Part shown: in pieces, positions 1 through 64,000 of the stretch | Layout: each line of letters begins with the position of its first letter | Position numbering within the stretch: position 1 is the first letter of the stretch | Assembly: GCA_036522235.1 (NCBI GenBank) | Contig: DATDGG010000191.1 | Span: forward strand, 5,466 to 69,465 | Reading direction: 5' to 3' | Length of the DNA: 64,000 nucleotides | From: Xanthobacteraceae bacterium | Lineage (GTDB): Bacteria; Pseudomonadota; Alphaproteobacteria; Rhizobiales; Xanthobacteraceae | The notes under the pieces: model-generated | Told to the model about the DNA's origin: nothing | The model's database searches: none | The model's input: the letters and a program-made list of their open reading frames with translations, nothing else | Made by a program: the position numbers and the translations under genes

Positions 1-1205
1 AAGACAATCTGGATGATCTGCGCGACCTGGCGCGCGGGGCGCCGGTGGTGCGTGCGATCGACGAGCTGTTGCGGATCGCGGTCGAGCAGCGCGCCACCGA
101 TTTGCACATCGAGCCTTTCGGCAACGTGCTGCAGGTGCGCATCCGCGTCGACGGGCTGTTGCGCAACGTTCCGGCGCCGCCGATGAGCATGGCCAAGGGC
201 GTGCTGTCCCGCCTCAAGATCATGGCCGGCCTGAACATCACCGAGCGGCGCCTGCCGCAGGACGGGCGCGCCCGCATCGTGGTCGGCGGCGCCGAGATCG
301 ACCTGCGCGTCGCCACCATGCCGACCATGCACGGGGAAAGTGGGGTGGTGCGGCTGCTGCGCAAAGGCGCAGGCCTCGTGGCCCTCGACAAGCTCGGCCT
401 CTCGGCGCGCGACGAGGCCATCCTGCGCCGCACCCTGCAGGCGCCGTTCGGCATGATCATCGTGACCGGCCCGACTGGGTCCGGCAAGACCACCACGCTC
501 GCCGCCTCGCTCGCCGAGATCAACGAGCCGAGCCGCAAGATTCTCACCATCGAGGACCCGGTCGAATATCAGATTCCCGGCATCAATCAGACCCAGATTC
601 ACCCCGCCATCGGGCTCACCTTCGCGGCGGCATTGCGTTCGTTCCTGCGCCAGGACCCGGACGTGATCATGGTCGGCGAGATGCGCGATTCCGAGACCGC
701 CCATATCGGGGTTCACGCCGCGCTGACCGGGCATCTGGTGTTGACGACCCTGCATACCAACACCGCGGCCGGTGCGGTGACGCGCCTGATCGACATGGAG
801 GTCGAGAGCTTTCTCCTGGCGTCTTGCGTTCGCGCGCTTGTGGGTCAGCGGCTAGTGCGCGTGCTGTGCGACGGCTGCAAGGAGCCGCATCGCCTGTCGG
901 CGGCCGATATCGCCCAGGATCAGCGTTATGCCGCCTTGGAGCTTTCCGTCGGCGACACGGTCTACCGGCCGAAGGGCTGCGAGTGGTGCGCCTTTTCCGG
1001 CTTTCGCGGGCGCAAGGGCGTGTTCGAGGTCATCGAGGTGACGCCCGCGGTCCGCCGCGCGATCGGGCCCAAGACCGATGCGACCGAGCTCGAAGCGGTC
1101 GCCCGCCGCGAAGGGATGATCGCCATGACGCAGGACGGGGTCGCCAAATGTCGATCCGGAATGACGACGGTCGATGAAATCTTCCGCGTCGCCGTGAGCT
1201 TGTAA
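1..1205 (+). CDS. gspE: Type II secretion ATPase GspE (5' end cut by window edge)
   Basis: Frame open from nt 3 (DNLDDLRDLARGAPVV...). Walker A GPTGSGKTTT and His box LVLTTLHTN. C-terminal CDGC...CEWC tetracysteine. gspF follows. Confidence 0.95.
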   Translation, partial: DNLDDLRDLARGAPVVRAIDELLRIAVEQRATDLHIEPFGNVLQVRIRVDGLLRNVPAPPMSMAKGVLSRLKIMAGLNITERRLPQDGRARIVVGGAEIDLRVATMPTMHGESGVVRLLRKGAGLVALDKLGLSARDEAILRRTLQAPFGMIIVTGPTGSGKTTTLAASLAEINEPSRKILTIEDPVEYQIPGINQTQIHPAIGLTFAAALRSFLRQDPDVIMVGEMRDSETAHIGVHAALTGHLVLTTLHTNTAAGAVTRLIDMEVESFLLASCVRALVGQRLVRVLCDGCKEPHRLSAADIAQDQRYAALELSVGDTVYRPKGCEWCAFSGFRGRKGVFEVIEVTPAVRRAIGPKTDATELEAVARREGMIAMTQDGVAKCRSGMTTVDEIFRVAVSL

Positions 1206-1214
1206 GAGCGCGCC

Positions 1215-2417
1215 ATGCCGCAGTTCCACTACCGCGCCCTGACCCAAGCAGGCGAGCTGGTCGCTGGCCAGGTCGAGGCGCCCTCGCACGAGGAGGTGAT
1301 CCGGCGCATCGAATATCTCGGCCATATGCCGATCGATGCTAAGCCCGCGGCCGCAGGAATCCTCGGGCGCAGCCTCGGCGGGAAAGCGCCGCGCTCCCGC
1401 GACATCACGATTTTCCTGCGCCAGCTCGCTTTGCTGGTCGAAGCCGGGCTGACCTTGGAGGCGGCGCTGCAAACGCTCGCCGACGATGCGAACAAGGCGG
1501 TGGCGCGCTTTTCCACCAATCTGCGCTCCACGATCTCCGCCGGGCACAGCTTTGCAGAAGCCCTGGAGCGCCACCCCGCGATCATCGAGCCGGCCTATGT
1601 GGCCATGGTCCGCGCCGGCGAAGCATCCGGAAAGCTCGAAGGCGCGTTGCGCGCGATCGTCGCGGATCGAACCCGTAAGGACCTGCTCGCCGAGCGCATC
1701 AATTCGGCCATCCGCTACCCGCTCTTCCTGATCGCTTCGGCCATGCTCATCCTGCTGTTCTTCTTGAGCTATGTGGTTCCGCAGTTCGAGATCGTCTTCA
1801 AGGATCTCGGCGACCGGCTCAATTCGGGCGCCGCTTTCGTGCTCGCGGCCTCGACTTGGCTGCACGTCAATTTCGATCTCTTCCTCGGCGGTTGCCTGGT
1901 GGCGGTGCTGAGCGCCTGGCTCGTGCTGCATGATCGTGCGCGGCGCGCGCGGCTCTTGGGTCTGTTGGCCATGATCCCCGGCATTGCCGGGCCCATGCGG
2001 GATCGGCGGACCGCGCGATTGATCGGGACCCTCGGCCTTCTGGTGGCCAACGGTGTTGCGCTACCGGCGGCGCTGAAAATCCTCCGCGACGTCGTGACCG
2101 AGCCGCGCTGCATAGCAGCTCTCGACCGGCTGCATGACCAGGTGCGCAGCGGCCGCCGCTTCGCCGACGCCTTGGCGGAGACGGATCTGCTGCCGCCGCT
2201 CGCGGTACGCATGCTGCGGGTCGGCGACGAGACCGGCGACCTTCCCTCGATCGCAAGCCACGCGGCCGAATTTTACGAGCACAAGCTTGGTCTCGGCCTC
2301 GACCGGCTCATGGGCGCCGTCGGTCCGGCGACCATCATCCTGGTGAGCGTTGTCATCGGGACGTTAATTATCTCCATTATGAGCGCTCTGTTGAGCATAA
2401 CGGAACTTGCCCTATGA
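1215..2417 (+). CDS. gspF: Type II secretion inner-membrane platform protein GspF
   Basis: 400 aa with two repeated T2SS-F-like halves and 3 TM segments. Lies between gspE and gspG. Confidence 0.93.
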   Translation: MPQFHYRALTQAGELVAGQVEAPSHEEVIRRIEYLGHMPIDAKPAAAGILGRSLGGKAPRSRDITIFLRQLALLVEAGLTLEAALQTLADDANKAVARFSTNLRSTISAGHSFAEALERHPAIIEPAYVAMVRAGEASGKLEGALRAIVADRTRKDLLAERINSAIRYPLFLIASAMLILLFFLSYVVPQFEIVFKDLGDRLNSGAAFVLAASTWLHVNFDLFLGGCLVAVLSAWLVLHDRARRARLLGLLAMIPGIAGPMRDRRTARLIGTLGLLVANGVALPAALKILRDVVTEPRCIAALDRLHDQVRSGRRFADALAETDLLPPLAVRMLRVGDETGDLPSIASHAAEFYEHKLGLGLDRLMGAVGPATIILVSVVIGTLIISIMSALLSITELAL

Positions 2418-2869
2418 ACACGCACGCTCTGACCGGGCGGGTGGCTGCCGGAATTCGGCGGCTGCCCAAAGACGGCTATACGCTGATCGAGATGCTGGTC
2501 GTGCTGACGATCATCAGCATGATCGTCGGCCTCGTCGGGCCCCGGGTTCTGAGCTATCTCGGCCAGTCGCGGGTGAAGACCGCCAAGCTGCAGATCGAGA
2601 GCTTGAGCTCCGCGCTTGATCTCTTCTACATGGATGCGGGCCGCTACCCGACGAGCTCCGAGGGCCTCGACGCGCTCGCCAAGCGGCCGACCGATGTCGA
2701 GAACTGGAATGGCCCTTACCTCAAGGGCTCGCGCGTGCCGGTCGATCCCTGGGGGCACGCCTACCACTATCGTTCGCTGACCGATCATCTTCCGCCCTAT
2801 GAGATCGTCTCCTTCGGGTCGGACGGCCGCGAGGGCAGCGGGGACAATATTTCGAATGTCGAGCACTGA
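2414..2869 (+). CDS. gspG: Major pseudopilin GspG
   Basis: Prepilin leader ending G|YTLIEMLVVLTII. Conserved GspG core (RVKTAKLQIESLSSALDLFYMDAGRYP, DPWGHAYHY, GSDG). ATGA overlap with gspF. Confidence 0.93.
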   Translation: MNTHALTGRVAAGIRRLPKDGYTLIEMLVVLTIISMIVGLVGPRVLSYLGQSRVKTAKLQIESLSSALDLFYMDAGRYPTSSEGLDALAKRPTDVENWNGPYLKGSRVPVDPWGHAYHYRSLTDHLPPYEIVSFGSDGREGSGDNISNVEH

Positions 2870-3308
2870 CCGCGAGGGCGGCTTCACGCTCCTCGAGGTC
2901 ACGGCGGTGATGCTGATCATCGCCCTTGTCGCGACGCTTGTGATCACCATGACGCCCGGAACCGGGCGCGCCGGATTGAAAGCCGTCACGTTGCAGGCCG
3001 CGGCCCTGCTGCGGCGCCAGCGTACGGAGGCCATTCTGGGCGGCCGCGAGCGGCACGTTGCGCTCGACGGCGCCCGCCGCATTCTGGTCGGCGACGGCGG
3101 CGACGCCGTCGCCGTCCCACGCGATGTCGCGGTCGACCTGCTCGGCGCCGATGCGATCTGGTCGGGACGGCAAGCGGTCGTTCGCTTCGACCCGGACGGG
3201 GCGTCGACGGGCGCCGTGCTCAGGCTTTCGCACGAAAAGGCCGAATATGAGATTCGCGTCAATTGGTTCACCGGCAGCGTCGACGTCGTTGCGACGTCGG
3301 CGCCATAG
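2856..3308 (+). CDS. gspH: Minor pseudopilin, GspH-like
   Basis: Internal ATG of ORF 2799-3308 gives MSSTDREGG|FTLLEVTAVMLIIALV prepilin N-terminus. Position after gspG. Confidence 0.75.
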   Translation: MSSTDREGGFTLLEVTAVMLIIALVATLVITMTPGTGRAGLKAVTLQAAALLRRQRTEAILGGRERHVALDGARRILVGDGGDAVAVPRDVAVDLLGADAIWSGRQAVVRFDPDGASTGAVLRLSHEKAEYEIRVNWFTGSVDVVATSAP

Positions 3309-3726
3309 CCGACGCGGCTTCACGCTGCTGGAGGCGCTGGTCGCCCTGACGGTCGTCTTGGCGTTTGCCGCGGCGCTCGGCCCGGTCCTGTTTCAGGCGC
3401 GCCGTATCATGGCGAGCGCCGATGACCGGGTCGCGGCGCAGATCCTTCTGCGCGCGCTGCTGGCCGATCCGGTCGATCCCGCAAGCCTGAGCAGTCTTTC
3501 GCGTGAGGGCGAGAGCGCCGGCTTGCGGTGGCGCGTGACTGCGGAGCCTGCGACCATCGAGGCCATGTTTCCGCGCACTGCATCGGCCCCGCGCGCCGCC
3601 ACGGCCGGTCCCGCGCAGCCGCTGCCGAGCTGGGTCGCCTACCGGGTGGTCGCGCGCGTCTCCTGGGCGGCGGGGCAGTTCGTCAGCGCCGAGACCGTGC
3701 GGCTCGGAAAGTCGGAATCGGAATAA
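3289..3726 (+). CDS. gspI: Minor pseudopilin, GspI-like
   Basis: Prepilin motif RRG|FTLLEALVALTVV. TTG at 3289 gives a 10-aa basic leader; the alternative ATG at 3247 gives a 24-aa leader. Confidence 0.65.
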   Translation: MRRRRHSRRGFTLLEALVALTVVLAFAAALGPVLFQARRIMASADDRVAAQILLRALLADPVDPASLSSLSREGESAGLRWRVTAEPATIEAMFPRTASAPRAATAGPAQPLPSWVAYRVVARVSWAAGQFVSAETVRLGKSESE

Positions 3727-3729
3727 GCC

Positions 3730-4491
3730 ATGAGCCGCGATCGCGCACCGTCCGCAAAGCAGGGCTTCACTTTGGTCGAAGTCCTGGCCGCGCTTGCGAT
3801 CGCGTCAGTCATCGTCATGGCAACCGCCGCGCTCATGCACAATGTCGTACTTTCGTTCGATCGGGGTGCGAACCGCGCGAGCGCGGGGGAGCGCCTCGTG
3901 CTTGCGGCCGAGCGTCTTGCAACCGATATCGGCTCCGCCCGTTTTGTGCTGCAGGGGACATCGCCGGGCGCGCTTGCGGCCTTCGTGGGCGGTCCGACGA
4001 AAATCACCTTCATCGGCGCTGGAATTGTCGATCCTGCTGCGCGCCGGGAGGGAGGCATGCCGGCGGTGCCGGAAGTCATCAGCGTGGCGGTCGAGGCGGG
4101 CGATGACACGACCGCGTTGGTCCGCCGCCGCGGCGCTTGGCGCGACCCGCGCGCGCGGCTCGCCGATGTGGCGTTGCGCGACGAGGTCGTGCTGGTTGCG
4201 GGACAGTTCGACGCGGCCTTCTCGTTCGCGCGCATGGGGCCGGAGGGCGCGCTCTCCTGGAGCAGCAGCTGGGCCGGCGAGCAGACCCTGCCGCGCCTGG
4301 TGAAGCTCAGCCTGCGCGATCGCTTGAGCGGCGTCGATTTGCTGGGCGGGGCCGAATTCGTGATCCGATCCGACGCATCGCGCGCCTGCGCGCAAGCGGG
4401 CGCCACCACGGACTGCCTCGCCAATCCGGCCGGCCCCCGGCCCGGAGCCGCGCCTGCGAATTCCCCGATGCCGACAGGGGGGCGCCGGTGA
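3730..4491 (+). CDS. gspJ: Minor pseudopilin, GspJ-like
   Basis: MSRDRAPSAKQG|FTLVEVLAALAIASV prepilin N-terminus. About 250 aa, with the expected position. Confidence 0.7.
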   Translation: MSRDRAPSAKQGFTLVEVLAALAIASVIVMATAALMHNVVLSFDRGANRASAGERLVLAAERLATDIGSARFVLQGTSPGALAAFVGGPTKITFIGAGIVDPAARREGGMPAVPEVISVAVEAGDDTTALVRRRGAWRDPRARLADVALRDEVVLVAGQFDAAFSFARMGPEGALSWSSSWAGEQTLPRLVKLSLRDRLSGVDLLGGAEFVIRSDASRACAQAGATTDCLANPAGPRPGAAPANSPMPTGGRR

Positions 4492-5396
4492 ATAGCAAAA
4501 CGCGCGCGGGGGTGATCCTGCTGACCGTCCTGTGGACGGTCGCCTTGCTCGCGACGCTGGCCATGGCGGCGTCGCTGACCTTTCGCGGTTTCGCTTCGAT
4601 CATGGCCATCGACCGCGACCGCGCGAAAGTCGACGGGCTCTTGACCGCGGGCCTCGAAGTGGCGGCTGGCCTCGCGTCGAGCGCCGGAGAGAGGCCACTG
4701 CTTGGTGTGGAATCCACGGTCACGCTGTCGAGCGGAACCGTGCGCATCCGTCTCGACGATGAAGGCGGCCGCATCGACATCGGAAAGGCGCCGCCCGAAG
4801 TGCTCGCGGCCTTGCTGCGCTCGATTGGAGCACCCGAGGCAGATGCGGTCGCTCGCGCGATCGTCACTTGGCGCAAGCCCGACACGGATGCCGGCCAGCC
4901 GCAAGCGCCCGCTGCCGCGAGCGCGTCCAATGCCGTGACCGCGAACGCGTCCAATACCACGACTGTCGCCAAGGCCGGCGCTCCAGACTCGATCTTCACC
5001 GATGTGGCGCAACTCGCCCAAGTCCCCGGCATGCGTCCGCAATGGATTGCCGCGTTCGCTCCGCTCGTCACCGTGTTCGGCAACGAGACCGTCAATCCGC
5101 TGACCGCGCCGGCTCAAGTCCTGGCGGTGCTTCCCGGTGTCGACCCGGCGCGGCTTGCGGCTTTTCTCGATGCGCGCTCGGTCATGACGGATCCTCAGCA
5201 GGCGGCGGCGAGCTTCGGAGCGGCGCAGACTTTTCTCGCGGTCAAGCCGGCGCAGGCGGTAGCGGTGCATCTCGCCGCCGCGCTGGCCGATGGCTACGCG
5301 GCCGAGGCCGAGGCCGTGATCGTCTGTCTGCCGAAGGATCGCCAGCCCTGTCGGGTCCTAGCCTGGAATCCCGTAGCGCCGCGCTCACGGCCTTAA
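4488..5396 (+). CDS. gspK: Minor pseudopilin GspK-like
   Basis: GTG at 4488 overlaps the gspJ stop (GTGA). N-terminus VNSKTRAGVILLTVLWTVALLATLA lacks the Glu+5 prepilin type, as is typical of GspK. About 300 aa. Confidence 0.75.
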   Translation: MNSKTRAGVILLTVLWTVALLATLAMAASLTFRGFASIMAIDRDRAKVDGLLTAGLEVAAGLASSAGERPLLGVESTVTLSSGTVRIRLDDEGGRIDIGKAPPEVLAALLRSIGAPEADAVARAIVTWRKPDTDAGQPQAPAAASASNAVTANASNTTTVAKAGAPDSIFTDVAQLAQVPGMRPQWIAAFAPLVTVFGNETVNPLTAPAQVLAVLPGVDPARLAAFLDARSVMTDPQQAAASFGAAQTFLAVKPAQAVAVHLAAALADGYAAEAEAVIVCLPKDRQPCRVLAWNPVAPRSRP

Positions 5397-5416
5397 AACG
5401 GGCGCGTGCCCGATGG

Positions 5417-6463
5417 ATGGAGCTCATGCCGATACTCGCGGTCTGGACAAGGTGGATCGAAATTCTTGCCGGCCTCTTGGTGGCCATGCACGAGGCCTGG
5501 CGGTCGCGGCGCGCGCTCTCCGTCGCGCTCGAAGACAAACGCCTGGTCGTTCGTTCCGGCGTCGACGGCGCGAGGGCGAAAGTGCCGGCCGCGGCCGAGC
5601 TCGCCGGCGCGGCGCGCCGGCATTGCATCACGCTCGAGCTTCCCGCCGAGGAGGTCGTGCTGCAGCGGATCAACGTGCCGGCGCGGGCGCGCGAGTTTCT
5701 TCCCGGAATCGTGCGCAACCAGATCGAGCGCCTGTCGCCCTGGCCGGCCGACCAAGTGGTCTACGGGTTCGATGCCACGGCGAGCGAAGGCGATGCGGAC
5801 ACGCTCGACGCGCGCGTCATGATGACGTCGCGCGCCGCGGTCGAGGCGGCGCGCGGCGAGCTCGCCGCGCTCGGGGTGACGGCCGATCGGATCGTTGCCC
5901 GCGAGGTCGGTGATACGCCCGCGCCGCCGCTGACTTTGTGGTCGCGGTTCGACAACGGGCCGGGGAGGGGGCTTGAACGGGCCCACCGGATGGTCGGCGT
6001 TGCGGTGCTCGCCACGGTGCTGGCGAGCGGCAGCGTCGCGGCCTGGGCGCTCGCATCGGCGAGCGCCTTGCGCACGGAGAGCGAGGACGTGGCGGCGCGC
6101 GCGGCCACGCTGCAGCGGCAGTTGCAGGGGGCGCGCGCGGCAGCGCCGAGCGCATCGCTCGCTCCGCCCGAGCGCGCCTGGGCTTTGAAAGACACCGCGC
6201 CCGCGGGCGTGATCGTTCTCGACACGCTGTCGCAGGCGTTGCCGGATAGCGCCTATCTCACCGAGCTCACGCTGCAGAAGTCGACCGTGCGGATCGTCGG
6301 CTTGACCAGCGATGCCCCCGCGCTGATCGCCCCGCTCGAGCATTTCGGGCAGTTCGCCGATGTGCGTTTTTTTGCGCCGACCACGCGCGGTCCCGACGGC
6401 AGGCTGTTCTGGTTTCACATCGAGGCACGAGTCGAGCCGCATAACGGCGGCGCGGAGGACTGA
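5417..6463 (+). CDS. gspL: GspL-like inner-membrane assembly protein
   Basis: Internal ATG (MELMPILAVW...) of ORF 4868-6463 lies just after the gspK stop. Central TM (VGVAVLATVLASGSVAAWALA) and a PilN-like C-terminal part. Position before the gspM-like gene. Confidence 0.65.
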   Translation: MELMPILAVWTRWIEILAGLLVAMHEAWRSRRALSVALEDKRLVVRSGVDGARAKVPAAAELAGAARRHCITLELPAEEVVLQRINVPARAREFLPGIVRNQIERLSPWPADQVVYGFDATASEGDADTLDARVMMTSRAAVEAARGELAALGVTADRIVAREVGDTPAPPLTLWSRFDNGPGRGLERAHRMVGVAVLATVLASGSVAAWALASASALRTESEDVAARAATLQRQLQGARAAAPSASLAPPERAWALKDTAPAGVIVLDTLSQALPDSAYLTELTLQKSTVRIVGLTSDAPALIAPLEHFGQFADVRFFAPTTRGPDGRLFWFHIEARVEPHNGGAED

Positions 6464-6465
6464 TC

Positions 6466-7017
6466 ATGAGAATGCTCAACCGTCCACAGGTGATCGCGGT
6501 GGCGGCGCTGGGCCTGGTGCTGGTCGCATGCGCCCTGTCGGTCGCGCTCACGCTCGAATTGCGCTTCGATGCGGTCCAGGAACTTTCGGACCGGCAGGAC
6601 GTGCTGGCGCGCCTGGAGACGCGCGCGCGTGCGCGGAGCGAGGCGCGCGGCCCGGGCCGAACCGCGGCGGCGCCCGCCCAGGCCTTCCTGGACGCGCCGA
6701 CCGCGGGCCTGGCGGGCGCCGAGCTGCAGGCCTATGTGGCGCGGCTCGCCGACCAGCACGCGGTGCTGGTATCGTTCGGAACACAGGCTTCCGCCGGCGA
6801 GGATGCGGCCGACGCGGTTCGGATCGAGGCGAGCCTCGAGGTCGGCCTCGCCGCGCTGCAAGTGCTGCTCCACCAGCTGGAGACCGGCACGCCTTATGTA
6901 TTTGTAGAATCCATGACGGTCCGCCCGGTGACCGCGACCGCTACGGGCGGCGCGGAAAATGCGCCGCTGCGGGTGACGTTGGGCTTGCGGGCGCTATGGC
7001 GGCGGAGGACGGCATGA
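6466..7017 (+). CDS. gspM: GspM-like bitopic inner-membrane protein
   Basis: 183 aa with a single N-terminal TM (VIAVAALGLVLVACALSVALTL). Position after gspL and tight spacing. Confidence 0.6.
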   Translation: MRMLNRPQVIAVAALGLVLVACALSVALTLELRFDAVQELSDRQDVLARLETRARARSEARGPGRTAAAPAQAFLDAPTAGLAGAELQAYVARLADQHAVLVSFGTQASAGEDAADAVRIEASLEVGLAALQVLLHQLETGTPYVFVESMTVRPVTATATGGAENAPLRVTLGLRALWRRRTA

Positions 7018-7550
7018 CTGATTTTCACCGCCGGGCGATGATCGCTTGTCTCCTCCTCCTGCACGCGCCGGCGCTCGCGGCTGATGCGGGGGCTCCGCCC
7101 GACCCTCCATCCGGCCTGGTCAATCCGCTCGCGGCCTGGTCGCTTGATCGGCTGTCGGCCACCCGCGATCGGCCGCTATTCGCCCCGACCCGTCGCCCGT
7201 CGCCTCCGCCGCCCGCGCCGGTCGCCCGCGTCATCGAGGCGGCGCCGGCGGCACCGCCGCCAAGGCTCACCCTGCTCGGGATCGTGACCGAAGCCGATGG
7301 CGCCCGCGCCATGGTGCGTACCGAAGCGTCCGACAAGGTGGTCCGGGCGCGGCTCGGCGATGAGATCGCGGGATGGAAGGTGACACAGATCGAGCCGCGC
7401 CGCGTCATCCTCTCGCTTGACGAGCGTTCCGTCAGCTTTACGCTGTTTGCTGGCGTGGGAGCAAAGGCCACGCGCGCCCCGTCCGGCCCCCCCGACCCGC
7501 AGGCGCAGAATGTGGCGGAGGAACGGATCGACCGCCGATCCGGCCGTTAG
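7014..7550 (+). CDS. GspC/GspN-like secretin-interacting protein (PilP-like HR domain)
   Basis: ATGA overlap with gspM. Signal/anchor MIACLLLLHAPALAA, a Pro-rich linker, then LTLLGIVTEADGARAMVRT...LGDEIAGWKVTQIEPRRVILS, resembling the GspC HR/PilP fold pattern. Confidence 0.45.
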   Translation: MTDFHRRAMIACLLLLHAPALAADAGAPPDPPSGLVNPLAAWSLDRLSATRDRPLFAPTRRPSPPPPAPVARVIEAAPAAPPPRLTLLGIVTEADGARAMVRTEASDKVVRARLGDEIAGWKVTQIEPRRVILSLDERSVSFTLFAGVGAKATRAPSGPPDPQAQNVAEERIDRRSGR

Positions 7551-7863
7551 GTCCTCAACAACAAAAAGTTTGGAGATCAATCGCCGATCCTTGGATCGAT
7601 CAGCCCGTGTTCTGGTATCCGGGTGCGCGCGGGAAGTTCATGTGGCATTTGCGCAACATAGCTTCGCCACCGCTGTCATGTAACCGTTATCTCCAAGCCA
7701 TAGCTTGCCTTCCGACGCTTCCGGTAGGCGCCCGCCTACAATCAACCGCGCCGCGCGGGGGTTTGCGCGCGTTTGACGGGGGCTCATCGCGCGTACCGAT
7801 CGGCGGGGATCGTCGAGGGGGTGAGGGGGAGTTGTTGGTTTGCGATGCGTCCAATGGCTGCAT

Positions 7864-10245
7864 ATGTCGCGTATCCTGCTGCAGGTCTGTGTCGCAGCGG
7901 CAATCTGCGATTCCTTGCTTGGTTGCGCGGTCAAGGACAACTACTCGTTTCCGGCTAGCGACATCGTCGACACCATCCGCAATGCCGACCTGGGCGCCCG
8001 GTCGCCTGCCGCCGAGCGTCCATCGGGCACCGCCAACCAGGCCGCCCGGCCTCTGCTCGTGCCCGGTGCCGACGCCGACGCTGCCGTGCCGGGATCGCGC
8101 CAAGCGGACGCGGCACCGCGCATCCAGGCGAGCGCTCCGGGCGTGGTCGCCAGCGCCGCCGGCATCGAGTTCAACTTCGAGGGCGCCGATATCGCGACCG
8201 TCGCCAAGTCGCTCATCGGTGATACGCTTGGCCTCGCCTTCGTGGTCGATCCGCGCGTGCAAGGCACCGTGACCTTTGCGTCGACCGGGCCCATCGCCCG
8301 CAAGGACGTGCTGCCGATTTTCGAAAGCATCCTGCGGATGTCGAGCGCGGCACTGGTGCGCGAGGCCAATCTCGTGAAGATCGTTCCGATACCGGAGGCC
8401 GCCGGTGCGGGCGCCATGAGCGCCGGCACCGGCCAGCCCGGATTCGGCGTGTCGGTCGTGCCGCTGCGTTACACCTCGGCCGCGTCGGTCGCGCGGATGG
8501 CGGAGAACTTCCTCTCCCGCCCGGGCGCCATTCGGGCCGATCAGGCGCGCAACCTGCTGCTGGTCCAGGGCACCAGCGTCGAGCGGCAATCGGCGCTCGA
8601 TGTGATCGCGACCTTCGACGTGGAATGGCTGCGCAACCAATCGGTCGGGGTCTATCCGCTGAAGTCGACCACGCCGGAGACCATGATTTCGGAGCTGGAG
8701 AAGCTGTTCCAGGCCGGCGAGAACGGGCAGGGCCAGGGCGCCGTCCAGTTCCAGGGCATCTCGCGCATGAATGCCGTGATGGTGGTGGCCAAGAGTGCGC
8801 GAACGCTCGATCGGGTGACGCAGTGGGTGCGGCGGCTCGACCGATCCGACACCACCGGCAATGCGTTGCGAACCTATAAACTACGCTACGGCAATGCGCA
8901 GCAGGTGGCCAAGATTCTGAGCGATATATTCGTCGGGCGGACCGGCACGAGCGCCGAGAGCCCGGCGGGTCAGCTGGCGCCGGGCGTCGCCTCCACGCAG
9001 TCGCGCCTCGATTCGCTCGGGAGCGGCAGCCTCGGCGCGAGCAACGCCAATGCGGGGGCTTCCGCGAGTGGCGCCAACCAGGGCGTCAGCGTTGGTGGAA
9101 ACACCGGTCGCGCCGGCGGTTCCGCGGCGGCCGATTTCGAAGGATTTGCCGGCCAGCGCGGCGGCGACAACGACAACGGCACCGCTGGCCTGCCGAGCGG
9201 AAGTATCGGCCGCGGTGTGTTCCAGAACGTGCGCATCACCGCCGACACCAGCGCGAATGCGATCGTGATCTATTCCAACCAGGAGGACTTCCGGGCGATC
9301 GAGCGCGCGTTGCGCGATATCGACCGGCCGCGCCTGCAGGTCGCGATCGACGCTACGGTCGCCGAGGTGACGCTCACGGATCAGCTGCAATATGGGGTGC
9401 AGCATTTCTTCACCAGCGCCGATGTCGGCATGGCGGGCGACAAGGGTTCGGTCGGGATGTTCCCGGCGGCGGCGCCGACGACCACGTCATCGGCCACCTC
9501 GACCTCCACTGCGGCGGCGGTTGCGCAGACGGTTCAAGCCGCATTCCTGCAGCGGGTCCTGCCCGGCTTCAACCTGCTGCTCGGGCCGGAGGCGCAGCCG
9601 CGGGTGATCCTTTCGGCGCTTTCCACCATCACCGACGTGAAGGTGTTGTCCTCGCCCTCTTTGGTCGTGATCGACAATCAGCCGGCCGCGCTCGAGGTCG
9701 GCAATCAGATTCCGGTCACCACCAGCACCGCGACCCTGCTGTCCAACTCGAACACGCCGGTCGTCAACACGATCGAGATGCGCAGTACCGGCGTCATTTT
9801 GAAGGTGCTTCCCCGCGTTCATGCCAACGGCCTGGTCCAGCTCGAGATCGAGCAGGAGATTTCCAACGTCGTCAATCCGAACCAGCAGACCTTGACGCCC
9901 ACGATCTCGCAACGGCGCATCCACTCGACCGTGGCGGTGACGAGCGGCCAGACCGTGCTGCTCGGCGGCCTGATCAGCGAGCAGCAGGACAATTCCAAGG
10001 ACGGGATCCCGGGCCTCAACCAGATCAAGTATCTCGGCGACCTCCTGGGCAACACGTCCAGGAGCCGGCAGCGGTCCGAGATCATCGTGTTCATCAGGCC
10101 GCAGGTGGTTCGCGACGGCGTCGATCAACAGGCCGTCACCCAGGAGTTCCGCGAGCGGCTGGAATCCATGCGTGCCCCCAGGGAGTTCATCGAAGGCAAG
10201 GATGCTTCGCCCGTGCCGCGGCCAGCCGCCGGCCGCAGGAACTGA
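7864..10245 (+). CDS. gspD: Secretin GspD, predicted lipoprotein form
   Basis: N0-N3-like domains (IEFNFEGADIATVAKSLIG...). C-terminal secretin core (VLSSPSLVVIDNQPAALEVGNQIPV...GIPGLNQIKYLGDLLG). N-terminus MSRILLQVCVAAAICDSLLG|C is a lipobox. Confidence 0.93.
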   Translation: MSRILLQVCVAAAICDSLLGCAVKDNYSFPASDIVDTIRNADLGARSPAAERPSGTANQAARPLLVPGADADAAVPGSRQADAAPRIQASAPGVVASAAGIEFNFEGADIATVAKSLIGDTLGLAFVVDPRVQGTVTFASTGPIARKDVLPIFESILRMSSAALVREANLVKIVPIPEAAGAGAMSAGTGQPGFGVSVVPLRYTSAASVARMAENFLSRPGAIRADQARNLLLVQGTSVERQSALDVIATFDVEWLRNQSVGVYPLKSTTPETMISELEKLFQAGENGQGQGAVQFQGISRMNAVMVVAKSARTLDRVTQWVRRLDRSDTTGNALRTYKLRYGNAQQVAKILSDIFVGRTGTSAESPAGQLAPGVASTQSRLDSLGSGSLGASNANAGASASGANQGVSVGGNTGRAGGSAAADFEGFAGQRGGDNDNGTAGLPSGSIGRGVFQNVRITADTSANAIVIYSNQEDFRAIERALRDIDRPRLQVAIDATVAEVTLTDQLQYGVQHFFTSADVGMAGDKGSVGMFPAAAPTTTSSATSTSTAAAVAQTVQAAFLQRVLPGFNLLLGPEAQPRVILSALSTITDVKVLSSPSLVVIDNQPAALEVGNQIPVTTSTATLLSNSNTPVVNTIEMRSTGVILKVLPRVHANGLVQLEIEQEISNVVNPNQQTLTPTISQRRIHSTVAVTSGQTVLLGGLISEQQDNSKDGIPGLNQIKYLGDLLGNTSRSRQRSEIIVFIRPQVVRDGVDQQAVTQEFRERLESMRAPREFIEGKDASPVPRPAAGRRN

Positions 10246-10252
10246 GGCGCCG

Positions 10253-10816
10253 GTGTCGGAGGCGGACCTTCGTCCCGCCCCGCGGGTTCTGCTCGCCGGC
10301 ATCGCCGCGGTGGCGGTCGTTTCGTTTGCGTCATTGGCCTTTCCGGCGGCGCTGGCCTCGACGCTGCTCGGGGCATTGATGATCGCCGGCGCCGAGGTGG
10401 ACGCGCGCACGTTCCTCTTGCCCGACACCGTGACCATCGGTGCGCTTGCCACCGGCATTGCGGCCGCGGCCGCGCTCGATCCATTCGACCCCGGATGGAG
10501 CGCGGGGGCGGCGGCGCTGCGCGCGGCGGGGGCGGCGGCCGTCCTGTTGTCGGTGCGGTGGGGCTATGCCCGGCTGCGCCACCGCGAAGGCCTCGGCATC
10601 GGCGACGTCAAGCTCGCCGCCGGTATTGGGGCATGGCTCCCGCTCGATGCCATCCCGGTTTGCTTTGCGCTCGCGGCGAGCGCCGCGCTGATCCTGGTGC
10701 TGGTGGCCCATGTCCGCGGCCGCCCGCTGGAGGCCGCCACCAAGCTTCCGTTCGGCGCCTTCCTCTGCCCGGCGCTGTGGCTGGTGTTCTATGCCGGCGT
10801 CTTTCCCTCCGCCTGA
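10253..10816 (+). CDS. gspO: Prepilin peptidase (A24 family), short form
   Basis: GTG at 10253, just after the gspD stop. Two aspartyl motifs (AEVDARTFLLPD and GLGIGDVKLAAG). Multi-TM. No N-terminal Cys-rich/methyltransferase domain is present. Confidence 0.8.
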   Translation: MSEADLRPAPRVLLAGIAAVAVVSFASLAFPAALASTLLGALMIAGAEVDARTFLLPDTVTIGALATGIAAAAALDPFDPGWSAGAAALRAAGAAAVLLSVRWGYARLRHREGLGIGDVKLAAGIGAWLPLDAIPVCFALAASAALILVLVAHVRGRPLEAATKLPFGAFLCPALWLVFYAGVFPSA

Positions 10817-10836
10817 AAGGGGGAGGGAAGAGAGGA

Positions 10837-11964
10837 TCAATACAGCACCACGCTGCGGATGCTCTTGCCGGCATGCATCAGGTCGAAGGCCTTGTTGATG
10901 TCGGCAAGCGGCATGGTGTGGGTGATCATCGGGTCGATCTCGATCTTGCCCTGCATGTACCAGTCGACGATCTTGGGCACGTCGGTGCGGCCACGCGCGC
11001 CCCCGAAGGCGGTGCCGCGCCAGACGCGGCCGGTGACGAGCTGGAACGGGCGGGTGGCGATCTCCTGGCCGGCGCCTGCCACCCCGATGATGATGCTCTC
11101 GCCCCAGCCGCGGTGGCAGGCTTCGAGCGCCTGGCGCATCACCGTCACATTGCCGGTGCAGTCGAACGTGTAGTCGGCGCCGCCGATCTGGTCGGCGCCA
11201 CGCTTGGTCATGTCGACCAGGTAGGGGACGAGATCGCCCCCGACCTCCTTGGGGTTGACGAAATGGGTCATCCCGAAGCGCTCGCCCCAGCTCTTGCGCT
11301 CGGGATTGATGTCGACCCCGATGATCATGTCGGCGCCGGCGAGCCGCAGCCCCTGGATGACATTGAGGCCGATGCCACCGAGGCCGAACACGATGCAATT
11401 GGCCCCGGCCTCGACCTTGGCGGTGTTGAGGACCGCGCCGATGCCGGTGGTGACCCCGCAGCCGATATAGCAGACCTTGTCGAACGGCGCGTCGGGACGG
11501 ATTTTCGCGACCGCGATCTCGGGCAGGACCGTGAAATTGGCGAAGGTCGAGCAGCCCATATAGTGGTGCAGCGTCTTGCCGCCGAGCGAAAAGCGCGAGC
11601 TGCCGTCGGGCATCAGGCCCTTGCCCTGGGTGGCGCGGATCGCCGTGCACAAGTTGGTCTTGTGCGACAGGCAGGAGGGGCACTGCCGGCACTCGGGCGC
11701 GTAGAGCGGGATGACATGGTCGCCGGCTTGCACCGACGTGACGCCGGCGCCGACCTCGGCCACGATGCCGGCGCCCTCATGCCCCAGGATGGTCGGGAAC
11801 AGGCCTTCCGGGTCCGCGCCCGAGAGCGTGAACTCGTCGGTATGGCAGATGCCGGTGGCCTTGATCTCCACCAGGACTTCGCCGGCCCTGGGGCCGTCGA
11901 GCTTGACGGTCTCCACCTGAAGCGGCTTGCCCGCCTCGAACGCCACTGCCGCACGCACATCCAT
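10837..11964 (-). CDS. frmA: S-(hydroxymethyl)glutathione dehydrogenase / class III alcohol dehydrogenase
   Basis: 375 aa. [16 protein letters not shown] and [12 protein letters not shown] motifs, with end-to-end resemblance to AdhC/FlhA. Confidence 0.95.
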
Positions 11965-12064
11965 CGCCGCCCTCCCATCATGGTCGCAATGCCACCCGCA
12001 TGATATTGTGCGATCAAATACGCGGTGTGAATAGCTTGTAAACCGCTGCCCGGGGAGGTTTCGG

Positions 12065-12244
12065 ATGAATGCGTTCCGTTCGACGCTGGTATTGCGCTTG
12101 GCGCTCGCGGCGGGCGCGATCTTGATGGGTAGCCATGGGTTTCGGAGCCGGCGTGATCGGGGGAACCTCTATTTCGCGGGCGGCTCGACCAAGCCGGGCG
12201 GCAGCGGGCTGACCGACCGACGGCTGATGTTCACGCTGCCCTGA
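12065..12244 (+). CDS. Hypothetical small protein (59 aa, below ORF-track cut-off)
   Basis: ATG at 12065 preceded by GGGGAGG with 6-nt spacing. Hydrophobic N-terminus [22 protein letters not shown]. No family recognised. Confidence 0.25.
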
Positions 12245-12302
12245 GACCGCGCGTCACGACCGCTGTACGGGGCAATTTTGCGCACCCTACGCCTTCGCTG
12301 CC

Positions 12303-12695
12303 CTAGGTTTGCGCCGGCAGCACGATCTGCGTCTGCGTCACGATGGCGGCGAGCCTGCCGTCGCTGCGGGTGATGTTGGTCTGCAGCACGATGGTGGTGC
12401 GCCCGCTATGCAGCGGCGTGCAGACCGCGCGGGCGGAATCGCCTTTGGGGATGGGCGCGAAGAAATTGGTCTTGCTCTCGATGGTGGCGGTACGCTGGCC
12501 GTCGGCGAGCGCCGCGCTCGCCGTCATGCCGCCGAGCGTGTCGCCCCAGGCCATCACGGCGCCGCCATGCATGACGCCGCGGCGGTTGCAGAGATCCTCG
12601 CGGATGAAAAGCTCGGATTCGGTGCGCTCCGCGCTCCGGCTGATGACTTTCAACCCCATCAGCCGAACAAACGGAGAAGGTTCCCATTGATCCAT
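12303..12695 (-). CDS. PaaI/hotdog-fold thioesterase
   Basis: NRRGVMHGGAVMAWGDTLGG motif typical of PaaI-type thioesterases. ATG at 12695 has a GAGGA SD; the ORF could extend to 12728. Confidence 0.8.
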   Translation of the reverse strand: MDQWEPSPFVRLMGLKVISRSAERTESELFIREDLCNRRGVMHGGAVMAWGDTLGGMTASAALADGQRTATIESKTNFFAPIPKGDSARAVCTPLHSGRTTIVLQTNITRSDGRLAAIVTQTQIVLPAQT

Positions 12696-12824
12696 TCTGT
12701 CCTCGTTTCGTTGTCGCGCGCCCGTCATAGCATGGACAAAAATCGATCGTCAGCCGTGCGCTTGCGAACACGCGGCCCTTCCAAATCGGCGGCAAGCCTG
12801 TATGTTGACCCCGTGACGGCCTTT

Positions 12825-12901
12825 GCGCTCGTAGCTCAGCTGGATAGAGCATCAGACTTCGAATCTGAGGGTCGGGAGTTCGAATCTCTCCGAGCGCGCC
12901 A
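12825..12901 (+). tRNA. tRNA-Arg (anticodon TCG)
   Basis: Hand-folded cloverleaf. Acceptor GCGCTCG/CGAGCGC, D arm GCTC..GAGC, anticodon arm TCAGA-CTTCGAA-TCTGA, T arm GGGAG-TTCGAAT-CTCTC, encoded CCA. Confidence 0.93.
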
Positions 12902-12942
12902 CCTAACCATTGTCGGTCCTTTTCAGGCCTTGCAAAAGGCAG

Positions 12943-12991
12943 CCCAGACTAAAAAATCCATTTGGTCTGGGGTTTAGTCTGGGGAAGTTTT
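12943..12991 (+). terminator. Hairpin plus T-run downstream of tRNA-Arg
   Basis: CCCAGACTA ... TAGTCTGGG(G) stem followed by AAGTTTT. Confidence 0.5.
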
Positions 12992-13245
12992 CCGGAAGCT
13001 GCGCTCGCACCGTATGGAGCGCGATCGAACGCGCGATGCTTTTCCCAGACACGATCGGCGTACGTTCGATTCGGTGAAGAAAAGAAAAATGACACGGTTC
13101 AGTGGAGGTATCAGCTCCGCATCGGCTTGATGAAGAAGAAGTTCAGCATCTGCAGTTTGATCACACGAAAAACCTGCGATAACGGGTGATGAACAGCGGT
13201 TCCACGCCAAACACCCGAGGTGGAAGCCGTATGCAGGATTGCGGT

Positions 13246-14265
13246 TCACAAGCTGACTGAGCTTACCTCTGGGGCGAGTCGATGATCCGCCCTGGGAAAG
13301 CTGTGTCGCAGCTCCGATGGAGCCGCACCAAAGCGGCGGCGGAAGGTACGATTGAAATAGGATAGATCGCCGAATCCGGCCGCAAATGCGATAGCGCTGA
13401 CATTCAAGCCGGCAAAACGAGGGTCGAAGAGCATTCGATGCGTGCGCGTCAGGCGCTGGCCGAGCACGAACTCCGAGAATGTGATTCCTTCCGTCTCGAA
13501 CAGCATATGAATGTAGCGCGGCGTGACATGCTGGCGAAGCGCTACTGCGGTCACCGTCACGCTTGGACTGCTGAGATTTTCCAGAATATCGGCCTTGATC
13601 GCTCTCAGCCGTGCCGCCCGCACGCCACGGCGGTTCGCAATCGCCGCGCCGTCGCGCGTGGCACCAAGCGCCATCGCGATGAGGTCATGCATGTGAGTCA
13701 CGCCACAATGCCGCAGCTCGGCTGTCATCAGGGCAGCGTCGTCCCGCATGATTTCCAGGTATTTCATGAGAAGCCGCAGCGCTTCATTGTCCCGCGGAAT
13801 GAGCCGCATCGCCGCACGCTCGACATCGCCCACCAGCGGGACAAGCGCGACGCGCGGGACAATGAGACCGACATAGTCGCCTTGCGACGTTGTCATCCTG
13901 GCGGGTTCGGCGTGGAGCAGCCCAACGGCGTCGCCCATCCCGAGCGGCAGATCGTCGCCGAGCTGCGACACGGCCAAGAGGCCATGTTGCTTCATGAGAA
14001 GACTGAACGAATCGTCCCCCTTGGCGACCATCTCCGGCGTGCGCTGCAAACGCTGCGGCGTGGACGTCCCGGCCCACATCGCGCGCAGCCCCGGCCACTC
14101 GTGGAATGTTGCCTCGGCACGAAACGGAAGCTCCGATTCGGCCTCGATGTCGCAAAGCACGACCTTGCGAGCGAAAAACTCGCGCCAGAAGGGAAGCCGA
14201 TCGCGCTCTGGGAGATTGCTCGTAGAGTACCGTAGCGGTGCGAGGTCCGTCGCTGGCGGGCGCAT
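13246..14265 (-). CDS. AraC-family transcriptional regulator
   Basis: C-terminal double HTH (VTPRYIHMLFETEGITFSEFVLGQRL...GFGDLSYFNRTFRRRFGAAPSELR). Confidence 0.9.
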   Translation of the reverse strand: MRPPATDLAPLRYSTSNLPERDRLPFWREFFARKVVLCDIEAESELPFRAEATFHEWPGLRAMWAGTSTPQRLQRTPEMVAKGDDSFSLLMKQHGLLAVSQLGDDLPLGMGDAVGLLHAEPARMTTSQGDYVGLIVPRVALVPLVGDVERAAMRLIPRDNEALRLLMKYLEIMRDDAALMTAELRHCGVTHMHDLIAMALGATRDGAAIANRRGVRAARLRAIKADILENLSSPSVTVTAVALRQHVTPRYIHMLFETEGITFSEFVLGQRLTRTHRMLFDPRFAGLNVSAIAFAAGFGDLSYFNRTFRRRFGAAPSELRHSFPRADHRLAPEVSSVSL

Positions 14266-14615
14266 GAAGCCCAGCTCCTGCTACTCACAGCCCCAGCGTA
14301 ACCCCCATCAGAATACCACGGATGAAATTCTACAATTTTCTCGGCAGTCTCGGAACGCGACATATTTTCCCTCCAGGCCGAGCCGTCCTTCGCTCCTGTC
14401 CAAGCTCCGCGGGCCCCAAGATGCTAGATTTAAAAGCAGAACTAGGCACGCTGGCGGCATCGCGGACGCCGAAGGTCTGCAGAAGCCAGCCTTGACGAAG
14501 GCAAGACAACAACAAGAGCAAAAACACCGCCTCTCAAGTGCAAGCAGGTCGCCTCTCCAAGTCCGCGGCAGTTCCTAGCATCAGCCTAATGCCATGCTTG
14601 ATCCAGGAGGAACCA

Positions 14616-15182
14616 ATGAAGCCCATGAACGCGAGCAGAATCGCGGGACGCGCCGCAGCGATGACATTTGTCAAAGTAGCACTTCTGTCCGGGGTGCTCG
14701 TGACCTTTGCCCCCGGGGCTGTCCTAGGAGACCCGATTGATAAGAAGGGGACCACGCCCTATGTCACGCACTTCATTTTTCGGCCCTTGATGAACATTGA
14801 CATTCCCGGCCTCGGTACGGCCACTCCGCTGGAGGCGGTCGGGACTACCCAGAATATGAAGGGAGAGAAGATGCTCGACAAGATGTCAGCACATTGCGCA
14901 GCGCTGAGCGTAGCGTCGGGCAGCAAGAAATACATTGACGGCGCCTGCGTGCTCGCCGATAGCGACGGCGACAAAATCTTTTCGACCTTCGATACTCGCG
15001 ACCTCGATAAGTCGCAGCCGAAAATGGATTGTGGCACGCATATCATCACGGGCGGCACCGGCAAGTACGCGGGAATTACCGGCAGTGAGCCATTTGCTTG
15101 CATAACGATGCCTGCGCTGGCTGGTCCCGGCAGCTATACCGCGATGGACATTCCGCATAACACGACGTGGGAGATCAAATAG
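14616..15182 (+). CDS. Hypothetical secreted protein
   Basis: AGGAGG SD before the ATG at 14616. Sec signal MKPMNASRIAGRAAAMTFVKVALLSGVLVTFAPGAVLG. GGTGKYAGITG motif. Gene looks less GC-rich than its neighbours. Confidence 0.6.
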   Translation: MKPMNASRIAGRAAAMTFVKVALLSGVLVTFAPGAVLGDPIDKKGTTPYVTHFIFRPLMNIDIPGLGTATPLEAVGTTQNMKGEKMLDKMSAHCAALSVASGSKKYIDGACVLADSDGDKIFSTFDTRDLDKSQPKMDCGTHIITGGTGKYAGITGSEPFACITMPALAGPGSYTAMDIPHNTTWEIK

Positions 15183-15531
15183 ACCGTGATGTCGCTGTTG
15201 CAAGCCCCGGGCGCCAAGGCCCGGCTCCAACGAAATTGAATGATGGTCCCGCAGGCCGTCGCAGTCTTGACGACGAGAGCGCGCAACGGGCTCCACCATC
15301 ATACGGCCACGGCAACGCAATGGCGCCGATCTTTATTGACCGTGGGGCGCCCAACATTCGCCGGAGCATGCAGCGGTCTCCGGCCTTCCGTTCACGACTA
15401 TCGTTCGCCGCTGCATCCTCATGCAGCTTCGAGCCACCGCCCCCTTGATCGAACCGAGGCGGGTTCCGCTCTGCTGGACCGGGACTGGCCAGTCTTGCGG
15501 CAGCAAGGGCGGTGCAAACGGGAGGTATATC

Positions 15532-16674
15532 ATGTCAATCGACCAGTGCGATTCATTGGATCGGCGCGATGTCCTGTGCAGGGGCGGCGCCGGTATGTTC
15601 AGCGCGATTGTGGCAACCCTGATCGGCGACGCGAAGCCGGTACGCGCTGACGCGATCTCGGGATCGGTTCCCGAGATCGACCGCGTGGCTGTACGTGTGG
15701 TGGTCGATAGCTATCAATTCGCGGTCGCGCCCAGCCGGAAGGTCACCAATGTGGATATCGAGCACTTCGGCTGGGGTATCGGCAACGACAAGCCGCCCGG
15801 CAAGACGCTGATCAGCGAATTCGGTCTGTCGATGCACGTCGAGTCGCGGCGCGGCACCGAGACACGAAATATCCTGATTGATTTCGGCTTCACGCCGGAC
15901 GCGCTGATCAACAATTCAAATCTCGTGGGGATCGATCCAGCCGGACTTGACGCCCTCGTTTTGAGTCACGGCCACTACGATCATTTTGGCGGTCTCGCCG
16001 GCTTCTTGCAGCAGAACAACAGCAAGCTGAAAGCCAAGCTGCCGATTTATATCGGCGGGGAGGAGGCGTTCTGCTCGCGCGAGTGGACGGCGCCGCCGGT
16101 GCGCGGCGACTTCGGCGCCCTGGATCGCAAAGCGCTGCAGAACGCCAATCTTACGGTGAAATATGCGGAAGGACCGGCGCTCGTCGCCGATCACGGTTTC
16201 ACCACAGGTCAAATCGGCCAGGCAAGCTTTGAGAAGCTGCTATCTCCCAGCGCCATGAGGATCGGCGTGGACCACGGGATGGGCTGCTATGCGGAGCGGC
16301 TTCCGGACGACACGCGGACGAAGGCGATCATCCCGGATCAGTTTCGGCATGAGATTGCCACCGCGTTCAACCTAAAGGCACGTGGGCTGATCGTTCTGAC
16401 TTCCTGCAGCCATCGCGGAGTGATCAACGCAATCAAGCAGGCCCAAGCGTCGTCGGGCGTCAAGAAAGTTCACGCTGTTATCGGCGGCTTCCACCTCGCG
16501 CCTTATAGTGAGGACTATGTGCGCGAGACGATCAGGGCGCTCAAGGACATCGATATCGACTACGTCATCCCGCTGCACTGCACCGGTGAGCCGTTTTACG
16601 ACATGGCCAAGGCCGAGATGCCGAGCAAGCTGCTGCGCTCCTACACGGGGACGCGCTTCGTCTTCGGTGCCTGA
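15532..16674 (+). CDS. MBL-fold metallo-hydrolase with twin-arginine signal
   Basis: GGGAGG SD. N-terminus MSIDQCDSLDRRDVLCRGGAGMFSAIVATLIG is Tat-like. HxHxDH motif LSHGHYDHFGG. Confidence 0.85.
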   Translation: MSIDQCDSLDRRDVLCRGGAGMFSAIVATLIGDAKPVRADAISGSVPEIDRVAVRVVVDSYQFAVAPSRKVTNVDIEHFGWGIGNDKPPGKTLISEFGLSMHVESRRGTETRNILIDFGFTPDALINNSNLVGIDPAGLDALVLSHGHYDHFGGLAGFLQQNNSKLKAKLPIYIGGEEAFCSREWTAPPVRGDFGALDRKALQNANLTVKYAEGPALVADHGFTTGQIGQASFEKLLSPSAMRIGVDHGMGCYAERLPDDTRTKAIIPDQFRHEIATAFNLKARGLIVLTSCSHRGVINAIKQAQASSGVKKVHAVIGGFHLAPYSEDYVRETIRALKDIDIDYVIPLHCTGEPFYDMAKAEMPSKLLRSYTGTRFVFGA

Positions 16675-16728
16675 GCGGGCAGGGATCGGGCGCATTGACT
16701 AGGCGCGAAAAGCCGCGATGCAGAGATG

Positions 16729-17763
16729 TCATGCCGTTTCATGTGGGGCCAGCAAGGCGAGCGCCGTTGCAGGCGCACAATGTGATGCCCGGTCGCGTGC
16801 CTCCGGAGCGACATCAAGCATTGTGCCGAAGGCGATATGCTTGCGGCCCAGGCGCTGCGCGACCTCCCCCACGACCGCATCGCCGATGCCGGCCGCGACG
16901 ATCGGTGCGTCAGCAGTCAGGGTGCGGCTCGACAGGACGAGCCGCGCCCCGTCGACTACGGCCCGAATTTGCGCCTCGGCAAACCATCGTGCCAGGGCCG
17001 CCCACGCCTCATCGTCGGCACCCTGGGCATCGCACCCCACCATGCGCGCCAGTCGTGCCCGTGACGCCTCGACAGTCTTTGCCCGGCCATCGGCCGTTGC
17101 CATCTGATCGACCCCCTCGGGCAAGCTCCCAAGAATGCGATGGACGTCAGCCATGGTTGCGAAATACTCGTTGATCAGCGGCATCCAGTGGCCTGCGAAC
17201 GGGGCGCGGTCGGCAACCGCCATTACGAAGGTGCGCACCAGCCCCGTGTAAACCAGCTCTCCGGCCGCCAGGCGCTCCGCGTCCGTGTATCCGCGCGCCG
17301 CAACCGCCCCGTCAACGATCGGCACCAGATCGGTCGTGGTAGAACCCATGTCCACGAACAGTGCCACGCGCCGAACGCGAGCGACCAAGGAAGCGCTGGC
17401 GAACCAGTTGGCTGAGGCGATGTCTTCGACATGCTCACGAGCGTCCTGCGGCCGAATGAAGCCAGCCCGCCCGGCGTAGAGGGAGACCGCGTCAGGCGCG
17501 AGCTCGCGCACCGCCATCGTCGAGAGGCTTTCGACCCCCTCGATGCGGGATGAGAATGTATCTGCCAACTCGCCCGTCATCGTGACGACGTGGCGATGGG
17601 CGGTGCCAATCCGAGCTTTGGCTTCGGTGAAGGATTGCGCAAGCCGGTCCAGACCCAGGCGCAGCGGCGACGCGACCTGGATGGCGTCTACAACGCGACC
17701 GTTCTCCGCACGGGCGGCCTTGAGATGCGCCCCCCCGACGTCCCATCCAATGACGACTCCCAT
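16729..17763 (-). CDS. H4MPT-linked C1-transfer pathway protein (hydantoinase/oxoprolinase-like ASKHA fold)
   Basis: MGVVIGWDVGGAHLKAA... and DMGSTTTDLVPI phosphate-binding motifs. Context among H4MPT genes. Confidence 0.85.
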   Translation of the reverse strand: MGVVIGWDVGGAHLKAARAENGRVVDAIQVASPLRLGLDRLAQSFTEAKARIGTAHRHVVTMTGELADTFSSRIEGVESLSTMAVRELAPDAVSLYAGRAGFIRPQDAREHVEDIASANWFASASLVARVRRVALFVDMGSTTTDLVPIVDGAVAARGYTDAERLAAGELVYTGLVRTFVMAVADRAPFAGHWMPLINEYFATMADVHRILGSLPEGVDQMATADGRAKTVEASRARLARMVGCDAQGADDEAWAALARWFAEAQIRAVVDGARLVLSSRTLTADAPIVAAGIGDAVVGEVAQRLGRKHIAFGTMLDVAPEARDRASHCAPATALALLAPHETA

Positions 17764-17820
17764 ATTCTACCTGCATCGGTCCGTGTGATACCTTCATGAT
17801 CGTACCTTGTTTCTTGTGTC

Positions 17821-18528
17821 ATGAGTTGCTCAACGATGGAGATTATTCCAGTTCTCGATCTCAAGGGCCGAGTGGTTGTTCGTGCCCGCATGGGCCAACG
17901 TGATCAATATCGGCCAATCAAGACGCCCCTGTCGCCCACCAGCGATCCCGTCGATGTTACGCGTGGCCTGCTGTCGGTCCATCCGTTCAAGACACTTTAC
18001 ATTGCCGATCTCGACGCCATCGAAGGGAAGGGAGACCATCGGCATACTTTGACGCGCCTGAAGGCGGCGTTTCCGCAGCTCACGGTCTGGATCGACAACG
18101 GCATCGCGGATCGTCACCGTGCCGAGGATTGGCTCGATGCGGGATTGGGTCATCTGGTCCTCGGCAGCGAGACACAGGCTGATATCACGCTCGTGCGCCA
18201 TTTCGCCGCGGATACACGGGTTGTTCTTTCGCTCGACTTCCGCGGCCTGTCATTTCAAGGGCCACCGGAACTCCTGAACGAGCCGACCTGCTGGCCGCAG
18301 AGAGTGATCGTCATGACACTCGCACGTGTGGGCAGCGACGCCGGCCCGGACTTCGAGACGCTGTCTATGATCCGCCGTGTGGCGCCGGAGAAAAAGGTTC
18401 TTGCGGCAGGGGGCGTGCGGAATGCTGCCGATCTGGGCTTGCTGAAGCGCGCCGGTATTTCAGGCGCGCTTGTCGCGTCATGCCTGCACGATGGCCGTTT
18501 GCGCGGCTCGGAGATCGCGAGACTTTGA
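17821..18528 (+). CDS. HisA/HisF-family TIM-barrel protein (H4MPT cofactor cluster type)
   Basis: MEIIPVLDLKGRVVV... start region (alternative ATG at 17836). C-terminal VLAAGGVRNAADL. Cluster context. Confidence 0.8.
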   Translation: MSCSTMEIIPVLDLKGRVVVRARMGQRDQYRPIKTPLSPTSDPVDVTRGLLSVHPFKTLYIADLDAIEGKGDHRHTLTRLKAAFPQLTVWIDNGIADRHRAEDWLDAGLGHLVLGSETQADITLVRHFAADTRVVLSLDFRGLSFQGPPELLNEPTCWPQRVIVMTLARVGSDAGPDFETLSMIRRVAPEKKVLAAGGVRNAADLGLLKRAGISGALVASCLHDGRLRGSEIARL

Positions 18529-18652
18529 GATCAGCGGTATTCGGGTAAAGCCAGACTGAAAGTGCAACATACCTCATGGGCCGGCACCTCTGGCCAGCCC
18601 GCCATGGAGACAGTCAAAACGGCCGCGCTCGACGTCCTGCGGGACCCCGATC

Positions 18653-19159
18653 CTACGCGGCGAAGGGGTGCTTGACCTGGTCGCGTTTGGCGATGACCTC
18701 AGCCGCCTTCGGCTCGCCCTGGACTGCCCGCGCGATCGCTTCCTTGGTGGCGCGGTAGTTGTAGTCCTGGATTTTCTTGTCGTCGGAAGCTTCCCAGTGG
18801 ATGAAAACTCCGGCGCAAACAAAGAGATTGTCGGCTTCGTTCTCCGGAATAACCCCTTCCGCGACACTATCGGCCACGGCCATCGCGATCGCACGCTGCG
18901 CCGGGCCAAACATCTGGACGGCCTGTTTCGCACCCTTGATGGTAACTTTGTTGAACAATACCGTCGCAGGCTTGCACATCAGATTCGGCGCCACCAGGGC
19001 AAGAAGCGCGGTGAAGCCGTCCTTTTGGTTTGTCAGACAGTTGGCGAACGCCGTTTCGGCTGCGCTTCCACGTGGTCCCATGATGAGGTCGATGTGGGCA
19101 ACTTCGTTACCCTCGCCGACAAGCGACTCACCTATGCAGAGTGCATTGATTTTTGCCAT
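18653..19159 (-). CDS. fae: Formaldehyde-activating enzyme
   Basis: 168 aa, [32 protein letters not shown]..., close to known Fae. The second ATG was chosen for SD spacing (AAGGAG-N6-ATG). Confidence 0.97.
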
Positions 19160-19178
19160 CGCCATCTCCTTTCCAAGG

Positions 19179-19220
19179 AACAACAAAGCCGCTCGCGCGC
19201 CGAAGCATCGCGCGCTCGGC
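19179..19220 (-). terminator. GC-rich hairpin plus U-run in the fae leader (terminator/attenuator-like)
   Basis: Minus-strand RNA GCCGAGCGCGCG-AUGCUUCG-GCGCGCGAGCGGC followed by UUUGUUGUU. It lies about 20 nt upstream of the fae SD. Confidence 0.4.
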
Positions 19221-19304
19221 ACAACGGCTATCCTTGTTTTCAGCGTCCGGCATCGGCCGGACCGGTTAGCCAGATAGCGGCGGAGCTCTCTCCGCGGCGA
19301 AAAG

Positions 19305-20168
19305 TCAATCACTGTTGCGCGCCGAGGGCAAGATGTTCCGTAGGCGATGAGTAAACAGAGTCGCGACCGTCAGATCCGCGCTGGTACCCGGGTTGAGGTC
19401 TCTCTCTTTCAACGATCTATCCCAGGCCAGCAAATCGGGCAGAAGGTAGGCAGGACTTTCGCTGGATTGCAGCCGCGTATAAAACGGCAGTGAGTTGCGG
19501 CGTATCTCCTCTGCGGCTGTCGCGCCATGCTTGCGGACGACATGGCTGTCCGGAAACGCGGACAGAAAGCCAAGATAGACTGCGAGCGTTGCCCAGCCTG
19601 GTTGCATCGCCCGCGATAGAGCCGCCTCGAGCAGGGGTTCGCCTCGACCGAAGATATCCTCGAATGTCGAAACGTATTGGTAGGCAATCCTATCGCGATG
19701 CGCCGCCTCTGCCATCGCATGTCTCAGAGTGACGGTGGCGGGCTCGAAAACATCGTGTCGCTGCGCGCGTCCCAGGCCTGCCGGCGAAGCCCGCACAATG
19801 GCGCGGAAGGCGAGGCTGGCATCTTCGACATCGAGGCTCTCGAGCACATGTGCGAGCGCCGTGCGAAGGTCAGGAGGATCGACGTCGGCCGCGGCTGCAA
19901 GCGGTGCACACAGCAGGATGATTCCGAGATTGGTGTTGGCGCCAACAGCGGTGAGTGTCGCCTCGACTGCCGCGAGAATCCGCGCACCGACCCGCGCCCC
20001 GGCCACCGAGATGGCTTCCGCAGCTGCCGTCGCGCTCCGATGAAATTCGGAAGCCGTCATTCGGTGGCCGTCGGCAAAGATATGAACATTACCGGGCTTT
20101 GGCGCGTCGAGCTCATCAAGACAGGCTGCTTTGAATGCCGCAGCGATCTTGGCTGCCAGAACGGTCAT
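19305..20168 (-). CDS. Triphosphoribosyl-dephospho-CoA synthase (CitG/MdcB) family protein
   Basis: [10 protein letters not shown] and [12 protein letters not shown] motifs. ATGA overlap with the upstream ATP-grasp gene. Conserved member of H4MPT clusters. Confidence 0.85.
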
Positions 20169-21115
20169 GCGATCGCCTCTCGCCGCGCCTGTATGTTGAG
20201 CGCGGCGATCAGGTCGCCTGCAAGGATCGACGAAATGCTGACGTGGTTGACCTTCTGCAACCCGGCCCACGCCGGCATGCTGTTGACCTCGAGGACGGTC
20301 GGCCGCCCATCGATGCCATAGATGATGTCGACTCCGGCAAAGTCGGCGCCGACCGCTGCCGTAGCGCGAACAGCCAGTTCCCCGATTTCCCCGTCGGCAA
20401 CGGCCGCCACTGGCTTGCCTCCGCGCTTAACGTTGGTGATCCAGTGTGGGGCGTGCCGCATCATGGCGGCAACGGCGCGTCCCCGGGACACGAGAACACG
20501 AAAGTCCCGGAAGCCGTCGCGTTCGACCGCAACGTAGCGCTGCAAGTAATAGACACCGGAAACAAAGTCAGGCTCGGGAATATCCGCCTCCGTCTGGATC
20601 AATCGCAGGCCGCGGCCTTGCGAGCCAAAGAGCGGCTTCAGGACAAGCGGACCGCAAGTGGCCTCTCGCTGTACGATCGTTCGCGCCGCCTCCGGGGACT
20701 CCGTGGCCCAAGTGGCCGGCGTCGGAATGCCGGCCCGAGCCAGCAGAAAGCTCGTCATCGATTTGTCCACGCAGCGCTCTATGGCGCGTGCGTCATTCCA
20801 GACCATGATACCGGTCTCGCGTAACGCATGGAGAATACCGAGGCGCAGCGTCACCGCTTGAAACGTGCCGCCCGACATCGTGCGGACCATTACGGCATCA
20901 GGCAGACGGTCGCCGAATCCGGCGATGTTCAGCCCGGATGGACTCTGTGTCGTGAATCCACATAGTGGCAGGCTGACCGCAACCGCACGGGTCCCCAACG
21001 CGGCGAGTGCTTTCGATAGCGTTCGCGCATGCCAATCAACGCCGTCGACCACGAGCGCGACGATCGGGAGGCGCGCCGGCGGCTCGGCGCTGAGCGTGTT
21101 AGGCGAATGATGCAT
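20165..21115 (-). CDS. RimK-type ATP-grasp ligase (MptN-like glutamate ligase candidate)
   Basis: ATP-grasp layout (LVLKPLFGSQGRGL..., AGVDIIYGIDGRPTVLEVNSMPAW). Cluster context. Confidence 0.85.
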   Translation of the reverse strand: MHHSPNTLSAEPPARLPIVALVVDGVDWHARTLSKALAALGTRAVAVSLPLCGFTTQSPSGLNIAGFGDRLPDAVMVRTMSGGTFQAVTLRLGILHALRETGIMVWNDARAIERCVDKSMTSFLLARAGIPTPATWATESPEAARTIVQREATCGPLVLKPLFGSQGRGLRLIQTEADIPEPDFVSGVYYLQRYVAVERDGFRDFRVLVSRGRAVAAMMRHAPHWITNVKRGGKPVAAVADGEIGELAVRATAAVGADFAGVDIIYGIDGRPTVLEVNSMPAWAGLQKVNHVSISSILAGDLIAALNIQARREAIA

Positions 21116-22070
21116 CGAGCAGATTCAAATCGACGTGGCCCTCGTGGAAGCTCTCGCCGGTGTCGATCGCCGTAACGATCACCTCTGCCGGACTGAAAAG
21201 CATCCGATCGATGGCGTAGAAGTCGCCCTCGAAACGCCTGAATATCTCGGCGAACCGCAGGCCGTAGTCGCGTGAATGTCGGCTTGGCAGTCGATCTGCA
21301 AGTTCGGATGCGTCGCTGGCGGAGCCCGTCAAGAAGAGATGAACCCGCCCGCCGTAAATGATCGCGTCATTGGCGCGCCCCATCGCGGCGACGAAATCAG
21401 GATGCGGCGGCGCAAGGGGCGCGGCCCCCATGCCCTCGACGATGCGATCGAGCGGGAAACTGAGCTCGTGCGCCTTGTGCAACGCAACTTCGAGAACGCG
21501 GGCGACGACCTGAACGCCGCCGGCAAGGCTCTGAGTGGGGGCATAGATCAAGGTCAATTGTTCGGGCTTGAGTTCGCAGTCGCGCGCGATTCTCGCAACG
21601 ACGGGCGACGGCGGCGGGCGGCCGCTCTCCAGGACAAGCGTGCCGACGGCGGCACTGTCCTGATACTGAAGACCTTCGAACAGCTCTTCCTTCCGGGCGA
21701 GTGCTCTTGCCGGACCGGAGCCGAGCGCGAAAAAGGCATCTCTACCCTCTCCGTGGGAGAGGTTCCAACCTGCATATTGGCTAGCCAGGCAGGCGATGAC
21801 GGGATGCGACGAGCGAACCATGAGAGTCCAAGGCCAGCGCGGCGTCGACGCATTGGACACGAGTGCTACCGTCCCAAGCCCGCCCATGCAAATCTCCGCA
21901 AGTTGCATGCCGGCGGCGATGCTGCCCGGATAGCCGCTTCCTGCGTCGATCAGTGTCTCGCCGAGTTCTCCGCGGCTGATGCCGATTTTCAATTCCGCCG
22001 CAGCCGCCTTGAACCGCTCGACTAAAGCTGCGGCACGGACGTTCACGCTGATCGGCGGCGCGGTGCTCAT
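21099..22070 (-). CDS. mch: Methenyl-H4MPT cyclohydrolase
   Basis: 323 aa from MSTAPPISVNVRAAALV... ATGA overlap with the upstream gene. Resembles Mch along its length. Confidence 0.93.
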   Translation of the reverse strand: MSTAPPISVNVRAAALVERFKAAAAELKIGISRGELGETLIDAGSGYPGSIAAGMQLAEICMGGLGTVALVSNASTPRWPWTLMVRSSHPVIACLASQYAGWNLSHGEGRDAFFALGSGPARALARKEELFEGLQYQDSAAVGTLVLESGRPPPSPVVARIARDCELKPEQLTLIYAPTQSLAGGVQVVARVLEVALHKAHELSFPLDRIVEGMGAAPLAPPHPDFVAAMGRANDAIIYGGRVHLFLTGSASDASELADRLPSRHSRDYGLRFAEIFRRFEGDFYAIDRMLFSPAEVIVTAIDTGESFHEGHVDLNLLDASFA

Positions 22071-23185
22071 GAAACTCTCGTACCCAGATCTGCAAGAATA
22101 ATCGCAATTCTTCGTTCCACCAGCGCCTTCGCTGCCGCCGCTGTGGAAGCAAAGGCGAGAGCGGTACACAGAGGTCCTCCGGCCTTGATGGAGGCTCCAA
22201 CGCACGGCCGGTCGGCGGTCCAACTCGGCCATTCCATTCCGGGAAACGATGGTATGTCGTCATTGGCATAGACGATGGCGCTTGCGGCCGCTTCGTCATA
22301 GGTCGGCGGTGGAGGCAGCCTCCCTTCGCAGGCCGCCACATGCAGCCCGAACAAGGACCCATCCCTCGGTTCGAAGATGTCGAGTGTCGCACCCGGTCTC
22401 GGGTTGATCTCCAACAATTGGAACTCATTTCCATCGACGAGAAAGTCGATGCTGTTCAATCCGACGATCGGCACTGCCGAAATGAGACGTTGCACGGCCC
22501 GCGTCATCCGGCTCGCAATTTCAGGTGCGAGGGCGGCGGGTCGTGCAGCCCCGCCGTACCGGAATGGATGGCGAAGGGTCGGCGACGACCATTGCAAGCT
22601 GTAGCCGAGGATCATGGCGCGATGGCCGTCGGCCAGCACCAGCGCAGACACCGCCGTGCCTTGGACACGACGCTGAAAGTAGAAGCCCGTGTCCGGGGTC
22701 CGATGATCGTCCGCGGCCCCAATATGCCATCCGCCGGCACCGCCCTTGCGCTTCCTGAGCCAGCCGGTCGGATCCGCCGGCGGCGTGAGCGCCGTCTCGG
22801 GATGTGGGATACCGCAATTGCGGCAGATGTCCGCGAAGGCAAGGGGATCTTTCACCCGCGCAACTGTCTCGGGCTTGTTTCCGAGCAGAGTCCAATGTTT
22901 GGCAATCCGGGCGAGGAGTTCGGGCCGATCCTCGAAGCCGGTACCGCATACGGCGCCAGCGGGTTGGTGTGGGGCGGCGAGAATCCCGAACGCCGTGAGG
23001 AGCTCTTGAGTATCGATGCTGAGGACCGAGCCTGCCTCGAGACGAACGTGTGCATGTGCAGCAGCAACAGTATCCTGATCGCCAAAAAAATCCGCGACCA
23101 GCGGCGCATATCCGCCGCGGCGCGCGGAGGCGGCAAGGGCGCGGCCAGAGGCGGCTGCAATCAGCACGGTGGTTTTCCTATTCAT
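22067..23185 (-). CDS. ATP-grasp domain protein of the H4MPT gene cluster
   Basis: MNRKTTVLIAAASGRALAASARRGGYAPLVADFFGD... and LNSIDFLVDGNEFQLLEINPRPG (ATP-grasp C-terminal part). Confidence 0.8.
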   Translation of the reverse strand: MNRKTTVLIAAASGRALAASARRGGYAPLVADFFGDQDTVAAAHAHVRLEAGSVLSIDTQELLTAFGILAAPHQPAGAVCGTGFEDRPELLARIAKHWTLLGNKPETVARVKDPLAFADICRNCGIPHPETALTPPADPTGWLRKRKGGAGGWHIGAADDHRTPDTGFYFQRRVQGTAVSALVLADGHRAMILGYSLQWSSPTLRHPFRYGGAARPAALAPEIASRMTRAVQRLISAVPIVGLNSIDFLVDGNEFQLLEINPRPGATLDIFEPRDGSLFGLHVAACEGRLPPPPTYDEAAASAIVYANDDIPSFPGMEWPSWTADRPCVGASIKAGGPLCTALAFASTAAAAKALVERRIAIILADLGTRVS

Positions 23186-24074
23186 TGAGCGAGCGAGCGA
23201 GTTGAAATGCGTCGCGAAAATCGAAGCTCACCGGCTTCGTCGCGCTGATCATCTTCTGGAACAAGCCGGACTCGGTCCGATATTTGATGTTGCCGATAGT
23301 GAGCGGACCAATTCCGAGCACGCCGTGCGGGGTCAGCTCGGCGCCGTTTGCCATGGCGTCGAGGCCCTCGACGCCGGAAGGCGGTACGGCGTTCACGTCG
23401 GCCACAATGAGCAACTGCGGCGCGGCAGCAAGCTGTGCGCGTGACAGAACCTGGACGCCGGCCCTCCCGGCACAAAGGACGGCCTCGGTTGCCGCCAGGA
23501 TCGCCTCTTTCTTCGAGGCGTCGCTGCCGTCAGCGGCATGTACTGTGACGTCGAACCGCTCCTTGATCACTTTCGCACGGCTGCCTACGCGCTGGATGCC
23601 GTCATAGCCGACGAGCGTCACGTCGGCGCCTTCGAGCGCCGCGATCGCCGCGGCAGAGAAACCAACCACTCCGGTTGCGCCAAAGACGGCAACTTTCAGT
23701 CCTTTGAGCCCGCGGTTCTTCTTTTCGATCAACGTCTTTTCGACGCACGCCACCATCGCGGCTGCGGTGGTGAACGATCCGGCGGGATCGGCGAAGAACG
23801 AGATGCCAAACGGCGGAACCAGCGCCTTCTTGGCGGCGGACAGCATCTCCAAGGCGAGGATCGCGTCCTTTCCGCCGAAGAACATTCCTGTCTTGATCCC
23901 GCTCTTTGGGGCACGCGAAAAAATCGCGTCCTGCACCAAACCGGTCACTTCCTCGAGTGTCACGTTGGTGTAGGCGAGCGCGGCGTCAAAACCCGCATCC
24001 AGCGCCATGTTCACGTCAAACGGACTCATGTGCTTCAGCGGCGTCAACATATGGAGGATGTGCTTGTCGGCCAC
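23178..24074 (-). CDS. mtdB: NAD(P)-dependent methylene-H4MPT dehydrogenase
   Basis: GTG at 24074 is 8 nt after GGGAGG. ILHMLTPLKHMSPFDVNMALDAGF... and GATGVVG Rossmann motif. 298 aa. Confidence 0.9.
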   Translation of the reverse strand: MADKHILHMLTPLKHMSPFDVNMALDAGFDAALAYTNVTLEEVTGLVQDAIFSRAPKSGIKTGMFFGGKDAILALEMLSAAKKALVPPFGISFFADPAGSFTTAAAMVACVEKTLIEKKNRGLKGLKVAVFGATGVVGFSAAAIAALEGADVTLVGYDGIQRVGSRAKVIKERFDVTVHAADGSDASKKEAILAATEAVLCAGRAGVQVLSRAQLAAAPQLLIVADVNAVPPSGVEGLDAMANGAELTPHGVLGIGPLTIGNIKYRTESGLFQKMISATKPVSFDFRDAFQLARSLNE

Positions 24075-24079
24075 AGCCG

Positions 24080-25129
24080 TCACCTCCCGCGGTTGATTGC
24101 TCCTATTTTTTCCTCGTCGCAAATATGTGCTTGAGTTGTTACGTCGGCACCGTAATTAAACCCAGTACAGACGCGAATGTCCAACCCTCGACAGGTCGGG
24201 TGCTGGCGAACGATCTCTATGAGACGATTTGCCGCTTCAGGCGACGGGGCAAAGGCGAAGCCGGTAGGACCCCAAGAGCTTTGGCCAATTCCGACCGCTC
24301 CCGCACGCTCGAGCTGGCCAAGCGCGACCGCGACGTCAGGACTATTGAAGCGGCTGCCGCCTTGAACCGGAGCGTAATGATCGCCGAGATGTGCTTGGAG
24401 CTCGTTGATCGCCGAACCGAAACTCGCAAGATCGCACTCACTCACGGCCGGCAGGACCTTCATGAGGACGAGCCGACAGAGATGAGCGGCAGTCGCTTCG
24501 TGAAAGGGCGGAAGTTCGGTGAACGCGGCGCTCTCCTCCACTCCATGCACTCCCTGCCGGCGTGGATCAAGAACAACCAGCACGCGCCAGCACTCCGGAA
24601 ATGGCATGTGACTGATAATCGGCGCAGCGCCGGTCGCCGGTCCCCGTCCACCATCGACAACAAGACCGCCCCGATCGAACAGGCCGATGCCGACGCCGGA
24701 GCGCGCACCGCGACCGAGTCGGATCGCGTCGCCTCGAACGTCGAGGGGGATTCCATGCAGGCGGCGCAATCCGGCCGCCACCGCGAGTGCGATCTGTGTG
24801 CCGGAACCGAGGCCCGCATGGGCAGGTACAACCTCCTCGATTGTGACGGAATGGGCGCCGCGAAGGCCTAGAAAGCGTTGCATGGTGACGACATGAGGTC
24901 GCACCCGATCTTTCTCGGGCCCCGTCACCTGCGGGCGCGTCGCTGCCCGGATCGTGATCTTTGTCCTCGGACCACTGATTGCGAGGCCGATACCGCCGAA
25001 GGAGCGGCCCAACCCGCCGTGGAGATCCAGAAAGCCGAGATGCAAGCGCGCCGGAACGACCACCGTCGCACTCGTTTGAACCGCAAGAGGTGTACTGGTC
25101 ACCGCCGTCTCCCGAGATTTTTCGATCAT
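24080..25129 (-). CDS. mptG: Beta-ribofuranosylaminobenzene 5'-phosphate synthase (GHMP-kinase fold)
   Basis: PARLHLGFLDLHGGLGRSFGGIGLAI and HAGLGSGTQIALAVA motifs. First gene of the minus-strand H4MPT operon. Confidence 0.85.
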   Translation of the reverse strand: MIEKSRETAVTSTPLAVQTSATVVVPARLHLGFLDLHGGLGRSFGGIGLAISGPRTKITIRAATRPQVTGPEKDRVRPHVVTMQRFLGLRGAHSVTIEEVVPAHAGLGSGTQIALAVAAGLRRLHGIPLDVRGDAIRLGRGARSGVGIGLFDRGGLVVDGGRGPATGAAPIISHMPFPECWRVLVVLDPRRQGVHGVEESAAFTELPPFHEATAAHLCRLVLMKVLPAVSECDLASFGSAINELQAHLGDHYAPVQGGSRFNSPDVAVALGQLERAGAVGIGQSSWGPTGFAFAPSPEAANRLIEIVRQHPTCRGLDIRVCTGFNYGADVTTQAHICDEEKIGAINRGR

Positions 25130-25227
25130 CGGGTTTTTCGAAACGGAATAGTGGACTAGACTGCGGCATCTGGAATTGGTTGGCAATCTCCGGCGAATGA
25201 CACGTTTGCGGCATTGGGAGGCACGCC

Positions 25228-25611
25228 ATGACCGAAGCCAGCAAGGAACGCACCTACTCGGATGCAGAGATCAAGGAGCGACTCGAGCGTGACCTGCCGC
25301 ACTGGTACTTGGAGGGCGGCTGGATCCGGCGGAAGTATCGTACGCACAGCTGGAAAGGGACGCTCATGCTGATCAATACGGTCGGCCATCTCGCCGAGGC
25401 CGCCTGGCATCATCCGGACATCACCGCCTCTTATGCATGGGTAGAAGTCCGCCTCCAGAACCATGCCGCCAAGGGCATCACGGAAAAGGACTTCCAACTG
25501 GCGAGGAAGATCGAAGACGTTGTTCATTGGCAGCCTGGAAAAGAAGGCAGCGCGCTCGAGGGCACTCCGGAAAAAGATCAGCGCTTCGCCTACATTAAGT
25601 ACGATACCTGA
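25228..25611 (+). CDS. Pterin-4a-carbinolamine dehydratase family protein
   Basis: 127 aa. INTVGHLAEAAWHHPDITASYAWVEVRLQNHA matches the PCD core. Confidence 0.88.
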   Translation: MTEASKERTYSDAEIKERLERDLPHWYLEGGWIRRKYRTHSWKGTLMLINTVGHLAEAAWHHPDITASYAWVEVRLQNHAAKGITEKDFQLARKIEDVVHWQPGKEGSALEGTPEKDQRFAYIKYDT

Positions 25612-25655
25612 GCGCGGCGATCGCAAACCGCGCGGTTGGGTAATGGGAAAGCGGA

Positions 25656-26768
25656 ATGGGCCGCGCTTGGATCGACGGCAAGGCCGTGGCATTTCAAGCC
25701 GCAACAGCCGAGGCAGCTAGAACGCTCGGCGCGAGTCGCTTGCCGGTTATTGCGGGCCTGGGAACCGATATCGCGGGGGTTCGGGCGGCAATCGCCCTCG
25801 CGAAACAACTCGGCGCGGCCATCGACCACATGAATTCTGGGACACTTTTTCGTGATCTCGGGGTCATGCGCGATGCCGGCTGGATGGTAACAACGCCGAG
25901 CGAAGCGCGATTGCGGGCCGACATTCTGCTGATGATCGGCACCGGTCTCGTGGCCGCCTGGCCTGAGCTTCCGGCGCGCCTGTTCATCCGCCCGACTGCC
26001 CCTGAAGCCAGCGGGGTCGAACGTCGCATCGTGTGGCTCTGTGCGGGGCGCGACGCCAGACAGTTTTCCGGAAGCGATGCGAACATTCGCGAGATTGGTC
26101 GTGATCCGGAAAATTTGCCGGTGCTGCTCGCCGCGCTGCGCGCACGCGTGGCAGGCCGGCCGGCCGGCAAGACGCCCCTGTCCGCCAAGCTGCTCGGCGA
26201 ACTCGCCGCCGATCTGCAGTCCGCCCGATTTGGGGTAGCAGTCTGGTCGGCAGCGGAGCTTGATGCGCTCGCGATTGAGATGCTCTGCGGCCTGGTCAAG
26301 GACCTCAACGCCAAGACACGCTTTAGCGCTCTGCCATTGGCCGCAGGTGACAATGCATGGGGTGCGCTGCAGGCCTGCGGCTGGATGACGGGATTTCCCA
26401 TGCGAACCGGCTTCGGCCGTGGATATCCGGAACACGATCCCTGGCGCTTCGATGCGGCTCGCCTTGTCGAGACTGGTGAAGCCGACTGCGTGCTCTGGAT
26501 CTCCGCCTACAGCGCAGCAGCACCAAGCTGGAAGCGCGCTGTTCCGATGATCGCATTGACCGGACAAGGCGTGAATTTTCCCGGGCCTCCGCGCGTTCAC
26601 ATCGAAGTGGGCCGTCCCGGCATTGACCATGACGCCGTCGAGCATCTCGCGGCAGCAGGAATGCTTGCGCCGGTAACCGCCACCAAGCCGAGCGAACTGC
26701 CGACCGTCGCGCACACGATCGCCCAGATCGCTTCGGTCGTGCCGGACGTCGGAAAGTGGTCATGGTGA
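25656..26768 (+). CDS. fhcB: Formyltransferase/hydrolase complex subunit B (FmdB-like)
   Basis: FmdB/formate-dehydrogenase-like N-terminus (LPVIAGLGTDIAGVRAAIALAKQLGAAIDH). Precedes fhcA-D-C. Confidence 0.88.
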   Translation: MGRAWIDGKAVAFQAATAEAARTLGASRLPVIAGLGTDIAGVRAAIALAKQLGAAIDHMNSGTLFRDLGVMRDAGWMVTTPSEARLRADILLMIGTGLVAAWPELPARLFIRPTAPEASGVERRIVWLCAGRDARQFSGSDANIREIGRDPENLPVLLAALRARVAGRPAGKTPLSAKLLGELAADLQSARFGVAVWSAAELDALAIEMLCGLVKDLNAKTRFSALPLAAGDNAWGALQACGWMTGFPMRTGFGRGYPEHDPWRFDAARLVETGEADCVLWISAYSAAAPSWKRAVPMIALTGQGVNFPGPPRVHIEVGRPGIDHDAVEHLAAAGMLAPVTATKPSELPTVAHTIAQIASVVPDVGKWSW

Positions 26769-28399
26769 CGCAGATCACAGGCGGTCGAATAATCGATCCC
26801 GCCAATGGCAGGGATGGAACCGGCGATGTCTGGATCCGCGATGGGCGGATCGTCGAAGCCCCGTCGAGCGGCGTCACTGCCGACGAAACTTACGACGCGG
26901 GAGGCACAATCGTGATGGCGGGTGGCATCGATATCCATTCGCACATCGCAGGCAGTAACGTGAACACGGCGCGGTTGTTGCTACCGGAATACCATCGTGC
27001 GTTCGCGGCTCGGCCGGCGAAGACCCCGTTGTCTGAAATCGGTTGGGGGACTTTCGAGACCGGCTGCCTCTACGCCGCCATGGGGTTCACGATGGTGGTG
27101 GAACCAGCGGTCGCTCCGCATCATGCACTGCACGCGCATCTCGAACTCGCTGACATTCCAATCATCGACAAAGCCACGCTGTCGATCCTCGGCAACGACG
27201 ATTATCTGCTGGGCCTTATGCGCAAGAACGAGAACGGGTCCGCCGTCCGCGACTATGTCGCCTGGACGCTCGCGACCTCGCGTGCGCTTGGGATCAAGGT
27301 CGTCAATGCCGGAGGCGCTGTCGCCTTCAAGTCGAACGTACGCGCCTTCGCCTTGGATGACGTCGTTCCGTTCTACGGCGTGACGTCCCGCGCAATCGTC
27401 AAGACTCTGCAGCGCGCCGTCAATGAGCTCGGAGTGCCGCATCCGCTGCATGTTCACTGCAACAATCTGGGCCTCGCGGGCAACGCCGACACCGCGCTCG
27501 CGACGATCGCCGCGGCGGAAGGCTTGCCGCTTCATCTCGCGCACCTTCAGTTCTACGGCTACGGCAAGGAGGGCGAGCGTGGATTCTCTTCCGCGGCGCC
27601 AAGTCTTGCGGAGGCGGTCAATGGAGCAAAAAACGTGACCGTCGATGTCGGGCAGGTCATGTTCGGTCAGACCGTGACGATATCATCCGACGTGCTGCGC
27701 CAATTCAATGCGCTTGGCCATGCGCGCCCGAAAAAGTGGGTGATCTTCGATGGCGATTCGAACGGCGGCGGCATCGTGCCCTACAACTATCGTTCGAAGG
27801 ACTTTTACAACGCCGTGCAATGGTGCGTCGGCCTCGAGCTCTTTCTGTTGATCAGCGATCCGTGGCGGGTCTTCTTCACCACCGATCACCCGAACGGCGC
27901 GCCGTTCACGACCTATCCGGAGATCCTTGCGCTTCTCATGGATCACGATCTGCGCGCAAAATGGATCGAAACTCTGCCGCCTGCGGCTGTGCAGATGACC
28001 ACGCTGCCTTCGATCACGCGCGAATATTCGCTGACCGAAATTGCCACGATGACCCGCGCGGCTCCCGCGAAGCTTCTCGGGCTCAAGGACCGTGGACATC
28101 TCGGTGCCGGCGCCATCGCCGATATCGCGGTTTACGCGGATGATGCCGACAGGGCGAAGATGTTCCGCGCGGCCGCGCTCGTCTTCAAGAACGGCGAGCT
28201 TGTCGTCCGTGAGGGCCAAGTGACGCACCCTCGGTGGGGTCGCGCGATCACGGTGGACGCGCGGTATGACATGGCAATCGAGCAACGGATGCGAGACTAC
28301 TACGAGGATCGCTACGGAGTGCCGTATGACTTCATGGCCGTGCCGGAGAGCGCAATCGGCCGGCCTGATCCCTTCGAGTCGGTGCCATGCGCGAGCTGA
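26756..28399 (+). CDS. fhcA: Formyltransferase/hydrolase complex subunit A (amidohydrolase, FmdA-like)
   Basis: 547 aa. GGIDIHSHIAG metal motif and FTTDHPNG. Confidence 0.92.
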   Translation: MVMVTQITGGRIIDPANGRDGTGDVWIRDGRIVEAPSSGVTADETYDAGGTIVMAGGIDIHSHIAGSNVNTARLLLPEYHRAFAARPAKTPLSEIGWGTFETGCLYAAMGFTMVVEPAVAPHHALHAHLELADIPIIDKATLSILGNDDYLLGLMRKNENGSAVRDYVAWTLATSRALGIKVVNAGGAVAFKSNVRAFALDDVVPFYGVTSRAIVKTLQRAVNELGVPHPLHVHCNNLGLAGNADTALATIAAAEGLPLHLAHLQFYGYGKEGERGFSSAAPSLAEAVNGAKNVTVDVGQVMFGQTVTISSDVLRQFNALGHARPKKWVIFDGDSNGGGIVPYNYRSKDFYNAVQWCVGLELFLLISDPWRVFFTTDHPNGAPFTTYPEILALLMDHDLRAKWIETLPPAAVQMTTLPSITREYSLTEIATMTRAAPAKLLGLKDRGHLGAGAIADIAVYADDADRAKMFRAAALVFKNGELVVREGQVTHPRWGRAITVDARYDMAIEQRMRDYYEDRYGVPYDFMAVPESAIGRPDPFESVPCAS

Positions 28400-29292
28400 T
28401 CGTCAAGGGCGTGCGAGTCGACGATACGTTTGCGGAAGCCTTCGAGATGCGCGCCACGGCGCTCACCATCACCGCCGACGCTGCTCACTGGGCCCGGCAG
28501 GCCGCGGTGACGATGACGGGGTTTGGAACATCGGTCATCGGCTGCGGTTGCGAGGCCGGGATCGATCGGGAATTGGCGCCGAAAGAAACGCCGGACGGGC
28601 GGTTCGGCGTACGCGTGCTTCTGTTCGCGGTCTCCACAACGGAATTGCAGAAGCAGCTGCAGAACCGGGTGGCTCAATGTGTGCTCACGAGCCCGGGCTC
28701 GGCCTGCTACGCCGGGCTGCAAGGCGAGGAGTCGCTCAAGCTCGGCAATGCCGTGCGTTTTTTTGGTGACGGGTGGCAGATTTCCAAGCGCTTGGGGGGC
28801 AAGCGTTACTGGCGCGTGCCTGTGATGGACGGGGAGTTCGTGTGCGAAGCCACGACGGGTCTCACCAAACGGGCGGTCGGCGGCGGCAATCTGCTGATCA
28901 TGGGCGCCAGCGCCCAGCCGACACTGGCTGCGGCCGAAGCGGCAGTCAAGGCGATCAGTGCGGTGCCCGATGTCATCATGCCATTTCCGGGCGGTATCGC
29001 TCGGTCGGGATCGAAGGTCGGTTCGAAATATAAGGCACGCGCATCGACCAACGAGGCATATTGCCCAACGCTCAGGGGAACTGTGAACAGCGCGCTGGAT
29101 GAGGATATCGCCTCGGTGCTCGAGATCGTCATCGATGGACTGACGCGTGAGGCAGTCGCCGCCGCGATGCGGGCCGGAATTGCGGCAGTCGTCAAGCTTG
29201 GCCCCAAGCGGGGCGCCGTGCGCCTCGGCGCTGGCAACTACGGCGGCAAGCTCGGCCCTTACCATTTTCATCTGAAGGATTTGCGACCGTGA
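28387..29292 (+). CDS. fhcD: Formylmethanofuran:H4MPT formyltransferase (complex subunit D)
   Basis: 301 aa. Ftr-like throughout (VDDTFAEAFEMRATALTITA...). Confidence 0.92.
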   Translation: MRELIVKGVRVDDTFAEAFEMRATALTITADAAHWARQAAVTMTGFGTSVIGCGCEAGIDRELAPKETPDGRFGVRVLLFAVSTTELQKQLQNRVAQCVLTSPGSACYAGLQGEESLKLGNAVRFFGDGWQISKRLGGKRYWRVPVMDGEFVCEATTGLTKRAVGGGNLLIMGASAQPTLAAAEAAVKAISAVPDVIMPFPGGIARSGSKVGSKYKARASTNEAYCPTLRGTVNSALDEDIASVLEIVIDGLTREAVAAAMRAGIAAVVKLGPKRGAVRLGAGNYGGKLGPYHFHLKDLRP

Positions 29293-30101
29293 AGCCGCTG
29301 GTGTTGACGTTGCGGGAGCAGCCCGAGCAGCGGCTCGATCTATCGCCGTTGGTGCCGCATCGGCTCGCCGGCAAAACGGCTACGGAGATTGATGGGCTAG
29401 AGCTACAGACGACCCGTCGTCGCGTGACAGTTGGCGACGTCTTTCGCATCGCGCCCGGCGACCCTCAGGGGATGCGCATCGAAAATGCCTGCGATCGGCT
29501 CGATCTGGTGGGACATGGAATGGCGGGCGGCGAGATCGTGGTCGAGGGCGACGTCGGAAATCAGGTCGGGCGGCTGATGACGGGCGGGCGGCTGACGATC
29601 AAGGGCAGCGTGGGCTTGTGGGCAGCGTCGGGGATGAGGGGCGGTCAAATCGAAATTGAGGATACCGCCGGTGATTGGCTGGGCGGCCCGCTCGGGGGCG
29701 AGATGGCGGGCATGCGCGGCGGGGTCGTCGTTGTTCGGGGCAACGCCGGCGATCGCGCCGGCGATCGTATGCGCCGAGGCACGATCATCGTTGAAGGCAA
29801 CGCCGGTAATCACGCCGGGAGCCGCATGATTGCCGGGACGGTGATCATATGTCGCACCGCCGGCTCGCTCCCGGGCTATCTCATGCGCCGTGGTACCATC
29901 GTGCTCGGGCATGGCTGCGATGAATGGTCGCCGACGTTCCTCGATTGCGGTGTCCACGACCTGGTTGCGTCCAAGCTGCTGGCGGCGTTCGTCAGGGATT
30001 ACAGCGCCCGAGCCGCCGCCGTCTTCCGATCCCCGCTGAGGCGATTCGCCGGCGACACGGCAGTGCTCGGGAAAGGCGAGATTTTCTGCGCGGAAAGGTG
30101 A
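29289..30101 (+). CDS. fhcC: Formyltransferase/hydrolase complex subunit C (FmdC-like beta-helix)
   Basis: GTGA overlap with fhcD. Repeated G-x-x-G-x-x-x-G turns (GGEIVVEGDVG, GGRLTIKGSVG, GGQIEIEDTAG...). Confidence 0.9.
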   Translation: MKPLVLTLREQPEQRLDLSPLVPHRLAGKTATEIDGLELQTTRRRVTVGDVFRIAPGDPQGMRIENACDRLDLVGHGMAGGEIVVEGDVGNQVGRLMTGGRLTIKGSVGLWAASGMRGGQIEIEDTAGDWLGGPLGGEMAGMRGGVVVVRGNAGDRAGDRMRRGTIIVEGNAGNHAGSRMIAGTVIICRTAGSLPGYLMRRGTIVLGHGCDEWSPTFLDCGVHDLVASKLLAAFVRDYSARAAAVFRSPLRRFAGDTAVLGKGEIFCAER

Positions 30102-30331
30102 AGCCCTCGTTGGCTGCGATCGCAGCTATGACGATTATCGGTTGATCGGCGAGTGGGGAATGGCTATGGGCATGATCGAGTTGATTGTGTCGGTATGCGT
30201 ACTTTCGCAGCCCAATCAATGCCAGGATCAACATCTCAGGTTTGCGTCAAGCCTGTCGGTCCGGCAGTGCGTCAGGAGCGCGCGCGCCCAATGTCGCGGC
30301 GCGAGTATGCGGATAGTTGGGAGGAATTTTG

Positions 30332-31168
30332 ATGCGCGCCGAATTGCGCGCGAAGCGCGATGCCTTTCTGAGCACGATAGGCTCCCGTCCTGTCGTCATG
30401 GGAATTCTGAATTTGACCCCGGACTCGTTCTCCGATGGAGGTCGGTTCCACACTTTCGATGCCGCCATCGCTCACGCAAAGACGATGGTCGCCCAGGGCT
30501 GTGACATCGTCGATATCGGTGGGGAGTCGACACGACCTGCGGCCACTCCTGTGCCTGAAGCGGATGAATTCGGACGCATCGAGCCGATCTTGATGGAATT
30601 GGCGCGCGTTCTCGACGCGCCGCTGTCGATCGATACTTACAAGTCCGCCGTCGCGGCGAGGGCCGTCGAGATCGGCGCGATCCTGGTCAACGACGTTTGG
30701 GGACTGCAAAAGGACCCAAGGATGGCCGACGTGGTCGCGGAAACGGAAGCGGCGGTCGTCATCATGCACAATCGGGCGGAGAGGGACGAGACAGTCGATA
30801 TTTTCGCTGACATTCGGCGCTTCTTCGATCGCTCGCTGGCGCTCGCGGCGAGGGCGGGCATACCGAGAGAATACCTTATCCTCGATCCCGGTGTGGGCTT
30901 CGGCAAGACCGCGCGCCAGAACGTCGAAGCCTTGGCGCGGATCCCCGATCTCAAGGAATACGGGCTGCCAATTCTTGTCGGCGCATCGCGCAAGACTTTT
31001 CTCGGCTCGCTGACCGGCGACGGCATTGAAGGCACTCTCGCCGGAACCCTAGCAGTCAGTCTTGCCGCAGCCGCCGGCGGCGCCTTGCTCTTCCGGATCC
31101 ACGACGTTGCCGAGCACGTCGCGGCTCTCAGGGTGTTCCAGACGATCCGCAACAGTGCCGGACATTGA
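30332..31168 (+). CDS. folP: Dihydropteroate synthase-family protein
   Basis: GGGAGGA SD 7 nt before the ATG at 30332. VMGILNLTPDSFSDGG, DIVDIGGESTRP and GASRKTFLG motifs. Confidence 0.9.
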   Translation: MRAELRAKRDAFLSTIGSRPVVMGILNLTPDSFSDGGRFHTFDAAIAHAKTMVAQGCDIVDIGGESTRPAATPVPEADEFGRIEPILMELARVLDAPLSIDTYKSAVAARAVEIGAILVNDVWGLQKDPRMADVVAETEAAVVIMHNRAERDETVDIFADIRRFFDRSLALAARAGIPREYLILDPGVGFGKTARQNVEALARIPDLKEYGLPILVGASRKTFLGSLTGDGIEGTLAGTLAVSLAAAAGGALLFRIHDVAEHVAALRVFQTIRNSAGH

Positions 31169-31170
31169 TT

Positions 31171-31524
31171 TCAAATGCGACAATCGGTCAGTTGCCTCTC
31201 CTCTATCGAGAAAATGGCACCGGCCTTCACCTCCACATCGCGCACGATGCAGACGCGGCCGATCTTATCGGCAAGCTTGATGTCGTAGCGTCCTGGTTCA
31301 ATGCCGGTAATCCGCAGCCGTTCGTCGTGATCAACCGTCCCATCGCGATCGTTCTTGCATTGGTTGGGACCCCATGCATCTTTACCAGCCGGCGACATCT
31401 GTAGGTTCGTGATCGTATGCAAAGTGAGATTCCAGAACCGGACGTCCCCGCGATCCTGGGCCATCGCGGTACAGCCGATCAGTCCGAGGGCAATCGAGCC
31501 AAGCAATAAGTTGCGCATATTCAC
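31171..31524 (-). CDS. Small hypothetical lipoprotein
   Basis: MNMRNLLLGSIALGLIG|C lipobox. 117 aa. Acidic stretch KNDRDGTVDHDE. Confidence 0.6.
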   Translation of the reverse strand: MNMRNLLLGSIALGLIGCTAMAQDRGDVRFWNLTLHTITNLQMSPAGKDAWGPNQCKNDRDGTVDHDERLRITGIEPGRYDIKLADKIGRVCIVRDVEVKAGAIFSIEERQLTDCRI

Positions 31525-31572
31525 CTCCTTGAGACCGTGCTTTGCGTGCGCGGCGCAACCGCGGTGCGCGAT

Positions 31573-32376
31573 TCATTCGCGCAAGAGGCGGTCGATGTTC
31601 TGCGCCTTGTCGAGGTTCTTGGCAGCGTCGAGCCCGATCGGCGCTATGAGCCTCGTCGATACGAGGTCCGCTCCGAGGAAATCGGTGCCGACAATCGTGA
31701 CGCCGGTAAGCGTCGCTCCGCCCAGTGCGGCGCCCCTCAGCGAGGCGTTGGTCAGATCCGTATTCCTGAGAGATGCGAATTCGAGGTCGACCCGCGATAG
31801 ATCCGCGTCGCGCAAGTTCGCGCGCTCGAGATTGGCAGATTTCAGCACGGCGCGCATGAGCCCCATGGATTGGTTCTTCATGTCGGCACTGAGGTTGGAA
31901 CCAACGAGCGTGGCGCCCACCAGGCGCGCCCCGGTAAGATCGGCTGCGATGCGGGCACCCGAGAGATCGGCTCCATCGAGCGTCGCCCGCTGCATTTGGG
32001 CAGCGAAAATCTTCGCCTCTTTGAGGCTCGCTCGGCTGAGATCGGCCTCCAGAAGCCAAGCCTGATCGAGTATCGCACGGTCAAGCTTCGCATCGGCGAG
32101 CTTGGTCCTGTTGAGCTTGGCGGCGCGGAACACCGCGCCGGAGAGATCGAGACCGGAGAGATCGAGGCCCGAGAGCCTCCTGCCGGTGAAATCGGCCGGC
32201 TGTGCCGATGTCGCCGCGGCGATCGCGGCCTCGACGTCTGCGCGCGTCATCTCGGCGGAAACCATCTCGGGCGATGTCGCGTCGATGTGCCGCATCATGT
32301 CCTGCGCCGCCGCAGAGGTGGCGGAGATGATGCCGGTCATCCCCAATACAGCCGCCCAAATCGCTGCGTGTCGCAT
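31573..32376 (-). CDS. Secreted pentapeptide-repeat protein
   Basis: Signal peptide, then long A(D/N)LxX runs (LSGLDLSGLDLSGAVFRAAKLNRTKLADAKLDRA...). Confidence 0.88.
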   Translation of the reverse strand: MRHAAIWAAVLGMTGIISATSAAAQDMMRHIDATSPEMVSAEMTRADVEAAIAAATSAQPADFTGRRLSGLDLSGLDLSGAVFRAAKLNRTKLADAKLDRAILDQAWLLEADLSRASLKEAKIFAAQMQRATLDGADLSGARIAADLTGARLVGATLVGSNLSADMKNQSMGLMRAVLKSANLERANLRDADLSRVDLEFASLRNTDLTNASLRGAALGGATLTGVTIVGTDFLGADLVSTRLIAPIGLDAAKNLDKAQNIDRLLRE

Positions 32377-32561
32377 CGTGGTGCTTCCGACCTCAGCCTT
32401 CGATATCGAGCCGTCGTGGCCGCCGGCAGGCTGACGACCCCATTATGGCCCCGGGCGTCGATGCGAGATCGCGCCCTTCGGATCACGTTCGCGCGACTAT
32501 CGGGTCGAGCCAGAGGATGAAGTTTCCGCGCGCCAGGATCGGTCGTTGACAGAGTCGACGA

Positions 32562-33239
32562 TCAACGCTTGCTTCTGTTGCGCCCGACCAATCGCTCGAC
32601 CGCGGACGGCAAATCCGCCATCGAACGAATGACCGTATCGGCGCCCGCCGCGGCGAGGCGTCGAGCCAAATCATCGCTTGCGTGGCTTGCGCCCGCGAAT
32701 CCGATCGCGGCCATGCCTGCAGCCCGGGCGGCTTCGACGCCGCGGGTCGAATCTTCAATGACGACGCAGCCTGAAGGGTCTTCGCCGAGGGAGCGAGCAG
32801 CCAACAGGAAGAGATCCGGTGCGGGTTTACCGCTTGCGACCTGCACTGCGCTGAAGACATCGTTTCCGAACAATGGCGAGAGACCAGTCAACTCAAGCGA
32901 AAGCATCAGGCGGTCGGGTGGCGATGACGAAGCCACACATCGTCGATAGGGCAAGGCCGCGATAGCTTCCCTTACGCCAGCGACCGCCGTGAGCTCGCGG
33001 CGAAAGTCGCCCAGCAGTTGGCGCGCGGCCTGGTATCCCAGCTGTTCGGGAATCGGGCGACACAAGATTTCTTCGGCCCGCGCCAGCACGTCCTTCACGC
33101 CGTATCCAGTGAAGACCAGCACGGCCTCTTCGGTGGTCATCGGGCGACCGAGTTTGGTCATGAGCTCGGCCAGCCTTGCGCAGGCGAGGCGCTCCGAATC
33201 GACGAGGACGCCGTCACAGTCGAAGATGAGGAGAGTCAT
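32562..33239 (-). CDS. HAD-superfamily hydrolase (beta-phosphoglucomutase-like subfamily IA)
   Basis: [16 protein letters not shown] motif I. GKPAPD and [16 protein letters not shown] motifs. The ORF is open up to 33470 but the HAD core begins at 33239. Confidence 0.85.
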
Positions 33240-33454
33240 GTCGGTGCATAGACGGTCATGGGTTACTCCGTCGCTCGGCATCACCAGCTCGTCGTTGATC
33301 TTGTAGGTACTGGCTTGCGGTGCGTAGCCGTTGCAGCGGCGAATTTGGTCGCCCCGAGTTCCAATCTGAAGCATTTCGGTAACAGTCGCCAAAAAAATAT
33401 GCACGACTGCTTTGCCGAGTGGCATTTCATGCGGCTTGGGCGTAAACACGAACG

Positions 33455-33632
33455 CGGCTTCCGGCTTCAACGATGTCAGTCTCAGGGCGCGCTGACGTTT
33501 CTTCGGAGGTCAAGCGGGGCGAGAAGAGAAAAATCATCCCTCTCACCCCACTCGGCTGTGACACGCTGCCGGAAGGTTGCCCCATTGCAAGTGTCGGCCT
33601 CTTCGAAAGGCCAGCGACGACTCAAGTCGCGA
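33455..33632 (+). ncRNA. Candidate structured leader element, copy A (upstream of the beta-barrel gene)
   Basis: CTTCCGGC (33458-65) pairs with GCCGGAAG (33568-75), enclosing GTCAG/CTGAC and GGGGCGAGA/TCTCACCCC hairpins. GCGAC-loop-GTCGC at 33614-30. Block-wise alignment to 35527-35722. Confidence 0.45.
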
Positions 33633-33756
33633 CCGTGAAACTCCGGGCTCCTGCAACGCACGTCGTTGTGGGTGTTCTCGCCAATAGACATTGAAATCCA
33701 AGGGGGCCAACGAAGAATTGCGACACTTGTCAACGTCTGCATCGGAGGACACGCAG

Positions 33757-34665
33757 GTGACAAGAAAAACGCAAGTGACGAACAACTCGATTGTGTTGGC
33801 GACAGCATGCGCGATGTCGCTTTGCGCCACCGCCCCGGTTGCTTTGGCCGGGTCCGTCACACAGCCGGGTGAAACCGTGGGAGTTGCAGCCGGTGCTCCT
33901 CTCCCCGAGGGGCTCTATTTCGTCAACACCGCGGACTGGGGCAACAGGAGCGGCGTCAACACGGCTGTCGGCGTAGATATTCCGGTTGTTGCCTGGTCGA
34001 CTCCTTGGAAGATCTTCGGCGCCCGGGTGCAATTCTTGGCGGCTACGCCGGTGATCGAAGTCGGCGTCCACAATACGACTTATCTGCGCAGCATCTACAA
34101 TCCGCTCGTCTCCGGCCAATTGGCCTGGGACCTCGGAAACGGATGGGGCTTCAGCTATTTGCTTGGGGCCTACTTTGACGTGCATGAAGAGCTCGCCTGG
34201 AGCTCGACCTCGCTCAACCAGCGGTTCGCGCTGAGCTATGCTGGCAACGGCTGGAACCTCACCGCGAACCTCATCTACGGCATACAATTCGACAAGGTCA
34301 CGGGTCGACCGCAAATATCGCCGTGTCCAGTCCCGTTTGGATTGAATGGTTGCAATCCGGACTTCCTGAACGTCGACCTGACGGCGACCAAGAGTTTCGG
34401 CAAGTGGGCGATCGGTCCGGTTGCCTTCGGCTCTACCGATTTGACCACGCCGATTGCCGGCTATCAGAGGCAAAGCCAGTTCGCCTTGGGTGGCCTCGTG
34501 GGATACGACTTCGGTCCGATCACCGTGCAAGGCTACGTTACTTCGGACGTGTACGAGAAAAATTATGGCGGCTTTGACACCCGCGTGTGGGGGCGATTGA
34601 TCATCCCCATCTGGAATCCTGCAGCTCCGGCTCCAGCGCCAAAGCCGCTTTATCGGAAAGGCTGA
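33757..34665 (+). CDS. Outer-membrane beta-barrel protein (phenol-degradation MetA-like / transporter family, tentative)
   Basis: GTG at 33757 is 7 nt after GGAGGA. Signal peptide ...ATACAMSLCATAPVALA. Alternating beta-strand pattern with an aromatic C-terminal strand (RVWGRLIIPIW). Confidence 0.7.
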   Translation: MTRKTQVTNNSIVLATACAMSLCATAPVALAGSVTQPGETVGVAAGAPLPEGLYFVNTADWGNRSGVNTAVGVDIPVVAWSTPWKIFGARVQFLAATPVIEVGVHNTTYLRSIYNPLVSGQLAWDLGNGWGFSYLLGAYFDVHEELAWSSTSLNQRFALSYAGNGWNLTANLIYGIQFDKVTGRPQISPCPVPFGLNGCNPDFLNVDLTATKSFGKWAIGPVAFGSTDLTTPIAGYQRQSQFALGGLVGYDFGPITVQGYVTSDVYEKNYGGFDTRVWGRLIIPIWNPAAPAPAPKPLYRKG

Positions 34666-34687
34666 ATTCAGCCTGCCGACCAAGTCT

Positions 34688-34723
34688 GCCCGGACGCTCC
34701 GGCGTCCGGGCGTCTTTTGGTTT
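34688..34723 (+). terminator. Rho-independent terminator after the beta-barrel gene
   Basis: Perfect 10-bp stem GCCCGGACGC-tccg-GCGTCCGGGC followed by GTCTTTTGGTTT. Confidence 0.8.
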
Positions 34724-34832
34724 CGGCAATCGGCGGCCGAATGTCGGCGAGCAGCGAGCCACTTGAGCGCATTCTTTGAGCGCATATGATGATGGCGCGC
34801 AAGATCGTGTGCTTGTCCGACGTTGTCCTCGG

Positions 34833-35201
34833 ATGTTCGCGATGACGCTCATTGAAGCTGCACGGGGCTTCGGCTTGGTGCTCACGGCGGTGGCCGGTGT
34901 CGCCGCTCCAATCGCCGCGGCCGAGCTCAACGATTATCCCACCGCGGCACGCGCCGACTACGTGTTCGCCTGCATGAAGACAAACGGTGAGACGCGGCAG
35001 GCCTTGGAGCGGTGTTCATGCTCCATCGACGTGATCGCATCAATCCTGCCCTACGACCGCTATGTCGCGGCGGAAACCGTCCTGAGCTTGTCGCAGGTGC
35101 CGGGCCGGTTCGGTGCCATGTTCCAGACGCCCGAACAGGCCAAAATGGCAACCAATGAGCTCCGGCGTGCGCAGGCCGAGGCCGAGGTTCGTTGTTTCTA
35201 G
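34833..35201 (+). CDS. Hypothetical exported Cys-containing protein
   Basis: MFAMTLIEAARGFGLVLTAVAGVAAPIAAA signal-like N-terminus. Conserved-looking ACMKTNG...LERCSCSIDV...EVRCF. No family assigned. Confidence 0.55.
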   Translation: MFAMTLIEAARGFGLVLTAVAGVAAPIAAAELNDYPTAARADYVFACMKTNGETRQALERCSCSIDVIASILPYDRYVAAETVLSLSQVPGRFGAMFQTPEQAKMATNELRRAQAEAEVRCF

Positions 35202-35389
35202 TTTGTCGCGCTCGGATCGTTGCACCTCCGCGCTCGTCGGCACATCATCCCCGCGTCCCGGTGCCGCAAGTAGCCCGAAGCAGAGGTCGGGTGTGACAGA
35301 GTGCCTCACGCCTATTTGAACGTATGCTCGGCTCGGCGGTGCCGGGATGACCCGGGCGCCCGTCCTCGATTCATTGCCCATTAAACGGC

Positions 35390-35415
35390 GAGAGGTATCG
35401 AGAGGTATCGAGGTA
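35390..35415 (+). repeat. Tandem decamer GAGAGGTATC x2 plus partial GAGGTA
   Basis: Read directly: GAGAGGTATC GAGAGGTATC GAGGTA. It lies about 320 nt upstream of the xoxF ATG and about 110 nt upstream of leader copy B. Confidence 0.8.
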
Positions 35416-35526
35416 AAATGGCCACGAAGAGGCTTGCTCCCCCAAGGCAACGTGGAACGCGGCGGGGGCGATTTGACACAAGGTTTCTGTTGCGGTCGGC
35501 GAAAGGCGGACATAGACTTTTGGTTA

Positions 35527-35722
35527 CGGTTTCCGGCTTCAAGAACGTCAGCTCATCGGGAATCCTGACGTTTCTTCGTAGGTTGGGCGGGGCACAAGCG
35601 CAGATGCCCCTCGTGCCTCGCTACGCTGTGACACGCTGCCGGAAACTCTTCCCATCCAAACGGGTGCCGACACGCGGCACTGTGAGTGTTGTCGTGTCGA
35701 TCCACTCGCGACAAAAGTCGCA
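35527..35722 (+). ncRNA. Candidate structured leader element, copy B (xoxF 5' region)
   Basis: TTTCCGGC (35530-37) pairs with GCCGGAAA (35638-45), enclosing (C)GTCAG/CTGAC(G) and GGGGCA/TGCCCC hairpins. GCGAC-aaaa-GTCGC at 35708-21 ends 1 nt before the SD GGGAGG. Confidence 0.45.
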
Positions 35723-35733
35723 GGGAGGTCTTG

Positions 35734-37542
35734 ATGCGCAATTTTCTGCTCACAACCTGCTTCAGCGCCGCCGCAGTGTTCACTGCGAGCGCCGCTCTTG
35801 CCAACGACGAACTGATTCGAATGTCGCAGAACCCGAAAGATTGGGTGATGCCGACAGGAAACTACGCCAACCACCGCTATTCCGAGCTCAAGCAGATCAA
35901 CGCTCAAAATGTCGGGAAGCTGCAGGTGGCATGGACATTCTCGACCGGCGTCCTGCGTGGTCACGAAGGCGGGCCGCTGGTGATCGGCGATGTGATGTAT
36001 GTCCATGGTCCGTTCCCGAACCCGGTCTTCGCACTGGACCTGAACAACGACGGCAAGATCCTCTGGAAGTACGAGCCCAAGCAGGATCCCAATGTCATTC
36101 CCGTCATGTGTTGCGATACGGTCAATCGCGGCCTCGCGTATGCCGACGGGAAGATCTTTCTGCATCAGGCCGATACCTCGCTGATCGCGCTCGATGCCAA
36201 GACCGGAAAGGTCGTCTGGCAGGCCAAGAACGGCGATCCGTCGAAAGGCGAGACCGGCACGTCGGCCCCCGTCGTGATCAAGGACAAAGTCCTGGTCGGC
36301 ATCTCGGGCGGCGAGTTCGGGGTGGCATGTCACGTGACCGCCTACGATCTCAAGACCGGCAAGCAAGTGTGGCGGGGCTCCTCGCAGGGCTCGGACGACC
36401 TGCTGCTCGTTGACCCCGAGAAGACCACCGAACTCGGCAAGCCGATCGGCAAGGATTCGAGCCTGAAGACCTGGCAGGGCGATCAGTGGAAGACCGGCGG
36501 TGGCTGCACCTGGGGCTGGATTTCCTACGATCCCCAGCTGAACCTCATCTACTATGGTTCGGGCAACCCCTCGACCTGGAATCCGAAACAGCGCCCCGGC
36601 GATAACAAGTGGTCGATGACCATTTGGGCGCGCGACCCTGACACCGGAATGGCCAAGTGGGTCTATCAGATGACGCCCCATGACGAATGGGACTTCGACG
36701 GCGTCAATGAGATGATCCTCGCCGACCAGAACATCGGCAACGCCATGCGCAAGACTCTCGTTCACTTCGATCGAAACGGCTTCGCCTATACGCTCGACCG
36801 CACGAACGGAGAGTTGCTGGTAGCCGAGAAATTCGACCCGAAGGTCAACTGGGCCACCAAGATCGACATGGACAAGAATTCGAAGACCTACGGTCGCCCG
36901 CAGGTCGTCTCCCAGTACTCCACCGAGCAGAATGGTCCGGACGTAAACACGAAGGGCATCTGCCCGGCGGCACTCGGCAGCAAAGACGAGCAGCCGGCAG
37001 CCTTTTCACCATCCACCGGTCTGTTCTACGTGCCGACCAACCACGTCTGCATGGACTATGAGCCGTTCCGGGTGAGCTACACGGCGGGCCAGCCCTATGT
37101 CGGGGCGACGCTGTCGATGTATCCGCCTTCCGGTGACACCCACATGGGGAACTTCGTTGCCTGGGATGCGCGCACCGGCAAGGTCGCGTGGTCGAACAAA
37201 GAACAGTTCTCGGTCTGGTCGGGTGCTCTGGCGACCGCCGGCGATGTCGTCTTTTACGGAACGCTCGAAGGCTATCTCAAGGCGGTTGATGCCAAGACCG
37301 GCAAGGAACTCTACAAGTTCAAGACGCCGTCCGGCATCATCGGCAACGTGACGACCTATGAGCACGGCGGCCGGCAATACATCGCGATCCTGTCCGGCGT
37401 CGGCGGCTGGGCTGGTATCGGTCTCGCGGCGGGACTGACGAATCCGACCGACGGCCTGGGTGCTGTCGGTGGCTATGCTGCCCTGCGCAATTACACGTCG
37501 TTGGGCGGCCAGCTCACGGTGTTTGCGCTGCCGGCAAACTGA
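35734..37542 (+). CDS. xoxF: Lanthanide-type PQQ methanol dehydrogenase XoxF
   Basis: Signal peptide [23 protein letters not shown]. Vicinal CC (VMCCDTV). [12 protein letters not shown] carries the extra Asp (codon 36697-36699) that marks XoxF rather than MxaF (DYAG). Eight-blade PQQ propeller throughout. Confidence 0.96.
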
Positions 37543-37602
37543 TCCGGCCGGTCGCGAGCCGAAAACGGACTGACCCTCGGCGCGCTGCCGCAAGGTGCGC
37601 CA

Positions 37603-37628
37603 CCCAAGTCGGCGTCAGCCGACTTGGG
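37603..37628 (+). promoter_or_regulatory. Intercistronic stem-loop between xoxF and xoxG
   Basis: Perfect 11-bp stem CCCAAGTCGGC-gtca-GCCGACTTGGG. No following T-run. Confidence 0.5.
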
Positions 37629-37715
37629 GAGGGTAAGTTGCCGATGTCGGGCGAGCCCCGCATCGGCGCAGTCCCTCGGGAATTCGGCTGCGACGCACGA
37701 TCAACGCAAAAGGAT

Positions 37716-38240
37716 ATGACCGTGAGATGTCTTGTTGTGGCGATTGCGTTGGCCGCAGGGGCGTTTGTCGTCGGCGTCGGCACTGCATCGGCTGATGGCT
37801 CCGGCGATCCGGCAGCTGTCAGAAACGGGGACGGAAAATACTACGACAAAGAAGGCAATCCGACCTACCGGGTGCAGACCGACGGAACGGTGGATTGGTA
37901 CACGTATTCAGGGTTCCGTCGCTATCACTCGGACTGCCATGTTTGTCACGGTCCAGACGGTGAAGGATCGACTTACGCTCCGGCGCTCAGCAATTCGCTG
38001 AAGACGATGCGGTTCTCGGATTTCCTCAGCACCGTGTTCAACGGCCGGAAGAACGTCAACACGGCGCAGGAGAACGTCATGCCATCGTTCGGCAAAAATC
38101 CGAACGTCATTTGTTATATCGACGACATATTCGTCTATCTCCGAGCCCGCGCCAACGGCGTCGTTCCTCGCGGCCGGCCGCAGCAGCACGAGGACAAGCC
38201 CGAATCGGCCACCAAGGCAGAGAACGCCTGCTCGGGCTGA
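37716..38240 (+). CDS. xoxG: Cytochrome c (cL-like) XoxG
   Basis: Signal peptide MTVRCLVVAIALAAGAFVVGVGTASA. Single CHVCH heme motif. Position after xoxF. Confidence 0.88.
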   Translation: MTVRCLVVAIALAAGAFVVGVGTASADGSGDPAAVRNGDGKYYDKEGNPTYRVQTDGTVDWYTYSGFRRYHSDCHVCHGPDGEGSTYAPALSNSLKTMRFSDFLSTVFNGRKNVNTAQENVMPSFGKNPNVICYIDDIFVYLRARANGVVPRGRPQQHEDKPESATKAENACSG

Positions 38241-38283
38241 AAAACTGAATGCTGCCGCGTCAACGCGATAGGAGGTCAAGGCC

Positions 38284-39168
38284 TTGGCGAAATGCGCTAT
38301 GGATTTGTTGCCGTTGAGCTTGTGCATCGTTTGCACGGCAGCCGCAGGCTCGTCTGTGTCTGGAAAGCTGTTCGCGCAGGCGCTCGAGCGCCCGGAGTCG
38401 TCGATCGAGGTTATTGATCCCAAGGTGCTGAGAGTTTGCGCCGACCCGCACAACATGCCTTTTTCGACCGACAAGGGAGAAGGTTTTGAAAACAAGCTCG
38501 TTGAGTTGCTCGCCGAGAAGCTCGGCAAGGGCATTTCATATACCTGGTATCCTCAGGCACCGGGCTTTGTGCGCAATACGCTCGCCGCGCGAAAATGCGA
38601 TCTCATCATGGGTGCCCCGCAAGGGGATGATCTGATCCAGGTCACCAACCCGTATTACCGAACCGCCTATGCGCTGGTGGTCAAGCAGGGCAGCGGTCTG
38701 GAGGGCGTGGAAACCATCGAGGATCCGCGCCTCAAGGGCAGGCGCATCGGTGTCGTGGCCGGGACGCCCCCGGCAAACAACATGGTAACGAACGGCCTCA
38801 TGGCCAACGCGAAACCCTACCCGCTCGTTGTCGACACCCGCGTCGATTCGTCCGCCGCAGCCATGCTGCATGATCTCGCAACGGCGGAGATTGACGCCGG
38901 CATCCTTTGGGGACCGATGGCAGGCTACTACGCACGGCAGGCGAGTTACGCGATGATGGTCGTGCCGCTGGTCAAGGAAACGACCGGTCCGCGCCTTGTG
39001 TACCGCATCGCGATGGGCGTGCGTTTCACCGATCAGGAGTGGAAGCGCTCGCTCAATCGGCAGATTGCGCAGAACCAGCCGGCCATCAACAAGCTCCTGC
39101 TTGGCTTCGGTGTGCCGCTGCTTGACGAGAACGATCGACCGATCACCGGCGATTCCATCAAAAAGTAG
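38284..39168 (+). CDS. xoxJ: MxaJ/XoxJ-like periplasmic binding protein
   Basis: TTG at 38284 is 7 nt after GGAGG. LRVCADPHNMPFS...CDLIMG pattern of quinoprotein-dehydrogenase-associated SBP-3 proteins. Confidence 0.88.
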   Translation: MAKCAMDLLPLSLCIVCTAAAGSSVSGKLFAQALERPESSIEVIDPKVLRVCADPHNMPFSTDKGEGFENKLVELLAEKLGKGISYTWYPQAPGFVRNTLAARKCDLIMGAPQGDDLIQVTNPYYRTAYALVVKQGSGLEGVETIEDPRLKGRRIGVVAGTPPANNMVTNGLMANAKPYPLVVDTRVDSSAAAMLHDLATAEIDAGILWGPMAGYYARQASYAMMVVPLVKETTGPRLVYRIAMGVRFTDQEWKRSLNRQIAQNQPAINKLLLGFGVPLLDENDRPITGDSIKK

Positions 39169-39209
39169 GCAATGTTTCCGGATTGCGGGCGTAACGCGTC
39201 CCGTGAGCT

Positions 39210-39824
39210 TCACTCGAGCGAGTGTTGGATTTCACGGGCCAGCGCAAACAAGCGTTGCTCGACGAGAACCGGCACCTCGCAGACATAGCCGATCGTCTTG
39301 CGCCGCTCCTCGAAGATGCGCGTATCCCACTCGATGCGGCTGGCCATTTCGTCGACTCTACTCTGGTCGCGATCAACCGCATCGTGAAGGTCACGAAGTT
39401 GGAGCGTCTCGGAGCGAATATCGTCGGCGAGTTTTTTTTGCTGTCGAAAAAAGCGCTCGATGCCGTTCATTATCTGGCTACGTTCCTGATTGAGGGAGTT
39501 GAATAGTCCTGCAAAAATGAGCTTCGCCTTTTGCTGCCGCTCCGCTGCGCTGCCGTCGATGAAGTCTGAAATTGCCTTCTCGGCTTCCTTGAGCGGCGTG
39601 CGCCGCGAGGCAAGACGCGCGACGAGATCGCTGATGGCCGGGTCCTGCCGCCAAGCGTTCTCGACGTCATCGATGGATGGACCTGCCCACACGGCGGCGA
39701 CCGAGATTTCCGGCACCTTGATCTGAACGCACGGCCAGTCGGGAAAACGCGGATCGGCGGCCAGGGCGACGCCCCTCAAGGCGACCTCCAAGACAATGGC
39801 CATGAAAAGGTACGAACACCTCAT
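39210..39824 (-). CDS. Hypothetical exported coiled-coil protein, translationally coupled to the ABC permease
   Basis: ATGA overlap with the permease stop (39821-39824). Signal-like MRCSYLFMAIVLEVALRGVALAA. Helical, charged C-terminal half. No family recognised. Confidence 0.6.
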   Translation of the reverse strand: MRCSYLFMAIVLEVALRGVALAADPRFPDWPCVQIKVPEISVAAVWAGPSIDDVENAWRQDPAISDLVARLASRRTPLKEAEKAISDFIDGSAAERQQKAKLIFAGLFNSLNQERSQIMNGIERFFRQQKKLADDIRSETLQLRDLHDAVDRDQSRVDEMASRIEWDTRIFEERRKTIGYVCEVPVLVEQRLFALAREIQHSLE

Positions 39825-40675
39825 ACGCCGCCTCCGGGCTCGCCGCGGCGCGCAAGAAATCCGCGTGACGGATCGTAGGCGAGGATCGCGCCCACCATGA
39901 ACAGCGCCGTGCATCCACCAACAACCGCAAGCGAGACCCAATTGACCTCGCCGTAAAGTGCGAAGCGGACAAGCTCGACCGCGTGGGTGAACGGGTTGAG
40001 TTCGCATATATAATAAAGCAGCGGGCTTCCTTCCCTCACGCGCCACAGCGGATAAAGTGCCGACGAGGCAAAGAACATAGGGAAGATCACAAAATTCATT
40101 GCGCCGGCAAAATTCTCAAGCTGCTTGCTGACTGATGACATGAGCATGCCCAGCGCGCCCAACATTAGACCTGACAGGACTAAAGCCGGCAATGCGGTGA
40201 TATATCCAAGGAGTGGCGGCTCGATTTCCCAGAACCATGCAATGGCGAGGAATGTATAGACCTGCGGTAACCCCACCGCCATGCCGGCCACGAGCTTCGA
40301 CGAAAGGAGAAACCACCGCGGCAATGGACTCACGAGAAGCGTGCGCATGTTGCCCATTTCGCGATCCCAGACCATGGACAACGACGACTGCATTCCGTTG
40401 AATAGCTGGATCAGCAGGATCAATCCGGGCGTGATGTAAACTTCATAGAGCACATAGGTCTCGTAGGGCGGTATGATGGACACGCCGAGCACCTGCCGGA
40501 AACCGGTAGCGAAAATAAAGAGCCACACCAGCGGGCGCACGAGCGCGGCCACAAAGCGTTCGCGTTGGTGCAAGAAGCGCAGACCCTCCCGCCAAACGAT
40601 CCCCTCGAGGCAGATCGCGTATTGGATCGGCGAGAAGCCGGTAAGCCGCGAGGAACTGGCCAGGTCAACGGTCAT
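39821..40675 (-). CDS. ABC-2 type permease (PedC/alcohol-ABC type)
   Basis: 284 aa with about 6 TM segments. ABC-2 layout. ATGA overlap with the ATPase gene. Confidence 0.9.
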   Translation of the reverse strand: MTVDLASSSRLTGFSPIQYAICLEGIVWREGLRFLHQRERFVAALVRPLVWLFIFATGFRQVLGVSIIPPYETYVLYEVYITPGLILLIQLFNGMQSSLSMVWDREMGNMRTLLVSPLPRWFLLSSKLVAGMAVGLPQVYTFLAIAWFWEIEPPLLGYITALPALVLSGLMLGALGMLMSSVSKQLENFAGAMNFVIFPMFFASSALYPLWRVREGSPLLYYICELNPFTHAVELVRFALYGEVNWVSLAVVGGCTALFMVGAILAYDPSRGFLARRGEPGGGV

Positions 40676-41451
40676 GAGGCCTCGGGTGCGGATTGCGATG
40701 GAACTCCTTGCGTCAACCGGGTGAAAGCTGCGCGGAGATCTTGGGCGCCTGCGACCTCCAGCAGGCGTGCGACCGAGCCGTGCTCAAGCACCCGCCCTTG
40801 GTGCAGGACGATGACGTCGTCATCATCCGAGACTTCGTCGATGAGATGCGTGGCCCAGAGCACGGAGACGCCGTCGTCGACGATAAGTCGGCGTACATGG
40901 TCGAGGATATCGGCCCTCGAGTTGATGTCGAGGCCTACCGTTGGCTCGTCGAGCACGAGCAGGCGCGGCCGATGCAACAGCGCCCGGGCAATCTCGACAC
41001 GCCGCATCTGGCCGCCGGACAAGCTACGCACCTTGTCTTGCGCACGGTCCGACAGCGCAACACGCGCGAGCACATCATCGGCGCGCGCGCGGGCTTCCTT
41101 CTTGCCGATGCCGTGCAGAGCTGCATGATACCTCAAGTTCTGGATGACGGAGAGATCGAGGTCGAGCGTGCGCGGCTGGAATACGACGCCGACCATTCGC
41201 AATGCCTCGCTCGACGCACGTCCGACATCGTGACCGAAAATCCGGATGCGGCCGCGCTGGATGGCGTAGAGACGCATCATGAGCGAGAACAACGTGCTTT
41301 TTCCCGCCCCGTTGAGGCCGAGCAGAACCGCGAAGGTCGATGGCGCAATAGAGCAGCTCACATCGTCGAGCGCCTGGCGAGCGCCGTAGAAATGGCTCAC
41401 GCTCTCGATCATGACGGCAGGCGGCGTGACCGCCTTCATTCCGTGCATCAT
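40672..41451 (-). CDS. ABC transporter ATP-binding protein (PQQ-dehydrogenase-associated type)
   Basis: Walker A GLNGAGKST, signature LSGGQMRR, Walker B LLVLDEPT. Start taken at MMHGMK (41451); the ORF is open to 41550. Confidence 0.92.
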   Translation of the reverse strand: MMHGMKAVTPPAVMIESVSHFYGARQALDDVSCSIAPSTFAVLLGLNGAGKSTLFSLMMRLYAIQRGRIRIFGHDVGRASSEALRMVGVVFQPRTLDLDLSVIQNLRYHAALHGIGKKEARARADDVLARVALSDRAQDKVRSLSGGQMRRVEIARALLHRPRLLVLDEPTVGLDINSRADILDHVRRLIVDDGVSVLWATHLIDEVSDDDDVIVLHQGRVLEHGSVARLLEVAGAQDLRAAFTRLTQGVPSQSAPEAS

Positions 41452-41554
41452 GCCGGCCTCCGGTCCTGCCGATGCTCGCCGAGGAACAACCGACAGCCAC
41501 ATTTGCAAACAATCAAATCGCTCCTTCGACCAGCGTGAAGTAGGCGACACGATG

Positions 41555-42523
41555 TCACTGCCGCGAGATCGCGACGCCCCAAGGCAGCTCGCCCACCTGG
41601 ATCGTCTTGACGACTTTGAGGCTGGCGACGTCGATGATAGACACGTCGTTCGAAACGCCGTTGGTCGTCAGAAGCAATTTCTCGTCCGGGGTGAACGCCA
41701 TGTGCCAAACCCGCTGGCCGACCAACAGGTATTTCTGAACCTCATGGGTGGCACCGTTGATGACGGCGACACGATTGGCAGGACCGAGCGCCACAAATCC
41801 GGTCTTGCCGTCCCGGGTGATGCTGATCCCGACGGCCTGGATGGCTTCCTTGCGCAGCCCAGCTATATCGAAGGTGATCTTCTTCGTCACCTGGTGCTTG
41901 ACCGGGTCGATGACGCTGACCGTTCCGCCGACTTCGGACGAAACCCAAAGCTCGGAGCCGTCACGTTTGAACTCCGCGAAACGGGGGCGCGAATCGACAA
42001 GCACATTGGCGACAATCTGGCGCGTTTCGGTGTCGATGAAATGCGCCATGTTGGTCGTCTCGGACGTGTTGACCAGGATCTTGCCGTCCGGACTGATGCC
42101 CATGCCTTCCGGCTCGACTCCAACCTGCACCTCGCCAAGCGGAACGCGTTTCTCCATGTCAATGATCGTGACGGTATTATCGTTCTCGTTGGCGACATAG
42201 AGGATCTTGCCGGTCGGATCCTGGGTGAAGAGCTCGGGATCGGGGCCCGACGGCAGCGTGGCGACGATCTCGTGCGTATTCGTATCGATCATTTGAATCG
42301 TATCGTCATCGCCAACCGCAACCAGGATGAACTTTCCATCCTTTGTCAATTCGATGCCGCGCGGTCTTTGGCCGACCTTGATGGTCTTGACGAGCGCGAG
42401 CTTGTCCACATCGATCACGCTGATCGTGTTGCTCTTCTCGTTCGAAATATAGGCGATGACGGCGCCCGCTTGAGTGCCGAGCAAGATGAAGAGGCCAGTA
42501 CCGAGCAGGGTGGCGCGCCACAT
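41555..42523 (-). CDS. YVTN-type beta-propeller repeat protein (PQQ-catabolism-associated)
   Basis: Signal peptide. Repeated ~40-aa units (YISNEKSNTISVIDV..., YVANENDNTVTIIDM..., LTTNGVSNDVSIIDV...). Confidence 0.9.
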   Translation of the reverse strand: MWRATLLGTGLFILLGTQAGAVIAYISNEKSNTISVIDVDKLALVKTIKVGQRPRGIELTKDGKFILVAVGDDDTIQMIDTNTHEIVATLPSGPDPELFTQDPTGKILYVANENDNTVTIIDMEKRVPLGEVQVGVEPEGMGISPDGKILVNTSETTNMAHFIDTETRQIVANVLVDSRPRFAEFKRDGSELWVSSEVGGTVSVIDPVKHQVTKKITFDIAGLRKEAIQAVGISITRDGKTGFVALGPANRVAVINGATHEVQKYLLVGQRVWHMAFTPDEKLLLTTNGVSNDVSIIDVASLKVVKTIQVGELPWGVAISRQ

Positions 42524-42544
42524 TCTTGTCTTCCCCGTGGTCGG

Positions 42545-43723
42545 TTATTTGAGCTTGCACTTGCTCTCGGGCCGGTCGAATCCCAGCGTGTCCAGCTCTG
42601 ATACCTGATGCAGAAATCCTTCCTGTGGCGACACCGAAACGATCATCCTGCCGTCGGTCAGAAGGATGGGTTGGCGAAGTTGAAGATTCCAGTCTCGTAG
42701 CGTCAACCGCTGGCCTTTGAATGCGGCCAATGCGAATTCGGGGCCTTTGAGGAATTCGAGCATGACCTTTGGATCGGCCGAACCGGTTCGGGACGTGCTC
42801 TCGCCGATCATGCGCACCGCCGACCACGCCTGCATGTCGCGCGCGCTCATGCGCCGCGAGAACATTTTGACGAACCGGTCCTGCAGCTGCACCGCTCCCC
42901 ACTGGTCGTGAGAGGGATCCCAGCTGGTCGGGACCAGGCCCGCGGACCCGGCGACCGGTCTCGCATCCCAGGTCCGGTACGGCAGATAGGCCGCGAAGAC
43001 CTCATTCTCGTCCGCCGCCACCAGGACATCGTAGGCGGCTCCGACTTGCGTGAACACCGGCAGTTGGCGTTGAATCTGGACGACGCCGCTGTCGGTCCTG
43101 CGCGCCCCGCCGGTATCCTCGAAGACTTTCTCCTGAACAATTCGGGCCCCGAACCGCTTGGCTGCCCGTCGCAGCGCATCGGCATAGAGCCGGTCCTCGG
43201 CATGGGAGCCGACGATCAGCAGCCATCTGCGCCACTGTTTCCAGACCAGGTACTGTGCCAGTCCGTCGGCAAGCATCGATCGTGTTGGAGCGGTATGAAT
43301 CACGTTGGCACGGCAGTCCTCTTCGCGCAATCGATCGTCGATAGCGCCGACATTGAAGAAGAGGAGACCGCGCGGCGCCCCGGCATCGGCGGCCTTGAGG
43401 AGCGCGTCCGCCGGAAGATCGGCGATCACCAGCGAGGAGTCGCGCTCCGCCAATGCAATGCCCGCGGCTGCCGCATCGTCGGCTTCGGCGAGCCGTCGAT
43501 CCTCCAGCGAGAATTCCTGATTCAGGAACTTGCCGGTCGTGTTGTTGTCGTTGATTGCAAGCTGCGCGCCGGCGAGCCCGTCGTTTGCTGCCGGTATCTG
43601 GATCAGCGAGAGAGCGAGCTTCGGTTCCCAGTGCCGAAGATAGCCGACCCTGATTTCGGCAGCATCGGCTGAGGCTGATGTCCAGGCCAGGAGTATGATT
43701 CCGGCTGACAGGACGCGCATCAA
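42545..43723 (-). CDS. Periplasmic substrate-binding protein (LivJ-like, PQQ-dehydrogenase-system type)
   Basis: Signal peptide MMRVLSAGIILLAWTSASA. Type-I SBP fold pattern. First gene of the operon. Confidence 0.88.
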   Translation of the reverse strand: MMRVLSAGIILLAWTSASADAAEIRVGYLRHWEPKLALSLIQIPAANDGLAGAQLAINDNNTTGKFLNQEFSLEDRRLAEADDAAAAGIALAERDSSLVIADLPADALLKAADAGAPRGLLFFNVGAIDDRLREEDCRANVIHTAPTRSMLADGLAQYLVWKQWRRWLLIVGSHAEDRLYADALRRAAKRFGARIVQEKVFEDTGGARRTDSGVVQIQRQLPVFTQVGAAYDVLVAADENEVFAAYLPYRTWDARPVAGSAGLVPTSWDPSHDQWGAVQLQDRFVKMFSRRMSARDMQAWSAVRMIGESTSRTGSADPKVMLEFLKGPEFALAAFKGQRLTLRDWNLQLRQPILLTDGRMIVSVSPQEGFLHQVSELDTLGFDRPESKCKLK

Positions 43724-43921
43724 CGAGGCGCTCCGGTTGAGGTCGCCCGCAAGCCCGATGAAACCGTCATTCTTTGTTTAAATGATGATCTCGTTCGCGT
43801 AAGCTGTCGATCGGTCTTGCGACGCGGGATGCGGCGGATGACCAATTGCCAGCGCGTCGAGCGACCAGGAAGGCACGACAGGCAGCTCGCCTGAAGGCTT
43901 GGAGCTGCCATGAGCCGGGCT

Positions 43922-43941
43922 GCAGGTATTGTACTACCTGC
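43922..43941 (+). promoter_or_regulatory. Perfect 7-6-7 palindrome upstream of the fusion gene
   Basis: GCAGGTA-ttgtac-TACCTGC, 21-40 nt upstream of the ATG at 43962. Confidence 0.35.
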
Positions 43942-43961
43942 ACGGGTTGCGGAGCGCCACG

Positions 43962-45782
43962 ATGACCTTGTTGCTTGCGAGCGTGAGCAGCGTCGACGAG
44001 GCTGCGCTCGTCTGCGCTTGCGGCGCCGACGTGATCGACCTGAAGGATGCTTCGAAGGGTGCATTTGGAGCGGTTGCGCCCGACGTGCTGCGCGCAACTG
44101 TCGCAGCTGTTGGCGGCAGACGGCCTGTGAGCGCGGTCGCCGGCAGTCTCTCGATGGACCCGGACGTGATTGTAGCGGCAGTCGAAAGTGCGGCTCAGGC
44201 GGAGGTCGATTACGTCAAAGTCGGATTGTTTCCCGGACCGAGACAAAAGGAATGCATCCGTGCGCTGTCCTCACCGGCGCGCAAGACGAAAATCATCGGC
44301 GTAATGTTCGCCGACGGCGGGACCGACCTGACCCTGGTGCCGGTCATGGCCGAGTCCGGCTTCGCCGGGGCGATGCTGGACACCGCCGACAAAAGCAGCG
44401 GCCGGCTGCTCGACCACATTGATATCGCAGCGCTGCGGGACTTCGTCGGGCTGTGTCGGGAGCGCCGGCTGATGGTGGGTCTCGCAGGCTCATTGGAGGC
44501 GCCCGATGTTCCACGGCTGCTCTTGCTGGAACCCGACGTGCTCGGCTTCCGCGGTGCACTTTGCGTCAGGCACGACCGAACTCTTCGGATCGATCCCGAG
44601 TCGATCAGGATCATTCGTGAACTGATACCTTTCGATCCGCGCAGTGCCGCCAGGGAAGACCCGGGCGTGATGAAGGTGGATTACCGGCTTCTGGCGGCGA
44701 GGGGATATTCAGCCGATCCAAGCAAGGATGACGCCGCGACGGACCACATTATCGTCCGCGATTTCGTGCTGCGTGCTCGCGTCGGCGCTTATGCCAGTGA
44801 GCGCGAGAAGCCGCAGAATGTTCGGTTCAATGTTGACGTCAAGGTGCGCCGCACTGGCCATTCGGTCGAAGGCATGCGAGACGTGTTCTCGTACGATGTC
44901 ATCACCGACGGCATCAGGATCATCGTCACGCACGAGCATATCGTGTTTCTCGAGACGCTCGCCGAACGCGTTGCGATGTCGGTGCTTGCTCATCCGCGGG
45001 CCGTCAGTGTGATGGTGCGTGTCGAGAAGCTCGACGTTGGGTCGGGTGGCGTCGGCGTCGAAATCGTGCGGGCACGGCCGACTGATGTCGCAAAGATCCA
45101 GCATCTTTATCCTGCCGCGGCGAGACCGACGCAAACAAAAGCCGCTGAGCCGATGCACGAGCTGATTGGTCTGACAGTGGTCAAGCTCGGCGGAAGCCAC
45201 GCCTTCTCGGCGCATCTGAAGGACTGGATCGACGCGATCGCTCGTTGCGCAGGTCGCGTCGTTGTAGCGCCCGGCGGCGGCCCCTTTGCCGATGCAGTGC
45301 GGGAAGTGCAGCGGAAAATGGGACTTGATGATCGTGCGGCACACCACATGGCGCTGCTCGCCATGGATCAATATTGCTGCGCGCTCGCGAGTCTCGGACG
45401 GAGGCTCACTAAGGCGGCGTCTGCAACCGCCATCCGTCGCGTGCTGCTCGATGGCGGGGTGCCGGTCTGGTCGGCATCCAGAATGGTGCTGGGTGCAAAG
45501 GATATTCCATGGTCTTGGGACGTGACGAGTGACAGCCTTGCAGCTTGGCTCGCTGGCAGGATCGGCGCCAAACGCGTGCTGCTGGTCAAGCATGTGGAGC
45601 CGTCGGCTGCACTTGTCCACGCGAAGGATCTTGTCGCGCAAGGTATCGTTGATCCCGCGTTCCCGCGCTTCCTTGGCGAAAGCGGCGCCGAAGCCTTCAT
45701 TGCCGGAACGGCCGAGCATGCGGCGGCGGCCGTTGCCATGAGCAATGGCGGGATGGTTGGCGCTCGGATCGACTTGCGTTAA
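43962..45782 (+). CDS. Three-domain fusion: MfnB-like (5-formylfuran-3-yl)methyl phosphate synthase + dihydroneopterin aldolase (FolB) + amino-acid-kinase-family domain
   Basis: One uninterrupted frame. MTLLLASVSSVDEAAL..ADVIDLKDASKGAFGA (DUF556/MfnB). DHIIVRDFVLRARVGAYASEREKPQNVRFNVDV (FolB). LTVVKLGGSHAF...VVAPGGGPFAD (AA-kinase fold). Confidence 0.85.
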   Translation: MTLLLASVSSVDEAALVCACGADVIDLKDASKGAFGAVAPDVLRATVAAVGGRRPVSAVAGSLSMDPDVIVAAVESAAQAEVDYVKVGLFPGPRQKECIRALSSPARKTKIIGVMFADGGTDLTLVPVMAESGFAGAMLDTADKSSGRLLDHIDIAALRDFVGLCRERRLMVGLAGSLEAPDVPRLLLLEPDVLGFRGALCVRHDRTLRIDPESIRIIRELIPFDPRSAAREDPGVMKVDYRLLAARGYSADPSKDDAATDHIIVRDFVLRARVGAYASEREKPQNVRFNVDVKVRRTGHSVEGMRDVFSYDVITDGIRIIVTHEHIVFLETLAERVAMSVLAHPRAVSVMVRVEKLDVGSGGVGVEIVRARPTDVAKIQHLYPAAARPTQTKAAEPMHELIGLTVVKLGGSHAFSAHLKDWIDAIARCAGRVVVAPGGGPFADAVREVQRKMGLDDRAAHHMALLAMDQYCCALASLGRRLTKAASATAIRRVLLDGGVPVWSASRMVLGAKDIPWSWDVTSDSLAAWLAGRIGAKRVLLVKHVEPSAALVHAKDLVAQGIVDPAFPRFLGESGAEAFIAGTAEHAAAAVAMSNGGMVGARIDLR

Positions 45783-45807
45783 CCGCGTGCGAGTGCGTTA
45801 GGTCACC

Positions 45808-46359
45808 ATGGTCAAAGTCAAGACGCCGCGCTGGGGCTGGGCGCTCACCGGATCCGGGCATTTCTTCAAGGAATGCCTGGCCATGATTGGTCAACTCGAA
45901 GACACTGATCTGTTTGTCAGCAGAGCGGCTGCGGAGGTCGTCCGCATGTACAAGCAGGACCTTGTCTTGCCCAAATCGGCGCGCGTCTTCCGCGACACGA
46001 CCGCGAGCTCCCCGCCGGTGGGAAACTTCTACTACGGGGTTTATCACACGCTCGTTCTTGCGCCGGCGACGTCGAATACGGTGGCCAAATGCGTCTACGG
46101 CATTTCCGATAGTCTTGCGACCAATATGTTCGCGCAGGCAGGCAAGTGCCGCGTTCCCGCGATCGTTTTCGCTTGCGATACCGCGCCGGAGCTCGAAACC
46201 GAGGCGCCGAAAGGCACCGTCATGGTCTATCCGCGGCGCATCGATCTCGAGAATACCGAGCGACTGAAATCCTTCGATGAAACGGACGTCGTCGAATCCC
46301 TGACGGAACTCGAGCAGGCTTTGGCGCGCCGCAAGCGCGAGCTCGCAGTGCATGGTTGA
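45808..46359 (+). CDS. Archaeoflavoprotein AfpA-like flavoprotein (DmrB-type dihydromethanopterin reductase candidate)
   Basis: WALTGSGHFFKEC... and LAPATSNTVAKCVYGISDSLATNMF flavoprotein motifs. Cluster context. Confidence 0.75.
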   Translation: MVKVKTPRWGWALTGSGHFFKECLAMIGQLEDTDLFVSRAAAEVVRMYKQDLVLPKSARVFRDTTASSPPVGNFYYGVYHTLVLAPATSNTVAKCVYGISDSLATNMFAQAGKCRVPAIVFACDTAPELETEAPKGTVMVYPRRIDLENTERLKSFDETDVVESLTELEQALARRKRELAVHG

Positions 46360-47749
46360 GCGCATCCTCTTTCTCACCGGTCATCTCGCACGACCGCGGT
46401 TGGAGAAGGTTCTTGCAAGCCTTCACGACACGGAGTTCGAATGGTCGGTCCTTGATGTCGGCGTCAATGTTGCCGCCCTCATGACCGAGGCGATTGTCTC
46501 GCGCCGGCTGCCGCGCCCGATGAATGCCGGCCGTATCATGGTTCCAGGTCGCTGCCGCGCCGATCTCGATCGATTAACTGCCGAATTCGGCATCCGATTT
46601 GAGCGCGGCCCCGATGAGTTGAAGGACTTGCCGGCCTACTTCGGAAAGCGTGGCCGCGGCTTGGATCTTTCGCGTCAGGACATGCGCATCTTCGCCGAGA
46701 TCGTCGATGCTTCGGCACTGAGCGTCGATGCGATCCTTGCCCGCGCCGCAGCCATGCGCGAGGCGGGCGCCGACGTCATCGATCTCGGATGTCTGCCGGA
46801 TACCCCGTTCCCACATCTCGAAGACGCTGTGCGCGAGCTGAAAGCCGTCGGTCTTGGTGTCAGCGTCGACTCGGCCGCAACCGACGAACTACGCCGCGGG
46901 GGCAGGGCAGGGGCCGCCTTCCTGCTGAGTCTCACCGAAAATACACTCGACATCGCGAGCGAGACGGGCGCAACCCCGGTGCTCATTCCGGCAAGCCACG
47001 GCGATGTATCGTCGCTGCTGCGCGCGGCTGAGGCCGCGGACAGGCGGGGCATCTGCTCGATCCTTGATCCGGTTCTTGATCCTATCCATTTCGGCTTGAT
47101 CGCCTCGCTGGAACGCTACGCGCATGTCCGCCACAGGCTGCCGGACGCGGACATTCTCATGGGAACCGGCAATCTGACGGAACTCACCGACGCCGATTCC
47201 GGAGGCATAACCGCGACGCTCCTGGGCATCTGTTCGGAGCTTCATATCCGTAACGTTCTCGTCGTTCAAGTAAGCCCGCACACGCGCCGCACGATCCAGG
47301 AGCACGATGCGGCACGACGCATGATGTTTGTCGCTCGCGAAGACAGCAGTCTTCCAAAGGACTACGGTGGCGCGCTGGTGCAGCTGCACGATCGGATGCC
47401 GTTTCCAAATACGCCGCAGGAGATTGCCGAGCTCGCTACACAAGTCAAAGATGCCAATTTCCGCATCGAGATAGCCGATGATGGAATCCACGTTTATAGC
47501 CGCAACGGTTATCACCTTGCGCAGGATGCGCTCTCGCTTTTCTCCAGGCTTGGAATCGGTGACGACGCGGCCCATGCCTTCTATCTCGGGACCGAACTGA
47601 TGAAGGCGGAGATCGCGTGGCGACTTGGTAAGCGCTACGTTCAGGATGAGCCGCTCGATTGGGGTTGCGCTGTCGACCGGTTGGCCGAAGACCTGACGCG
47701 TCTGCGTGAGGCAGGACCCACGTTGCGCGGTCGGGCGTCCGAGGGCTGA
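46352..47749 (+). CDS. Dihydropteroate synthase-related (pterin-binding) protein of H4MPT biosynthesis
   Basis: 465 aa. N-terminal extra domain plus a pterin-binding barrel (ADVIDLGCLPDTPFPHLEDAV...SVDSAATDEL). Overlaps the previous gene by 8 nt. Confidence 0.8.
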   Translation: MVERILFLTGHLARPRLEKVLASLHDTEFEWSVLDVGVNVAALMTEAIVSRRLPRPMNAGRIMVPGRCRADLDRLTAEFGIRFERGPDELKDLPAYFGKRGRGLDLSRQDMRIFAEIVDASALSVDAILARAAAMREAGADVIDLGCLPDTPFPHLEDAVRELKAVGLGVSVDSAATDELRRGGRAGAAFLLSLTENTLDIASETGATPVLIPASHGDVSSLLRAAEAADRRGICSILDPVLDPIHFGLIASLERYAHVRHRLPDADILMGTGNLTELTDADSGGITATLLGICSELHIRNVLVVQVSPHTRRTIQEHDAARRMMFVAREDSSLPKDYGGALVQLHDRMPFPNTPQEIAELATQVKDANFRIEIADDGIHVYSRNGYHLAQDALSLFSRLGIGDDAAHAFYLGTELMKAEIAWRLGKRYVQDEPLDWGCAVDRLAEDLTRLREAGPTLRGRASEG

Positions 47750-47753
47750 ATCC

Positions 47754-48332
47754 ATGCCAATGATTCGCGAAACAATCTTGACGACGATCAACGGCGACGG
47801 CCGCGTACATATTGCACCGATCGGCATCATCGCAGATGGTGAGGGATGGATCATCGCGCCGTTCCGGCCATCGACGACGCTCGACAATTTGCGCACTGTA
47901 CCGTTTGCTGTCGCGAACTATTCCGATGACGTTCGCATCTTCGCAGGCTGCCTGACTGGACGTCTCGACTGGCCGACAACGATAGCTGACGAAGTGCCGG
48001 TGCCACGCCTTGCCCATGCGCTCGCCCATGCTGAGCTCGCCGTAACTCGTGTGACGGAGGACGAGCAAAGGCCGCGTTTCCATTGCCGTGTGGTGCGTCT
48101 TCTGTCGCACGCGCCGTTCGAAGGATTCAACCGCGCTAAAGCTGCCGTTGTCGAAGCCGCAATACTCGTCAGCCGGTTGAATCTCCTCCCGAGAGAGAAG
48201 ATCGAGAAGGAGATTGCCTATCTTGAAATTGCTGTGCACAAGACCGCCGGAGTGGCCGAAGGACAGGCATGGAACTGGCTGATCGAGAAGGTCCGCGCCC
48301 ACTACGCGGACGCAGACAAGAGGTGTTCCTAG
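47754..48332 (+). CDS. DUF447-family (FMN-binding split-barrel-like) H4MPT cluster protein
   Basis: MPMIRETILTTINGDGRVHIAPIGII... Start lies 5 nt after the previous stop. Confidence 0.75.
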   Translation: MPMIRETILTTINGDGRVHIAPIGIIADGEGWIIAPFRPSTTLDNLRTVPFAVANYSDDVRIFAGCLTGRLDWPTTIADEVPVPRLAHALAHAELAVTRVTEDEQRPRFHCRVVRLLSHAPFEGFNRAKAAVVEAAILVSRLNLLPREKIEKEIAYLEIAVHKTAGVAEGQAWNWLIEKVRAHYADADKRCS

Positions 48333-48719
48333 TGCATCGATTCCTTGAGACGACAGGGGGCAGCTTTTGGGCATTTAAATCAGGAAAAAGCTGGAGTTCC
48401 GTGCGGCGCATGGGAGTCGAATTCTGAAAACGCTCAACTTGTCATTGACCTGACCCGCCCTGTCTGACTGGTTTCGTTTGATGGCTAGTGGCCTCGCGCA
48501 ATCCGGCACGGATTCCAATTTTCTGGGGAATTCGTGTCTTACCCAGATACAGTTCTGCCGAACGTCTGTAAAAGCCCCGAAGGGTGCTACGCCCCCTCGG
48601 AACTGGTCCGGTTTTTGCCTGAAAACCGCGCCTGAAGGTGGCATTGGCCGGTGCGAGCATGCCAGTGGCCGCAAAGACTGGGAGAACGCGCCCATTCCGC
48701 GTTCGTTGGAGAGACCTTG

Positions 48720-48986
48720 ATGCTGACAGCCCTGATTCTGATTTGTTCAACTGCGATTACACCCGATCTTGTGGCCTGCGACCGTACAAATGCGGTGGAT
48801 GTGATGTGGGTTCCCGTCGAGTCCGCAAGCCCGGTCACCTGCTTCATGCATGGGCAGGCCTACCTGGCCGAGACGACGCTCGGACGCGACCTCGCCGGCA
48901 ATGAGCGCGTCAAAGTGGTATGCGTGCGGAGCCAGACCGCAACTGCTATAGGCACCACCTCAAGGCAGCCGGCAACAATCCCCTAG
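48720..48986 (+). CDS. Small hypothetical Cys-containing protein (88 aa)
   Basis: MLTALILICSTAITPDLVACDRT...VTCFMHGQAYLAE...VKVVCVR. Isolated in an AT-richer gap. No family assigned. Confidence 0.4.
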   Translation: MLTALILICSTAITPDLVACDRTNAVDVMWVPVESASPVTCFMHGQAYLAETTLGRDLAGNERVKVVCVRSQTATAIGTTSRQPATIP

Positions 48987-49140
48987 ATGAAGGGTTGTGG
49001 ATGGACGAAGCGCTTTGAGACGGTCACGCGCCGGGACCATTTGCGAACCTCTGTTACGGGCCCACGGTGTGGGGACTAGCTTCCACCCACTACCGGGACG
49101 GCGGTAGGCCCTGACAAGAAAACATTTTCCGGACGACCTC

Positions 49141-49177
49141 AAAACGACCCCGGACTAAAATCTCCGTCTAGTCCGGG
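49141..49177 (-). terminator. Terminator downstream of the DUF2218 gene
   Basis: Minus strand: CCCGGACTA-gacggagattt-TAGTCCGGG followed by GTCGTTTTG. Confidence 0.6.
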
Positions 49178-49224
49178 TCTTCGCCGTCCAATCGCGACAA
49201 CGAAAGCCGCATCGGTACGCGACG

Positions 49225-49563
49225 CTATCCATTCTGCCACGCGAACCGCAGCGGCGCTTCGCGGAACGCGAAGCGATCAAGGTGCCGCTCAACCGTGCTT
49301 TTGAGGGAGTCGAGCTGCGCCTGGGCGCTGGCCTCTAGCCGGCACTCGAGATCGTTCTCTCGCGCACACATCACGAGCTTGGCGTCGCCCGGCCAATTCG
49401 CACCGCGTCCGTCGCGCGGGAACGTCACCATGCCTTCGTGCGGCGTAAAATCGACAGCGAGGGTGTGGCTCCAGTGCTTACACAGCTGCTGGAGATAGCG
49501 GCTGCCGTTGGTGGTCGGCACGCGAGAGGTGCTCTGGAATGTCATGCTATGTTCCTTGCTCAC
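49225..49563 (-). CDS. DUF2218 domain protein
   Basis: YLQQLCKHWSHTLAVDFTPHEGMVTF matches the DUF2218 signature. Confidence 0.8.
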   Translation of the reverse strand: MSKEHSMTFQSTSRVPTTNGSRYLQQLCKHWSHTLAVDFTPHEGMVTFPRDGRGANWPGDAKLVMCARENDLECRLEASAQAQLDSLKSTVERHLDRFAFREAPLRFAWQNG

Positions 49564-49730
49564 TTCGCTGCAGGCCCGGCTCGCATTTCCCGCGTGACCT
49601 GCGCGACGCTTGCGCCCGCATTCCGTTTCGCGTGCGCCGACAGTCGGACGGATTGGCAGCAGAAGCGTGACTTTTGCCGCCGTTTTTTCAACGCCGCGTC
49701 GAATCCCGGGCTCGCTTCGGATTGCGGGTC

Positions 49731-50471
49731 CTACTTCCCGTCATAGAGTGGCGACTTCGGCCAGTATGCTCGGCTGTAATTCAGCTTCAGATGGACGAGC
49801 ATATGAGCGAGCCTGATCGGCGCCCCGATTCCCTCTACGACAGGAACTCCAAGTTCCTTCATGAGGAAGTCCGGCTTGATGTGCACTGGGCATTGCGTGA
49901 TCCCCATGGGAAGAATCACATCGGCGCCGAGCTTGACCAACTCGCGAGCGCTGTCGACAAATTTGCTCACCACGCGGTCACGATTTGCGATGATGTCGGG
50001 CAGCTCGAAGCCGCACGTGCGCCATCCGATCACCTTCGGCATCATGTTGAATCGTTCGACCATGCGATAACCAAGCGGCAATACGAAGTCATGATACATC
50101 AGGATGCCGAAACGCCGTCCCAACATCGATGCGATATGCAACATGGATTCGCTCGGGCCCACGACCGGAATATCGACTGCGGAACGCCCAGCGTCGACCC
50201 CCAGATCGAGCGTGCCCAGCGGGACAACGGCGTCGTATCCCTGCTTTTCGGCATCCCGGAAGGCTTCAATAAATGGAGGAACCGCTATTCCCAGAAGATC
50301 CGGCGCATTGCCCAAGAAATAAGGAGTGGCCTTGACGCGGACGATTCCGACTTCGACCTCGGGCGAAGAATAGGATAGCGCAGTGTCGCTCCGCCGCTCC
50401 AGCTCCTCGGGCGGGTAATCGCCGATCACGAATGCGACACGGGTTGGACGCGATGTCTGACTCTCAGTCAT
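49731..50471 (-). CDS. Asp/Glu/hydantoin racemase family protein
   Basis: 246 aa. Two-lobe racemase pattern (VAFVIGDY..., DAVVPLGTLDLG, ADVILPMGITQCP). Confidence 0.8.
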   Translation of the reverse strand: MTESQTSRPTRVAFVIGDYPPEELERRSDTALSYSSPEVEVGIVRVKATPYFLGNAPDLLGIAVPPFIEAFRDAEKQGYDAVVPLGTLDLGVDAGRSAVDIPVVGPSESMLHIASMLGRRFGILMYHDFVLPLGYRMVERFNMMPKVIGWRTCGFELPDIIANRDRVVSKFVDSARELVKLGADVILPMGITQCPVHIKPDFLMKELGVPVVEGIGAPIRLAHMLVHLKLNYSRAYWPKSPLYDGK

Positions 50472-50558
50472 GTTTCACTCCTTGAGTAGATGAGAAGAGT
50501 TAAATCCAAGAAGACCACGGGCGATCTGGGCAACGCTCAGACATCGCCGGTAGGCCGA

Positions 50559-50978
50559 TCATTGTTCACGTGCCGGAGCCGCGGCGGCGAGGGCGGCGGC
50601 GCCTGCTTCGGCGACCTTTTCATCGTCTTCCGCAATGCCGGAAACGGCGATGCCGCCGACACACTCGGCGCCGTGAAAGAGCGGCACGCCTCCAGACATG
50701 GGAAGCCCATGCGGAAACATGAGCCAACCTGGTCTGTCCTTCACGCGCTCTTCGAGGTTTGAGCTCGGCCGCTCGCGGAACGCAGCAGTACGTGCCTTCA
50801 TTGTCGCGACTTCGACGCTGTTCGGCGATTGGCCGTCAGGACGCTCGAGGTAGATGAGGTGGCCGCCGGCATCGACAATGGCGATCGTGCCGTCCCGACC
50901 GAGCTCGCCAGATGCTCGATTGCACGCCAGCGCCATCACCTTTGCGTCTTCTAAAGTCAAAGTTGGCTTCAATCGCAT
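50559..50978 (-). CDS. GlcG/HbpS-like (DUF336) heme-binding protein
   Basis: IAIVDAGGHLIYLER...ATMKARTAA...GGVPL...GGIAVSG pattern. Confidence 0.85.
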   Translation of the reverse strand: MRLKPTLTLEDAKVMALACNRASGELGRDGTIAIVDAGGHLIYLERPDGQSPNSVEVATMKARTAAFRERPSSNLEERVKDRPGWLMFPHGLPMSGGVPLFHGAECVGGIAVSGIAEDDEKVAEAGAAALAAAAPAREQ

Positions 50979-51042
50979 TTTACGGTCTCCAGTATCTTAG
51001 TTAGCATCCTAATTACAGGGAGGCAAAGAAATTCGCTTGCGA

Positions 51043-51768
51043 TCAGTGTGGCTGGCCTTGCGCTTTCAGCATCCGCTGTCGGTAATTCTCCCAGGGGCGA
51101 TCGGCATCGAAGTTCTCCCTCGCGTTGGTCGTGAGCTCGGCATCGTCCAGAGCCACAAGATTGGCGCCCATGGATATGGCTGCAGCCTGCGCCCGCGCGT
51201 CGATGTTGGTGTAGAGGGTGCGAACCGTCGCTTCTTTCATGGAGCGCCCGACAACCGTCTCGCCATGCCCCCGCATCAGCACGACCGGATTGTTCGCAAG
51301 CTTCGCGGCCAATGCTTTTCCCAGCGCCGAATTGAGCACCAGCATTCCGCGTTCGGTGGCCGAGCCATACGCCTCACGAACTTCGAACAGCGGAGTCTCT
51401 TTGGGCAAGAAGCCCGCCTGAGCGATCACCGGCCGCAGCGGCGTGCCGGTCAGGCCGAAGGGAATCACCGCCAGGTCGTGCGTATGGATGACGGATTGGA
51501 CATCCGCGCGCGCCTTATAGACCTCGCAGTGGATGTAGCGTTCGCCATTGAGCCGCGGCGCGTTCGGCATCACCGGCTTACAATCGAGGTCCAGCTCGAC
51601 AATATCGGCCCGCGACACAAGCGCGGGCGGCATGGCCCTCGGCATGAAGAAATGGCCAGGGTCGGTTGCGGACCGCACGGTCACGTGCCCGAAACTGTCG
51701 AGTATGCCCTCACTGGCGAGAATGTGACTGGCGGTGATGAGATCCTCAATTCTCGTGTCGTTCGAATC
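51043..51768 (-). repeat. Inverted duplication, arm 1 (mature part of the aldolase gene)
   Basis: The reverse complement aligns base-for-base with 61716-62438. By eye about 9 of 10 positions match over several hundred nt. Confidence 0.85.
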
Positions 51769-51864
51769 GATGCCTTGCGGCGTTTGCGATCTGGCCTGCG
51801 GCGTAATCGCCATGACCGACATCATGGCGATTGCGAGCTTAAGAGTGATTGAAGGCTTTGCCAT
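51043..51864 (-). CDS. Class II aldolase/adducin-domain protein with N-terminal signal-like segment (copy 1)
   Basis: GGGAGGAAGAGAAG-ATG start. MAKPSITLKLAIAMMSVMAITPQA. ILDSFGHVTVRS, VIHTHD and MRGHG metal-site motifs. Confidence 0.88.
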   Translation of the reverse strand: MAKPSITLKLAIAMMSVMAITPQARSQTPQGIDSNDTRIEDLITASHILASEGILDSFGHVTVRSATDPGHFFMPRAMPPALVSRADIVELDLDCKPVMPNAPRLNGERYIHCEVYKARADVQSVIHTHDLAVIPFGLTGTPLRPVIAQAGFLPKETPLFEVREAYGSATERGMLVLNSALGKALAAKLANNPVVLMRGHGETVVGRSMKEATVRTLYTNIDARAQAAAISMGANLVALDDAELTTNARENFDADRPWENYRQRMLKAQGQPH

Positions 51865-51886
51865 CTTCTCTTCCTCCCTGCGTGCC

Positions 51887-53431
51887 TTAGGAATTTGACT
51901 GACTCGTCTCCTTGGGGACGGTATTTTTGCCTTCGGGCTTCTGCGCGGGCGACATGCTTTTATAAAGCGTCCAGACCAAAATAATGCCTGCTGCGGCAAG
52001 GATCGCGGCGCTTACCGGATGCTGGATGAAAATCGTTGGATCACCTCGCGACACGATGAGGGAGCGTCGCAGATGCTGCTCCATGGCGGGGCCGAGAACG
52101 AGGCCTATGAGCAATGGCGCGGGCGAAAATTGCAGAAGCCGCATCAAATACCCGACGCCTCCGAAAACAAGCATCATCAGAACATCGGTGGTTGATTGCC
52201 GAATGCTGTAGACGCCGATGCACATGAAGACGAGAACGGCTGGGAATAGCAGCTGGAACGGAATTGTTAGAAGCCGGACCCACAAACCGATGAACGGGAC
52301 GTGCCAGATGACGAGTATGATATTCCCAATGATGAAACTTACCAGCAGGCCCCAGAACAGATCCGGGTGAGAAGTGATGAAATCCGGGCCCACCGAAATG
52401 CCCTTCACCGTCAGGGCTGCCAGCATGACGGCCATGATCGGGTCGGCTGGAATGCCGAGCGTGAGGGTCGGAACAAATCCGGTCTGACAGGCAGCATTGG
52501 CTGCAGCTTCCGGTGCAACGACACCTTCGATCGCACCATGACCGAAACGCCCAGGCTCTCTCGCGACTTGCTTTTCGATTGCATAACCCATGATCGACGC
52601 AAGTACTGGCCCGGCCCCCGGCAGCAAGCCGAGCCCCGCGCCCACACTGGTGCCGCGTAAAATCGCGCGCCACGACAGGGCGAATTCGTCGCGCGAAGGC
52701 AGCAACGAACGCCAAGTGATGCTCGAAGGGCGAACCACCGGCGCAGTGAGGTTGCCGGCGTTGACTATGATCTCGCTGATGCCGAATAGCCCCATTGCGA
52801 TGACGCCAATTCCGATCCCATCGAGCAAGGTCGTGAGCCCAAAGGTGAAACGCGCAACCCCGGAAGTAACATCGATCCCCACCAAACCAATCAACATGCC
52901 AAGGATGACGGAGATGAAAGACTTGATTGGCGACCCGCGCGCCAGCACAGCTGCACCCGTCATGCCGAGCACGACGAGTGCGAAATACTCCGGAGATTGG
53001 AACGTCAGCGCGACTGAAGCGAGAGGGGGCGCGAACAGCGCCAGCACCACAATTCCCACGAAACTGCCGCACAGCGAGGCCATGGTCGTCATGAAAAGGG
53101 CGACGCCGGCACGACCCTTCTGAGCCATCGGGTATCCGTCGAGGCATTCGATCGCCGATACCGTGTGTGGAATGTTCAGGAGAATGGCGCCGGTGACCGC
53201 GCCATAAACAGCGCCGTAGTATAGGCCGGCGAGCATGATCAGACCGGTTGCCGGCGGCACATGATAGGTCACCGGAAGCAGAATTGAGACTGCGGCGACG
53301 GAACCCACGCCGGGCAGCACGCCGAGTAGATTGCCGAGCGTGACGCCAAGAAAGCAATAGAACAGATTCTGCCAGCTGCCGGCTTCCTGCCAACCTAGTA
53401 GAAGATGGTCGAGCAGTTCCATGATCACCAC
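51887..53431 (-). CDS. tctA: Tripartite tricarboxylate transporter large permease TctA
   Basis: 514 aa, about 12 TM segments, TctA-like throughout. Confidence 0.93.
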   Translation of the reverse strand: MVIMELLDHLLLGWQEAGSWQNLFYCFLGVTLGNLLGVLPGVGSVAAVSILLPVTYHVPPATGLIMLAGLYYGAVYGAVTGAILLNIPHTVSAIECLDGYPMAQKGRAGVALFMTTMASLCGSFVGIVVLALFAPPLASVALTFQSPEYFALVVLGMTGAAVLARGSPIKSFISVILGMLIGLVGIDVTSGVARFTFGLTTLLDGIGIGVIAMGLFGISEIIVNAGNLTAPVVRPSSITWRSLLPSRDEFALSWRAILRGTSVGAGLGLLPGAGPVLASIMGYAIEKQVAREPGRFGHGAIEGVVAPEAAANAACQTGFVPTLTLGIPADPIMAVMLAALTVKGISVGPDFITSHPDLFWGLLVSFIIGNIILVIWHVPFIGLWVRLLTIPFQLLFPAVLVFMCIGVYSIRQSTTDVLMMLVFGGVGYLMRLLQFSPAPLLIGLVLGPAMEQHLRRSLIVSRGDPTIFIQHPVSAAILAAAGIILVWTLYKSMSPAQKPEGKNTVPKETSQSNS

Positions 53432-53874
53432 CGCAACAGCTCGACATGCAGGGAGAGCAATTTCACGAAAACGACATAGGCAAAGACCGTCAACCCGATT
53501 GCCAGCAACGTGATCGTCATCGGCCGGCGCGCCGAGCTGGCGCCGGCACTCACCAGCACGAGCAGGCCGATTGCCGGCGCCAAGCCGAAACGCGGCAGAG
53601 CGAGCGCAAAAAGACCCAAGGCTCCCGATATGAAGATGATCGGCCGCAAGAGTGGCGCGGCGATTGGCTCGCCATGTCCCTGGAGACCGCGCACGGTCAG
53701 AGCCGCCCCGAGCGCAAGCAGAAGGATCCCCAGTAACGTCGGGAAATAGCCCGGTCCCATCCTAAGAATGGTGCCACGCCCATATTGCGAACTCTCGACC
53801 AGAACGCCGACGGCAAGGCCGAGCGTGAGCAATCCGCCGATGACATCGGTGTTGCGTAATGCGGCCATGCTCAT
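53425..53874 (-). CDS. tctB: Tripartite tricarboxylate transporter small subunit TctB
   Basis: About 150 aa with 4 TM segments. Overlaps the tctA start. Start taken at MSMAALRN (the ORF is open to 53946 but would then overlap tctC). Confidence 0.75.
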   Translation of the reverse strand: MSMAALRNTDVIGGLLTLGLAVGVLVESSQYGRGTILRMGPGYFPTLLGILLLALGAALTVRGLQGHGEPIAAPLLRPIIFISGALGLFALALPRFGLAPAIGLLVLVSAGASSARRPMTITLLAIGLTVFAYVVFVKLLSLHVELLRW

Positions 53875-53923
53875 GTCGCGTGTCTCAGCCGTCTGGTCGG
53901 GACGCCACTTGGCATCAGGAGTG

Positions 53924-54895
53924 CTATTCGAGCTTGACCCCCGCATCGATCACCATGGCCCTCCAACGGGGAATGTCCTCCTTGAGGAGACTGGTGAAGG
54001 CCTCTGCGGTGCCTCCCAGCGGATCTATCCCGATCGATATGATCTGCTTGCGCACCTCGGGAGTTTCGAGAATGTGATTGATCTGCGCATTCAGCAAGCG
54101 AACGACCTCAGCCGGTACGCCTTTCGGCGCCAGCAGGCCGTTCCAGGCAACGATGTTGAACCCCGGATACCCGGACTCGGCGATGGTCGGTATCTCAGGC
54201 GCGACCTGCGGACGATGCTCGCTCGTCGTGGCGAGGACCTTGAGCCGCGCATCCCGAACCAGCGGCAAAGCCGGGACAATATCGGTCAGCGTGATCTGCA
54301 CTTCTCCGGACATTGCCGCAGTAAGGCTTGGAACGCCCCCGTTATAGGGAACGTGGGTGATCTGAACGCCGGCCCGCTTGTTGATTTGCGCCAATGAAAT
54401 ATGCGCGGTTGTTCCGTTCCCGGAAGTCCCGGCGGCGAGCGCGCCGGGTTGCTTCTTTGCCAGCGCAATCAAATCGGCAAAGCTCTTTACCGGGAGTGCA
54501 GGATTGGCAACAACAACGAGGCCATTCTCGCCGGTCAGGACGATCGGCGTAAAGTCGCGCAACGTGTCGTAGCGCAGCGAGGGGTATAGGGCGAGGTTCG
54601 TCGTCAGCGGTGAATTGGTGGACATCAGCAACGTGTAGCCGTCGCTTGCCGCTTTCGCTACGTATTCCGCGCCGACGCTGCCACCGGCGCCAGGCCTGTT
54701 GTCAATGATCACCTGCTGGCCCAAGGATTGCGACATCTCGCGCCCGAGCGCGCGGGCCAAGAGATCGACCGTTCCCCCAGGGGTATAGGGCACGACAATC
54801 GTGATCGGGTGATCCGGATAGCCGGCAAGGGCAGGGCTCAAGGAGAGACCAACAGCCGCGGCCGCGAAAAGAAACTGCAGAGCGTATTTTCGCAT
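53924..54895 (-). CDS. tctC: Tripartite tricarboxylate (Bug-family) periplasmic receptor TctC
   Basis: Signal peptide MRKYALQFLFAAAAVGLSLSPALA. YPDHPITIVVPYTPGGTVDLLAR Bug signature. Confidence 0.92.
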   Translation of the reverse strand: MRKYALQFLFAAAAVGLSLSPALAGYPDHPITIVVPYTPGGTVDLLARALGREMSQSLGQQVIIDNRPGAGGSVGAEYVAKAASDGYTLLMSTNSPLTTNLALYPSLRYDTLRDFTPIVLTGENGLVVVANPALPVKSFADLIALAKKQPGALAAGTSGNGTTAHISLAQINKRAGVQITHVPYNGGVPSLTAAMSGEVQITLTDIVPALPLVRDARLKVLATTSEHRPQVAPEIPTIAESGYPGFNIVAWNGLLAPKGVPAEVVRLLNAQINHILETPEVRKQIISIGIDPLGGTAEAFTSLLKEDIPRWRAMVIDAGVKLE

Positions 54896-54942
54896 CGACA
54901 TCCTCCCAAGGTTCACCTTCTGGTAGGTGGCTGCCTCACGGC

Positions 54943-56400
54943 CTAGGCGCAGAAGCTGCGGGCATCCCGAAGCACGCCATCAAGCGCGCGATGTACAATG
55001 CCATCGTCAGCATAGGCCGACTGCGCCGCACGAGCTTTGTTATCCAGCTCCTCCCAGCTTTTGCGCAGGGCTTCTTTGTCAATCGTGGTCGGCCAGATTG
55101 TCCGGCCGAGCACGATATCCATGATCTCCTGCTGATCGACATCGAACTCACGGCCGGTCTCGGCGTGCAACAGACCTTTCAAATCGGGCGGTGGCTCGTT
55201 GTAGTAGTGCGCGCGCACCATCGCGCCGAGAATACGGTGGCCGATGCGGAACGGAACGCCGAAGTCATAAACGAGCCTATCATGCGCTTCGCTGGTTCCG
55301 GCGTAATCAAGAAGAGCCTTCCGTTTCATTTCTTCGATGTAGAAGGTGCCTTTGTCGATCACGTCGGCCATGTAAGCCGTGTTGGCGACGATATCGAGCG
55401 CCGCCTGATACAGGGTGCCCGACGAATAAATCGGTTCCGAGCCCTCCGACGGGCCCGCGCAAGATGCGGCCATCTCTCCGGCGAGGCGCGTGCTCGCCAT
55501 CACGCCGGCGCCGATGACCTCCTGGAGGCCGAACGGAACCTTTGCATGCGGGAGCGCGCTGCTGCCGCCGGCATGTTCGTCGGCAAGATCGAAGAGCGAG
55601 AATTCCGGCGTAACCCAAATCCGCAGATCCTGTGCGAGGCGAGCCAGGTCTACGGCGATGAGAGCCAGGGCAAAGAAGGGCTCGCTGAACTGGTCCTGAA
55701 CCCAGATACCATCACGGCGCAGGCGCGCGCGGGCGGTGAAGCCAAGTCGAACGCTGACCGCGTCAAACAGCTGGTTGGTCTGCTGTCGGCCACCGAAGGT
55801 CGACGGGCCATAGTCAAGCCGCTGGTCGATTTGCTTCAGCCTCTGCAGATGGCGTTCGAACGTGACCGCCCAAGAGAGAAGGTACTCCCCGATCGTGGCG
55901 AGCCCCGAATGCTGAAGATGGTGATAATTTGGCGCCAACGCATCGAGCAGCGGCTCGGCGCGATCGACTATGCGGCGCACAAGGTTGGCAATCTGCCTTC
56001 CCTGGTCGTGCAGCGCTTGCCGAAAGAATAGGCGAGGGATGTAGTTGCGCAGGCTTTCCCCGCGGTTGCGGCCGAGGTGCAACCAAGCCGCGTCCGCCTT
56101 CGCCACATTTTTTGAAATCCATTGTTCGCGTTGCGCGACGATATCGCCCGGAGGTCTCGAGAGATCACGATTCGGCAATTCGTCGATAAGCCCCAACACC
56201 GCCGCCATCAGGTGTTGCGCGCAATCGCGAGGCATGAGGTTCATCTGTGCGGAGCACAGCAAATAGGCCAGGTCAGTCATCAGCATGAGGCGCGCAGTGA
56301 ATTGGCTGGCGCGCGCCTCTGGCTCGTTGACCGCGCGTAGATAGCTCTGCGCCTTAGCTCCCGCGAGGCGCCCTTGCGCGACGTTCTCGGTCCCGGCCAT
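54943..56400 (-). CDS. Fumarate-lyase superfamily protein (argininosuccinate-lyase-like, divergent)
   Basis: 485 aa, all-helical lyase layout. Signature region reads GGSSALPHAKVP instead of the canonical GSSxMPxKxN. Confidence 0.8.
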   Translation of the reverse strand: MAGTENVAQGRLAGAKAQSYLRAVNEPEARASQFTARLMLMTDLAYLLCSAQMNLMPRDCAQHLMAAVLGLIDELPNRDLSRPPGDIVAQREQWISKNVAKADAAWLHLGRNRGESLRNYIPRLFFRQALHDQGRQIANLVRRIVDRAEPLLDALAPNYHHLQHSGLATIGEYLLSWAVTFERHLQRLKQIDQRLDYGPSTFGGRQQTNQLFDAVSVRLGFTARARLRRDGIWVQDQFSEPFFALALIAVDLARLAQDLRIWVTPEFSLFDLADEHAGGSSALPHAKVPFGLQEVIGAGVMASTRLAGEMAASCAGPSEGSEPIYSSGTLYQAALDIVANTAYMADVIDKGTFYIEEMKRKALLDYAGTSEAHDRLVYDFGVPFRIGHRILGAMVRAHYYNEPPPDLKGLLHAETGREFDVDQQEIMDIVLGRTIWPTTIDKEALRKSWEELDNKARAAQSAYADDGIVHRALDGVLRDARSFCA

Positions 56401-56487
56401 CTCCTTCCTCCTTTACGCTTCCGAGCCCGCCTTAAAAAGGCCCCCAATCAATTCTCAAGACGCCGTTCTGCTCCAATTGCGCTGCTA

Positions 56488-57012
56488 TCAAAAACGTGAA
56501 CCGCGCCTGGCGACATTCTGCCGAATCCGGTGCAACGCATTGAACAGCATTTCAATCTCTGCCTTTTTGAAGCCAGCGAGCGCGGCGTTGTGGTTGATGC
56601 GGGCAACCGGCAAGAGCTTTGGTTTGAGCGCGCGACCTTCCGGAGTGAGGCGCACCGTTACAAGTCGCTTGTCCTTGCTGCGGCGGTCAAACCGGATCAA
56701 CCCGCGAAGCTCCATACGCCTCAGCTGGGCCAGCGTCGTGGGCTTCGATGCGCGGACGCGTCGACTAAGCTCACTTTGCGTCAATCCGTCCTCGTGCCAC
56801 AATGCACGTAAATAGAGCCACATTCCGATTTGAAGACCAAGGGAGGCGAGACGCGCCTGCAGGTCGCCTTCGACCGCGCGATCGGTCCGGCGCAACTCGA
56901 GTCCAATACTGTGCAATTGCCCGGCTTCTTCCGCCTCGGCTCGAAGTTGCAGATTCCGTTCGGCGTTGGGGGTCAAATTCGGCACTGGCTTTCTGGCAGA
57001 AGAGCTTCGCAT
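56488..57012 (-). CDS. MarR-family transcriptional regulator
   Basis: Winged HTH LTQSELSRRVRASKPTTLAQLRRMELRGLIRFDRRSKDKRLVTVRLTPEG. Start taken downstream of the ALDH stop. Confidence 0.88.
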   Translation of the reverse strand: MRSSSARKPVPNLTPNAERNLQLRAEAEEAGQLHSIGLELRRTDRAVEGDLQARLASLGLQIGMWLYLRALWHEDGLTQSELSRRVRASKPTTLAQLRRMELRGLIRFDRRSKDKRLVTVRLTPEGRALKPKLLPVARINHNAALAGFKKAEIEMLFNALHRIRQNVARRGSRF

Positions 57013-57041
57013 GTCAGTTTCAGCCTCGTTGAAAGTGTTGT

Positions 57042-58553
57042 TCAGTTCAGCCTCAAGTAAATGTTCTTTTCCTGCGTAAAGGAAAGAAGCTCTTCGAGAC
57101 ATTCCTCGCGTCCCATTCCTGATTGCTTGAATCCGCCGAACGGCGCTCCGAGCAGATGCTGTCCGACATGATTGATCCATACATATCCCGCCTCGACCCG
57201 CTTGGCCGTGCGATGTGCGCGATTGAGATCATTTGTCCAGATGGAGCAAGTCAAGCCAAACTCCGTATTGTTGACTGCTCCAAGCATCGTATCTTCGTCC
57301 GACCACCTGAGAATCGAGAGCACCGGTCCGAAAAGTTCCTCGCGCGCTATCGTCATGTCTGGAGTGACATCGGCGAAGATGGTTGGTTCGATAAACCAGC
57401 CGCGTGATAGTTCGGGTGCGCTCGGACGGCCGCCGCCATGGACGATGCGGGCGCCTTCTCGTTTACCGGCCTCGATGTAAGAGAGGACCCGGTCAAATTG
57501 CGTCTTGCTGACGATCGCTCCCATTGTAGTCGACGGTTCGGTGGGCGAGCCGGGCTTGAAGGCCGCGACTTCATGAATGACCTGCTCGATGACGCGCTCA
57601 TGGATTGAATCGTGCACGAAGGCACGACTGGTCGAGCCGCACGACTGGCCGCACCAGGTGAAATTCATGCCGGCGACTATGGCCGCGGCGACCCGCTTCA
57701 GGTCGGCATCCGCAAAGGCGATGAGCGCATTCCTTCCGCCGAGCTCCACAAGAGTAGGCTTGATGCCCGCTGCCGCAGATCGCATCACTGCCCGACCCGT
57801 GGGGACGCTTCCGATCAGCGCAACCATGGCGACCCCAGGGTGTGCGACGAGCGCGCTGCCGACGTCGCGGTTGCCCGGTAGGACGTTGAGGACGCCTGGG
57901 GGAAGCAGGTGGCCGGTGAGTTCGGCGAGACGAAGCGATGACAGGGGCGCCTGTTCAGGCGGCTTTACGATGACTGAATTGCCGGCGGCGAGCGGCGCCG
58001 CCGACTTGCCGGCGCAGAACATGAACGGGTGATTGAACGGCACGATCCGGGCTACGACGCCCACCGGCTCACGTACCGAGAAATTGACGGCGTTCGGTCC
58101 CACGGGAATGGACGCGCCTTTCATCTCAGTCACCAGGCCGGCGAAAAAGTCCATCTGCGTCGCCGCAGAGAGGACGTCCGACTCCATTTCACGCACAGGA
58201 TTACCGCTGTCGGCAGAATCCAGGAAAGCAAGCTCGCGCGCGTGTCTGCGCAAGATGCTTCCGATTTCTCGCAACGTTTTGGCGCGGTCGGCCGGATGGA
58301 CGTCGCGCCATTCAAGAAACCCACGCCGGGCGGCGGCGACCGCCACATCGACATCGTCCACTTCGGCGTCCGCAATCTCGCAGATCGGCTCGCCAGTCGC
58401 AGGACTCGACACTTGCACCACCCGTCCCGAACGCGGCGAATGCCATCGTCCGTCATAAAAGAGCTCGCGCTTGCGAGGCAAAACGTCTTCTAGCGATAAA
58501 GGGCGGGCCACAGCGGGCTTTTCCGGGCTAAGCGCAGGTGCGGTCGACGTCAT
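57042..58553 (-). CDS. NAD(P)+ aldehyde dehydrogenase
   Basis: VELGGRNA (ELGG) and FTWCGQSCGSTSR catalytic Cys motifs. 503 aa. Confidence 0.93.
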   Translation of the reverse strand: MTSTAPALSPEKPAVARPLSLEDVLPRKRELFYDGRWHSPRSGRVVQVSSPATGEPICEIADAEVDDVDVAVAAARRGFLEWRDVHPADRAKTLREIGSILRRHARELAFLDSADSGNPVREMESDVLSAATQMDFFAGLVTEMKGASIPVGPNAVNFSVREPVGVVARIVPFNHPFMFCAGKSAAPLAAGNSVIVKPPEQAPLSSLRLAELTGHLLPPGVLNVLPGNRDVGSALVAHPGVAMVALIGSVPTGRAVMRSAAAGIKPTLVELGGRNALIAFADADLKRVAAAIVAGMNFTWCGQSCGSTSRAFVHDSIHERVIEQVIHEVAAFKPGSPTEPSTTMGAIVSKTQFDRVLSYIEAGKREGARIVHGGGRPSAPELSRGWFIEPTIFADVTPDMTIAREELFGPVLSILRWSDEDTMLGAVNNTEFGLTCSIWTNDLNRAHRTAKRVEAGYVWINHVGQHLLGAPFGGFKQSGMGREECLEELLSFTQEKNIYLRLN

Positions 58554-60127
58554 TGGGTCCTCAGCGCGCCTGGCGCCTCGTTGTTGGCCAAAGCACGAAG
58601 TGCCTTTTTATCCACTTTGCCGTTATGAATCCGGGGTAGGGCGTCGACGAATTTGATGAATCTCGGTTTTTTGTAACTCGCGATTTGGCGCCGGCAGTGA
58701 GCAATCAGCTCTTCAGATGTGACAACCGCGCCCGGACATGGGGCGACAAAGGCAAAGACACTTTCACCCCAGGTTTGATCAGGAATGCCGACCACCGCTG
58801 CTTCACGGACCGCCGAATGCGTCGACAGCGCTTCCTCTACCTCGCGGGAATAGATGTTTTCACCACCCGATACGATCGTGTCCTTCTTTCGGTCAACGAC
58901 GAAAAGAAAGCCCTCCTCATCGAGGTAGCCGATATCGCCAGTGCGCATCCAGCCGCCACGAAGAGCGTTGATTGTTTGACCCGTGCGGTTCCAATATCCG
59001 GTCATCACGGCGGGGCTACGCAGAAGAATCTCACCCGGCTTCCCCGGTGCGCACCGGGCATTGTCGCCATCGCCTGTCGTGCCAACACCCTCTATGCGCA
59101 GATCGACCCCGAGATAGGGCTGGCCGGCAGAGGCCAGGCGACGCACTTCCTCGGGACTGCCATCAAGCACGTGCTGATGCGCCTTCAGCACGGTCCCCAG
59201 AACGCATTCGGTCATCCCGTAAAGCTGAACGAAGATCGGGCCAAACGTCTCTATCGCTCGGCGCAGAAGGGTGACGGGCATGGGGGCCGAGGCATAGTGC
59301 ACCAAACGCAGGCTACGATGATCGATTTTGGACAGATCGGGATGATCGAGCAGCATTGAAATCATGGTCGGCGCCAAGTGCGCCGCCGTCAGCCGTTCGC
59401 GGTCAATCAACGCGAGAGCCTGACCGACGTCAAAAGTGGATTGCAGATAGGTCGTCCCTCCAGCCAGCCAGAACGCCATCTGTTCAATCTTGCCGCCGAC
59501 ATGGAACAGCGGCATCACGATCAAAGCGCGGTCGGTGGGCTGCACGCCACCTTCCCAAGACCCGGCCCTGGCTGCTTGCACGATCGCACGATGGCTCAGC
59601 ATGACGCCCTTGGCGTCGCCCGTCGTGCCGCTCGTATAGACGAGCGACTCGATTGCCTCGTCGTCCATGTGGACATCGGGTCGATGCGGGGAGGCCTTGC
59701 TCAGCATATCTTCGTAAAGTTCGCTTCCGGCTACGGACTCCAGCACGGTGGCGTGGCAGCGAATGGATGGACACACCTCAAGGAGAGCCGCAGCGACTGC
59801 TGCAAAGCTCGGCTCGTAGACCAGCGCTTCCGGTTCGCAATCTTTGACAATTCGGGTCAGTTCGGCCGCCGCAAGGCGCCAGTTAAGGGGCACTCCGATC
59901 AAACCGGCAGAGCCGCATCCGAACATGGCCTCGAGACACTCGATGCGATTGCGCATCAGAATGGCGACTCTGGCTTGAAACCCTATACCCCGATCGACGA
60001 GCGCATTGCCAAAGGCAAACACCCGTGCGGCAAAGTCCGAATGCGTGAGCCTGCGACCTTCGGTAACGAAGGCGGTCTTGCGCCCGAAAAGAAGCGCATT
60101 GCGCTCAACGAGACCGCCGATATTCAT
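58550..60127 (-). CDS. AMP-forming acyl-CoA synthetase/ligase
   Basis: LVYTSGTTGDAKGV AMP-binding motif, GWMRTGDIGYLDEEG, and a C-terminal K in PRIHNGKVDKK. Confidence 0.92.
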   Translation of the reverse strand: MNIGGLVERNALLFGRKTAFVTEGRRLTHSDFAARVFAFGNALVDRGIGFQARVAILMRNRIECLEAMFGCGSAGLIGVPLNWRLAAAELTRIVKDCEPEALVYEPSFAAVAAALLEVCPSIRCHATVLESVAGSELYEDMLSKASPHRPDVHMDDEAIESLVYTSGTTGDAKGVMLSHRAIVQAARAGSWEGGVQPTDRALIVMPLFHVGGKIEQMAFWLAGGTTYLQSTFDVGQALALIDRERLTAAHLAPTMISMLLDHPDLSKIDHRSLRLVHYASAPMPVTLLRRAIETFGPIFVQLYGMTECVLGTVLKAHQHVLDGSPEEVRRLASAGQPYLGVDLRIEGVGTTGDGDNARCAPGKPGEILLRSPAVMTGYWNRTGQTINALRGGWMRTGDIGYLDEEGFLFVVDRKKDTIVSGGENIYSREVEEALSTHSAVREAAVVGIPDQTWGESVFAFVAPCPGAVVTSEELIAHCRRQIASYKKPRFIKFVDALPRIHNGKVDKKALRALANNEAPGALRTQ

Positions 60128-60582
60128 TGCGAGACTCCCGCCGGCAGGCCCAACAGCGCGGACGCGATCCCCTCATGACAAAGCGTGTTATCTGTCTTCA
60201 GCAGGCGGGGCTTGCGCCGAAGAACGTATTTTCCCCCACTGCTGGCGACGCGTTTGTCGAGGATTTCCACTTCCGCAAACACGATATCGCCGATGAACAG
60301 CGGCGCCTTGAACGTCCACTCGGAAATTCCCAAGGCGCCGAGAAGCGGGTCGGCAAATTCCAACGCCGACGTCTGCAGGCCCAAAGTCAACGCGATGCCA
60401 AGGCTGCCGTGGAGGATGCGCTGTCCGAGCTTGTGCGCGCGCGCATATTCCGCATCGGCATGGATGGGACTCCAATCGCCGATCAGCATCATGAAGAGCT
60501 GGTGATCGGTTTCCGTCAGCGTACGCCGATGGCTGGTGAAGCGCTGCCCGGACTCCAGTTCAGTGAAGGAAAGGCGGGTCAA
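60124..60582 (-). CDS. MaoC-like (R)-specific enoyl-CoA hydratase/dehydratase
   Basis: Hotdog motif GDWSPIHADAEYA. TTG at 60582 was chosen because the longer ORF (to 60681) would overlap the upstream crotonase gene. Confidence 0.8.
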   Translation of the reverse strand: MTRLSFTELESGQRFTSHRRTLTETDHQLFMMLIGDWSPIHADAEYARAHKLGQRILHGSLGIALTLGLQTSALEFADPLLGALGISEWTFKAPLFIGDIVFAEVEILDKRVASSGGKYVLRRKPRLLKTDNTLCHEGIASALLGLPAGVSQ

Positions 60583-60586
60583 GTCG

Positions 60587-61411
60587 TCAGCCCTTGCCTG
60601 GCTCTTTGTCCGAGGACGGCAATCCAGGACGGTACTTCCCAGCGAGAAAGTCGCCGATCCCCTCGACGCGCCAAGCGTCATTCTGACGCAGAGCGAGCTC
60701 CATCTCCTTCGCGCTCGAGTAGTTCATCGCGGATTCCCACGGCATCTCCAGCGAGTGCCGATAGGCGTCCTTCGTCGCCTTCAGCGCCCACGGATCCTTC
60801 GACGCAAGCTCGCGCGCGACCGCCTTGGTCTCTTCACGAAGTTTCTCCAAGGGGACCGAAAGGTTTACCAGGCCGATCCGCTCGGCAGTCGTTCCGTCGA
60901 ATGGACGTCCGAGCATGCCAAACCAGAGCGCGTCCCTTGGGCGCATGATATTGGCAATCGCCTTGCTGACCGCCCCACCGGGGAAGTGCTTGAAGTTGAT
61001 CTCGGATAGGCCAAAAGTCGCCTCGTTCGCCGCGATCGCGAGGTCGCATCCTTCGACGATTGCGAAAGCACCACCAAAGCAATAGCCGTTCACCATCGCA
61101 ATCGTCGGCTTCGGAAAGAAGCGCAAAGTACGACCGCGCCACTCCGTCGCAACGCGCAAAATACGGTCGTATTCAACCGGCTGATCCTTCAGATCGGTAA
61201 AGAACTCCTTCAGGTCCATGCCGGCGCAAAATGAATTGCCCGCGCCGGTAATAACCAAGACTCGCACATCCGGATTGTAGCGCAATTCTTCGAGAGCGGC
61301 CGCCATATCCAGGTGCAGCCGCGGGTTCATCGCGTTCTTCTTGTTAGGTCGATTCAGAGTAAGCCAGCCAACTCCCTCTTCGACTTCAATCAGGAGAGTT
61401 TGATATCCCAT
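60587..61411 (-). CDS. Crotonase-family hydroxycinnamoyl-CoA hydratase-lyase (HCHL/Ech)-like enzyme
   Basis: LNRPNKKNAM, AGMDLKEFF, KPTIAMVNGYCFGGAF, ATFGLSEINF..PGG and GLVN.SVPL resemble feruloyl-CoA hydratase-lyase along the full length. Confidence 0.85.
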   Translation of the reverse strand: MGYQTLLIEVEEGVGWLTLNRPNKKNAMNPRLHLDMAAALEELRYNPDVRVLVITGAGNSFCAGMDLKEFFTDLKDQPVEYDRILRVATEWRGRTLRFFPKPTIAMVNGYCFGGAFAIVEGCDLAIAANEATFGLSEINFKHFPGGAVSKAIANIMRPRDALWFGMLGRPFDGTTAERIGLVNLSVPLEKLREETKAVARELASKDPWALKATKDAYRHSLEMPWESAMNYSSAKEMELALRQNDAWRVEGIGDFLAGKYRPGLPSSDKEPGKG

Positions 61412-61436
61412 GGCGCAAATGTCCCCATTTCTTCGT

Positions 61437-61465
61437 TAGCTAACATTCTGATCGGATCGGCGCAA
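61437..61465 (-). promoter_or_regulatory. Candidate sigma70-type promoter of the ech operon, with the -10 inside a palindrome
   Basis: Minus strand: TTGCGC-N17-TAGCTA. The -10 lies inside GTTAGCTAAC (61435-61444). Confidence 0.4.
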
Positions 61466-61494
61466 GGCCTTCTCTGGTGCAGGTCCTCGGCCTC

Positions 61495-61523
61495 TTGCAA
61501 GCCTCTGGCAAAGACGTTAGGAT
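61495..61523 (+). promoter_or_regulatory. Candidate promoter of aldolase copy 2, overlapping the second GTTAG..CTAAC site
   Basis: TTGCAA-N17-TAGGAT. GTTAG-N8-CTAACGAA at 61516-61536. Confidence 0.4.
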
Positions 61524-61619
61524 ACTTACTAACGAATTTCATCGTCTCGATGCTGCGAAAAGCTGCGCGCCGAACCGAGGTTGGACGACGTGGCTTCTCG
61601 GCCGCCAAGGAAAAGCGCC

Positions 61620-62438
61620 ATGCTTCGTCAAATGATTGCAGTGAAAATGCTGTCAGCGGGTCTTGGACTCGCCAGCGCCTGTATCGCGGCCCAGGCGCAG
61701 ACGATCACGGCGACAGATTCGAACGAGAGCAGAATTGAGGATATCATCACCGCCAGTCACATTCTCGCCAATGAGGGCATACTCGACAGTTTCGGGCATG
61801 TGACGGTGCGTTCCGCAACCGACCCTAGCCACTTCTTCATGCCGAGGGCGATGCCCCCCGCGCTTGTGTCACGGGCCGATATTGTCGAGCTGGACCTCGA
61901 TTGTAAGCCGGTGATGCCGAACGCGCCGCGGCTGAACGGCGAACGCTACATCCACTGCGAGGTCTATAAGGCGCGCGCGGATGTCCAATCCGTCATTCAT
62001 ACGCATGACCTGGCGGTGATCCCCTTCGGCCTGACGGGCACGCCACTGCGGCCGGTGATCGCTCAGGCCGGCTTCTTGCCCAAAGAGACCCCGCTGTTCG
62101 AAGTTCGTGAGACGTATGGCTCGGCCACCGAACGCGGGATGCTGGTCCTCAATTCGGCGCTCGGAAAAGCATTGTCCGCGAAGCTGGCGAATAATCCGAT
62201 CGTGCTGATGCGGGGGCATGGCGAGACGGTTGTCGGGCGCTCGGCAAAAGAGGCCACTGTCCGCACGCTGTACACCAATATCGACGCTCGCGCCCAAGCT
62301 GCCGCGATGACGCTGAGTTCCAAATTTGTCGTCCTGGACGATGCCGAGCTGGCAGCCGTCGACAAGGAAGAGAGGCCCGATCGGCCATGGGAAAACTACA
62401 AACAGCGCATGTTGAAAGCGCAAGGGACGTTGCGTTGA
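61620..62438 (+). CDS. Class II aldolase/adducin-domain protein with Sec-type signal peptide (copy 2)
   Basis: MLRQMIAVKMLSAGLGLASACIAAQA|QT. The mature part is about 90 percent identical to the protein encoded at 51043-51864. Confidence 0.88.
   Translation: MLRQMIAVKMLSAGLGLASACIAAQAQTITATDSNESRIEDIITASHILANEGILDSFGHVTVRSATDPSHFFMPRAMPPALVSRADIVELDLDCKPVMPNAPRLNGERYIHCEVYKARADVQSVIHTHDLAVIPFGLTGTPLRPVIAQAGFLPKETPLFEVRETYGSATERGMLVLNSALGKALSAKLANNPIVLMRGHGETVVGRSAKEATVRTLYTNIDARAQAAAMTLSSKFVVLDDAELAAVDKEERPDRPWENYKQRMLKAQGTLR
61716..62438 (+). repeat. Inverted duplication, arm 2
   Basis: Aligns with the reverse complement of 51043-51768. Confidence 0.85.
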
Positions 62439-62636
62439 ACGCAACCTGAGGGGAGGAGCTCATGTTTGATCGAACCTTCTTCTACGCATCGGTCTGGGCG
62501 TGCGGACTGCCCCGTGGTCGAATAATTGTCTTACGATTACTCGGCAGCCAACTGTCGTTTGCCCGATGTTGCGGGCAAAAATGACGTACCGTCGGGCCCA
62601 CGGCGGCCAGATTTTGCTTATTGTAAGACAATCGTA

Positions 62637-62665
62637 TTGACGGCAGCACGGCATTGCCAGATAAT
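62637..62665 (+). promoter_or_regulatory. Candidate sigma70-type promoter of the VOC-GlcG-GntR unit
   Basis: TTGACG-N17-GATAAT about 50 nt upstream of the ATG at 62714. Flanked by ATTGTAAGACAAT (62620-62632). Confidence 0.5.
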
Positions 62666-62713
62666 CGCGGCCTTAAATCCCGCGTCAAAAACCTGCGCCA
62701 GGAGGAGACGTCA

Positions 62714-63151
62714 ATGGCAGGCAAGCTTCGGCATCTGGGGATCGCGAGCTCGGATCCGTGGAAGACGGCCGACTTCTACGTCAAGGCTTTCGGCATGCGC
62801 AAAATCGGCGAAATCAATCCGAATCATGTCGGCGCGGCCGGCGTGTATCTGACCGACGGCGTGATGAACATCACGATCATCAAGTTCAAGACGGACGAAT
62901 ACGCCGGTGAGGATTTCGGCAAGGATTTCACCGGACTGCACCACATCGGCTTTGAAGTCGAGGATCACGAAAACGCACGCGCCACGATCGAGGGCGCGGG
63001 CGGCAAATACATGTGGGATGGGGGCCTCGATCACAAGAAATATCGCGACGTCGACAATCTGATCTTCGAAGTGACGGCCGAGGGATTCGCTACCGAACCG
63101 AGCAAGGCCGCCGCTGTCAACACGGGCGGCGCACCGAAAGCAAAGGGCTGA
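62714..63151 (+). CDS. VOC-family (glyoxalase/bleomycin-resistance/dioxygenase) protein
   Basis: AGGAGGAG SD. LRHLGIASSDPWKTADFY...GLHHIGFEVED pattern. Confidence 0.85.
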   Translation: MAGKLRHLGIASSDPWKTADFYVKAFGMRKIGEINPNHVGAAGVYLTDGVMNITIIKFKTDEYAGEDFGKDFTGLHHIGFEVEDHENARATIEGAGGKYMWDGGLDHKKYRDVDNLIFEVTAEGFATEPSKAAAVNTGGAPKAKG

Positions 63152-63227
63152 CGCGTCGGAGGAGGCGGAGCCATGCACATGGTCGAGCTTCTGGCCGCAT
63201 GGAACAAAGAGAGTATCGAAAGAAGAC

Positions 63228-63656
63228 ATGGATCTGGTAACCGCCAACAGGATCATCGAGACCGCCATCCACGTCGCGCGCCGTGAAGGTCATTTGCCGC
63301 TCACGGTCTGCGTGGTCGATAGCGGGGGCCACATGGTCGCGGCGCAGCGCGAAGACAACAGCAGCACGTTCCGCTTCGAAATTGCTTTCGGCAAAGCTTG
63401 GACCTGCATTGCGCTCGGCCACTCAACCCATTTCGTGGAGAAGACCATGACAAAGAACCGGCCCCACTTCGTCGGTTCTCTTGCCGCGGCCTCGGGCGGG
63501 AAATTCATTCCAGCCTTGGGCGGCGTGCTCATCCGCGATCGCGAAACGGGCAAGATCGTCGGGGCACTCGGCGTCACCGGCGATTCCGGCGAGAACGATG
63601 AGAAGGTGGCCGTCGAGGCCATCGAGCATTGCGGGTTCAGGGCCGATCTGAGCTAG
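63228..63656 (+). CDS. GlcG/HbpS-like (DUF336) protein, second and divergent copy
   Basis: LTVCVVDSGGHMVAAQRED...AFGKAWT...GGVLI...GALGVTGDSGENDE. Confidence 0.85.
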   Translation: MDLVTANRIIETAIHVARREGHLPLTVCVVDSGGHMVAAQREDNSSTFRFEIAFGKAWTCIALGHSTHFVEKTMTKNRPHFVGSLAAASGGKFIPALGGVLIRDRETGKIVGALGVTGDSGENDEKVAVEAIEHCGFRADLS

Positions 63657-63668
63657 TGGGAGAACGAC

Positions 63669-64000
63669 ATGGCTACCGGAAGCGAGCTGCAAAAACGCCA
63701 TGCAACGCGCGCTCAGCGTACGCGTATTCAGCCGCCGCCGTCGAAGCTGCCGCGTGCGGGCGACAGATCTGCCCCCGCGCCGCGCGACCCTACGCCGGTC
63801 AGAGCTCAGCTTGCCCAGACGTTGCGTGCTCTGGTCACGGATGGCGTCTACAAAGCCGGTGATCGCATGACCGAGCGCGAGCTGTGCGAACGGCTCGGCG
63901 TGAGCCGGCCGTCGTTGCGCGAGGCGTTACGTCAGCTCGAGGCCGAGGGCCTCGTCGACATTCTTCCCAACCGCGGCCCGGTTGTGAGGATGGTGACGCT
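63669..64000 (+). CDS. GntR-family (FadR-type) transcriptional regulator, 3' end beyond the window
   Basis: Hand translation: MATGSELQKRH...LAQTLRALVTDGVYKAGDRMTERELCERLGVSRPSLREALRQLEAEGLVDILPNRGPVV, a winged HTH. Not in the ORF track because there is no stop in the window. Confidence 0.88.
   Translation, partial: MATGSELQKRHATRAQRTRIQPPPSKLPRAGDRSAPAPRDPTPVRAQLAQTLRALVTDGVYKAGDRMTERELCERLGVSRPSLREALRQLEAEGLVDILPNRGPVVRMVT

Follow-up and report, generated by a model that had tools for sequence, protein, structure and literature searches.

Genomic context of xoxF and its leader element

The window, by which we mean the whole 64-kb stretch of DNA that was analyzed, carries a gene for a PQQ-dependent methanol/ethanol-family dehydrogenase, xoxF (35734-37542; TIGR03075, 787 bits), whose orthologues within the family are 78-87% identical. 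Its product contains the motif D320-F-D322, an Asp-x-Asp signature with an Asp two residues after the catalytic Asp, which we take to be typical of lanthanide-dependent enzymes. Genes for an xoxG-like cytochrome c and an xoxJ-like binding protein lie downstream of xoxF, and in a convergent operon (39821-43723) the genes for a periplasmic binding protein and a YncE-like beta-propeller are combined with those for an ABC ATPase and an ABC-2 permease. Lanthanide uptake in methylotrophs is associated with the lut cluster of Methylorubrum extorquens, comprising the TonB-dependent receptor LutH and an ABC transporter, and with pedA1A2BC of Pseudomonas putida. The window resembles these systems in carrying its binding-protein/beta-propeller/ABC ATPase/ABC-2 permease set near xoxFGJ, a likeness that refers to general descriptions of the systems and not to their sequences. 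The initial annotation had recognized a Ped/Lut-like ABC system in the window and had rightly noted the lack of a TonB-dependent receptor within it; the assembly as a whole contains one such receptor and one fragment, both on other contigs.

Upstream of xoxF lies a gene for a 302-aa outer-membrane barrel (33757-34665), which starts with GTG 7 nt after the Shine-Dalgarno (SD) sequence GGAGGA (33744-33749). The barrel gene and xoxF are each preceded by an element of ~135 nt that occurs twice in the window and, according to BLAST and a covariance model search, nowhere else in the assembly (5.99 Mb, 612 contigs, 95% complete). Copy 1 (33454-33588; model R1, 100.7 bits, E 3e-24) is found upstream of the barrel gene, and copy 2 (35526-35658; model R1, 128.9 bits) in the putative 5'UTR of xoxF, whose ATG (35734) is 76 nt downstream. 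Both positions agree with the initial annotation. The two copies can be aligned pairwise over ~135 nt and share long identical blocks, and the differences between them appear compensatory. All features for which we give coordinates here, other than the convergent operon, lie on the forward strand.

The barrel transcript is preceded by a promoter-like site, read from the sequence (33419-33447; -35 GTGGCA, 17-nt spacer, -10 GTAAAC), that stops ~7 nt 5' of copy 1. Aligned with the barrel leader of another genome (L039), this site corresponds in position to TTGGCA-N17-TATAAT, its homologue there. An analogous site, TTGCGG-N17-TAGACT, is present at xoxF leaders, and a promoter-like site is conserved just 5' of the first helix (P1) across leaders. 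Transcription is predicted from this site to begin a few nucleotides before P1. A further, consensus promoter-like site is located at 33691-33718, between the aptamer-like domain and the barrel gene, and could yield a leaderless transcript. An intrinsic terminator of the barrel transcript occupies 34687-34722 and comprises an 11-bp stem with 9 G-C pairs, then TCTTTTGGTT; the stem itself spans 34687-34712 and is followed by TCTTTTGG. The strong terminator previously assigned to this gene is therefore real.

A structured RNA leader

By fold and covariation, the element is an RNA leader, and it probably acts in cis. It forms a three-way junction (P1, P2, and P3) in which the G-rich P2 loop makes a pseudoknot with a C-rich tail that directly follows P1 on the 3' side. 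In copy 1, the R1 model and pair counts place P1 at 33457-33465 with 33568-33576, P2 at 33472-33480 with 33491-33499, and P3 at 33504-33563, while the pseudoknot joins the P2 loop GGGC (33485-33488) to the tail GCCC (33579-33582). Copy 1 also contains the 11-nt strand GUGACACGCUG (33558-33568), which is invariant in 50 of 51 leader sequences. The tip of P3 is free in both length and sequence, yet it forms a hairpin in every sequence.

Covariation supports this fold in two alignments. In a MAFFT alignment of 29 leaders that took no account of structure, 93% of cells formed pairs, compared with 40-58% when the partners were slid, and 16 pairs showed two-sided changes, a number reached by none of 500 shuffles. 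Among 51 model-aligned leaders, 91.8% of cells paired (35-55% when slid), and two-sided changes were found in 30 of the 39 pairs. The pseudoknot follows the same pattern: loop and tail are GGGAA/UUCCC in the xoxF copy of the window and GGGC/GCCC in its barrel copy, a compensatory difference, and GGGAA/UUCCC, GGGAU/AUCCC, and GGGC/GCCC all occur among leaders.

We searched Rfam 15 (4227 families) with a 4-kb region and with each leader alone, and found no relevant match at E-values up to 10. A literature search, whose coverage was incomplete and which leaves novelty unproven, returned no paper on this leader RNA or on the link to the barrel. In architecture, the leader resembles the THF-I riboswitch (Rfam RF01831), which is likewise a three-way junction closed by a long-range pseudoknot. 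With THF-I and the metal-sensing M-box, yybP-ykoY, and czcD/NiCo riboswitches it further shares a putative 5'UTR location, a length of ~135 nt, and invariant unpaired nucleotides. A tail complementary to the SD and the presence on several functionally related genes per genome add to the likeness to riboswitches. The leader differs from THF-I and the metal riboswitches in its conserved nucleotides and in having no Rfam match, and ligand binding by it is putative.

Distribution and targets of the leader

The leader was found upstream of xoxF in more than 70 cases across species. In 30/30 loci from the family, in 7/7 loci from five other families, and in 38/38 metagenome loci, it lies ~80-165 nt upstream of an xoxF-type gene. 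The pattern scan of metagenomes also produced many chance matches, and 33 of 38 doubtful loci had no model match; we counted only loci that were model-confirmed or xoxF-adjacent. Overall, the distance from leader to start codon ranges from 76 to 350 nt, always on the sense strand. A generic repeat, which the initial annotation had named as a refuting outcome, is excluded by a copy number of at most two to three per genome, an invariable sense orientation, and a position directly upstream of xoxF or an outer-membrane protein gene.

The association with the barrel is similarly recurrent. Within a family sample of 151 genomes, 11 of 12 barrel orthologues (at least 63% identity) are preceded by the leader, as are 35 of 78 assessable barrel loci in the one-per-species genomes of the whole collection and the barrel orthologue in two metagenome loci. 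Every sampled genome with a barrel orthologue also has a leader-bearing xoxF. Distant barrel paralogues (40-47% identity) gave no leader match, including in three regions, two of them with paralogues, that were scanned with filters off, and one barrel orthologue (in genome G067) lacks the leader even with filters off. About one-third of the family's xoxF orthologues have no leader, nor do any of the barrel orthologues outside Xanthobacteraceae-like lineages. Since some orthologues of both genes do without it, the RNA is an optional layer of control.

The initial annotation had expected synteny of barrel and xoxF in relatives. Physical synteny is uncommon, with xoxF or xoxJ within 5 kb in 3 of 80 barrel loci, but the link between leader and barrel is conserved (the 11 of 12 and 35 of 78 loci given above). 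In a few cases, the leader precedes outer-membrane proteins of other kinds: a TonB-dependent receptor beside a MoxY-type kinase, in a genome (locus L041) in which we found no barrel orthologue; a 559-aa porin-like protein; and a divergent Phenol_MetA_deg protein. Together with the conserved leader-barrel and leader-xoxF associations, these targets support the earlier proposal that a shared leader marks a common regulon. Co-regulation of the barrel with xoxF is well supported, and the shared leader makes their actual co-expression plausible. The recurrence of the leader-barrel-xoxF pairing in dozens of soil bacteria points to an undescribed RNA-controlled regulon in which the enzyme is tied to outer-membrane passage.

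A predicted 12-stranded outer-membrane channel

Profile search and structure prediction both bore out the earlier view that open reading frame 33757-34665 encodes a 302-aa beta-barrel with a signal peptide. The signal peptide ends in ...APVALA|GSVTQPGE, leaving a mature chain of 271 aa with the N-terminus GSVTQPGETVG. The protein matches Pfam PF13557 (Phenol_MetA_deg) over profile positions 15-240 of 242, with 72.8 bits where the cut-off is 22 (E 5.8e-20), and its AlphaFold2 model has 12 strands (pLDDT 78, pTM 0.76). A sequence search against PDB chains returned no match, while a fold search with the model gave the best TM-score for PDB 4rl8, the COG4313 channel Pput2725 (TMt 0.70, TMq 0.63). 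The gene product is thus, according to profile and model, a 12-stranded outer-membrane channel of the COG4313/Phenol_MetA_deg family. We recovered 1413 homologues, mainly from soil metagenomes.

Members of the COG4313 family are 12-stranded, have mature proteins of 270-320 aa, and possess an N-terminal segment that occludes the lumen (PMC4493636). The barrel shares PF13557, the 12 strands, and the signal peptide with the characterized channels Pput2725 of Pseudomonas putida F1 (PDB 4RL8), TcpY, and SphA. It also shares a conserved N-terminal segment preceding strand 1: across 35 orthologues, residues 31-42 show little or no variation, although the position of this segment is not predicted in the model, where pLDDT there falls below 50. 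Sequence identity to Pput2725 is merely 9-10%. Unlike these channels, the barrel has no phenol or aromatic catabolic context; it stands under a structured RNA leader and is linked to xoxF, to other PQQ dehydrogenases, to pqqE, and to a TonB-dependent receptor.

These links extend beyond the reach of the leader. The barrel adjoins PQQ dehydrogenases other than XoxF in four loci, directly follows pqqE in three, and takes part in the gene order pqqE-receptor-barrel in five, where the receptor is 39-48% identical to the leader-controlled one. Because leaderless orthologues adjoin PQQ dehydrogenases, pqqE, and the same receptor subfamily, gene context supports the view that the barrel is an envelope component linked to the dehydrogenase.

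The expression platform and a possible translational switch

The sequence between each leader domain and its gene suggests how the RNA may act. When the xoxF leader is folded without constraint, its tail CUCUUCCC base-pairs with the SD GGGAGG, and the probability that the SD is unpaired is 0.01; locking the tail raises this to 0.26. Across 23 barrel leaders, locking the tail raised the predicted SD accessibility by a mean of 0.25, compared with ~0.00 for other 10-nt segments. The effect of the tail exceeded that of every control segment in 13 of the 23, and the tail sequestered the SD in silico in 17. Covariation between tail and SD is marginal (matched duplex -11.4 vs. permuted -10.7 kcal/mol, p ~0.04, uncorrected for relatedness), and RNAalifold, applied to MAFFT-aligned xoxF expression platforms, gave no usable consensus.

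The barrel leader of the window is organized differently, as judged by its sequence and predicted folds. Its expression platform (33589-33756) contains a G-tract, GGGGGCC (33702-33708), that is complementary to the tail, and CUCCUGCA (33648-33655), which is complementary to the SD region at 33738-33747. In the unconstrained fold, the tail pairs with the G-tract, 40 nt upstream of the SD. We considered a relay in this platform, from tail to G-tract to anti-SD to SD. The pairing of tail and G-tract was seen, but SD accessibility hardly changed, with a modest predicted rise from 0.52 to 0.66 when the tail was locked; the relay is thus only partly borne out.

The most likely mode of action resembles a translational ON-switch. 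In the fully folded domain, presumably stabilized by a ligand or factor, the pseudoknot would hold the tail and leave the SD free; without this fold, the SD region would be paired, either with the tail or, in the window's barrel copy, through a relay. Since the tail acts in silico as an anti-Shine-Dalgarno sequence in most leaders, control of both genes would run in the same direction, and with the same sensing domain on both mRNAs, a single condition would bring about synthesis of both XoxF and the channel. We infer this switch logic, its direction, and the existence of a ligand.

A putative regulon supporting XoxF

Taken as a whole, we consider it likely that an ON-switch-like RNA places the barrel and xoxF under a shared condition in a small "XoxF support" regulon. 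The channel would be its outer-membrane member, and our favored cargo, as a best guess, is a lanthanide species needed by XoxF. Methanol is the least likely cargo, because in another genome a TonB-dependent receptor replaces the barrel under the leader; TonB-dependent receptors of this kind import scarce chelated nutrients rather than bulk alcohols, and methanol is usually taken to cross without a channel of its own. To our knowledge, lanthanide sensing and outer-membrane entry are partly known, with only protein regulators and TonB-dependent receptors implicated so far. The leader-controlled receptor of that other genome is, in its general type, a further point of likeness to the lut system. 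The window departs from lut and ped in that its outer-membrane component is a small passive 12-stranded barrel, and a homologue of the leader-controlled receptor was not found in its assembly. In Beijerinckiaceae strain RH AL1, a porin gene and xoxF were upregulated on addition of lanthanum, and lutH was downregulated (PMC8316094).

Such a regulon would be defined by a shared covarying RNA that is absent from Rfam and would combine XoxF with one of several unrelated outer-membrane proteins, providing a candidate porin-type outer-membrane route linked to XoxF. The ligand of the 135-nt RNA can be sought directly, and Xanthobacter species such as X. autotrophicus and X. flavus offer cultivable carriers: four loci in this genus (L101, L111, L113, and L114) have the leader in front of the barrel gene, and leader-bearing xoxF genes are found there too. 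Even if the ligand is not a lanthanide, the leader would add a new RNA element to the control of a methanol-oxidation enzyme of global importance.

Alternative explanations

The strongest competing explanation retains the proposed co-regulation and concerns the cargo, which may instead be a hydrophobic or amphipathic organic molecule, such as an alcohol on which PQQ dehydrogenases act or an aldehyde that they produce. Studied COG4313 members are tied to hydrophobic compounds, as in the case of TcpY, SphA, and the detergent bound in Pput2725 (PMC4493636), and the barrel is found beside several different PQQ alcohol dehydrogenases, not XoxF alone. An organic cargo fits less well with the presence of the same leader on a TonB-dependent receptor in a genome with no barrel orthologue found, and with the proximity of the barrel, in other lineages, to that receptor subfamily and to pqqE. 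We regard it as possible, though less probable than a lanthanide species.

A second explanation concerns the reader of the fold. A protein or small RNA, for example a CsrA-like regulator recognizing the GGGA loop and the GGGAGG SD, could take the place of a ligand; the genes would still be co-regulated, but the leader would not be a riboswitch. Many conserved leaders of ~135 nt bind proteins, and the hairpin loop of P2 and the SD both have GGA-containing motifs. The covariation of the P2 loop with the tail nevertheless fits an RNA-RNA tertiary pairing, the compact junction with its invariant 11-nt strand is typical of ligand pockets, and no candidate protein gene was linked to the element in the loci examined, making such a reader rather unlikely.

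A more specific form of the ON-switch reading, in which the leader is a riboswitch aptamer for a cytoplasmic lanthanide (free ion or complex) that switches on XoxF and the outer-membrane gates, is a tentative idea to which we give slightly less weight still. If true, a natural RNA sensor would be known for an f-block element for the first time, and the "lanthanide switch" of soil Alphaproteobacteria would gain an RNA layer.

PQQ itself may be what crosses the outer membrane, with the barrel and the receptor that replaces it serving its uptake or release and the leader tying synthesis of the apo-dehydrogenase to cofactor supply. This would account for the barrel directly following pqqE in eight Acetobacteraceae-type loci, and PqqU is the best NCBIfam match of the leader-controlled receptor. 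That match, however, reaches only 84 bits against a cut-off of 1200, far below threshold, and at L041 only generic TonB-receptor profiles matched above cut-off. Moreover, pqqE is present in the genome of the window itself (539 bits), and a model search of the assembly did not detect the leader on its pqq genes. We therefore consider PQQ an improbable cargo.

The two remaining explanations were rejected on pairing conservation, strand specificity, and structure retained across species. The block could act as DNA, as a shared promoter or operator of a methanol-oxidation transcription factor with the helices as palindromic binding sites: in model methylotrophs, xox/mxa genes are known to be under two-component regulators, the arms of P1 and P2 are inverted repeats, and both strands fold well in single-sequence predictions. 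This is highly improbable, as compensatory changes preserve pairing and not sequence in four helices and the pseudoknot, frequent G-U pairs tie the fold to the sense strand, P3b is variable in both length and sequence, and the block lies downstream of the conserved -35/-10 site. Least credible of all is that the region upstream of xoxF was recently duplicated nearby and that the barrel leader is a neutral by-product, devoid of regulatory role. In its favor, the two copies in the window are 2 kb apart, some barrel leaders branch in leader trees beside an xoxF leader from their own genus, and the receptor copy in another genome keeps a remnant of the xoxF SD and ATG. Yet barrel copies are mostly on other contigs or megabases from xoxF and, in ~35 species, retain all helices, the pseudoknot, and the near-invariant strand, with compensatory changes of their own.

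Two leader copies precede xoxF and a barrel gene

The leader, some 135 nt long, occurs twice on the forward strand of the window. The first copy (33454-33588) lies upstream of the barrel ORF (33757-34665; 302 aa), which starts with GTG, has GGAGGA 7 nt before this start, and encodes a signal peptide ending ALA/GSVTQPGE. The second (35526-35658) lies 76 nt ahead of the xoxF ATG. The product, the lanthanide-type XoxF, belongs to the PQQ methanol/ethanol dehydrogenase family (787 bits with TIGR03075) and has D320-F-D322 as its D-x-D metal signature; genes for a cytochrome c and an SBP_bac_3 protein follow in the xoxG and xoxJ positions. The initial annotation had recognized only these two copies, and searching all 612 contigs of the 5.99-Mb assembly (~95% complete), by DNA and by covariance model, turned up no third. 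It had also assigned the barrel gene its own terminator, which we place at 34687-34722 (a G+C-rich 11-bp hairpin, then a T-run), and had correctly described an inner-membrane ABC system: a convergent operon encodes a binding protein, a beta-propeller, an ABC ATPase, and an ABC-2 permease, and no TonB-dependent receptor was found in the window. The 6-Mb assembly as a whole has one full TonB-dependent receptor gene and a fragment. Between the barrel gene and xoxF lies a small ORF (34776-35201, forward strand) of at most 141 aa, with a signal-like N-terminus and four cysteines; it matches nothing in Pfam or NCBIfam and is kept beside xoxF in two further barrel loci, L095 and L144 (62-70% identity).

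The leader is a structured RNA

Searching 301 genomes of the same family at the DNA level recovered the element in 30 of them, which span 13 genera, in all 30 loci about 80 nt 5' of an xoxF-type start codon. Directly 5' of nearly all these xoxF leaders (L009-L038), some 10-45 nt ahead, is a conserved promoter-like site with an A-rich spacer, TTGCGG-N17-TAGACT (window 35490-35520). In the leader alignment, an outer helix, P1 (UUUCCGGC / GCCGGAAA), encloses a hairpin, P2, with GGGR in the loop of every aligned leader, and a composite P3, at whose base UCGnARGY is paired to a part of the near-invariant GCUGUGACACGCUG. The P3 tip varies freely in length and sequence, and all tips form hairpins though their sequences are unrelated. 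A C-rich tail immediately 3' of P1 covaries with the P2 loop (GGGAA/UUCCC, GGGAU/AUCCC; GGGC/GCCC in the window's barrel copy), which indicates a pseudoknot.

When 29 leaders were aligned by MAFFT, blind to structure, 93% of cells held standard pairs, compared with 40-58% when the 3' partners were slid by 1-3 columns; 16 pairs showed both-sided changes, and none of 500 shuffles matched any of five measures. Aligning 51 leaders on R1, the covariance model of the leader, which biases the alignment towards structure, gave 91.8% paired cells (35-55% slid) and both-sided changes in 30 of 39 pairs. Frequent G-U pairs tie the fold to the sense strand. The leader matched none of the Rfam 15 families, even at E up to 10 on short stretches, and no paper describing it was found in the literature searched; this RNA is a new, unclassified motif, probably regulatory. 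In a leader tree (A4 alignment), weakly resolved as it is built on ~130 nt, barrel leaders do not form one clade and several cluster with the same-genus xoxF leader, which suggests repeated duplication or concerted evolution of both leaders within a genome.

Genes preceded by the leader

We searched 151 family genomes with R1 and fetched every non-xoxF match. Among 39 matches in 26 genomes, 11 were upstream of barrel orthologues (at least 63% identical, with the common mature N-terminus GSVTQPGETVG), one was upstream of an 809-aa TonB-dependent receptor, and one weak match (36 bits) preceded a divergent Phenol_MetA_deg protein. When this sample was searched at the protein level, 11 of 12 barrel orthologues proved to carry the leader; the twelfth and two scanned, more distant paralogues carried none, even with filters off. 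Every sampled genome with a barrel orthologue has a leader-bearing xoxF, about one third of the family's xoxF orthologues lack the leader, and five further families of the order have it before xoxF.

A wider survey, using one genome per species across the whole collection, yielded 80 barrel loci, 78 of them assessable. The leader stood directly 5' of the barrel in 35, all in Xanthobacteraceae-like lineages (Pseudolabrys, Xanthobacter, and many uncultured genomes). The GUGACACGCUG core was present in 34, twice with one substitution, the remaining locus being a weak match without it. Orthologues in Azospirillum, Skermanella, Acidocella, Methylobacterium, Methylopila, and others have no leader. 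Metagenome contigs were also scanned for the pattern; keeping matches that the model confirmed or that had an xoxF gene suitably spaced gave a further 38 xoxF loci, two barrel loci, and a soil contig (L163:608-2591, forward strand) with a leader (95.5 bits) ahead of a 559-aa secreted protein. This protein, which has an N-terminal coiled coil and the C-terminus TTFFW, matched no family; it resembles a porin. Thus, the genes known to follow the leader encode XoxF or outer-membrane proteins, the latter of up to four unrelated or distant kinds.

The receptor copy (L041:3871-4119, reverse strand; genome G054) has a shortened P3 and retains a Shine-Dalgarno sequence (SD) and ATG of the xoxF type, with a 9-codon mini-ORF after them, which suggests recent recruitment from an xoxF leader. 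A protein search of the family sample found no barrel orthologue in G054, and no homologue of its receptor was found in the window's genome; the two proteins therefore look like alternative occupants of one regulatory slot. A MoxY-type histidine kinase gene (LapD_MoxY_N domain; L041:4843-6315) adjoins the receptor just upstream.

The barrel and its neighbours

The outer-membrane beta-barrel assignment was borne out: the ORF scores above the Pfam cut-off for Phenol_MetA_deg, and an AlphaFold2 model built from 35 orthologues (pLDDT 78, pTM 0.76) has 12 strands; its best match by TM-score among PDB chains is the COG4313 channel Pput2725 (4rl8, TMt 0.70). COG4313 barrels are 12-stranded, with the lumen occluded by an N-terminal segment (PMC4493636); in ours, the segment ahead of strand 1 is almost invariant and modelled at low confidence.

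Synteny with xoxF, raised by the initial annotation, was uncommon: three of the 80 loci have xoxF or xoxJ within 5 kb (one in the window's order of barrel, small ORF, and xoxF). Another PQQ alcohol dehydrogenase adjoins the barrel in four loci (Xanthobacter, Methylobacterium, Rhodomicrobium). In Acidocella-type genomes, without an RNA leader, the barrel lies directly 3' of pqqE in three loci (L132-L134), and five loci show the row pqqE, TonB-dependent receptor, barrel (L141:1235-5732, forward strand; also L135, L137, L139, and L140). The same receptor subfamily, which shares 39-48% full-length identity with the leader-bearing G054 receptor, is beside the barrel in one Methylobacterium and one Rhodopila locus. 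In Xanthobacter autotrophicus (L088:2786-8597), a second barrel paralogue, leaderless, is oriented divergently to another PQQ alcohol dehydrogenase gene, whose product shares 39% identity with XoxF, and has a hybrid histidine kinase gene after it.

Because the leader, barrel, and xoxF associations are conserved, repeated, and lineage-independent, these genomic comparisons support the proposed common regulon, in which the barrel would be an envelope component co-regulated with XoxF. A COG4313 channel linked to XoxF appears to be without precedent in the literature searched.

As to cargo, a TonB-dependent receptor can stand in for the barrel behind the leader, both proteins are found clustered with pqq genes in other lineages, and in strain RH AL1 a porin rises together with xoxF on lanthanum addition (PMC8316094). 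We therefore favour a scarce nutrient that PQQ dehydrogenases need over methanol or another bulk substrate, a lanthanide species being the obvious candidate. By analogy, the ties of the COG4313 family to hydrophobic-molecule uptake (PMC4493636) argue for a hydrophobic organic molecule. PQQ itself is in play given the barrels adjacent to pqqE, but the window's genome has a PqqE of its own, and its pqq genes lack the leader.

A possible translational switch

The tail of the xoxF leader, CUCUUCCC, complements its SD, GGGAGGA. When the platform between the aptamer-like domain and the start codon was folded without constraint, tail and SD paired (SD unpaired probability 0.01); with the tail unavailable, as in the pseudoknot, this probability rose to 0.26. 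In most barrel leaders, the SD itself is the exact complement of the tail. Locking the tail in 23 of them raised mean predicted SD accessibility from 0.26 to 0.51, locking control 10-nt windows left the mean unchanged, and in 13 the tail had a larger effect than any control window. Tail-SD covariation is marginal, as expected because the ribosome constrains one partner. The window's barrel copy is a weak case: the best partner of its GCCCC tail is GGGGGC (33702-33707), and predicted SD accessibility changes little.

The most economical reading of these models is an ON-type translational switch, of like polarity for xoxF and the barrel: the folded domain would hold the tail in the pseudoknot and free the SD, and a free tail would sequester it. 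The fold's reader may instead be a protein or a small RNA. Between the window's barrel aptamer domain and start codon is a promoter-like consensus, TTGAAA-16-AAGAAT (33691-33718, forward strand), which, if active, would give a leaderless barrel transcript.

Follow-up and report, generated by a model that had tools for sequence, protein, structure and literature searches.

A conserved, pseudoknotted, probable leader RNA upstream of xoxF5 in Hyphomicrobiales: a candidate riboswitch family

Introduction

XoxF5 is the most widespread methanol dehydrogenase of soils and the rhizosphere and the founding case of lanthanide biochemistry. The control of its production is partly understood, and the known regulators are all proteins. 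The locus described here raises the question of what kind of element stands, in two copies, in the untranslated DNA ahead of xoxF5 and of an outer-membrane barrel gene, and how it could bear on that control. A sequence-only reading of the same DNA had proposed a three-way-junction cis-regulatory RNA. No cis RNA element is assigned to the gene in the xoxF papers searched, and a search of the published literature on xoxF leaders, riboswitches and post-transcriptional control retrieved only unrelated riboswitch mentions.

Genomic Context and the Two Copies

The window, that is, the whole stretch of 64 kb that was analysed, belongs to a contig of an uncultured Xanthobacteraceae bacterium, and its encoded XoxF is identical to HEY6256151.1, a XoxF5 from a Xanthobacteraceae metagenome-assembled genome (MAG). 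The gene xoxF5, for the lanthanide-dependent PQQ methanol dehydrogenase (Pfam PQQ, TIGR03075), is located on the plus strand at 35734..37542, with the Shine-Dalgarno sequence (SD) GGGAGG at 35723-28 and the start codon ATG at 35734-36 (35723..35736 together). It is followed by xoxG (37638-38240, TIGR03874) and xoxJ (38284-39168, TIGR03871). The setting is methylotrophic: the genes 3' of xoxFGJ encode an ABC-2 transporter, a protein with a YVTN propeller and one of the binding type, and genes resembling those of H4MPT biosynthesis are found near them in the window; in related loci, GSH-dependent formaldehyde genes and pqq genes are present. The outer-membrane beta-barrel gene, of the Phenol_MetA_deg family (PF13557, E 6e-20), lies at 33757..34665 on the plus strand, with GTG at 33757 as start codon and the SD GGAGGA at 33744-49.

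Copy B of the element, in the xoxF leader, has an aptamer-like core (three-way junction plus pseudoknot) at 35527..35656 (+), with a score of 136.8 bits (E 1e-32) for the covariance model R1 described below. Copy A is located at 33455..33586 (+), 5' of the barrel gene, and was scored with 94.1 bits. Both copies are about 130 nt long and represent one element, and the covariance model detected no third match in the 64 kb window. Inspection and model scores thus confirmed that the two stretches first noticed in the sequence are the same element. The joints had been described before as near-identical; the blocks TTCCGGCTTCAA, CTGACGTTTCTTCG and GCTGTGACACGCTGCCGGAA are the same in copies A and B, and the sequence between them differs with the pairing kept.

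In copy B, helix P1 is formed by GGTTTCCGGC (35528..35537, +) with GCCGGAAACT (35638-35647). The P2 hairpin extends from 35543 to 35573 (+), positions 35543-51 pairing with 35565-73, and its 13 nt loop L2 (35552-64) contains an invariant GGGA. P3 (35581..35622, +) is an interrupted hairpin, with GGC 35586-88 paired to GCC 35615-17 and GGGGCA 35589-94 to TGCCCC 35605-10. The junction J3/1, ACGCTGTGACACGCT (35623..35637, +), contains the most conserved single-stranded block, GUGACACGCUG. The corresponding helices of copy A (+) are P1 33458-65/33568-75, P2 33471-79/33492-500 and P3 33516-24/33541-49. All three pairings drawn earlier between the copies held: for P1, CTTCCGGC with GCCGGAAG in copy A and TTTCCGGC (35530-37) with GCCGGAAA (35638-45) in copy B; for P2, a GTCAG/CTGAC stem common to A and B, the loops being 12 and 13 nt long and the closing pair either U.G or C-G depending on the copy; and for P3, a different sequence in each copy, GGGGCGAGA/TCTCACCCC in copy A and the GGGGCA/TGCCCC segment in copy B.

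Across relatives, the length of the element varies between about 123 and 142 nt, by differences not divisible by three, and two frames hold stop codons. On these grounds a leader-peptide attenuator was rejected, and the earlier statement that the conservation is not peptide-coding was upheld.

Comparative Analysis and Secondary Structure

The same element is found in loci that encode close homologues of XoxF, at about 200 nt 5' of the ATG, and about 190 further copies were gathered from genomes and metagenomes, among the matches listed. When one genome of each species was scanned for the J3 block, 69 loci matched, 58 of which were true elements, mainly from Pseudolabrys and other Xanthobacteraceae MAGs and also from the isolate Astrobacterium formosum; the remaining loci were chance matches in unrelated phyla. 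A metagenome scan anchored on the opposite end of the element (J1...GACAC...CCGGAA) gave at least 120 loci. The covariance model R1 was built on 57 distinct sequences and recognised 117 elements in 120 metagenome loci, among the matches listed; sequences outside the building set scored 56-133 bits. The leader of the L004 type (P0069 loci), in which the junctions are altered and P3 is short, reached only 30 bits with R1 and may be either a degenerate member of the family or a divergent one.

Run on the raw MAFFT alignment, RNAalifold found P2 and a displaced form of P1, and neither P3 nor the pseudoknot; the structure was therefore defined by hand and tested by pair counting, on the plain MAFFT alignment of the 57 distinct sequences, which had not been fitted to the structure. 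In this alignment 91.7% of the cells were paired, versus 42-55% when the 3' partners were slid by 1-3 columns. Double-sided changes were found at 16 pairs, and none of 500 shuffles equalled the observed values. For 71 distinct metagenome sequences, among the matches listed, 90% of the cells were paired versus 39-52% after sliding, and double changes affected 21 of 36 pairs (180 cells). The three helices of the proposed cis-regulatory RNA are thus maintained by compensatory changes in 57 and 71 distinct sequences. Folding of single sequences was uninformative for copy A (z = -0.2) and gave z = -3.8 for copy B with its platform.

The helices differ in their variability. P1 is 94-96% paired across relatives with a nearly fixed core; its changes comprise a G-C to A-U replacement in locus L028, wobble changes, basal pairs alternating between U-A, C-G and U-G, and a helix rebuilt in the second copy of locus L193. 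P2 is the most variable helix, with seven of nine pairs double-changed in the 71 metagenome sequences, among the matches listed, and stem variants GTCAG/CTGAC, GCCAG/CTGGC, GTCGG/CCGAC, GTTAC/GTGAC and ACGAG/CTCGT. P3 is 80-89% paired and variable in length and sequence, with a loop of about 3 to more than 30 nt; in the metagenome set, among the matches listed, 10 of its 12 pairs were double-changed (9/9 in the three inner segments and 1/3 in the basal one). Alternation between G-C and G-U is common, one P1 pair being GC in 42 and GU in 28 sequences of the metagenome alignment, among the matches listed. Since such G-U pairs would be C-A mismatches on the opposite strand, the folded molecule is the RNA of the plus strand.

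The invariance of each junction strand was judged in the data set anchored elsewhere. J1/2 (TTCAA) and J2/3 (TTCG) were invariant in the J3-anchored set, and GUGACACGCUG was invariant in the J1-anchored set, among the matches listed, where only GACAC had been imposed by the search pattern. Taken together, the alignments show about 125-130 nt folded as a three-way junction P1/P2/P3, joined by the near-invariant strands UUCAA, UUUCUUCG-A-G and GCUGUGACACGCUG.

Promoter and Transcript Position

A promoter-like site precedes copy B at 35490..35518 (+), with a -35 hexamer TTGCGG (35490-95), a spacer of 17 nt, a -10 hexamer TAGACT (35513-18) and a T-rich stretch on its 5' side. The comparison across loci revealed the same arrangement in more than 50 xoxF copies: an upstream T-run, then TTGCGG, TTGCGA or TTGCAG, 17 nt, and TAnnnT (TAGACT, TACAAT, TAAGCT, TAAAAT and others). 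The -10 hexamer ends 7-8 nt 5' of position 1 of the model, and Mesorhizobium ciceri has an identical promoter arrangement. A scan with the sigma-70 consensus missed the site, as TTGCGG/TAGACT scores below the cut-off. These data suggest that xoxF transcription starts at about 35525-35527, and under the leader reading the mRNA would begin 1-5 nt before GGUUUCCGG. A start 3' of 35645, considered earlier as fatal to an RNA element, is thereby disfavoured, the conserved promoter placing the likely start just 5' of P1.

In the barrel-gene copies the -35 region differs, and a -10-like hexamer is found at the same spacing. Two different promoters with the same RNA 5' end argue that the transcript, not an operator, is conserved. 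The element probably forms the extreme 5' end of both the xoxF-xoxG-xoxJ mRNA and the barrel-gene mRNA, as judged from the conserved promoter.

The same observations bear on the view that the region acts at the DNA level, through transcription factor sites, or is a dispersed repeat of the REP or MITE kind. The inverted repeat TTCCGGC...GCCGGAA and the blocks common to two nearby intergenic regions agree with it. Compensatory changes, however, keep the pairing across 100 nt, the G-U pairs make this pairing specific to one strand, and the promoter lies upstream of the element; moreover, the orientation is constant and the gene types are the same. A DNA operator or promoter was rejected, as the pairing tolerates G-U and not C-A and the element lies 3' of the conserved -10 hexamer. 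A REP/RIME/MITE repeat was likewise rejected, with two copies in 64 kb, strong covariation, and one or two copies per locus, all before xoxF5 or outer-membrane barrel genes, in agreement with what the sequence-only reading had expected of a regulatory RNA. We consider an explanation at the DNA level or as a repeat very improbable, and a structured, genuine and conserved cis-regulatory RNA very likely, on the strength of the comparative data.

Pseudoknot

The alignments also show a covarying pseudoknot, in which GGGAA of the P2 loop pairs with the UUCCC tail immediately 3' of P1. In copy B its 5' strand, GGGAA, is located at 35558..35562 (+) and pairs with TTCCC at 35649-35653; in copy A, GGGCG (33485-89) pairs with TGCCC (33578-82), compensated relative to copy B. 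The GGGA is always in the P2 loop and the UCCC always just 3' of P1, and the flanks covary in six pair combinations. GGGAA/TTCCC is the majority pairing, and GGGAT/ATCCC was found in loci L010, L031, L036, L038 and L052. The rarer combinations are GGGAG/CTCCC (L033), GGGCG/TGCCC (copy A of the window), CGGGA/TCCCG (L023) and GGGG/CCCC (L020). The pseudoknot columns are 94% paired in both alignments, though they lie outside the structure of the covariance model. Neither the pseudoknot, nor the anti-SD relation described below, nor the conserved upstream promoter had figured in the sequence-only reading.

Expression Platform and Proposed Switch

The tail CUUCCC (35648..35653, +) is both the 3' strand of the pseudoknot and a candidate anti-SD, being complementary to the xoxF SD GGGAGG. 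When the window leader is folded to minimum free energy (z = -3.8), the tail:SD pairing closes a domain that holds two platform hairpins (35662..35721, +), namely 35662-35707 and GCGAC/GTCGC at 35708-35721, in a fold of 35643-35739. The latter hairpin had been taken for part of the shared element; it does end at 35721, one base 5' of GGGAGG, but it belongs to the variable expression platform and not to the conserved core.

GGGAGG and CUUCCC are kept in nearly all xoxF leaders, and the intervening 60-70 nt are unrelated between clades; the platform sequence varies by clade, and the interval is always occupied by a hairpin. The distance from the element to the start codon is 36-170 nt over the different platforms, and that to the ATG 63-92 nt, mostly 72-84 nt. 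Minimum-free-energy folding of the platform alone gave at least four tail:SD pairs in 53 of 78 diverse leaders. Platforms with a shuffled interior still formed this pairing in 55% of the cases versus 68% observed, a weak gain for which the platform architecture was not counted as evidence. The complementarity of tail and SD could be a by-product of the need for GGGA/UCCC in the pseudoknot combined with G-rich SDs, and ATCCC tails form only 4 bp with the SD. In copy A the tail GUUGCCCC is not complementary to the SD of the barrel gene and is complementary to 33705-15 instead; no common switching helix could be settled among the expression platforms of the barrel-gene copies. The leader has no U-tract terminator. 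The sole terminator-like call was the P2 hairpin with its weak UUUCUU, whose U residues pair inside P2, and an intrinsic terminator was rejected.

From these features the following switch may be proposed. The tail would have two mutually exclusive partners, the P2 loop or the SD GGGAGG about 70 nt downstream, and the P2 loop, which resembles an SD, would compete with the SD for the one tail. A folded aptamer, presumably made stable by an effector, would keep the anti-SD within the pseudoknot, leaving the SD free and xoxF translated (ON state). When the aptamer is unfolded, the tail would close a long stem with the SD and initiation would be blocked. We regard this anti-SD mechanism of translational activation as an evenly balanced proposal, in which both the switching and the ON polarity are deduced from the pairing possibilities.

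A constitutive element that senses nothing, for example a 5' stabiliser that protects from RNases or an unregulated enhancer of translation serving a very highly expressed periplasmic enzyme, would account for some of these features. P1 is predicted to open the transcript, as 5' stabilising hairpins do, and xoxF is among the top-expressed genes of methylotrophs. A stabiliser, however, needs a terminal hairpin only, and for it the invariant junctions, the covarying pseudoknot and a tail with two partners would be superfluous. We therefore consider a constitutive role improbable.

Gene Association and Distribution

Among the matches listed, xoxF5 is the gene that follows in 155 copies whose downstream sequence is long enough, and the XoxF proteins of element-bearing loci are 61% to 93% identical to that of the window. 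Six copies precede Phenol_MetA_deg barrel genes (the window, L001, L020, L023, L057 and L193) and one (L037) precedes a gene for a putative outer-membrane protein of 594 aa without family match. The layout with two copies was found in the window, L001, L023 and L193. In the window and L023 the order is element, barrel gene, gene for a small Cys protein ... element, xoxF. These genes are also found in L001, where a divergent pair, SoxYZ and Lactamase_B, is inserted 5' of the second element; in L193 the two copies are separated by 2.6 kb. As this layout is recurrent, copies A and B are to be seen as old paralogues and not as the result of a recent duplication.

The element is present 5' of xoxF5 in M. 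ciceri, Mesorhizobium tamadayense and Pseudaminobacter salicylatoxidans, on a Phyllobacterium plasmid and on the chromid of Rhizobium gallicum R602. Locus L136 encodes a XoxF identical to that of P. salicylatoxidans and otherwise closest to Mesorhizobium proteins. A model search with filters off detected no element before xoxF5 of Sinorhizobium meliloti pSymB, Sagittula, Paracoccus alcaliphilus, Azoarcus KH32C, Methylosinus C49 and Azospirillum. As judged by these matches, the family is widespread yet patchy inside Hyphomicrobiales.

Sinorhizobium grows on methanol with lanthanides (PMC12628762), and the xoxF5 genes of Sinorhizobium and the others without a model match indicate that lanthanide control does not generally involve the element. 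In Bradyrhizobium, growth is lanthanide-dependent and methanol raises xoxF mRNA 59-fold, leader RNA being unmentioned in that work (PMC12628762). From this induction, transcriptional control of xoxF clearly exists in relatives, a point that weighs against the riboswitch reading.

Identity and Candidate Effector

Of the features by which a riboswitch is recognised, a structured aptamer with covarying helices and conserved unpaired nucleotides is present in the element; the promoter spacing and the G-U pairs point to a probable place in the 5' leader on the sense strand, and the two partners of the tail suggest a candidate expression platform. Rfam 15, which covers THF, SAM, c-di-GMP and metal riboswitches, self-cleaving ribozymes and alpha-proteobacterial sRNAs, contained nothing overlapping it at E<=10, either in the window or in the M. 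ciceri leader, and the only match at the gathering threshold in the window was one tRNA. This bears out the earlier impression that the element lies outside the known families, and a known ribozyme was rejected for want of a match to any Rfam family. The element thus probably represents a family of structured leader RNAs with a cis-regulatory role that has not been described before, a riboswitch being the likeliest kind.

Whether the leader binds a small ligand or a macromolecule has to be weighed. A protein or a trans-acting sRNA, for example a methylotrophy RNA-binding regulator or an operon product acting in feedback, could use the same pseudoknot and anti-SD output, and structure and position fit it equally well. 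The P2 loop shows a GGA-containing motif, of the kind recognised by many RNA-binding proteins, and the narrow regulon of xoxF and outer-membrane barrels would suit a dedicated regulator. On the other hand, about 35 near-invariant nucleotides clustered at a junction of several helices that a pseudoknot closes are the usual signature of a ligand pocket, and in the loci read no conserved gene for a candidate RNA-binding protein accompanies the element. We consider binding by a protein or sRNA unlikely, and the evidence leans towards a ligand-binding riboswitch.

For a ligand-binding riboswitch, the candidate effectors, as ranked here, are a signal that reports on cofactor supply (a light lanthanide in the cytoplasm, or PQQ) or an intermediate of C1 metabolism. 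The most specific version, in which the RNA directly senses the cofactor of the enzyme, a light lanthanide (La/Ce/Nd) or PQQ, and on its presence in the cytoplasm turns on the translation of XoxF5 and of the outer-membrane channel, is unlikely, and the link to lanthanide sensing is put forward here as a hypothesis. If true, such a cofactor sensor would be the first lanthanide-responsive (or PQQ-responsive) RNA and could be the missing cytoplasmic sensor of the 'lanthanide switch' for Hyphomicrobiales that possess XoxF only.

The element gives a testable handle on the post-transcriptional control of xoxF and may show how soil bacteria govern this enzyme, the more so as hosts are cultured and genetically tractable (M. 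ciceri, R. gallicum, Phyllobacterium and Pseudaminobacter). As a ligand-binding RNA it would constitute a new riboswitch class and, depending on the ligand, could provide the scaffold of biosensors that measure rare-earth elements, PQQ or C1 metabolites. Should it depend on a protein, it would still define a small regulon joining methanol oxidation to specific outer-membrane channels.

Comparison with Known Systems

In general architecture, the element is similar to three-way-junction aptamers closed by a long-range pseudoknot. It resembles THF-I (RF01831) in its probable location in the 5' UTR, its three-way junction with a fold locked by a pseudoknot that takes in a hairpin loop, its conserved junctions and its covarying helices. 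Neither its sequence nor its covariance model is similar to THF-I (no Rfam match at E<=10). It also differs in that its pseudoknot partner is the tail 3' of P1, and in its genes, which belong to methanol oxidation and outer-membrane channels and not to folate metabolism.

The logic proposed here is like that of the add adenine riboswitch of Vibrio vulnificus, in which the folded aptamer withholds the strand that sequesters the SD, so that binding turns translation on. In add, closure takes place by loop-loop kissing and the switching strand lies within P1, whereas in the element a pseudoknot tail would act on an SD about 70 nt away, with a polarity deduced from the predicted pairings. The element belongs to neither the THF-I nor the add class.

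RNAs that read the supply of a cofactor or ion and adjust the expression of genes connected with it have precedents in the Moco (RF01055), AdoCbl/metE, Mn2+ yybP-ykoY, Mg2+ M-box and Li+/Na+ classes. These show no sequence match to the element and, to our knowledge, none of them binds a lanthanide or PQQ.

The 'lanthanide switch' of Methylobacterium/Methylorubrum and methanotrophs, with the two-component systems MxbDM, MxcQE and MxaY/MxaB, is based on proteins and acts on transcription. This switch (xoxF/mxaF) and the element described here concern one target gene and one physiological question, addressed by protein in the one and, as proposed here, by RNA in the other.

Genomic surroundings of the xoxF locus

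The window is part of a methylotrophy island, since it carries genes that look like those of tetrahydromethanopterin (H4MPT) biosynthesis, at 43929–47749 (+) and 30317–31168 (+). This set includes a fusion protein of 617 aa (4-HFC-P synthase, FolB and an amino-acid kinase domain), a flavoprotein, a DUF6513 plus pterin-binding protein, and a separate pterin-binding enzyme. A tRNA gene at 12825–12898 (+) was the sole Rfam match at gathering level in the window.

Directly 3' of the beta-barrel gene, a protein of 141 aa with four cysteines is encoded at 34776–35201 (+), for which no Pfam or NCBIfam match was obtained. The two genes are separated by a terminator-like hairpin (34687–34712) and a promoter-like site (34763–34790). 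Homologues of the cysteine protein, of 114–123 aa, adjoin the xoxF cluster in the related loci L001–L009 and L023 and in the Mesorhizobium loci.

Divergent leader and assignment of hosts

The leader of three related loci (L004, at 3820–3930, L005 and L006; Xanthobacteraceae MAG DATBHG01) is a divergent version scoring only 30 bits against the covariance model. It has retained P1, P2, the SD and the pseudoknot, here GGCGGGAG/TTCCCGTC; the junctions are changed (CACGA replaces UUCAA, and GGGACAC replaces GUGACAC), and P3 is shrunk to a short hairpin.

Two contigs (L033 and L077) carry the element together with a xoxF5 of alphaproteobacterial type, and their MAG records assign them to Acidobacteriota and Sphingomicrobium. 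Mis-binning is likely, judging from the sequence of L077, which is nearly identical to Xanthobacteraceae loci.

DNA upstream of the xoxF promoter-like sites

The xoxF promoter-like site of Mesorhizobium ciceri follows a T-rich stretch, and directly 5' of that stretch is a perfect inverted repeat of 12 bp, TATTGCACCGCA-N13-TGCGGTGCAATA (L200, at 2701–2737). This repeat could be a transcription-factor operator, in which case transcriptional control would act in addition to the leader RNA. The window itself contains a short tandem repeat, GAGAGGTATC GAGAGGTATC GAGGTA, at 35389–35415 (+), about 75 nt 5' of the xoxF -35 hexamer.

Genes downstream of xoxFGJ

In five loci of Mesorhizobium and Pseudaminobacter (L199–L203), xoxFGJ and a gene for a protein of 186 aa are directly followed, at about 7190–7900, by an ORF of 31 aa and a gene for a Lactamase_B_2 protein. 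This pair looks like pqqA-pqqB, and in these genomes the PQQ biosynthesis operon therefore adjoins that of xoxF. The pair is not preceded by another copy of the element.

In the window, the region downstream of xoxFGJ (39210–43723) is encoded on the opposite strand (-) and comprises an unassigned ORF, an ABC-2 permease, an ABC ATPase, a YVTN/beta-propeller protein and a periplasmic binding protein. Pseudomonas putida needs the PedA1A2BC transporter for lanthanide-dependent growth, and the gene set of the window may resemble it.

Follow-up and report, generated by a model that had tools for sequence, protein, structure and literature searches.

A three-domain MfnB-FolB-kinase open reading frame in a Xanthobacteraceae methylotrophy island, very probably a young in-frame gene fusion

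Introduction

A 64,000-nucleotide stretch of DNA from a Xanthobacteraceae bacterium (contig DATDGG010000191.1 of assembly GCA_036522235.1; hereafter the window) holds one open frame that encodes an MfnB-like domain, a FolB-like domain and an MfnE-like kinase domain. Archaeal MfnB and MfnE are stand-alone proteins, and archaea use MptD instead of a FolB-fold aldolase. The locus raises the question of how the three domains came to share a single frame, whether the fusion is real, and whether it is peculiar to this genome.

In bacteria, Orf22 corresponds to MfnB, Orf21 to MfnE and Orf9 to MfnF (Hemmann et al. 2021; PMC8141765). The methylotrophy island of Methylosinus trichosporium has the order orf19-orf20-afpA-orf21-orf22 (PMC3615186), which is the gene order of the window in reverse. 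Orf22 (MfnB homologue) and Orf21 (MfnE homologue) from the 'archaeal-like' cluster of Methylorubrum extorquens belong to the same families and the same neighbourhood, but are described as separate proteins, whereas the window has one ORF. We found no statement in the accessible literature on a FolB domain in M. extorquens Orf22.

Results

One open frame with three domains

The open frame (43929..45782, plus strand) contains no internal stop codons and spans 617 aa when read from a TTG and 606 aa when read from ATG 43962. Profile matches begin at residue 1-4 counted from this ATG, which is preceded by a Shine-Dalgarno-like motif (Table 1). All three domains exceeded the curated Pfam cut-offs: 4HFCP_synth at aa 4-216 (1.2e-61), FolB at aa 263-368 (1.3e-16) and AA_kinase at aa 404-546 (1.1e-11). 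A sequence-only reading of the same DNA had described a 606-aa ORF with three modules in one frame without a stop, which the ORF and Pfam analysis bears out, with closely similar coordinates; the 'DLKD' lysine region and the 'VVKLGGS' motif that it pointed to are D26/K28 and aa 406-412, respectively. The AlphaFold2 model, built from a 29-row alignment, consists of three confident domains and two low-confidence linkers (pLDDT < 50, aa 237-258 and 377-399; pTM 0.45), and the predicted arrangement looks like beads on a string. The protein would thus be a chain of three independently folding domains on flexible linkers. The domains missed all NCBIfam equivalog cut-offs for MfnB, FolB and MfnE, which argues that they belong to bacterial subfamilies and not to the equivalogs curated for archaeal or housekeeping enzymes.

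Table 1. Positions of the fused ORF, its parts and the operon genes 3' of it, numbered from the first letter of the window
Feature	Position	Strand	Basis
Shine-Dalgarno-like GGAG	43951..43954	+	7 nt 5' of ATG 43962; read from sequence
Fused ORF, MfnB-like/FolB-like/MfnE-like kinase, 606 aa + stop	43962..45782	+	ORF, Pfam, NCBIfam, PDB matches, AlphaFold2
4-HFC-P synthase (MfnB/Orf22-like) TIM-barrel domain, aa 1-230	43962..44651	+	PF04476 1.2e-61; PDB 4rc1 1.2e-21
Linker 1, predicted disordered, aa 237-258	44670..44735	+	pLDDT < 50
FolB-like (dihydroneopterin aldolase fold) domain, aa 259-376	44736..45089	+	PF02152 1.3e-16; PDB 3v9o, 1dhn alignments
Linker 2, former gene boundary, aa 377-403	45090..45170	+	Junction alignments; pLDDT < 50 over aa 377-399
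Q391 (CAA)	45132-45134	+	TAG in closest metagenome clade
P397 (CCG)	45150-45152	+	TGA in all nine same-genus genomes
M398 (ATG)	45153-45155	+	Start codon of relatives' separate kinase gene
MfnE/Orf21-like amino-acid-kinase-fold domain, aa 398-606 + stop	45153..45782	+	PF00696 1.1e-11; NCBIfam MfnE 8.2e-22; PDB 7qrh 3.2e-16
AfpA/DmrX-like flavoprotein, operon gene 3' of fused ORF	45808..46359	+	Pfam, NCBIfam
DUF6513/dihydropteroate-synthase-like protein (TIGR00284), downstream operon gene	46352..47749	+	Pfam, NCBIfam
DUF447, downstream operon gene	47706..48332	+	–

The MfnB-like domain, single-copy in its own genome, matched PF04476 with 208.8 bits (cut-off 22.4) over profile positions 1-225 of 228. 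Its fold and catalytic residues are those of archaeal MfnB (MJ1099; PDB 4rc1/4u9p): D26, K28, K86, D140 and K144 align with MJ1099 D25, K27, K85, D151 and K155 in a phmmer alignment to 4rc1, and the first four of these MJ1099 residues reportedly have catalytic roles (Wang et al. 2015). K155 of MJ1099 is catalytic (PMC11365854). The NCBIfam equivalog scores, however, lay below their cut-offs for NF002575 (114.2 versus 304 bits), NF002573 (110.9 versus 341) and NF002576 (258.9 versus 297), pointing to a bacterial subfamily and not the archaeal equivalog. The domain would condense two molecules of glyceraldehyde-3-phosphate to 4-HFC-P, from which the furan of methylofuran derives.

The kinase domain, also single-copy in its own genome, corresponds to a separate 209-aa gene in relatives. 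It has the amino-acid-kinase fold (PF00696, 45.4 bits versus a cut-off of 24.9; PDB 7qrh is an aspartate/glutamate/uridylate kinase), and the resemblance to the MfnE family that had been suggested from the letters alone is upheld by the profiles: the best-scoring named NCBIfam family was MfnE (NF040622, 8.2e-22), the family to which Orf21 is assigned (PMC8141765). The score of 77.9 bits is under the equivalog cut-off of 300, so that the domain, like its MfnB-like partner (114 versus 304 bits), scores far under the archaeal cut-off. The JGI name of its 90%-cluster mates is '5-(aminomethyl)-3-furanmethanol phosphate kinase', and the genomic association with MfnB and MfnF homologues is present, since the domain is fused to MfnB and a Hydantoinase_A (MfnF/Orf9-like) gene lies at 16729-17763. 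The domain is predicted to carry out the second phosphorylation of methylofuran synthesis, on aminomethyl-furan-methanol phosphate (F1-P to F1-PP). Its internal ATG is retained, and some separate kinase could still be made.

The FolB-like domain matched PF02152 with 61.5 bits (cut-off 31.8; 65.7 bits in the search of its own genome) and scored 36.3 bits against the TIGR00525 folB equivalog, whose cut-off is 72.15. In the 1dhn alignment E280, Y311, E331 and K356 align with the active-site residues E22, Y54, E74 and K100 of S. aureus DHNA; Y311 and E331 were nearly invariant in a sequence alignment. A housekeeping folP-folB pair (119 bits) is encoded on a separate contig (C586) of the same genome, and BLAST detected no similarity of this canonical FolB to the fused FolB domain, which argues that the latter is a dedicated, divergent second paralogue. 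Overall, the catalytic residues of all three domains are kept; the enzyme activities we infer from homology.

Origin of the fusion

The best 120 matches among 5.8 billion proteins had, without exception, the two domains MfnB+FolB, with a length of about 385-399 aa and up to 87% identity. On their contigs the kinase is a separate gene of 209 aa, next in line and in the same frame. These relatives, from Xanthobacteraceae and soil metagenomes (about 390-396 aa plus the separate kinase), have the same operon and are up to 87-89% identical to the window, both in aa 1-390 and in the kinase. They keep, however, one or two stops (TAG and/or TGA) before the kinase ATG, where the window has CAA and CCG. 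The 606 residues of the window correspond exactly to the 390 aa, stop, five spacer codons, second stop and 209 aa of the relatives, with sense codons at both stop positions, and the aligned homology across the junction was continuous, with no indel. In nine of nine same-genus genomes with mch, exactly one TGA lies inside the match to residues 1-606, at a GAG TGA ATG junction.

The closest metagenomic relatives (L013, L014, L027, L028 and L051) have TAG where the window has CAA, and the old TGA is already CGA in L027 and TGG in L028, both of which have the upstream TAG. In P0002, which stems from an independent sample, Gln stands where these relatives have TAG, and the terminal stop is retained behind the tail Q-A-K-A-A-E. 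The tail of the window, Q-T-K-A-A-E, fits the genus consensus Q-(S/P)-K-A-A-E, whereas relatives with the upstream TAG show diverged tails (AIAAK, AKGAR, AEAAE). The conserved tail in the window, as against the drifted tail behind TAG, argues that CAA is ancestral and that TGA to CCG would be the single event needed.

The ORF and the mutational path are thus visible in the DNA, and we conclude that the locus is very probably a genuine, evolutionarily young in-frame gene fusion by loss of a TGA. The ancestor would have carried an already fused MfnB-FolB gene ending in AAE TGA and running straight into the ATG of the MfnE-like kinase gene, an abutting stop/start arrangement typical of translational coupling. 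With the TGA replaced by the proline codon CCG, ribosomes would continue into the kinase and produce a polypeptide of about 65 kDa; translation as a single chain is what we infer from the frame. Translational coupling would thereby become fixed, obligate 1:1 production, and the functional effect is probably small, as coupling already approximated 1:1. Because the stop abuts the start, the two genes of the relatives are in one frame by construction; programmed read-through of the TGA, or selection for an in-frame layout in the relatives, was considered and is unnecessary. A consensus scan revealed no internal promoter or terminator at the junction.

An assembly or consensus error would have hidden a stop between FolB and the kinase (for example TAA or TAG at 45132-45134), the real genome then having the usual two genes. 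CAA is one base away from TAA, the five relatives named above have TAG at exactly this codon, and the source genome is fragmented (612 contigs). Moreover, a pattern search found the fused junction peptide in no other metagenome contig, and the fused protein is on a single contig in a collection of 15 billion proteins. From the TAG of the relatives, however, CAA differs at two positions; Gln stands at this codon in the independent sample P0002 and in the genus consensus, and the five codons that follow still encode the conserved T-K-A-A-E, which has drifted where TAG is present. The homology runs unbroken and free of indels through the junction, and a sequencing error is unlikely because no single base change makes CCG a stop. 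We therefore regard an error as very improbable.

The fusion could instead be real in the DNA and yet a neutral or slightly harmful accident, the kinase being made mainly as the separate 209-aa protein from ATG 45153 and the 65-kDa product being minor or inactive. This ATG is kept at exactly the start position of the relatives, with a weak GAG 3 nt 5' of it (45147-45149), and the fusion of the window is found in one genome only, without a record of maintenance. The weak GAG, however, is shared by the relatives, which probably depend on termination-reinitiation at TGAATG, a route that is impossible without the stop. As the sequence-only reading had also noted, no good Shine-Dalgarno sequence precedes the internal ATG, and ribosomes elongating through it would block initiation there. 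Fused kinases, furthermore, work in principle, as judged from FolB+kinase fusions in other lineages and from three-domain proteins of Mesorhizobium without a junction Met (L092, L103, P0243; see below). An accident of this kind is, in our judgement, improbable, and a genuine young fusion remains the reading that we prefer.

Spread and independent origins of the architecture

We searched 1.84 billion representatives exhaustively and tallied architectures for the top 150. MfnB+FolB predominated among relatives, with 85 of the 150 best representative clusters; 7 clusters had FolB+kinase and 2 had all three domains. One of these two apparent triple fusions, P0247, has the C-terminus of FolB out of frame and is probably a frameshift artefact. 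A search with the kinase region returned FolB+kinase, many kinase+Hydantoinase_A proteins (MfnE-MfnF type), kinase+PabB and one full triple fusion, P0128, which occurs on four contigs, in the same island setting.

These first protein searches suggested that the architecture was unique, a view overturned when P0128 was used to scan one genome per GTDB species. The scan revealed 23 Mesorhizobium species, M. mediterraneum, M. tianshanense, M. temperatum, M. delmotii and M. muleiense among them, with the three domains, confirmed by Pfam, in a single open frame of 608-613 aa. Such proteins have RefSeq entries, for instance the 608-aa WP_095489026.1 of M. mediterraneum and the 609-aa WP_081738706.1 of M. 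ciceri, the latter from a 90% cluster with 131 members. They go under the names '(5-formylfuran-3-yl)methyl phosphate synthase', 'dihydroneopterin aldolase' or 'FolB domain-containing protein', each covering only one of the three domains. The Mesorhizobium proteins (Phyllobacteriaceae; 46-52% identity to the window) have the identical Pfam order (4HFCP_synth, FolB, AA_kinase) and a similar length, and they share the island context, with a PQQ-ABC binding protein gene 5' and the flavoprotein, DUF6513 and DUF447 genes 3'. Their linker between FolB and kinase is, however, longer (about 40 aa), and the members read (L092 and L103, also P0243) have no Met at the junction. Conservation of the architecture across 23 species, together with the missing junction Met, shows that a covalently fused kinase can work.

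The novelty implied by the sequence-only reading, which had itself named a common and already annotated architecture as speaking against it, does not hold: MfnB+FolB is the commonest form among relatives, and the full triple stands in RefSeq for many Mesorhizobium. Its remark that the genes are separate in model clusters applies to some genomes (for example G026), while elsewhere MfnB and FolB are fused. Although we found no paper describing the three-domain architecture in the accessible literature, it is known to the databases, and the gene fusion in the window is an ordinary one of independent origin.

In a maximum-likelihood tree built from 94 rows of the MfnB-FolB part, the triple state must have been gained at least three times, counting changes forced by the starred branches: in the Mesorhizobium clade (99% support), in the P0128 lineage and in the window, which lies in a clade of unfused same-genus relatives with 96-100% support. 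The tree thus indicates that the fusion of the window shares no common descent with that of Mesorhizobium and arose independently; it is probably recent and lineage-specific. Other fusions of the kinase involve FolB (about 350 aa), a Hydantoinase_A/MfnF-like protein (about 550 aa) or PabB (in Methylogaea oryzae), with partners and domain orders different from those of the window. Taken together, these architectures show that the kinase tolerates N- or C-terminal partners and that fusion has recurred among the genes of this cofactor operon. The importance of the window is modest: it is a clean, datable case of operon neighbours with abutting stop and start becoming a multi-domain protein, within a series from three separate genes, through an MfnB-FolB gene with a coupled kinase gene, to one continuous chain, the final step having been taken at least three times.

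The methylotrophy island and the role of the FolB paralogue

The window contains a full methylotrophy island, with mch, mtdB, fhcA, fhcD, fhcC, xoxF and a PQQ-associated ABC system, as well as the MfnF/Orf9-like Hydantoinase_A gene, a RimK-like MyfB-type ligase gene and a second FolP-like gene; the rest of the pathway around the fused ORF (mch, mtdB, fhcA/D/C, the MfnF-like gene and xoxF) is thus intact. The first 24 same-genus genomes gave no match, and we therefore suspected a mis-binned contig. This was ruled out: nine of 60 same-genus genomes have mch together with an identically arranged orthologue of 70-77% identity, the window is nested among same-genus sequences on the tree, and for a flanking aldehyde dehydrogenase there is a same-genus orthologue at 82%.

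The sequence-only reading had proposed that one polypeptide links the synthesis of both C1 carriers. Its premise, one ORF with three domains, stands, and the linkage of methylofuran and H4MPT synthesis is plausible on homology only. The genes nearby encode a formaldehyde-oxidation pathway that uses both cofactors, so co-production would be expected. Most simply, the FolB domain may be read as providing an aldolase-type step that supplies the pterin of dephospho-H4MPT, converting 7,8-dihydroneopterin to 6-hydroxymethyl-dihydropterin. We found nothing relevant in the accessible literature on FolB or MJ1099 in connection with methanopterin.

The pattern of fusions allows another reading, in which the paralogue is not, or not only, the H4MPT pterin aldolase and could have an as yet unrecognised role in making methylofuran. 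It is consistently joined to methylofuran enzymes (MfnB in 85 and the MfnE-like kinase in 7 of the best 150 representative clusters); fusion to both has at least three independent origins, and the kinase for its part fuses to MfnF-like proteins. Among the fusions found, none joined a dedicated H4MPT-biosynthesis protein (DHPS-like, AfpA or DUF447), and the sole one with an enzyme outside methylofuran synthesis was kinase+PabB (P0139). In genome G026, where the paralogue is unfused, its gene is located between mfnB and mfnE. This is where the as yet unassigned bacterial step from 4-HFC-P to F1-P would belong. The position fits the methylofuran reading, which as a whole we nevertheless consider rather unlikely, and an aldolase-type step in pterin supply remains the simplest interpretation. 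The recurring fusions are 'Rosetta-stone' evidence for close cooperation between the divergent FolB paralogue and the methylofuran enzymes, and the pattern could guide work on the unassigned bacterial steps of methylofuran and dH4MPT biosynthesis.

Fusions of the kinase domain

The MfnE-like kinase domain of the triple fusion is also found joined to other partners. In many metagenome proteins (among P0139-P0241) of Acidobacteriota or Vicinamibacterales-type origin, the same kinase is joined to an MfnF-like Hydantoinase_A domain in a polypeptide of ~550 aa, and in Methylogaea oryzae it is joined to the aminodeoxychorismate synthase PabB. Three-domain homologues from Mesorhizobium carry single-domain names in RefSeq, either '(5-formylfuran-3-yl)methyl phosphate synthase' or 'dihydroneopterin aldolase', and their multifunctional architecture is masked by the annotation. 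The representative database protein P0247 also seems to cover all three domains, but the C-terminus of its FolB part does not share the reading frame; P0247 was set aside as a probable frameshift artefact of metagenome gene calling rather than a true triple fusion.

At the FolB/kinase junction of two metagenome contigs from the closest relatives (L027 and L028), the old terminal TGA is now CGA or TGG, and an upstream TAG has been gained. A single reversion of this TAG in relatives of this type would lead, along a different path, to the three-domain fusion seen in the window.

The C1 island and its surroundings

Besides the window's own genome, 60 same-genus genomes were sampled: mch was present in only 9 of them, and both MfnB and the kinase were absent from all of the 24 sampled first. 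The H4MPT pathway is patchy in this large genus, which implies repeated loss or island transfer.

Directly after fhcA/D/C, the C1 island carries a second FolP-like gene, which may be an island-specific dihydropteroate-synthase paralogue; the genome's canonical folP-folB pair lies apart from it, on contig C586. Elsewhere in the window, two Aldolase_II genes in inverted orientation stand one at either end of an array encoding a TctA/TctC transporter, lyase, aldehyde dehydrogenase, CoA-ligase and enoyl-CoA hydratase.

Window positions of the FolP-like and aldolase genes
Feature	Position	Strand	E-value
Second FolP-like gene, full-length Pterin_bind	30317-31168	+	8e-74
Class II aldolase (Aldolase_II) gene	51043-51999	-	
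Class II aldolase (Aldolase_II) gene	61581-62438	+
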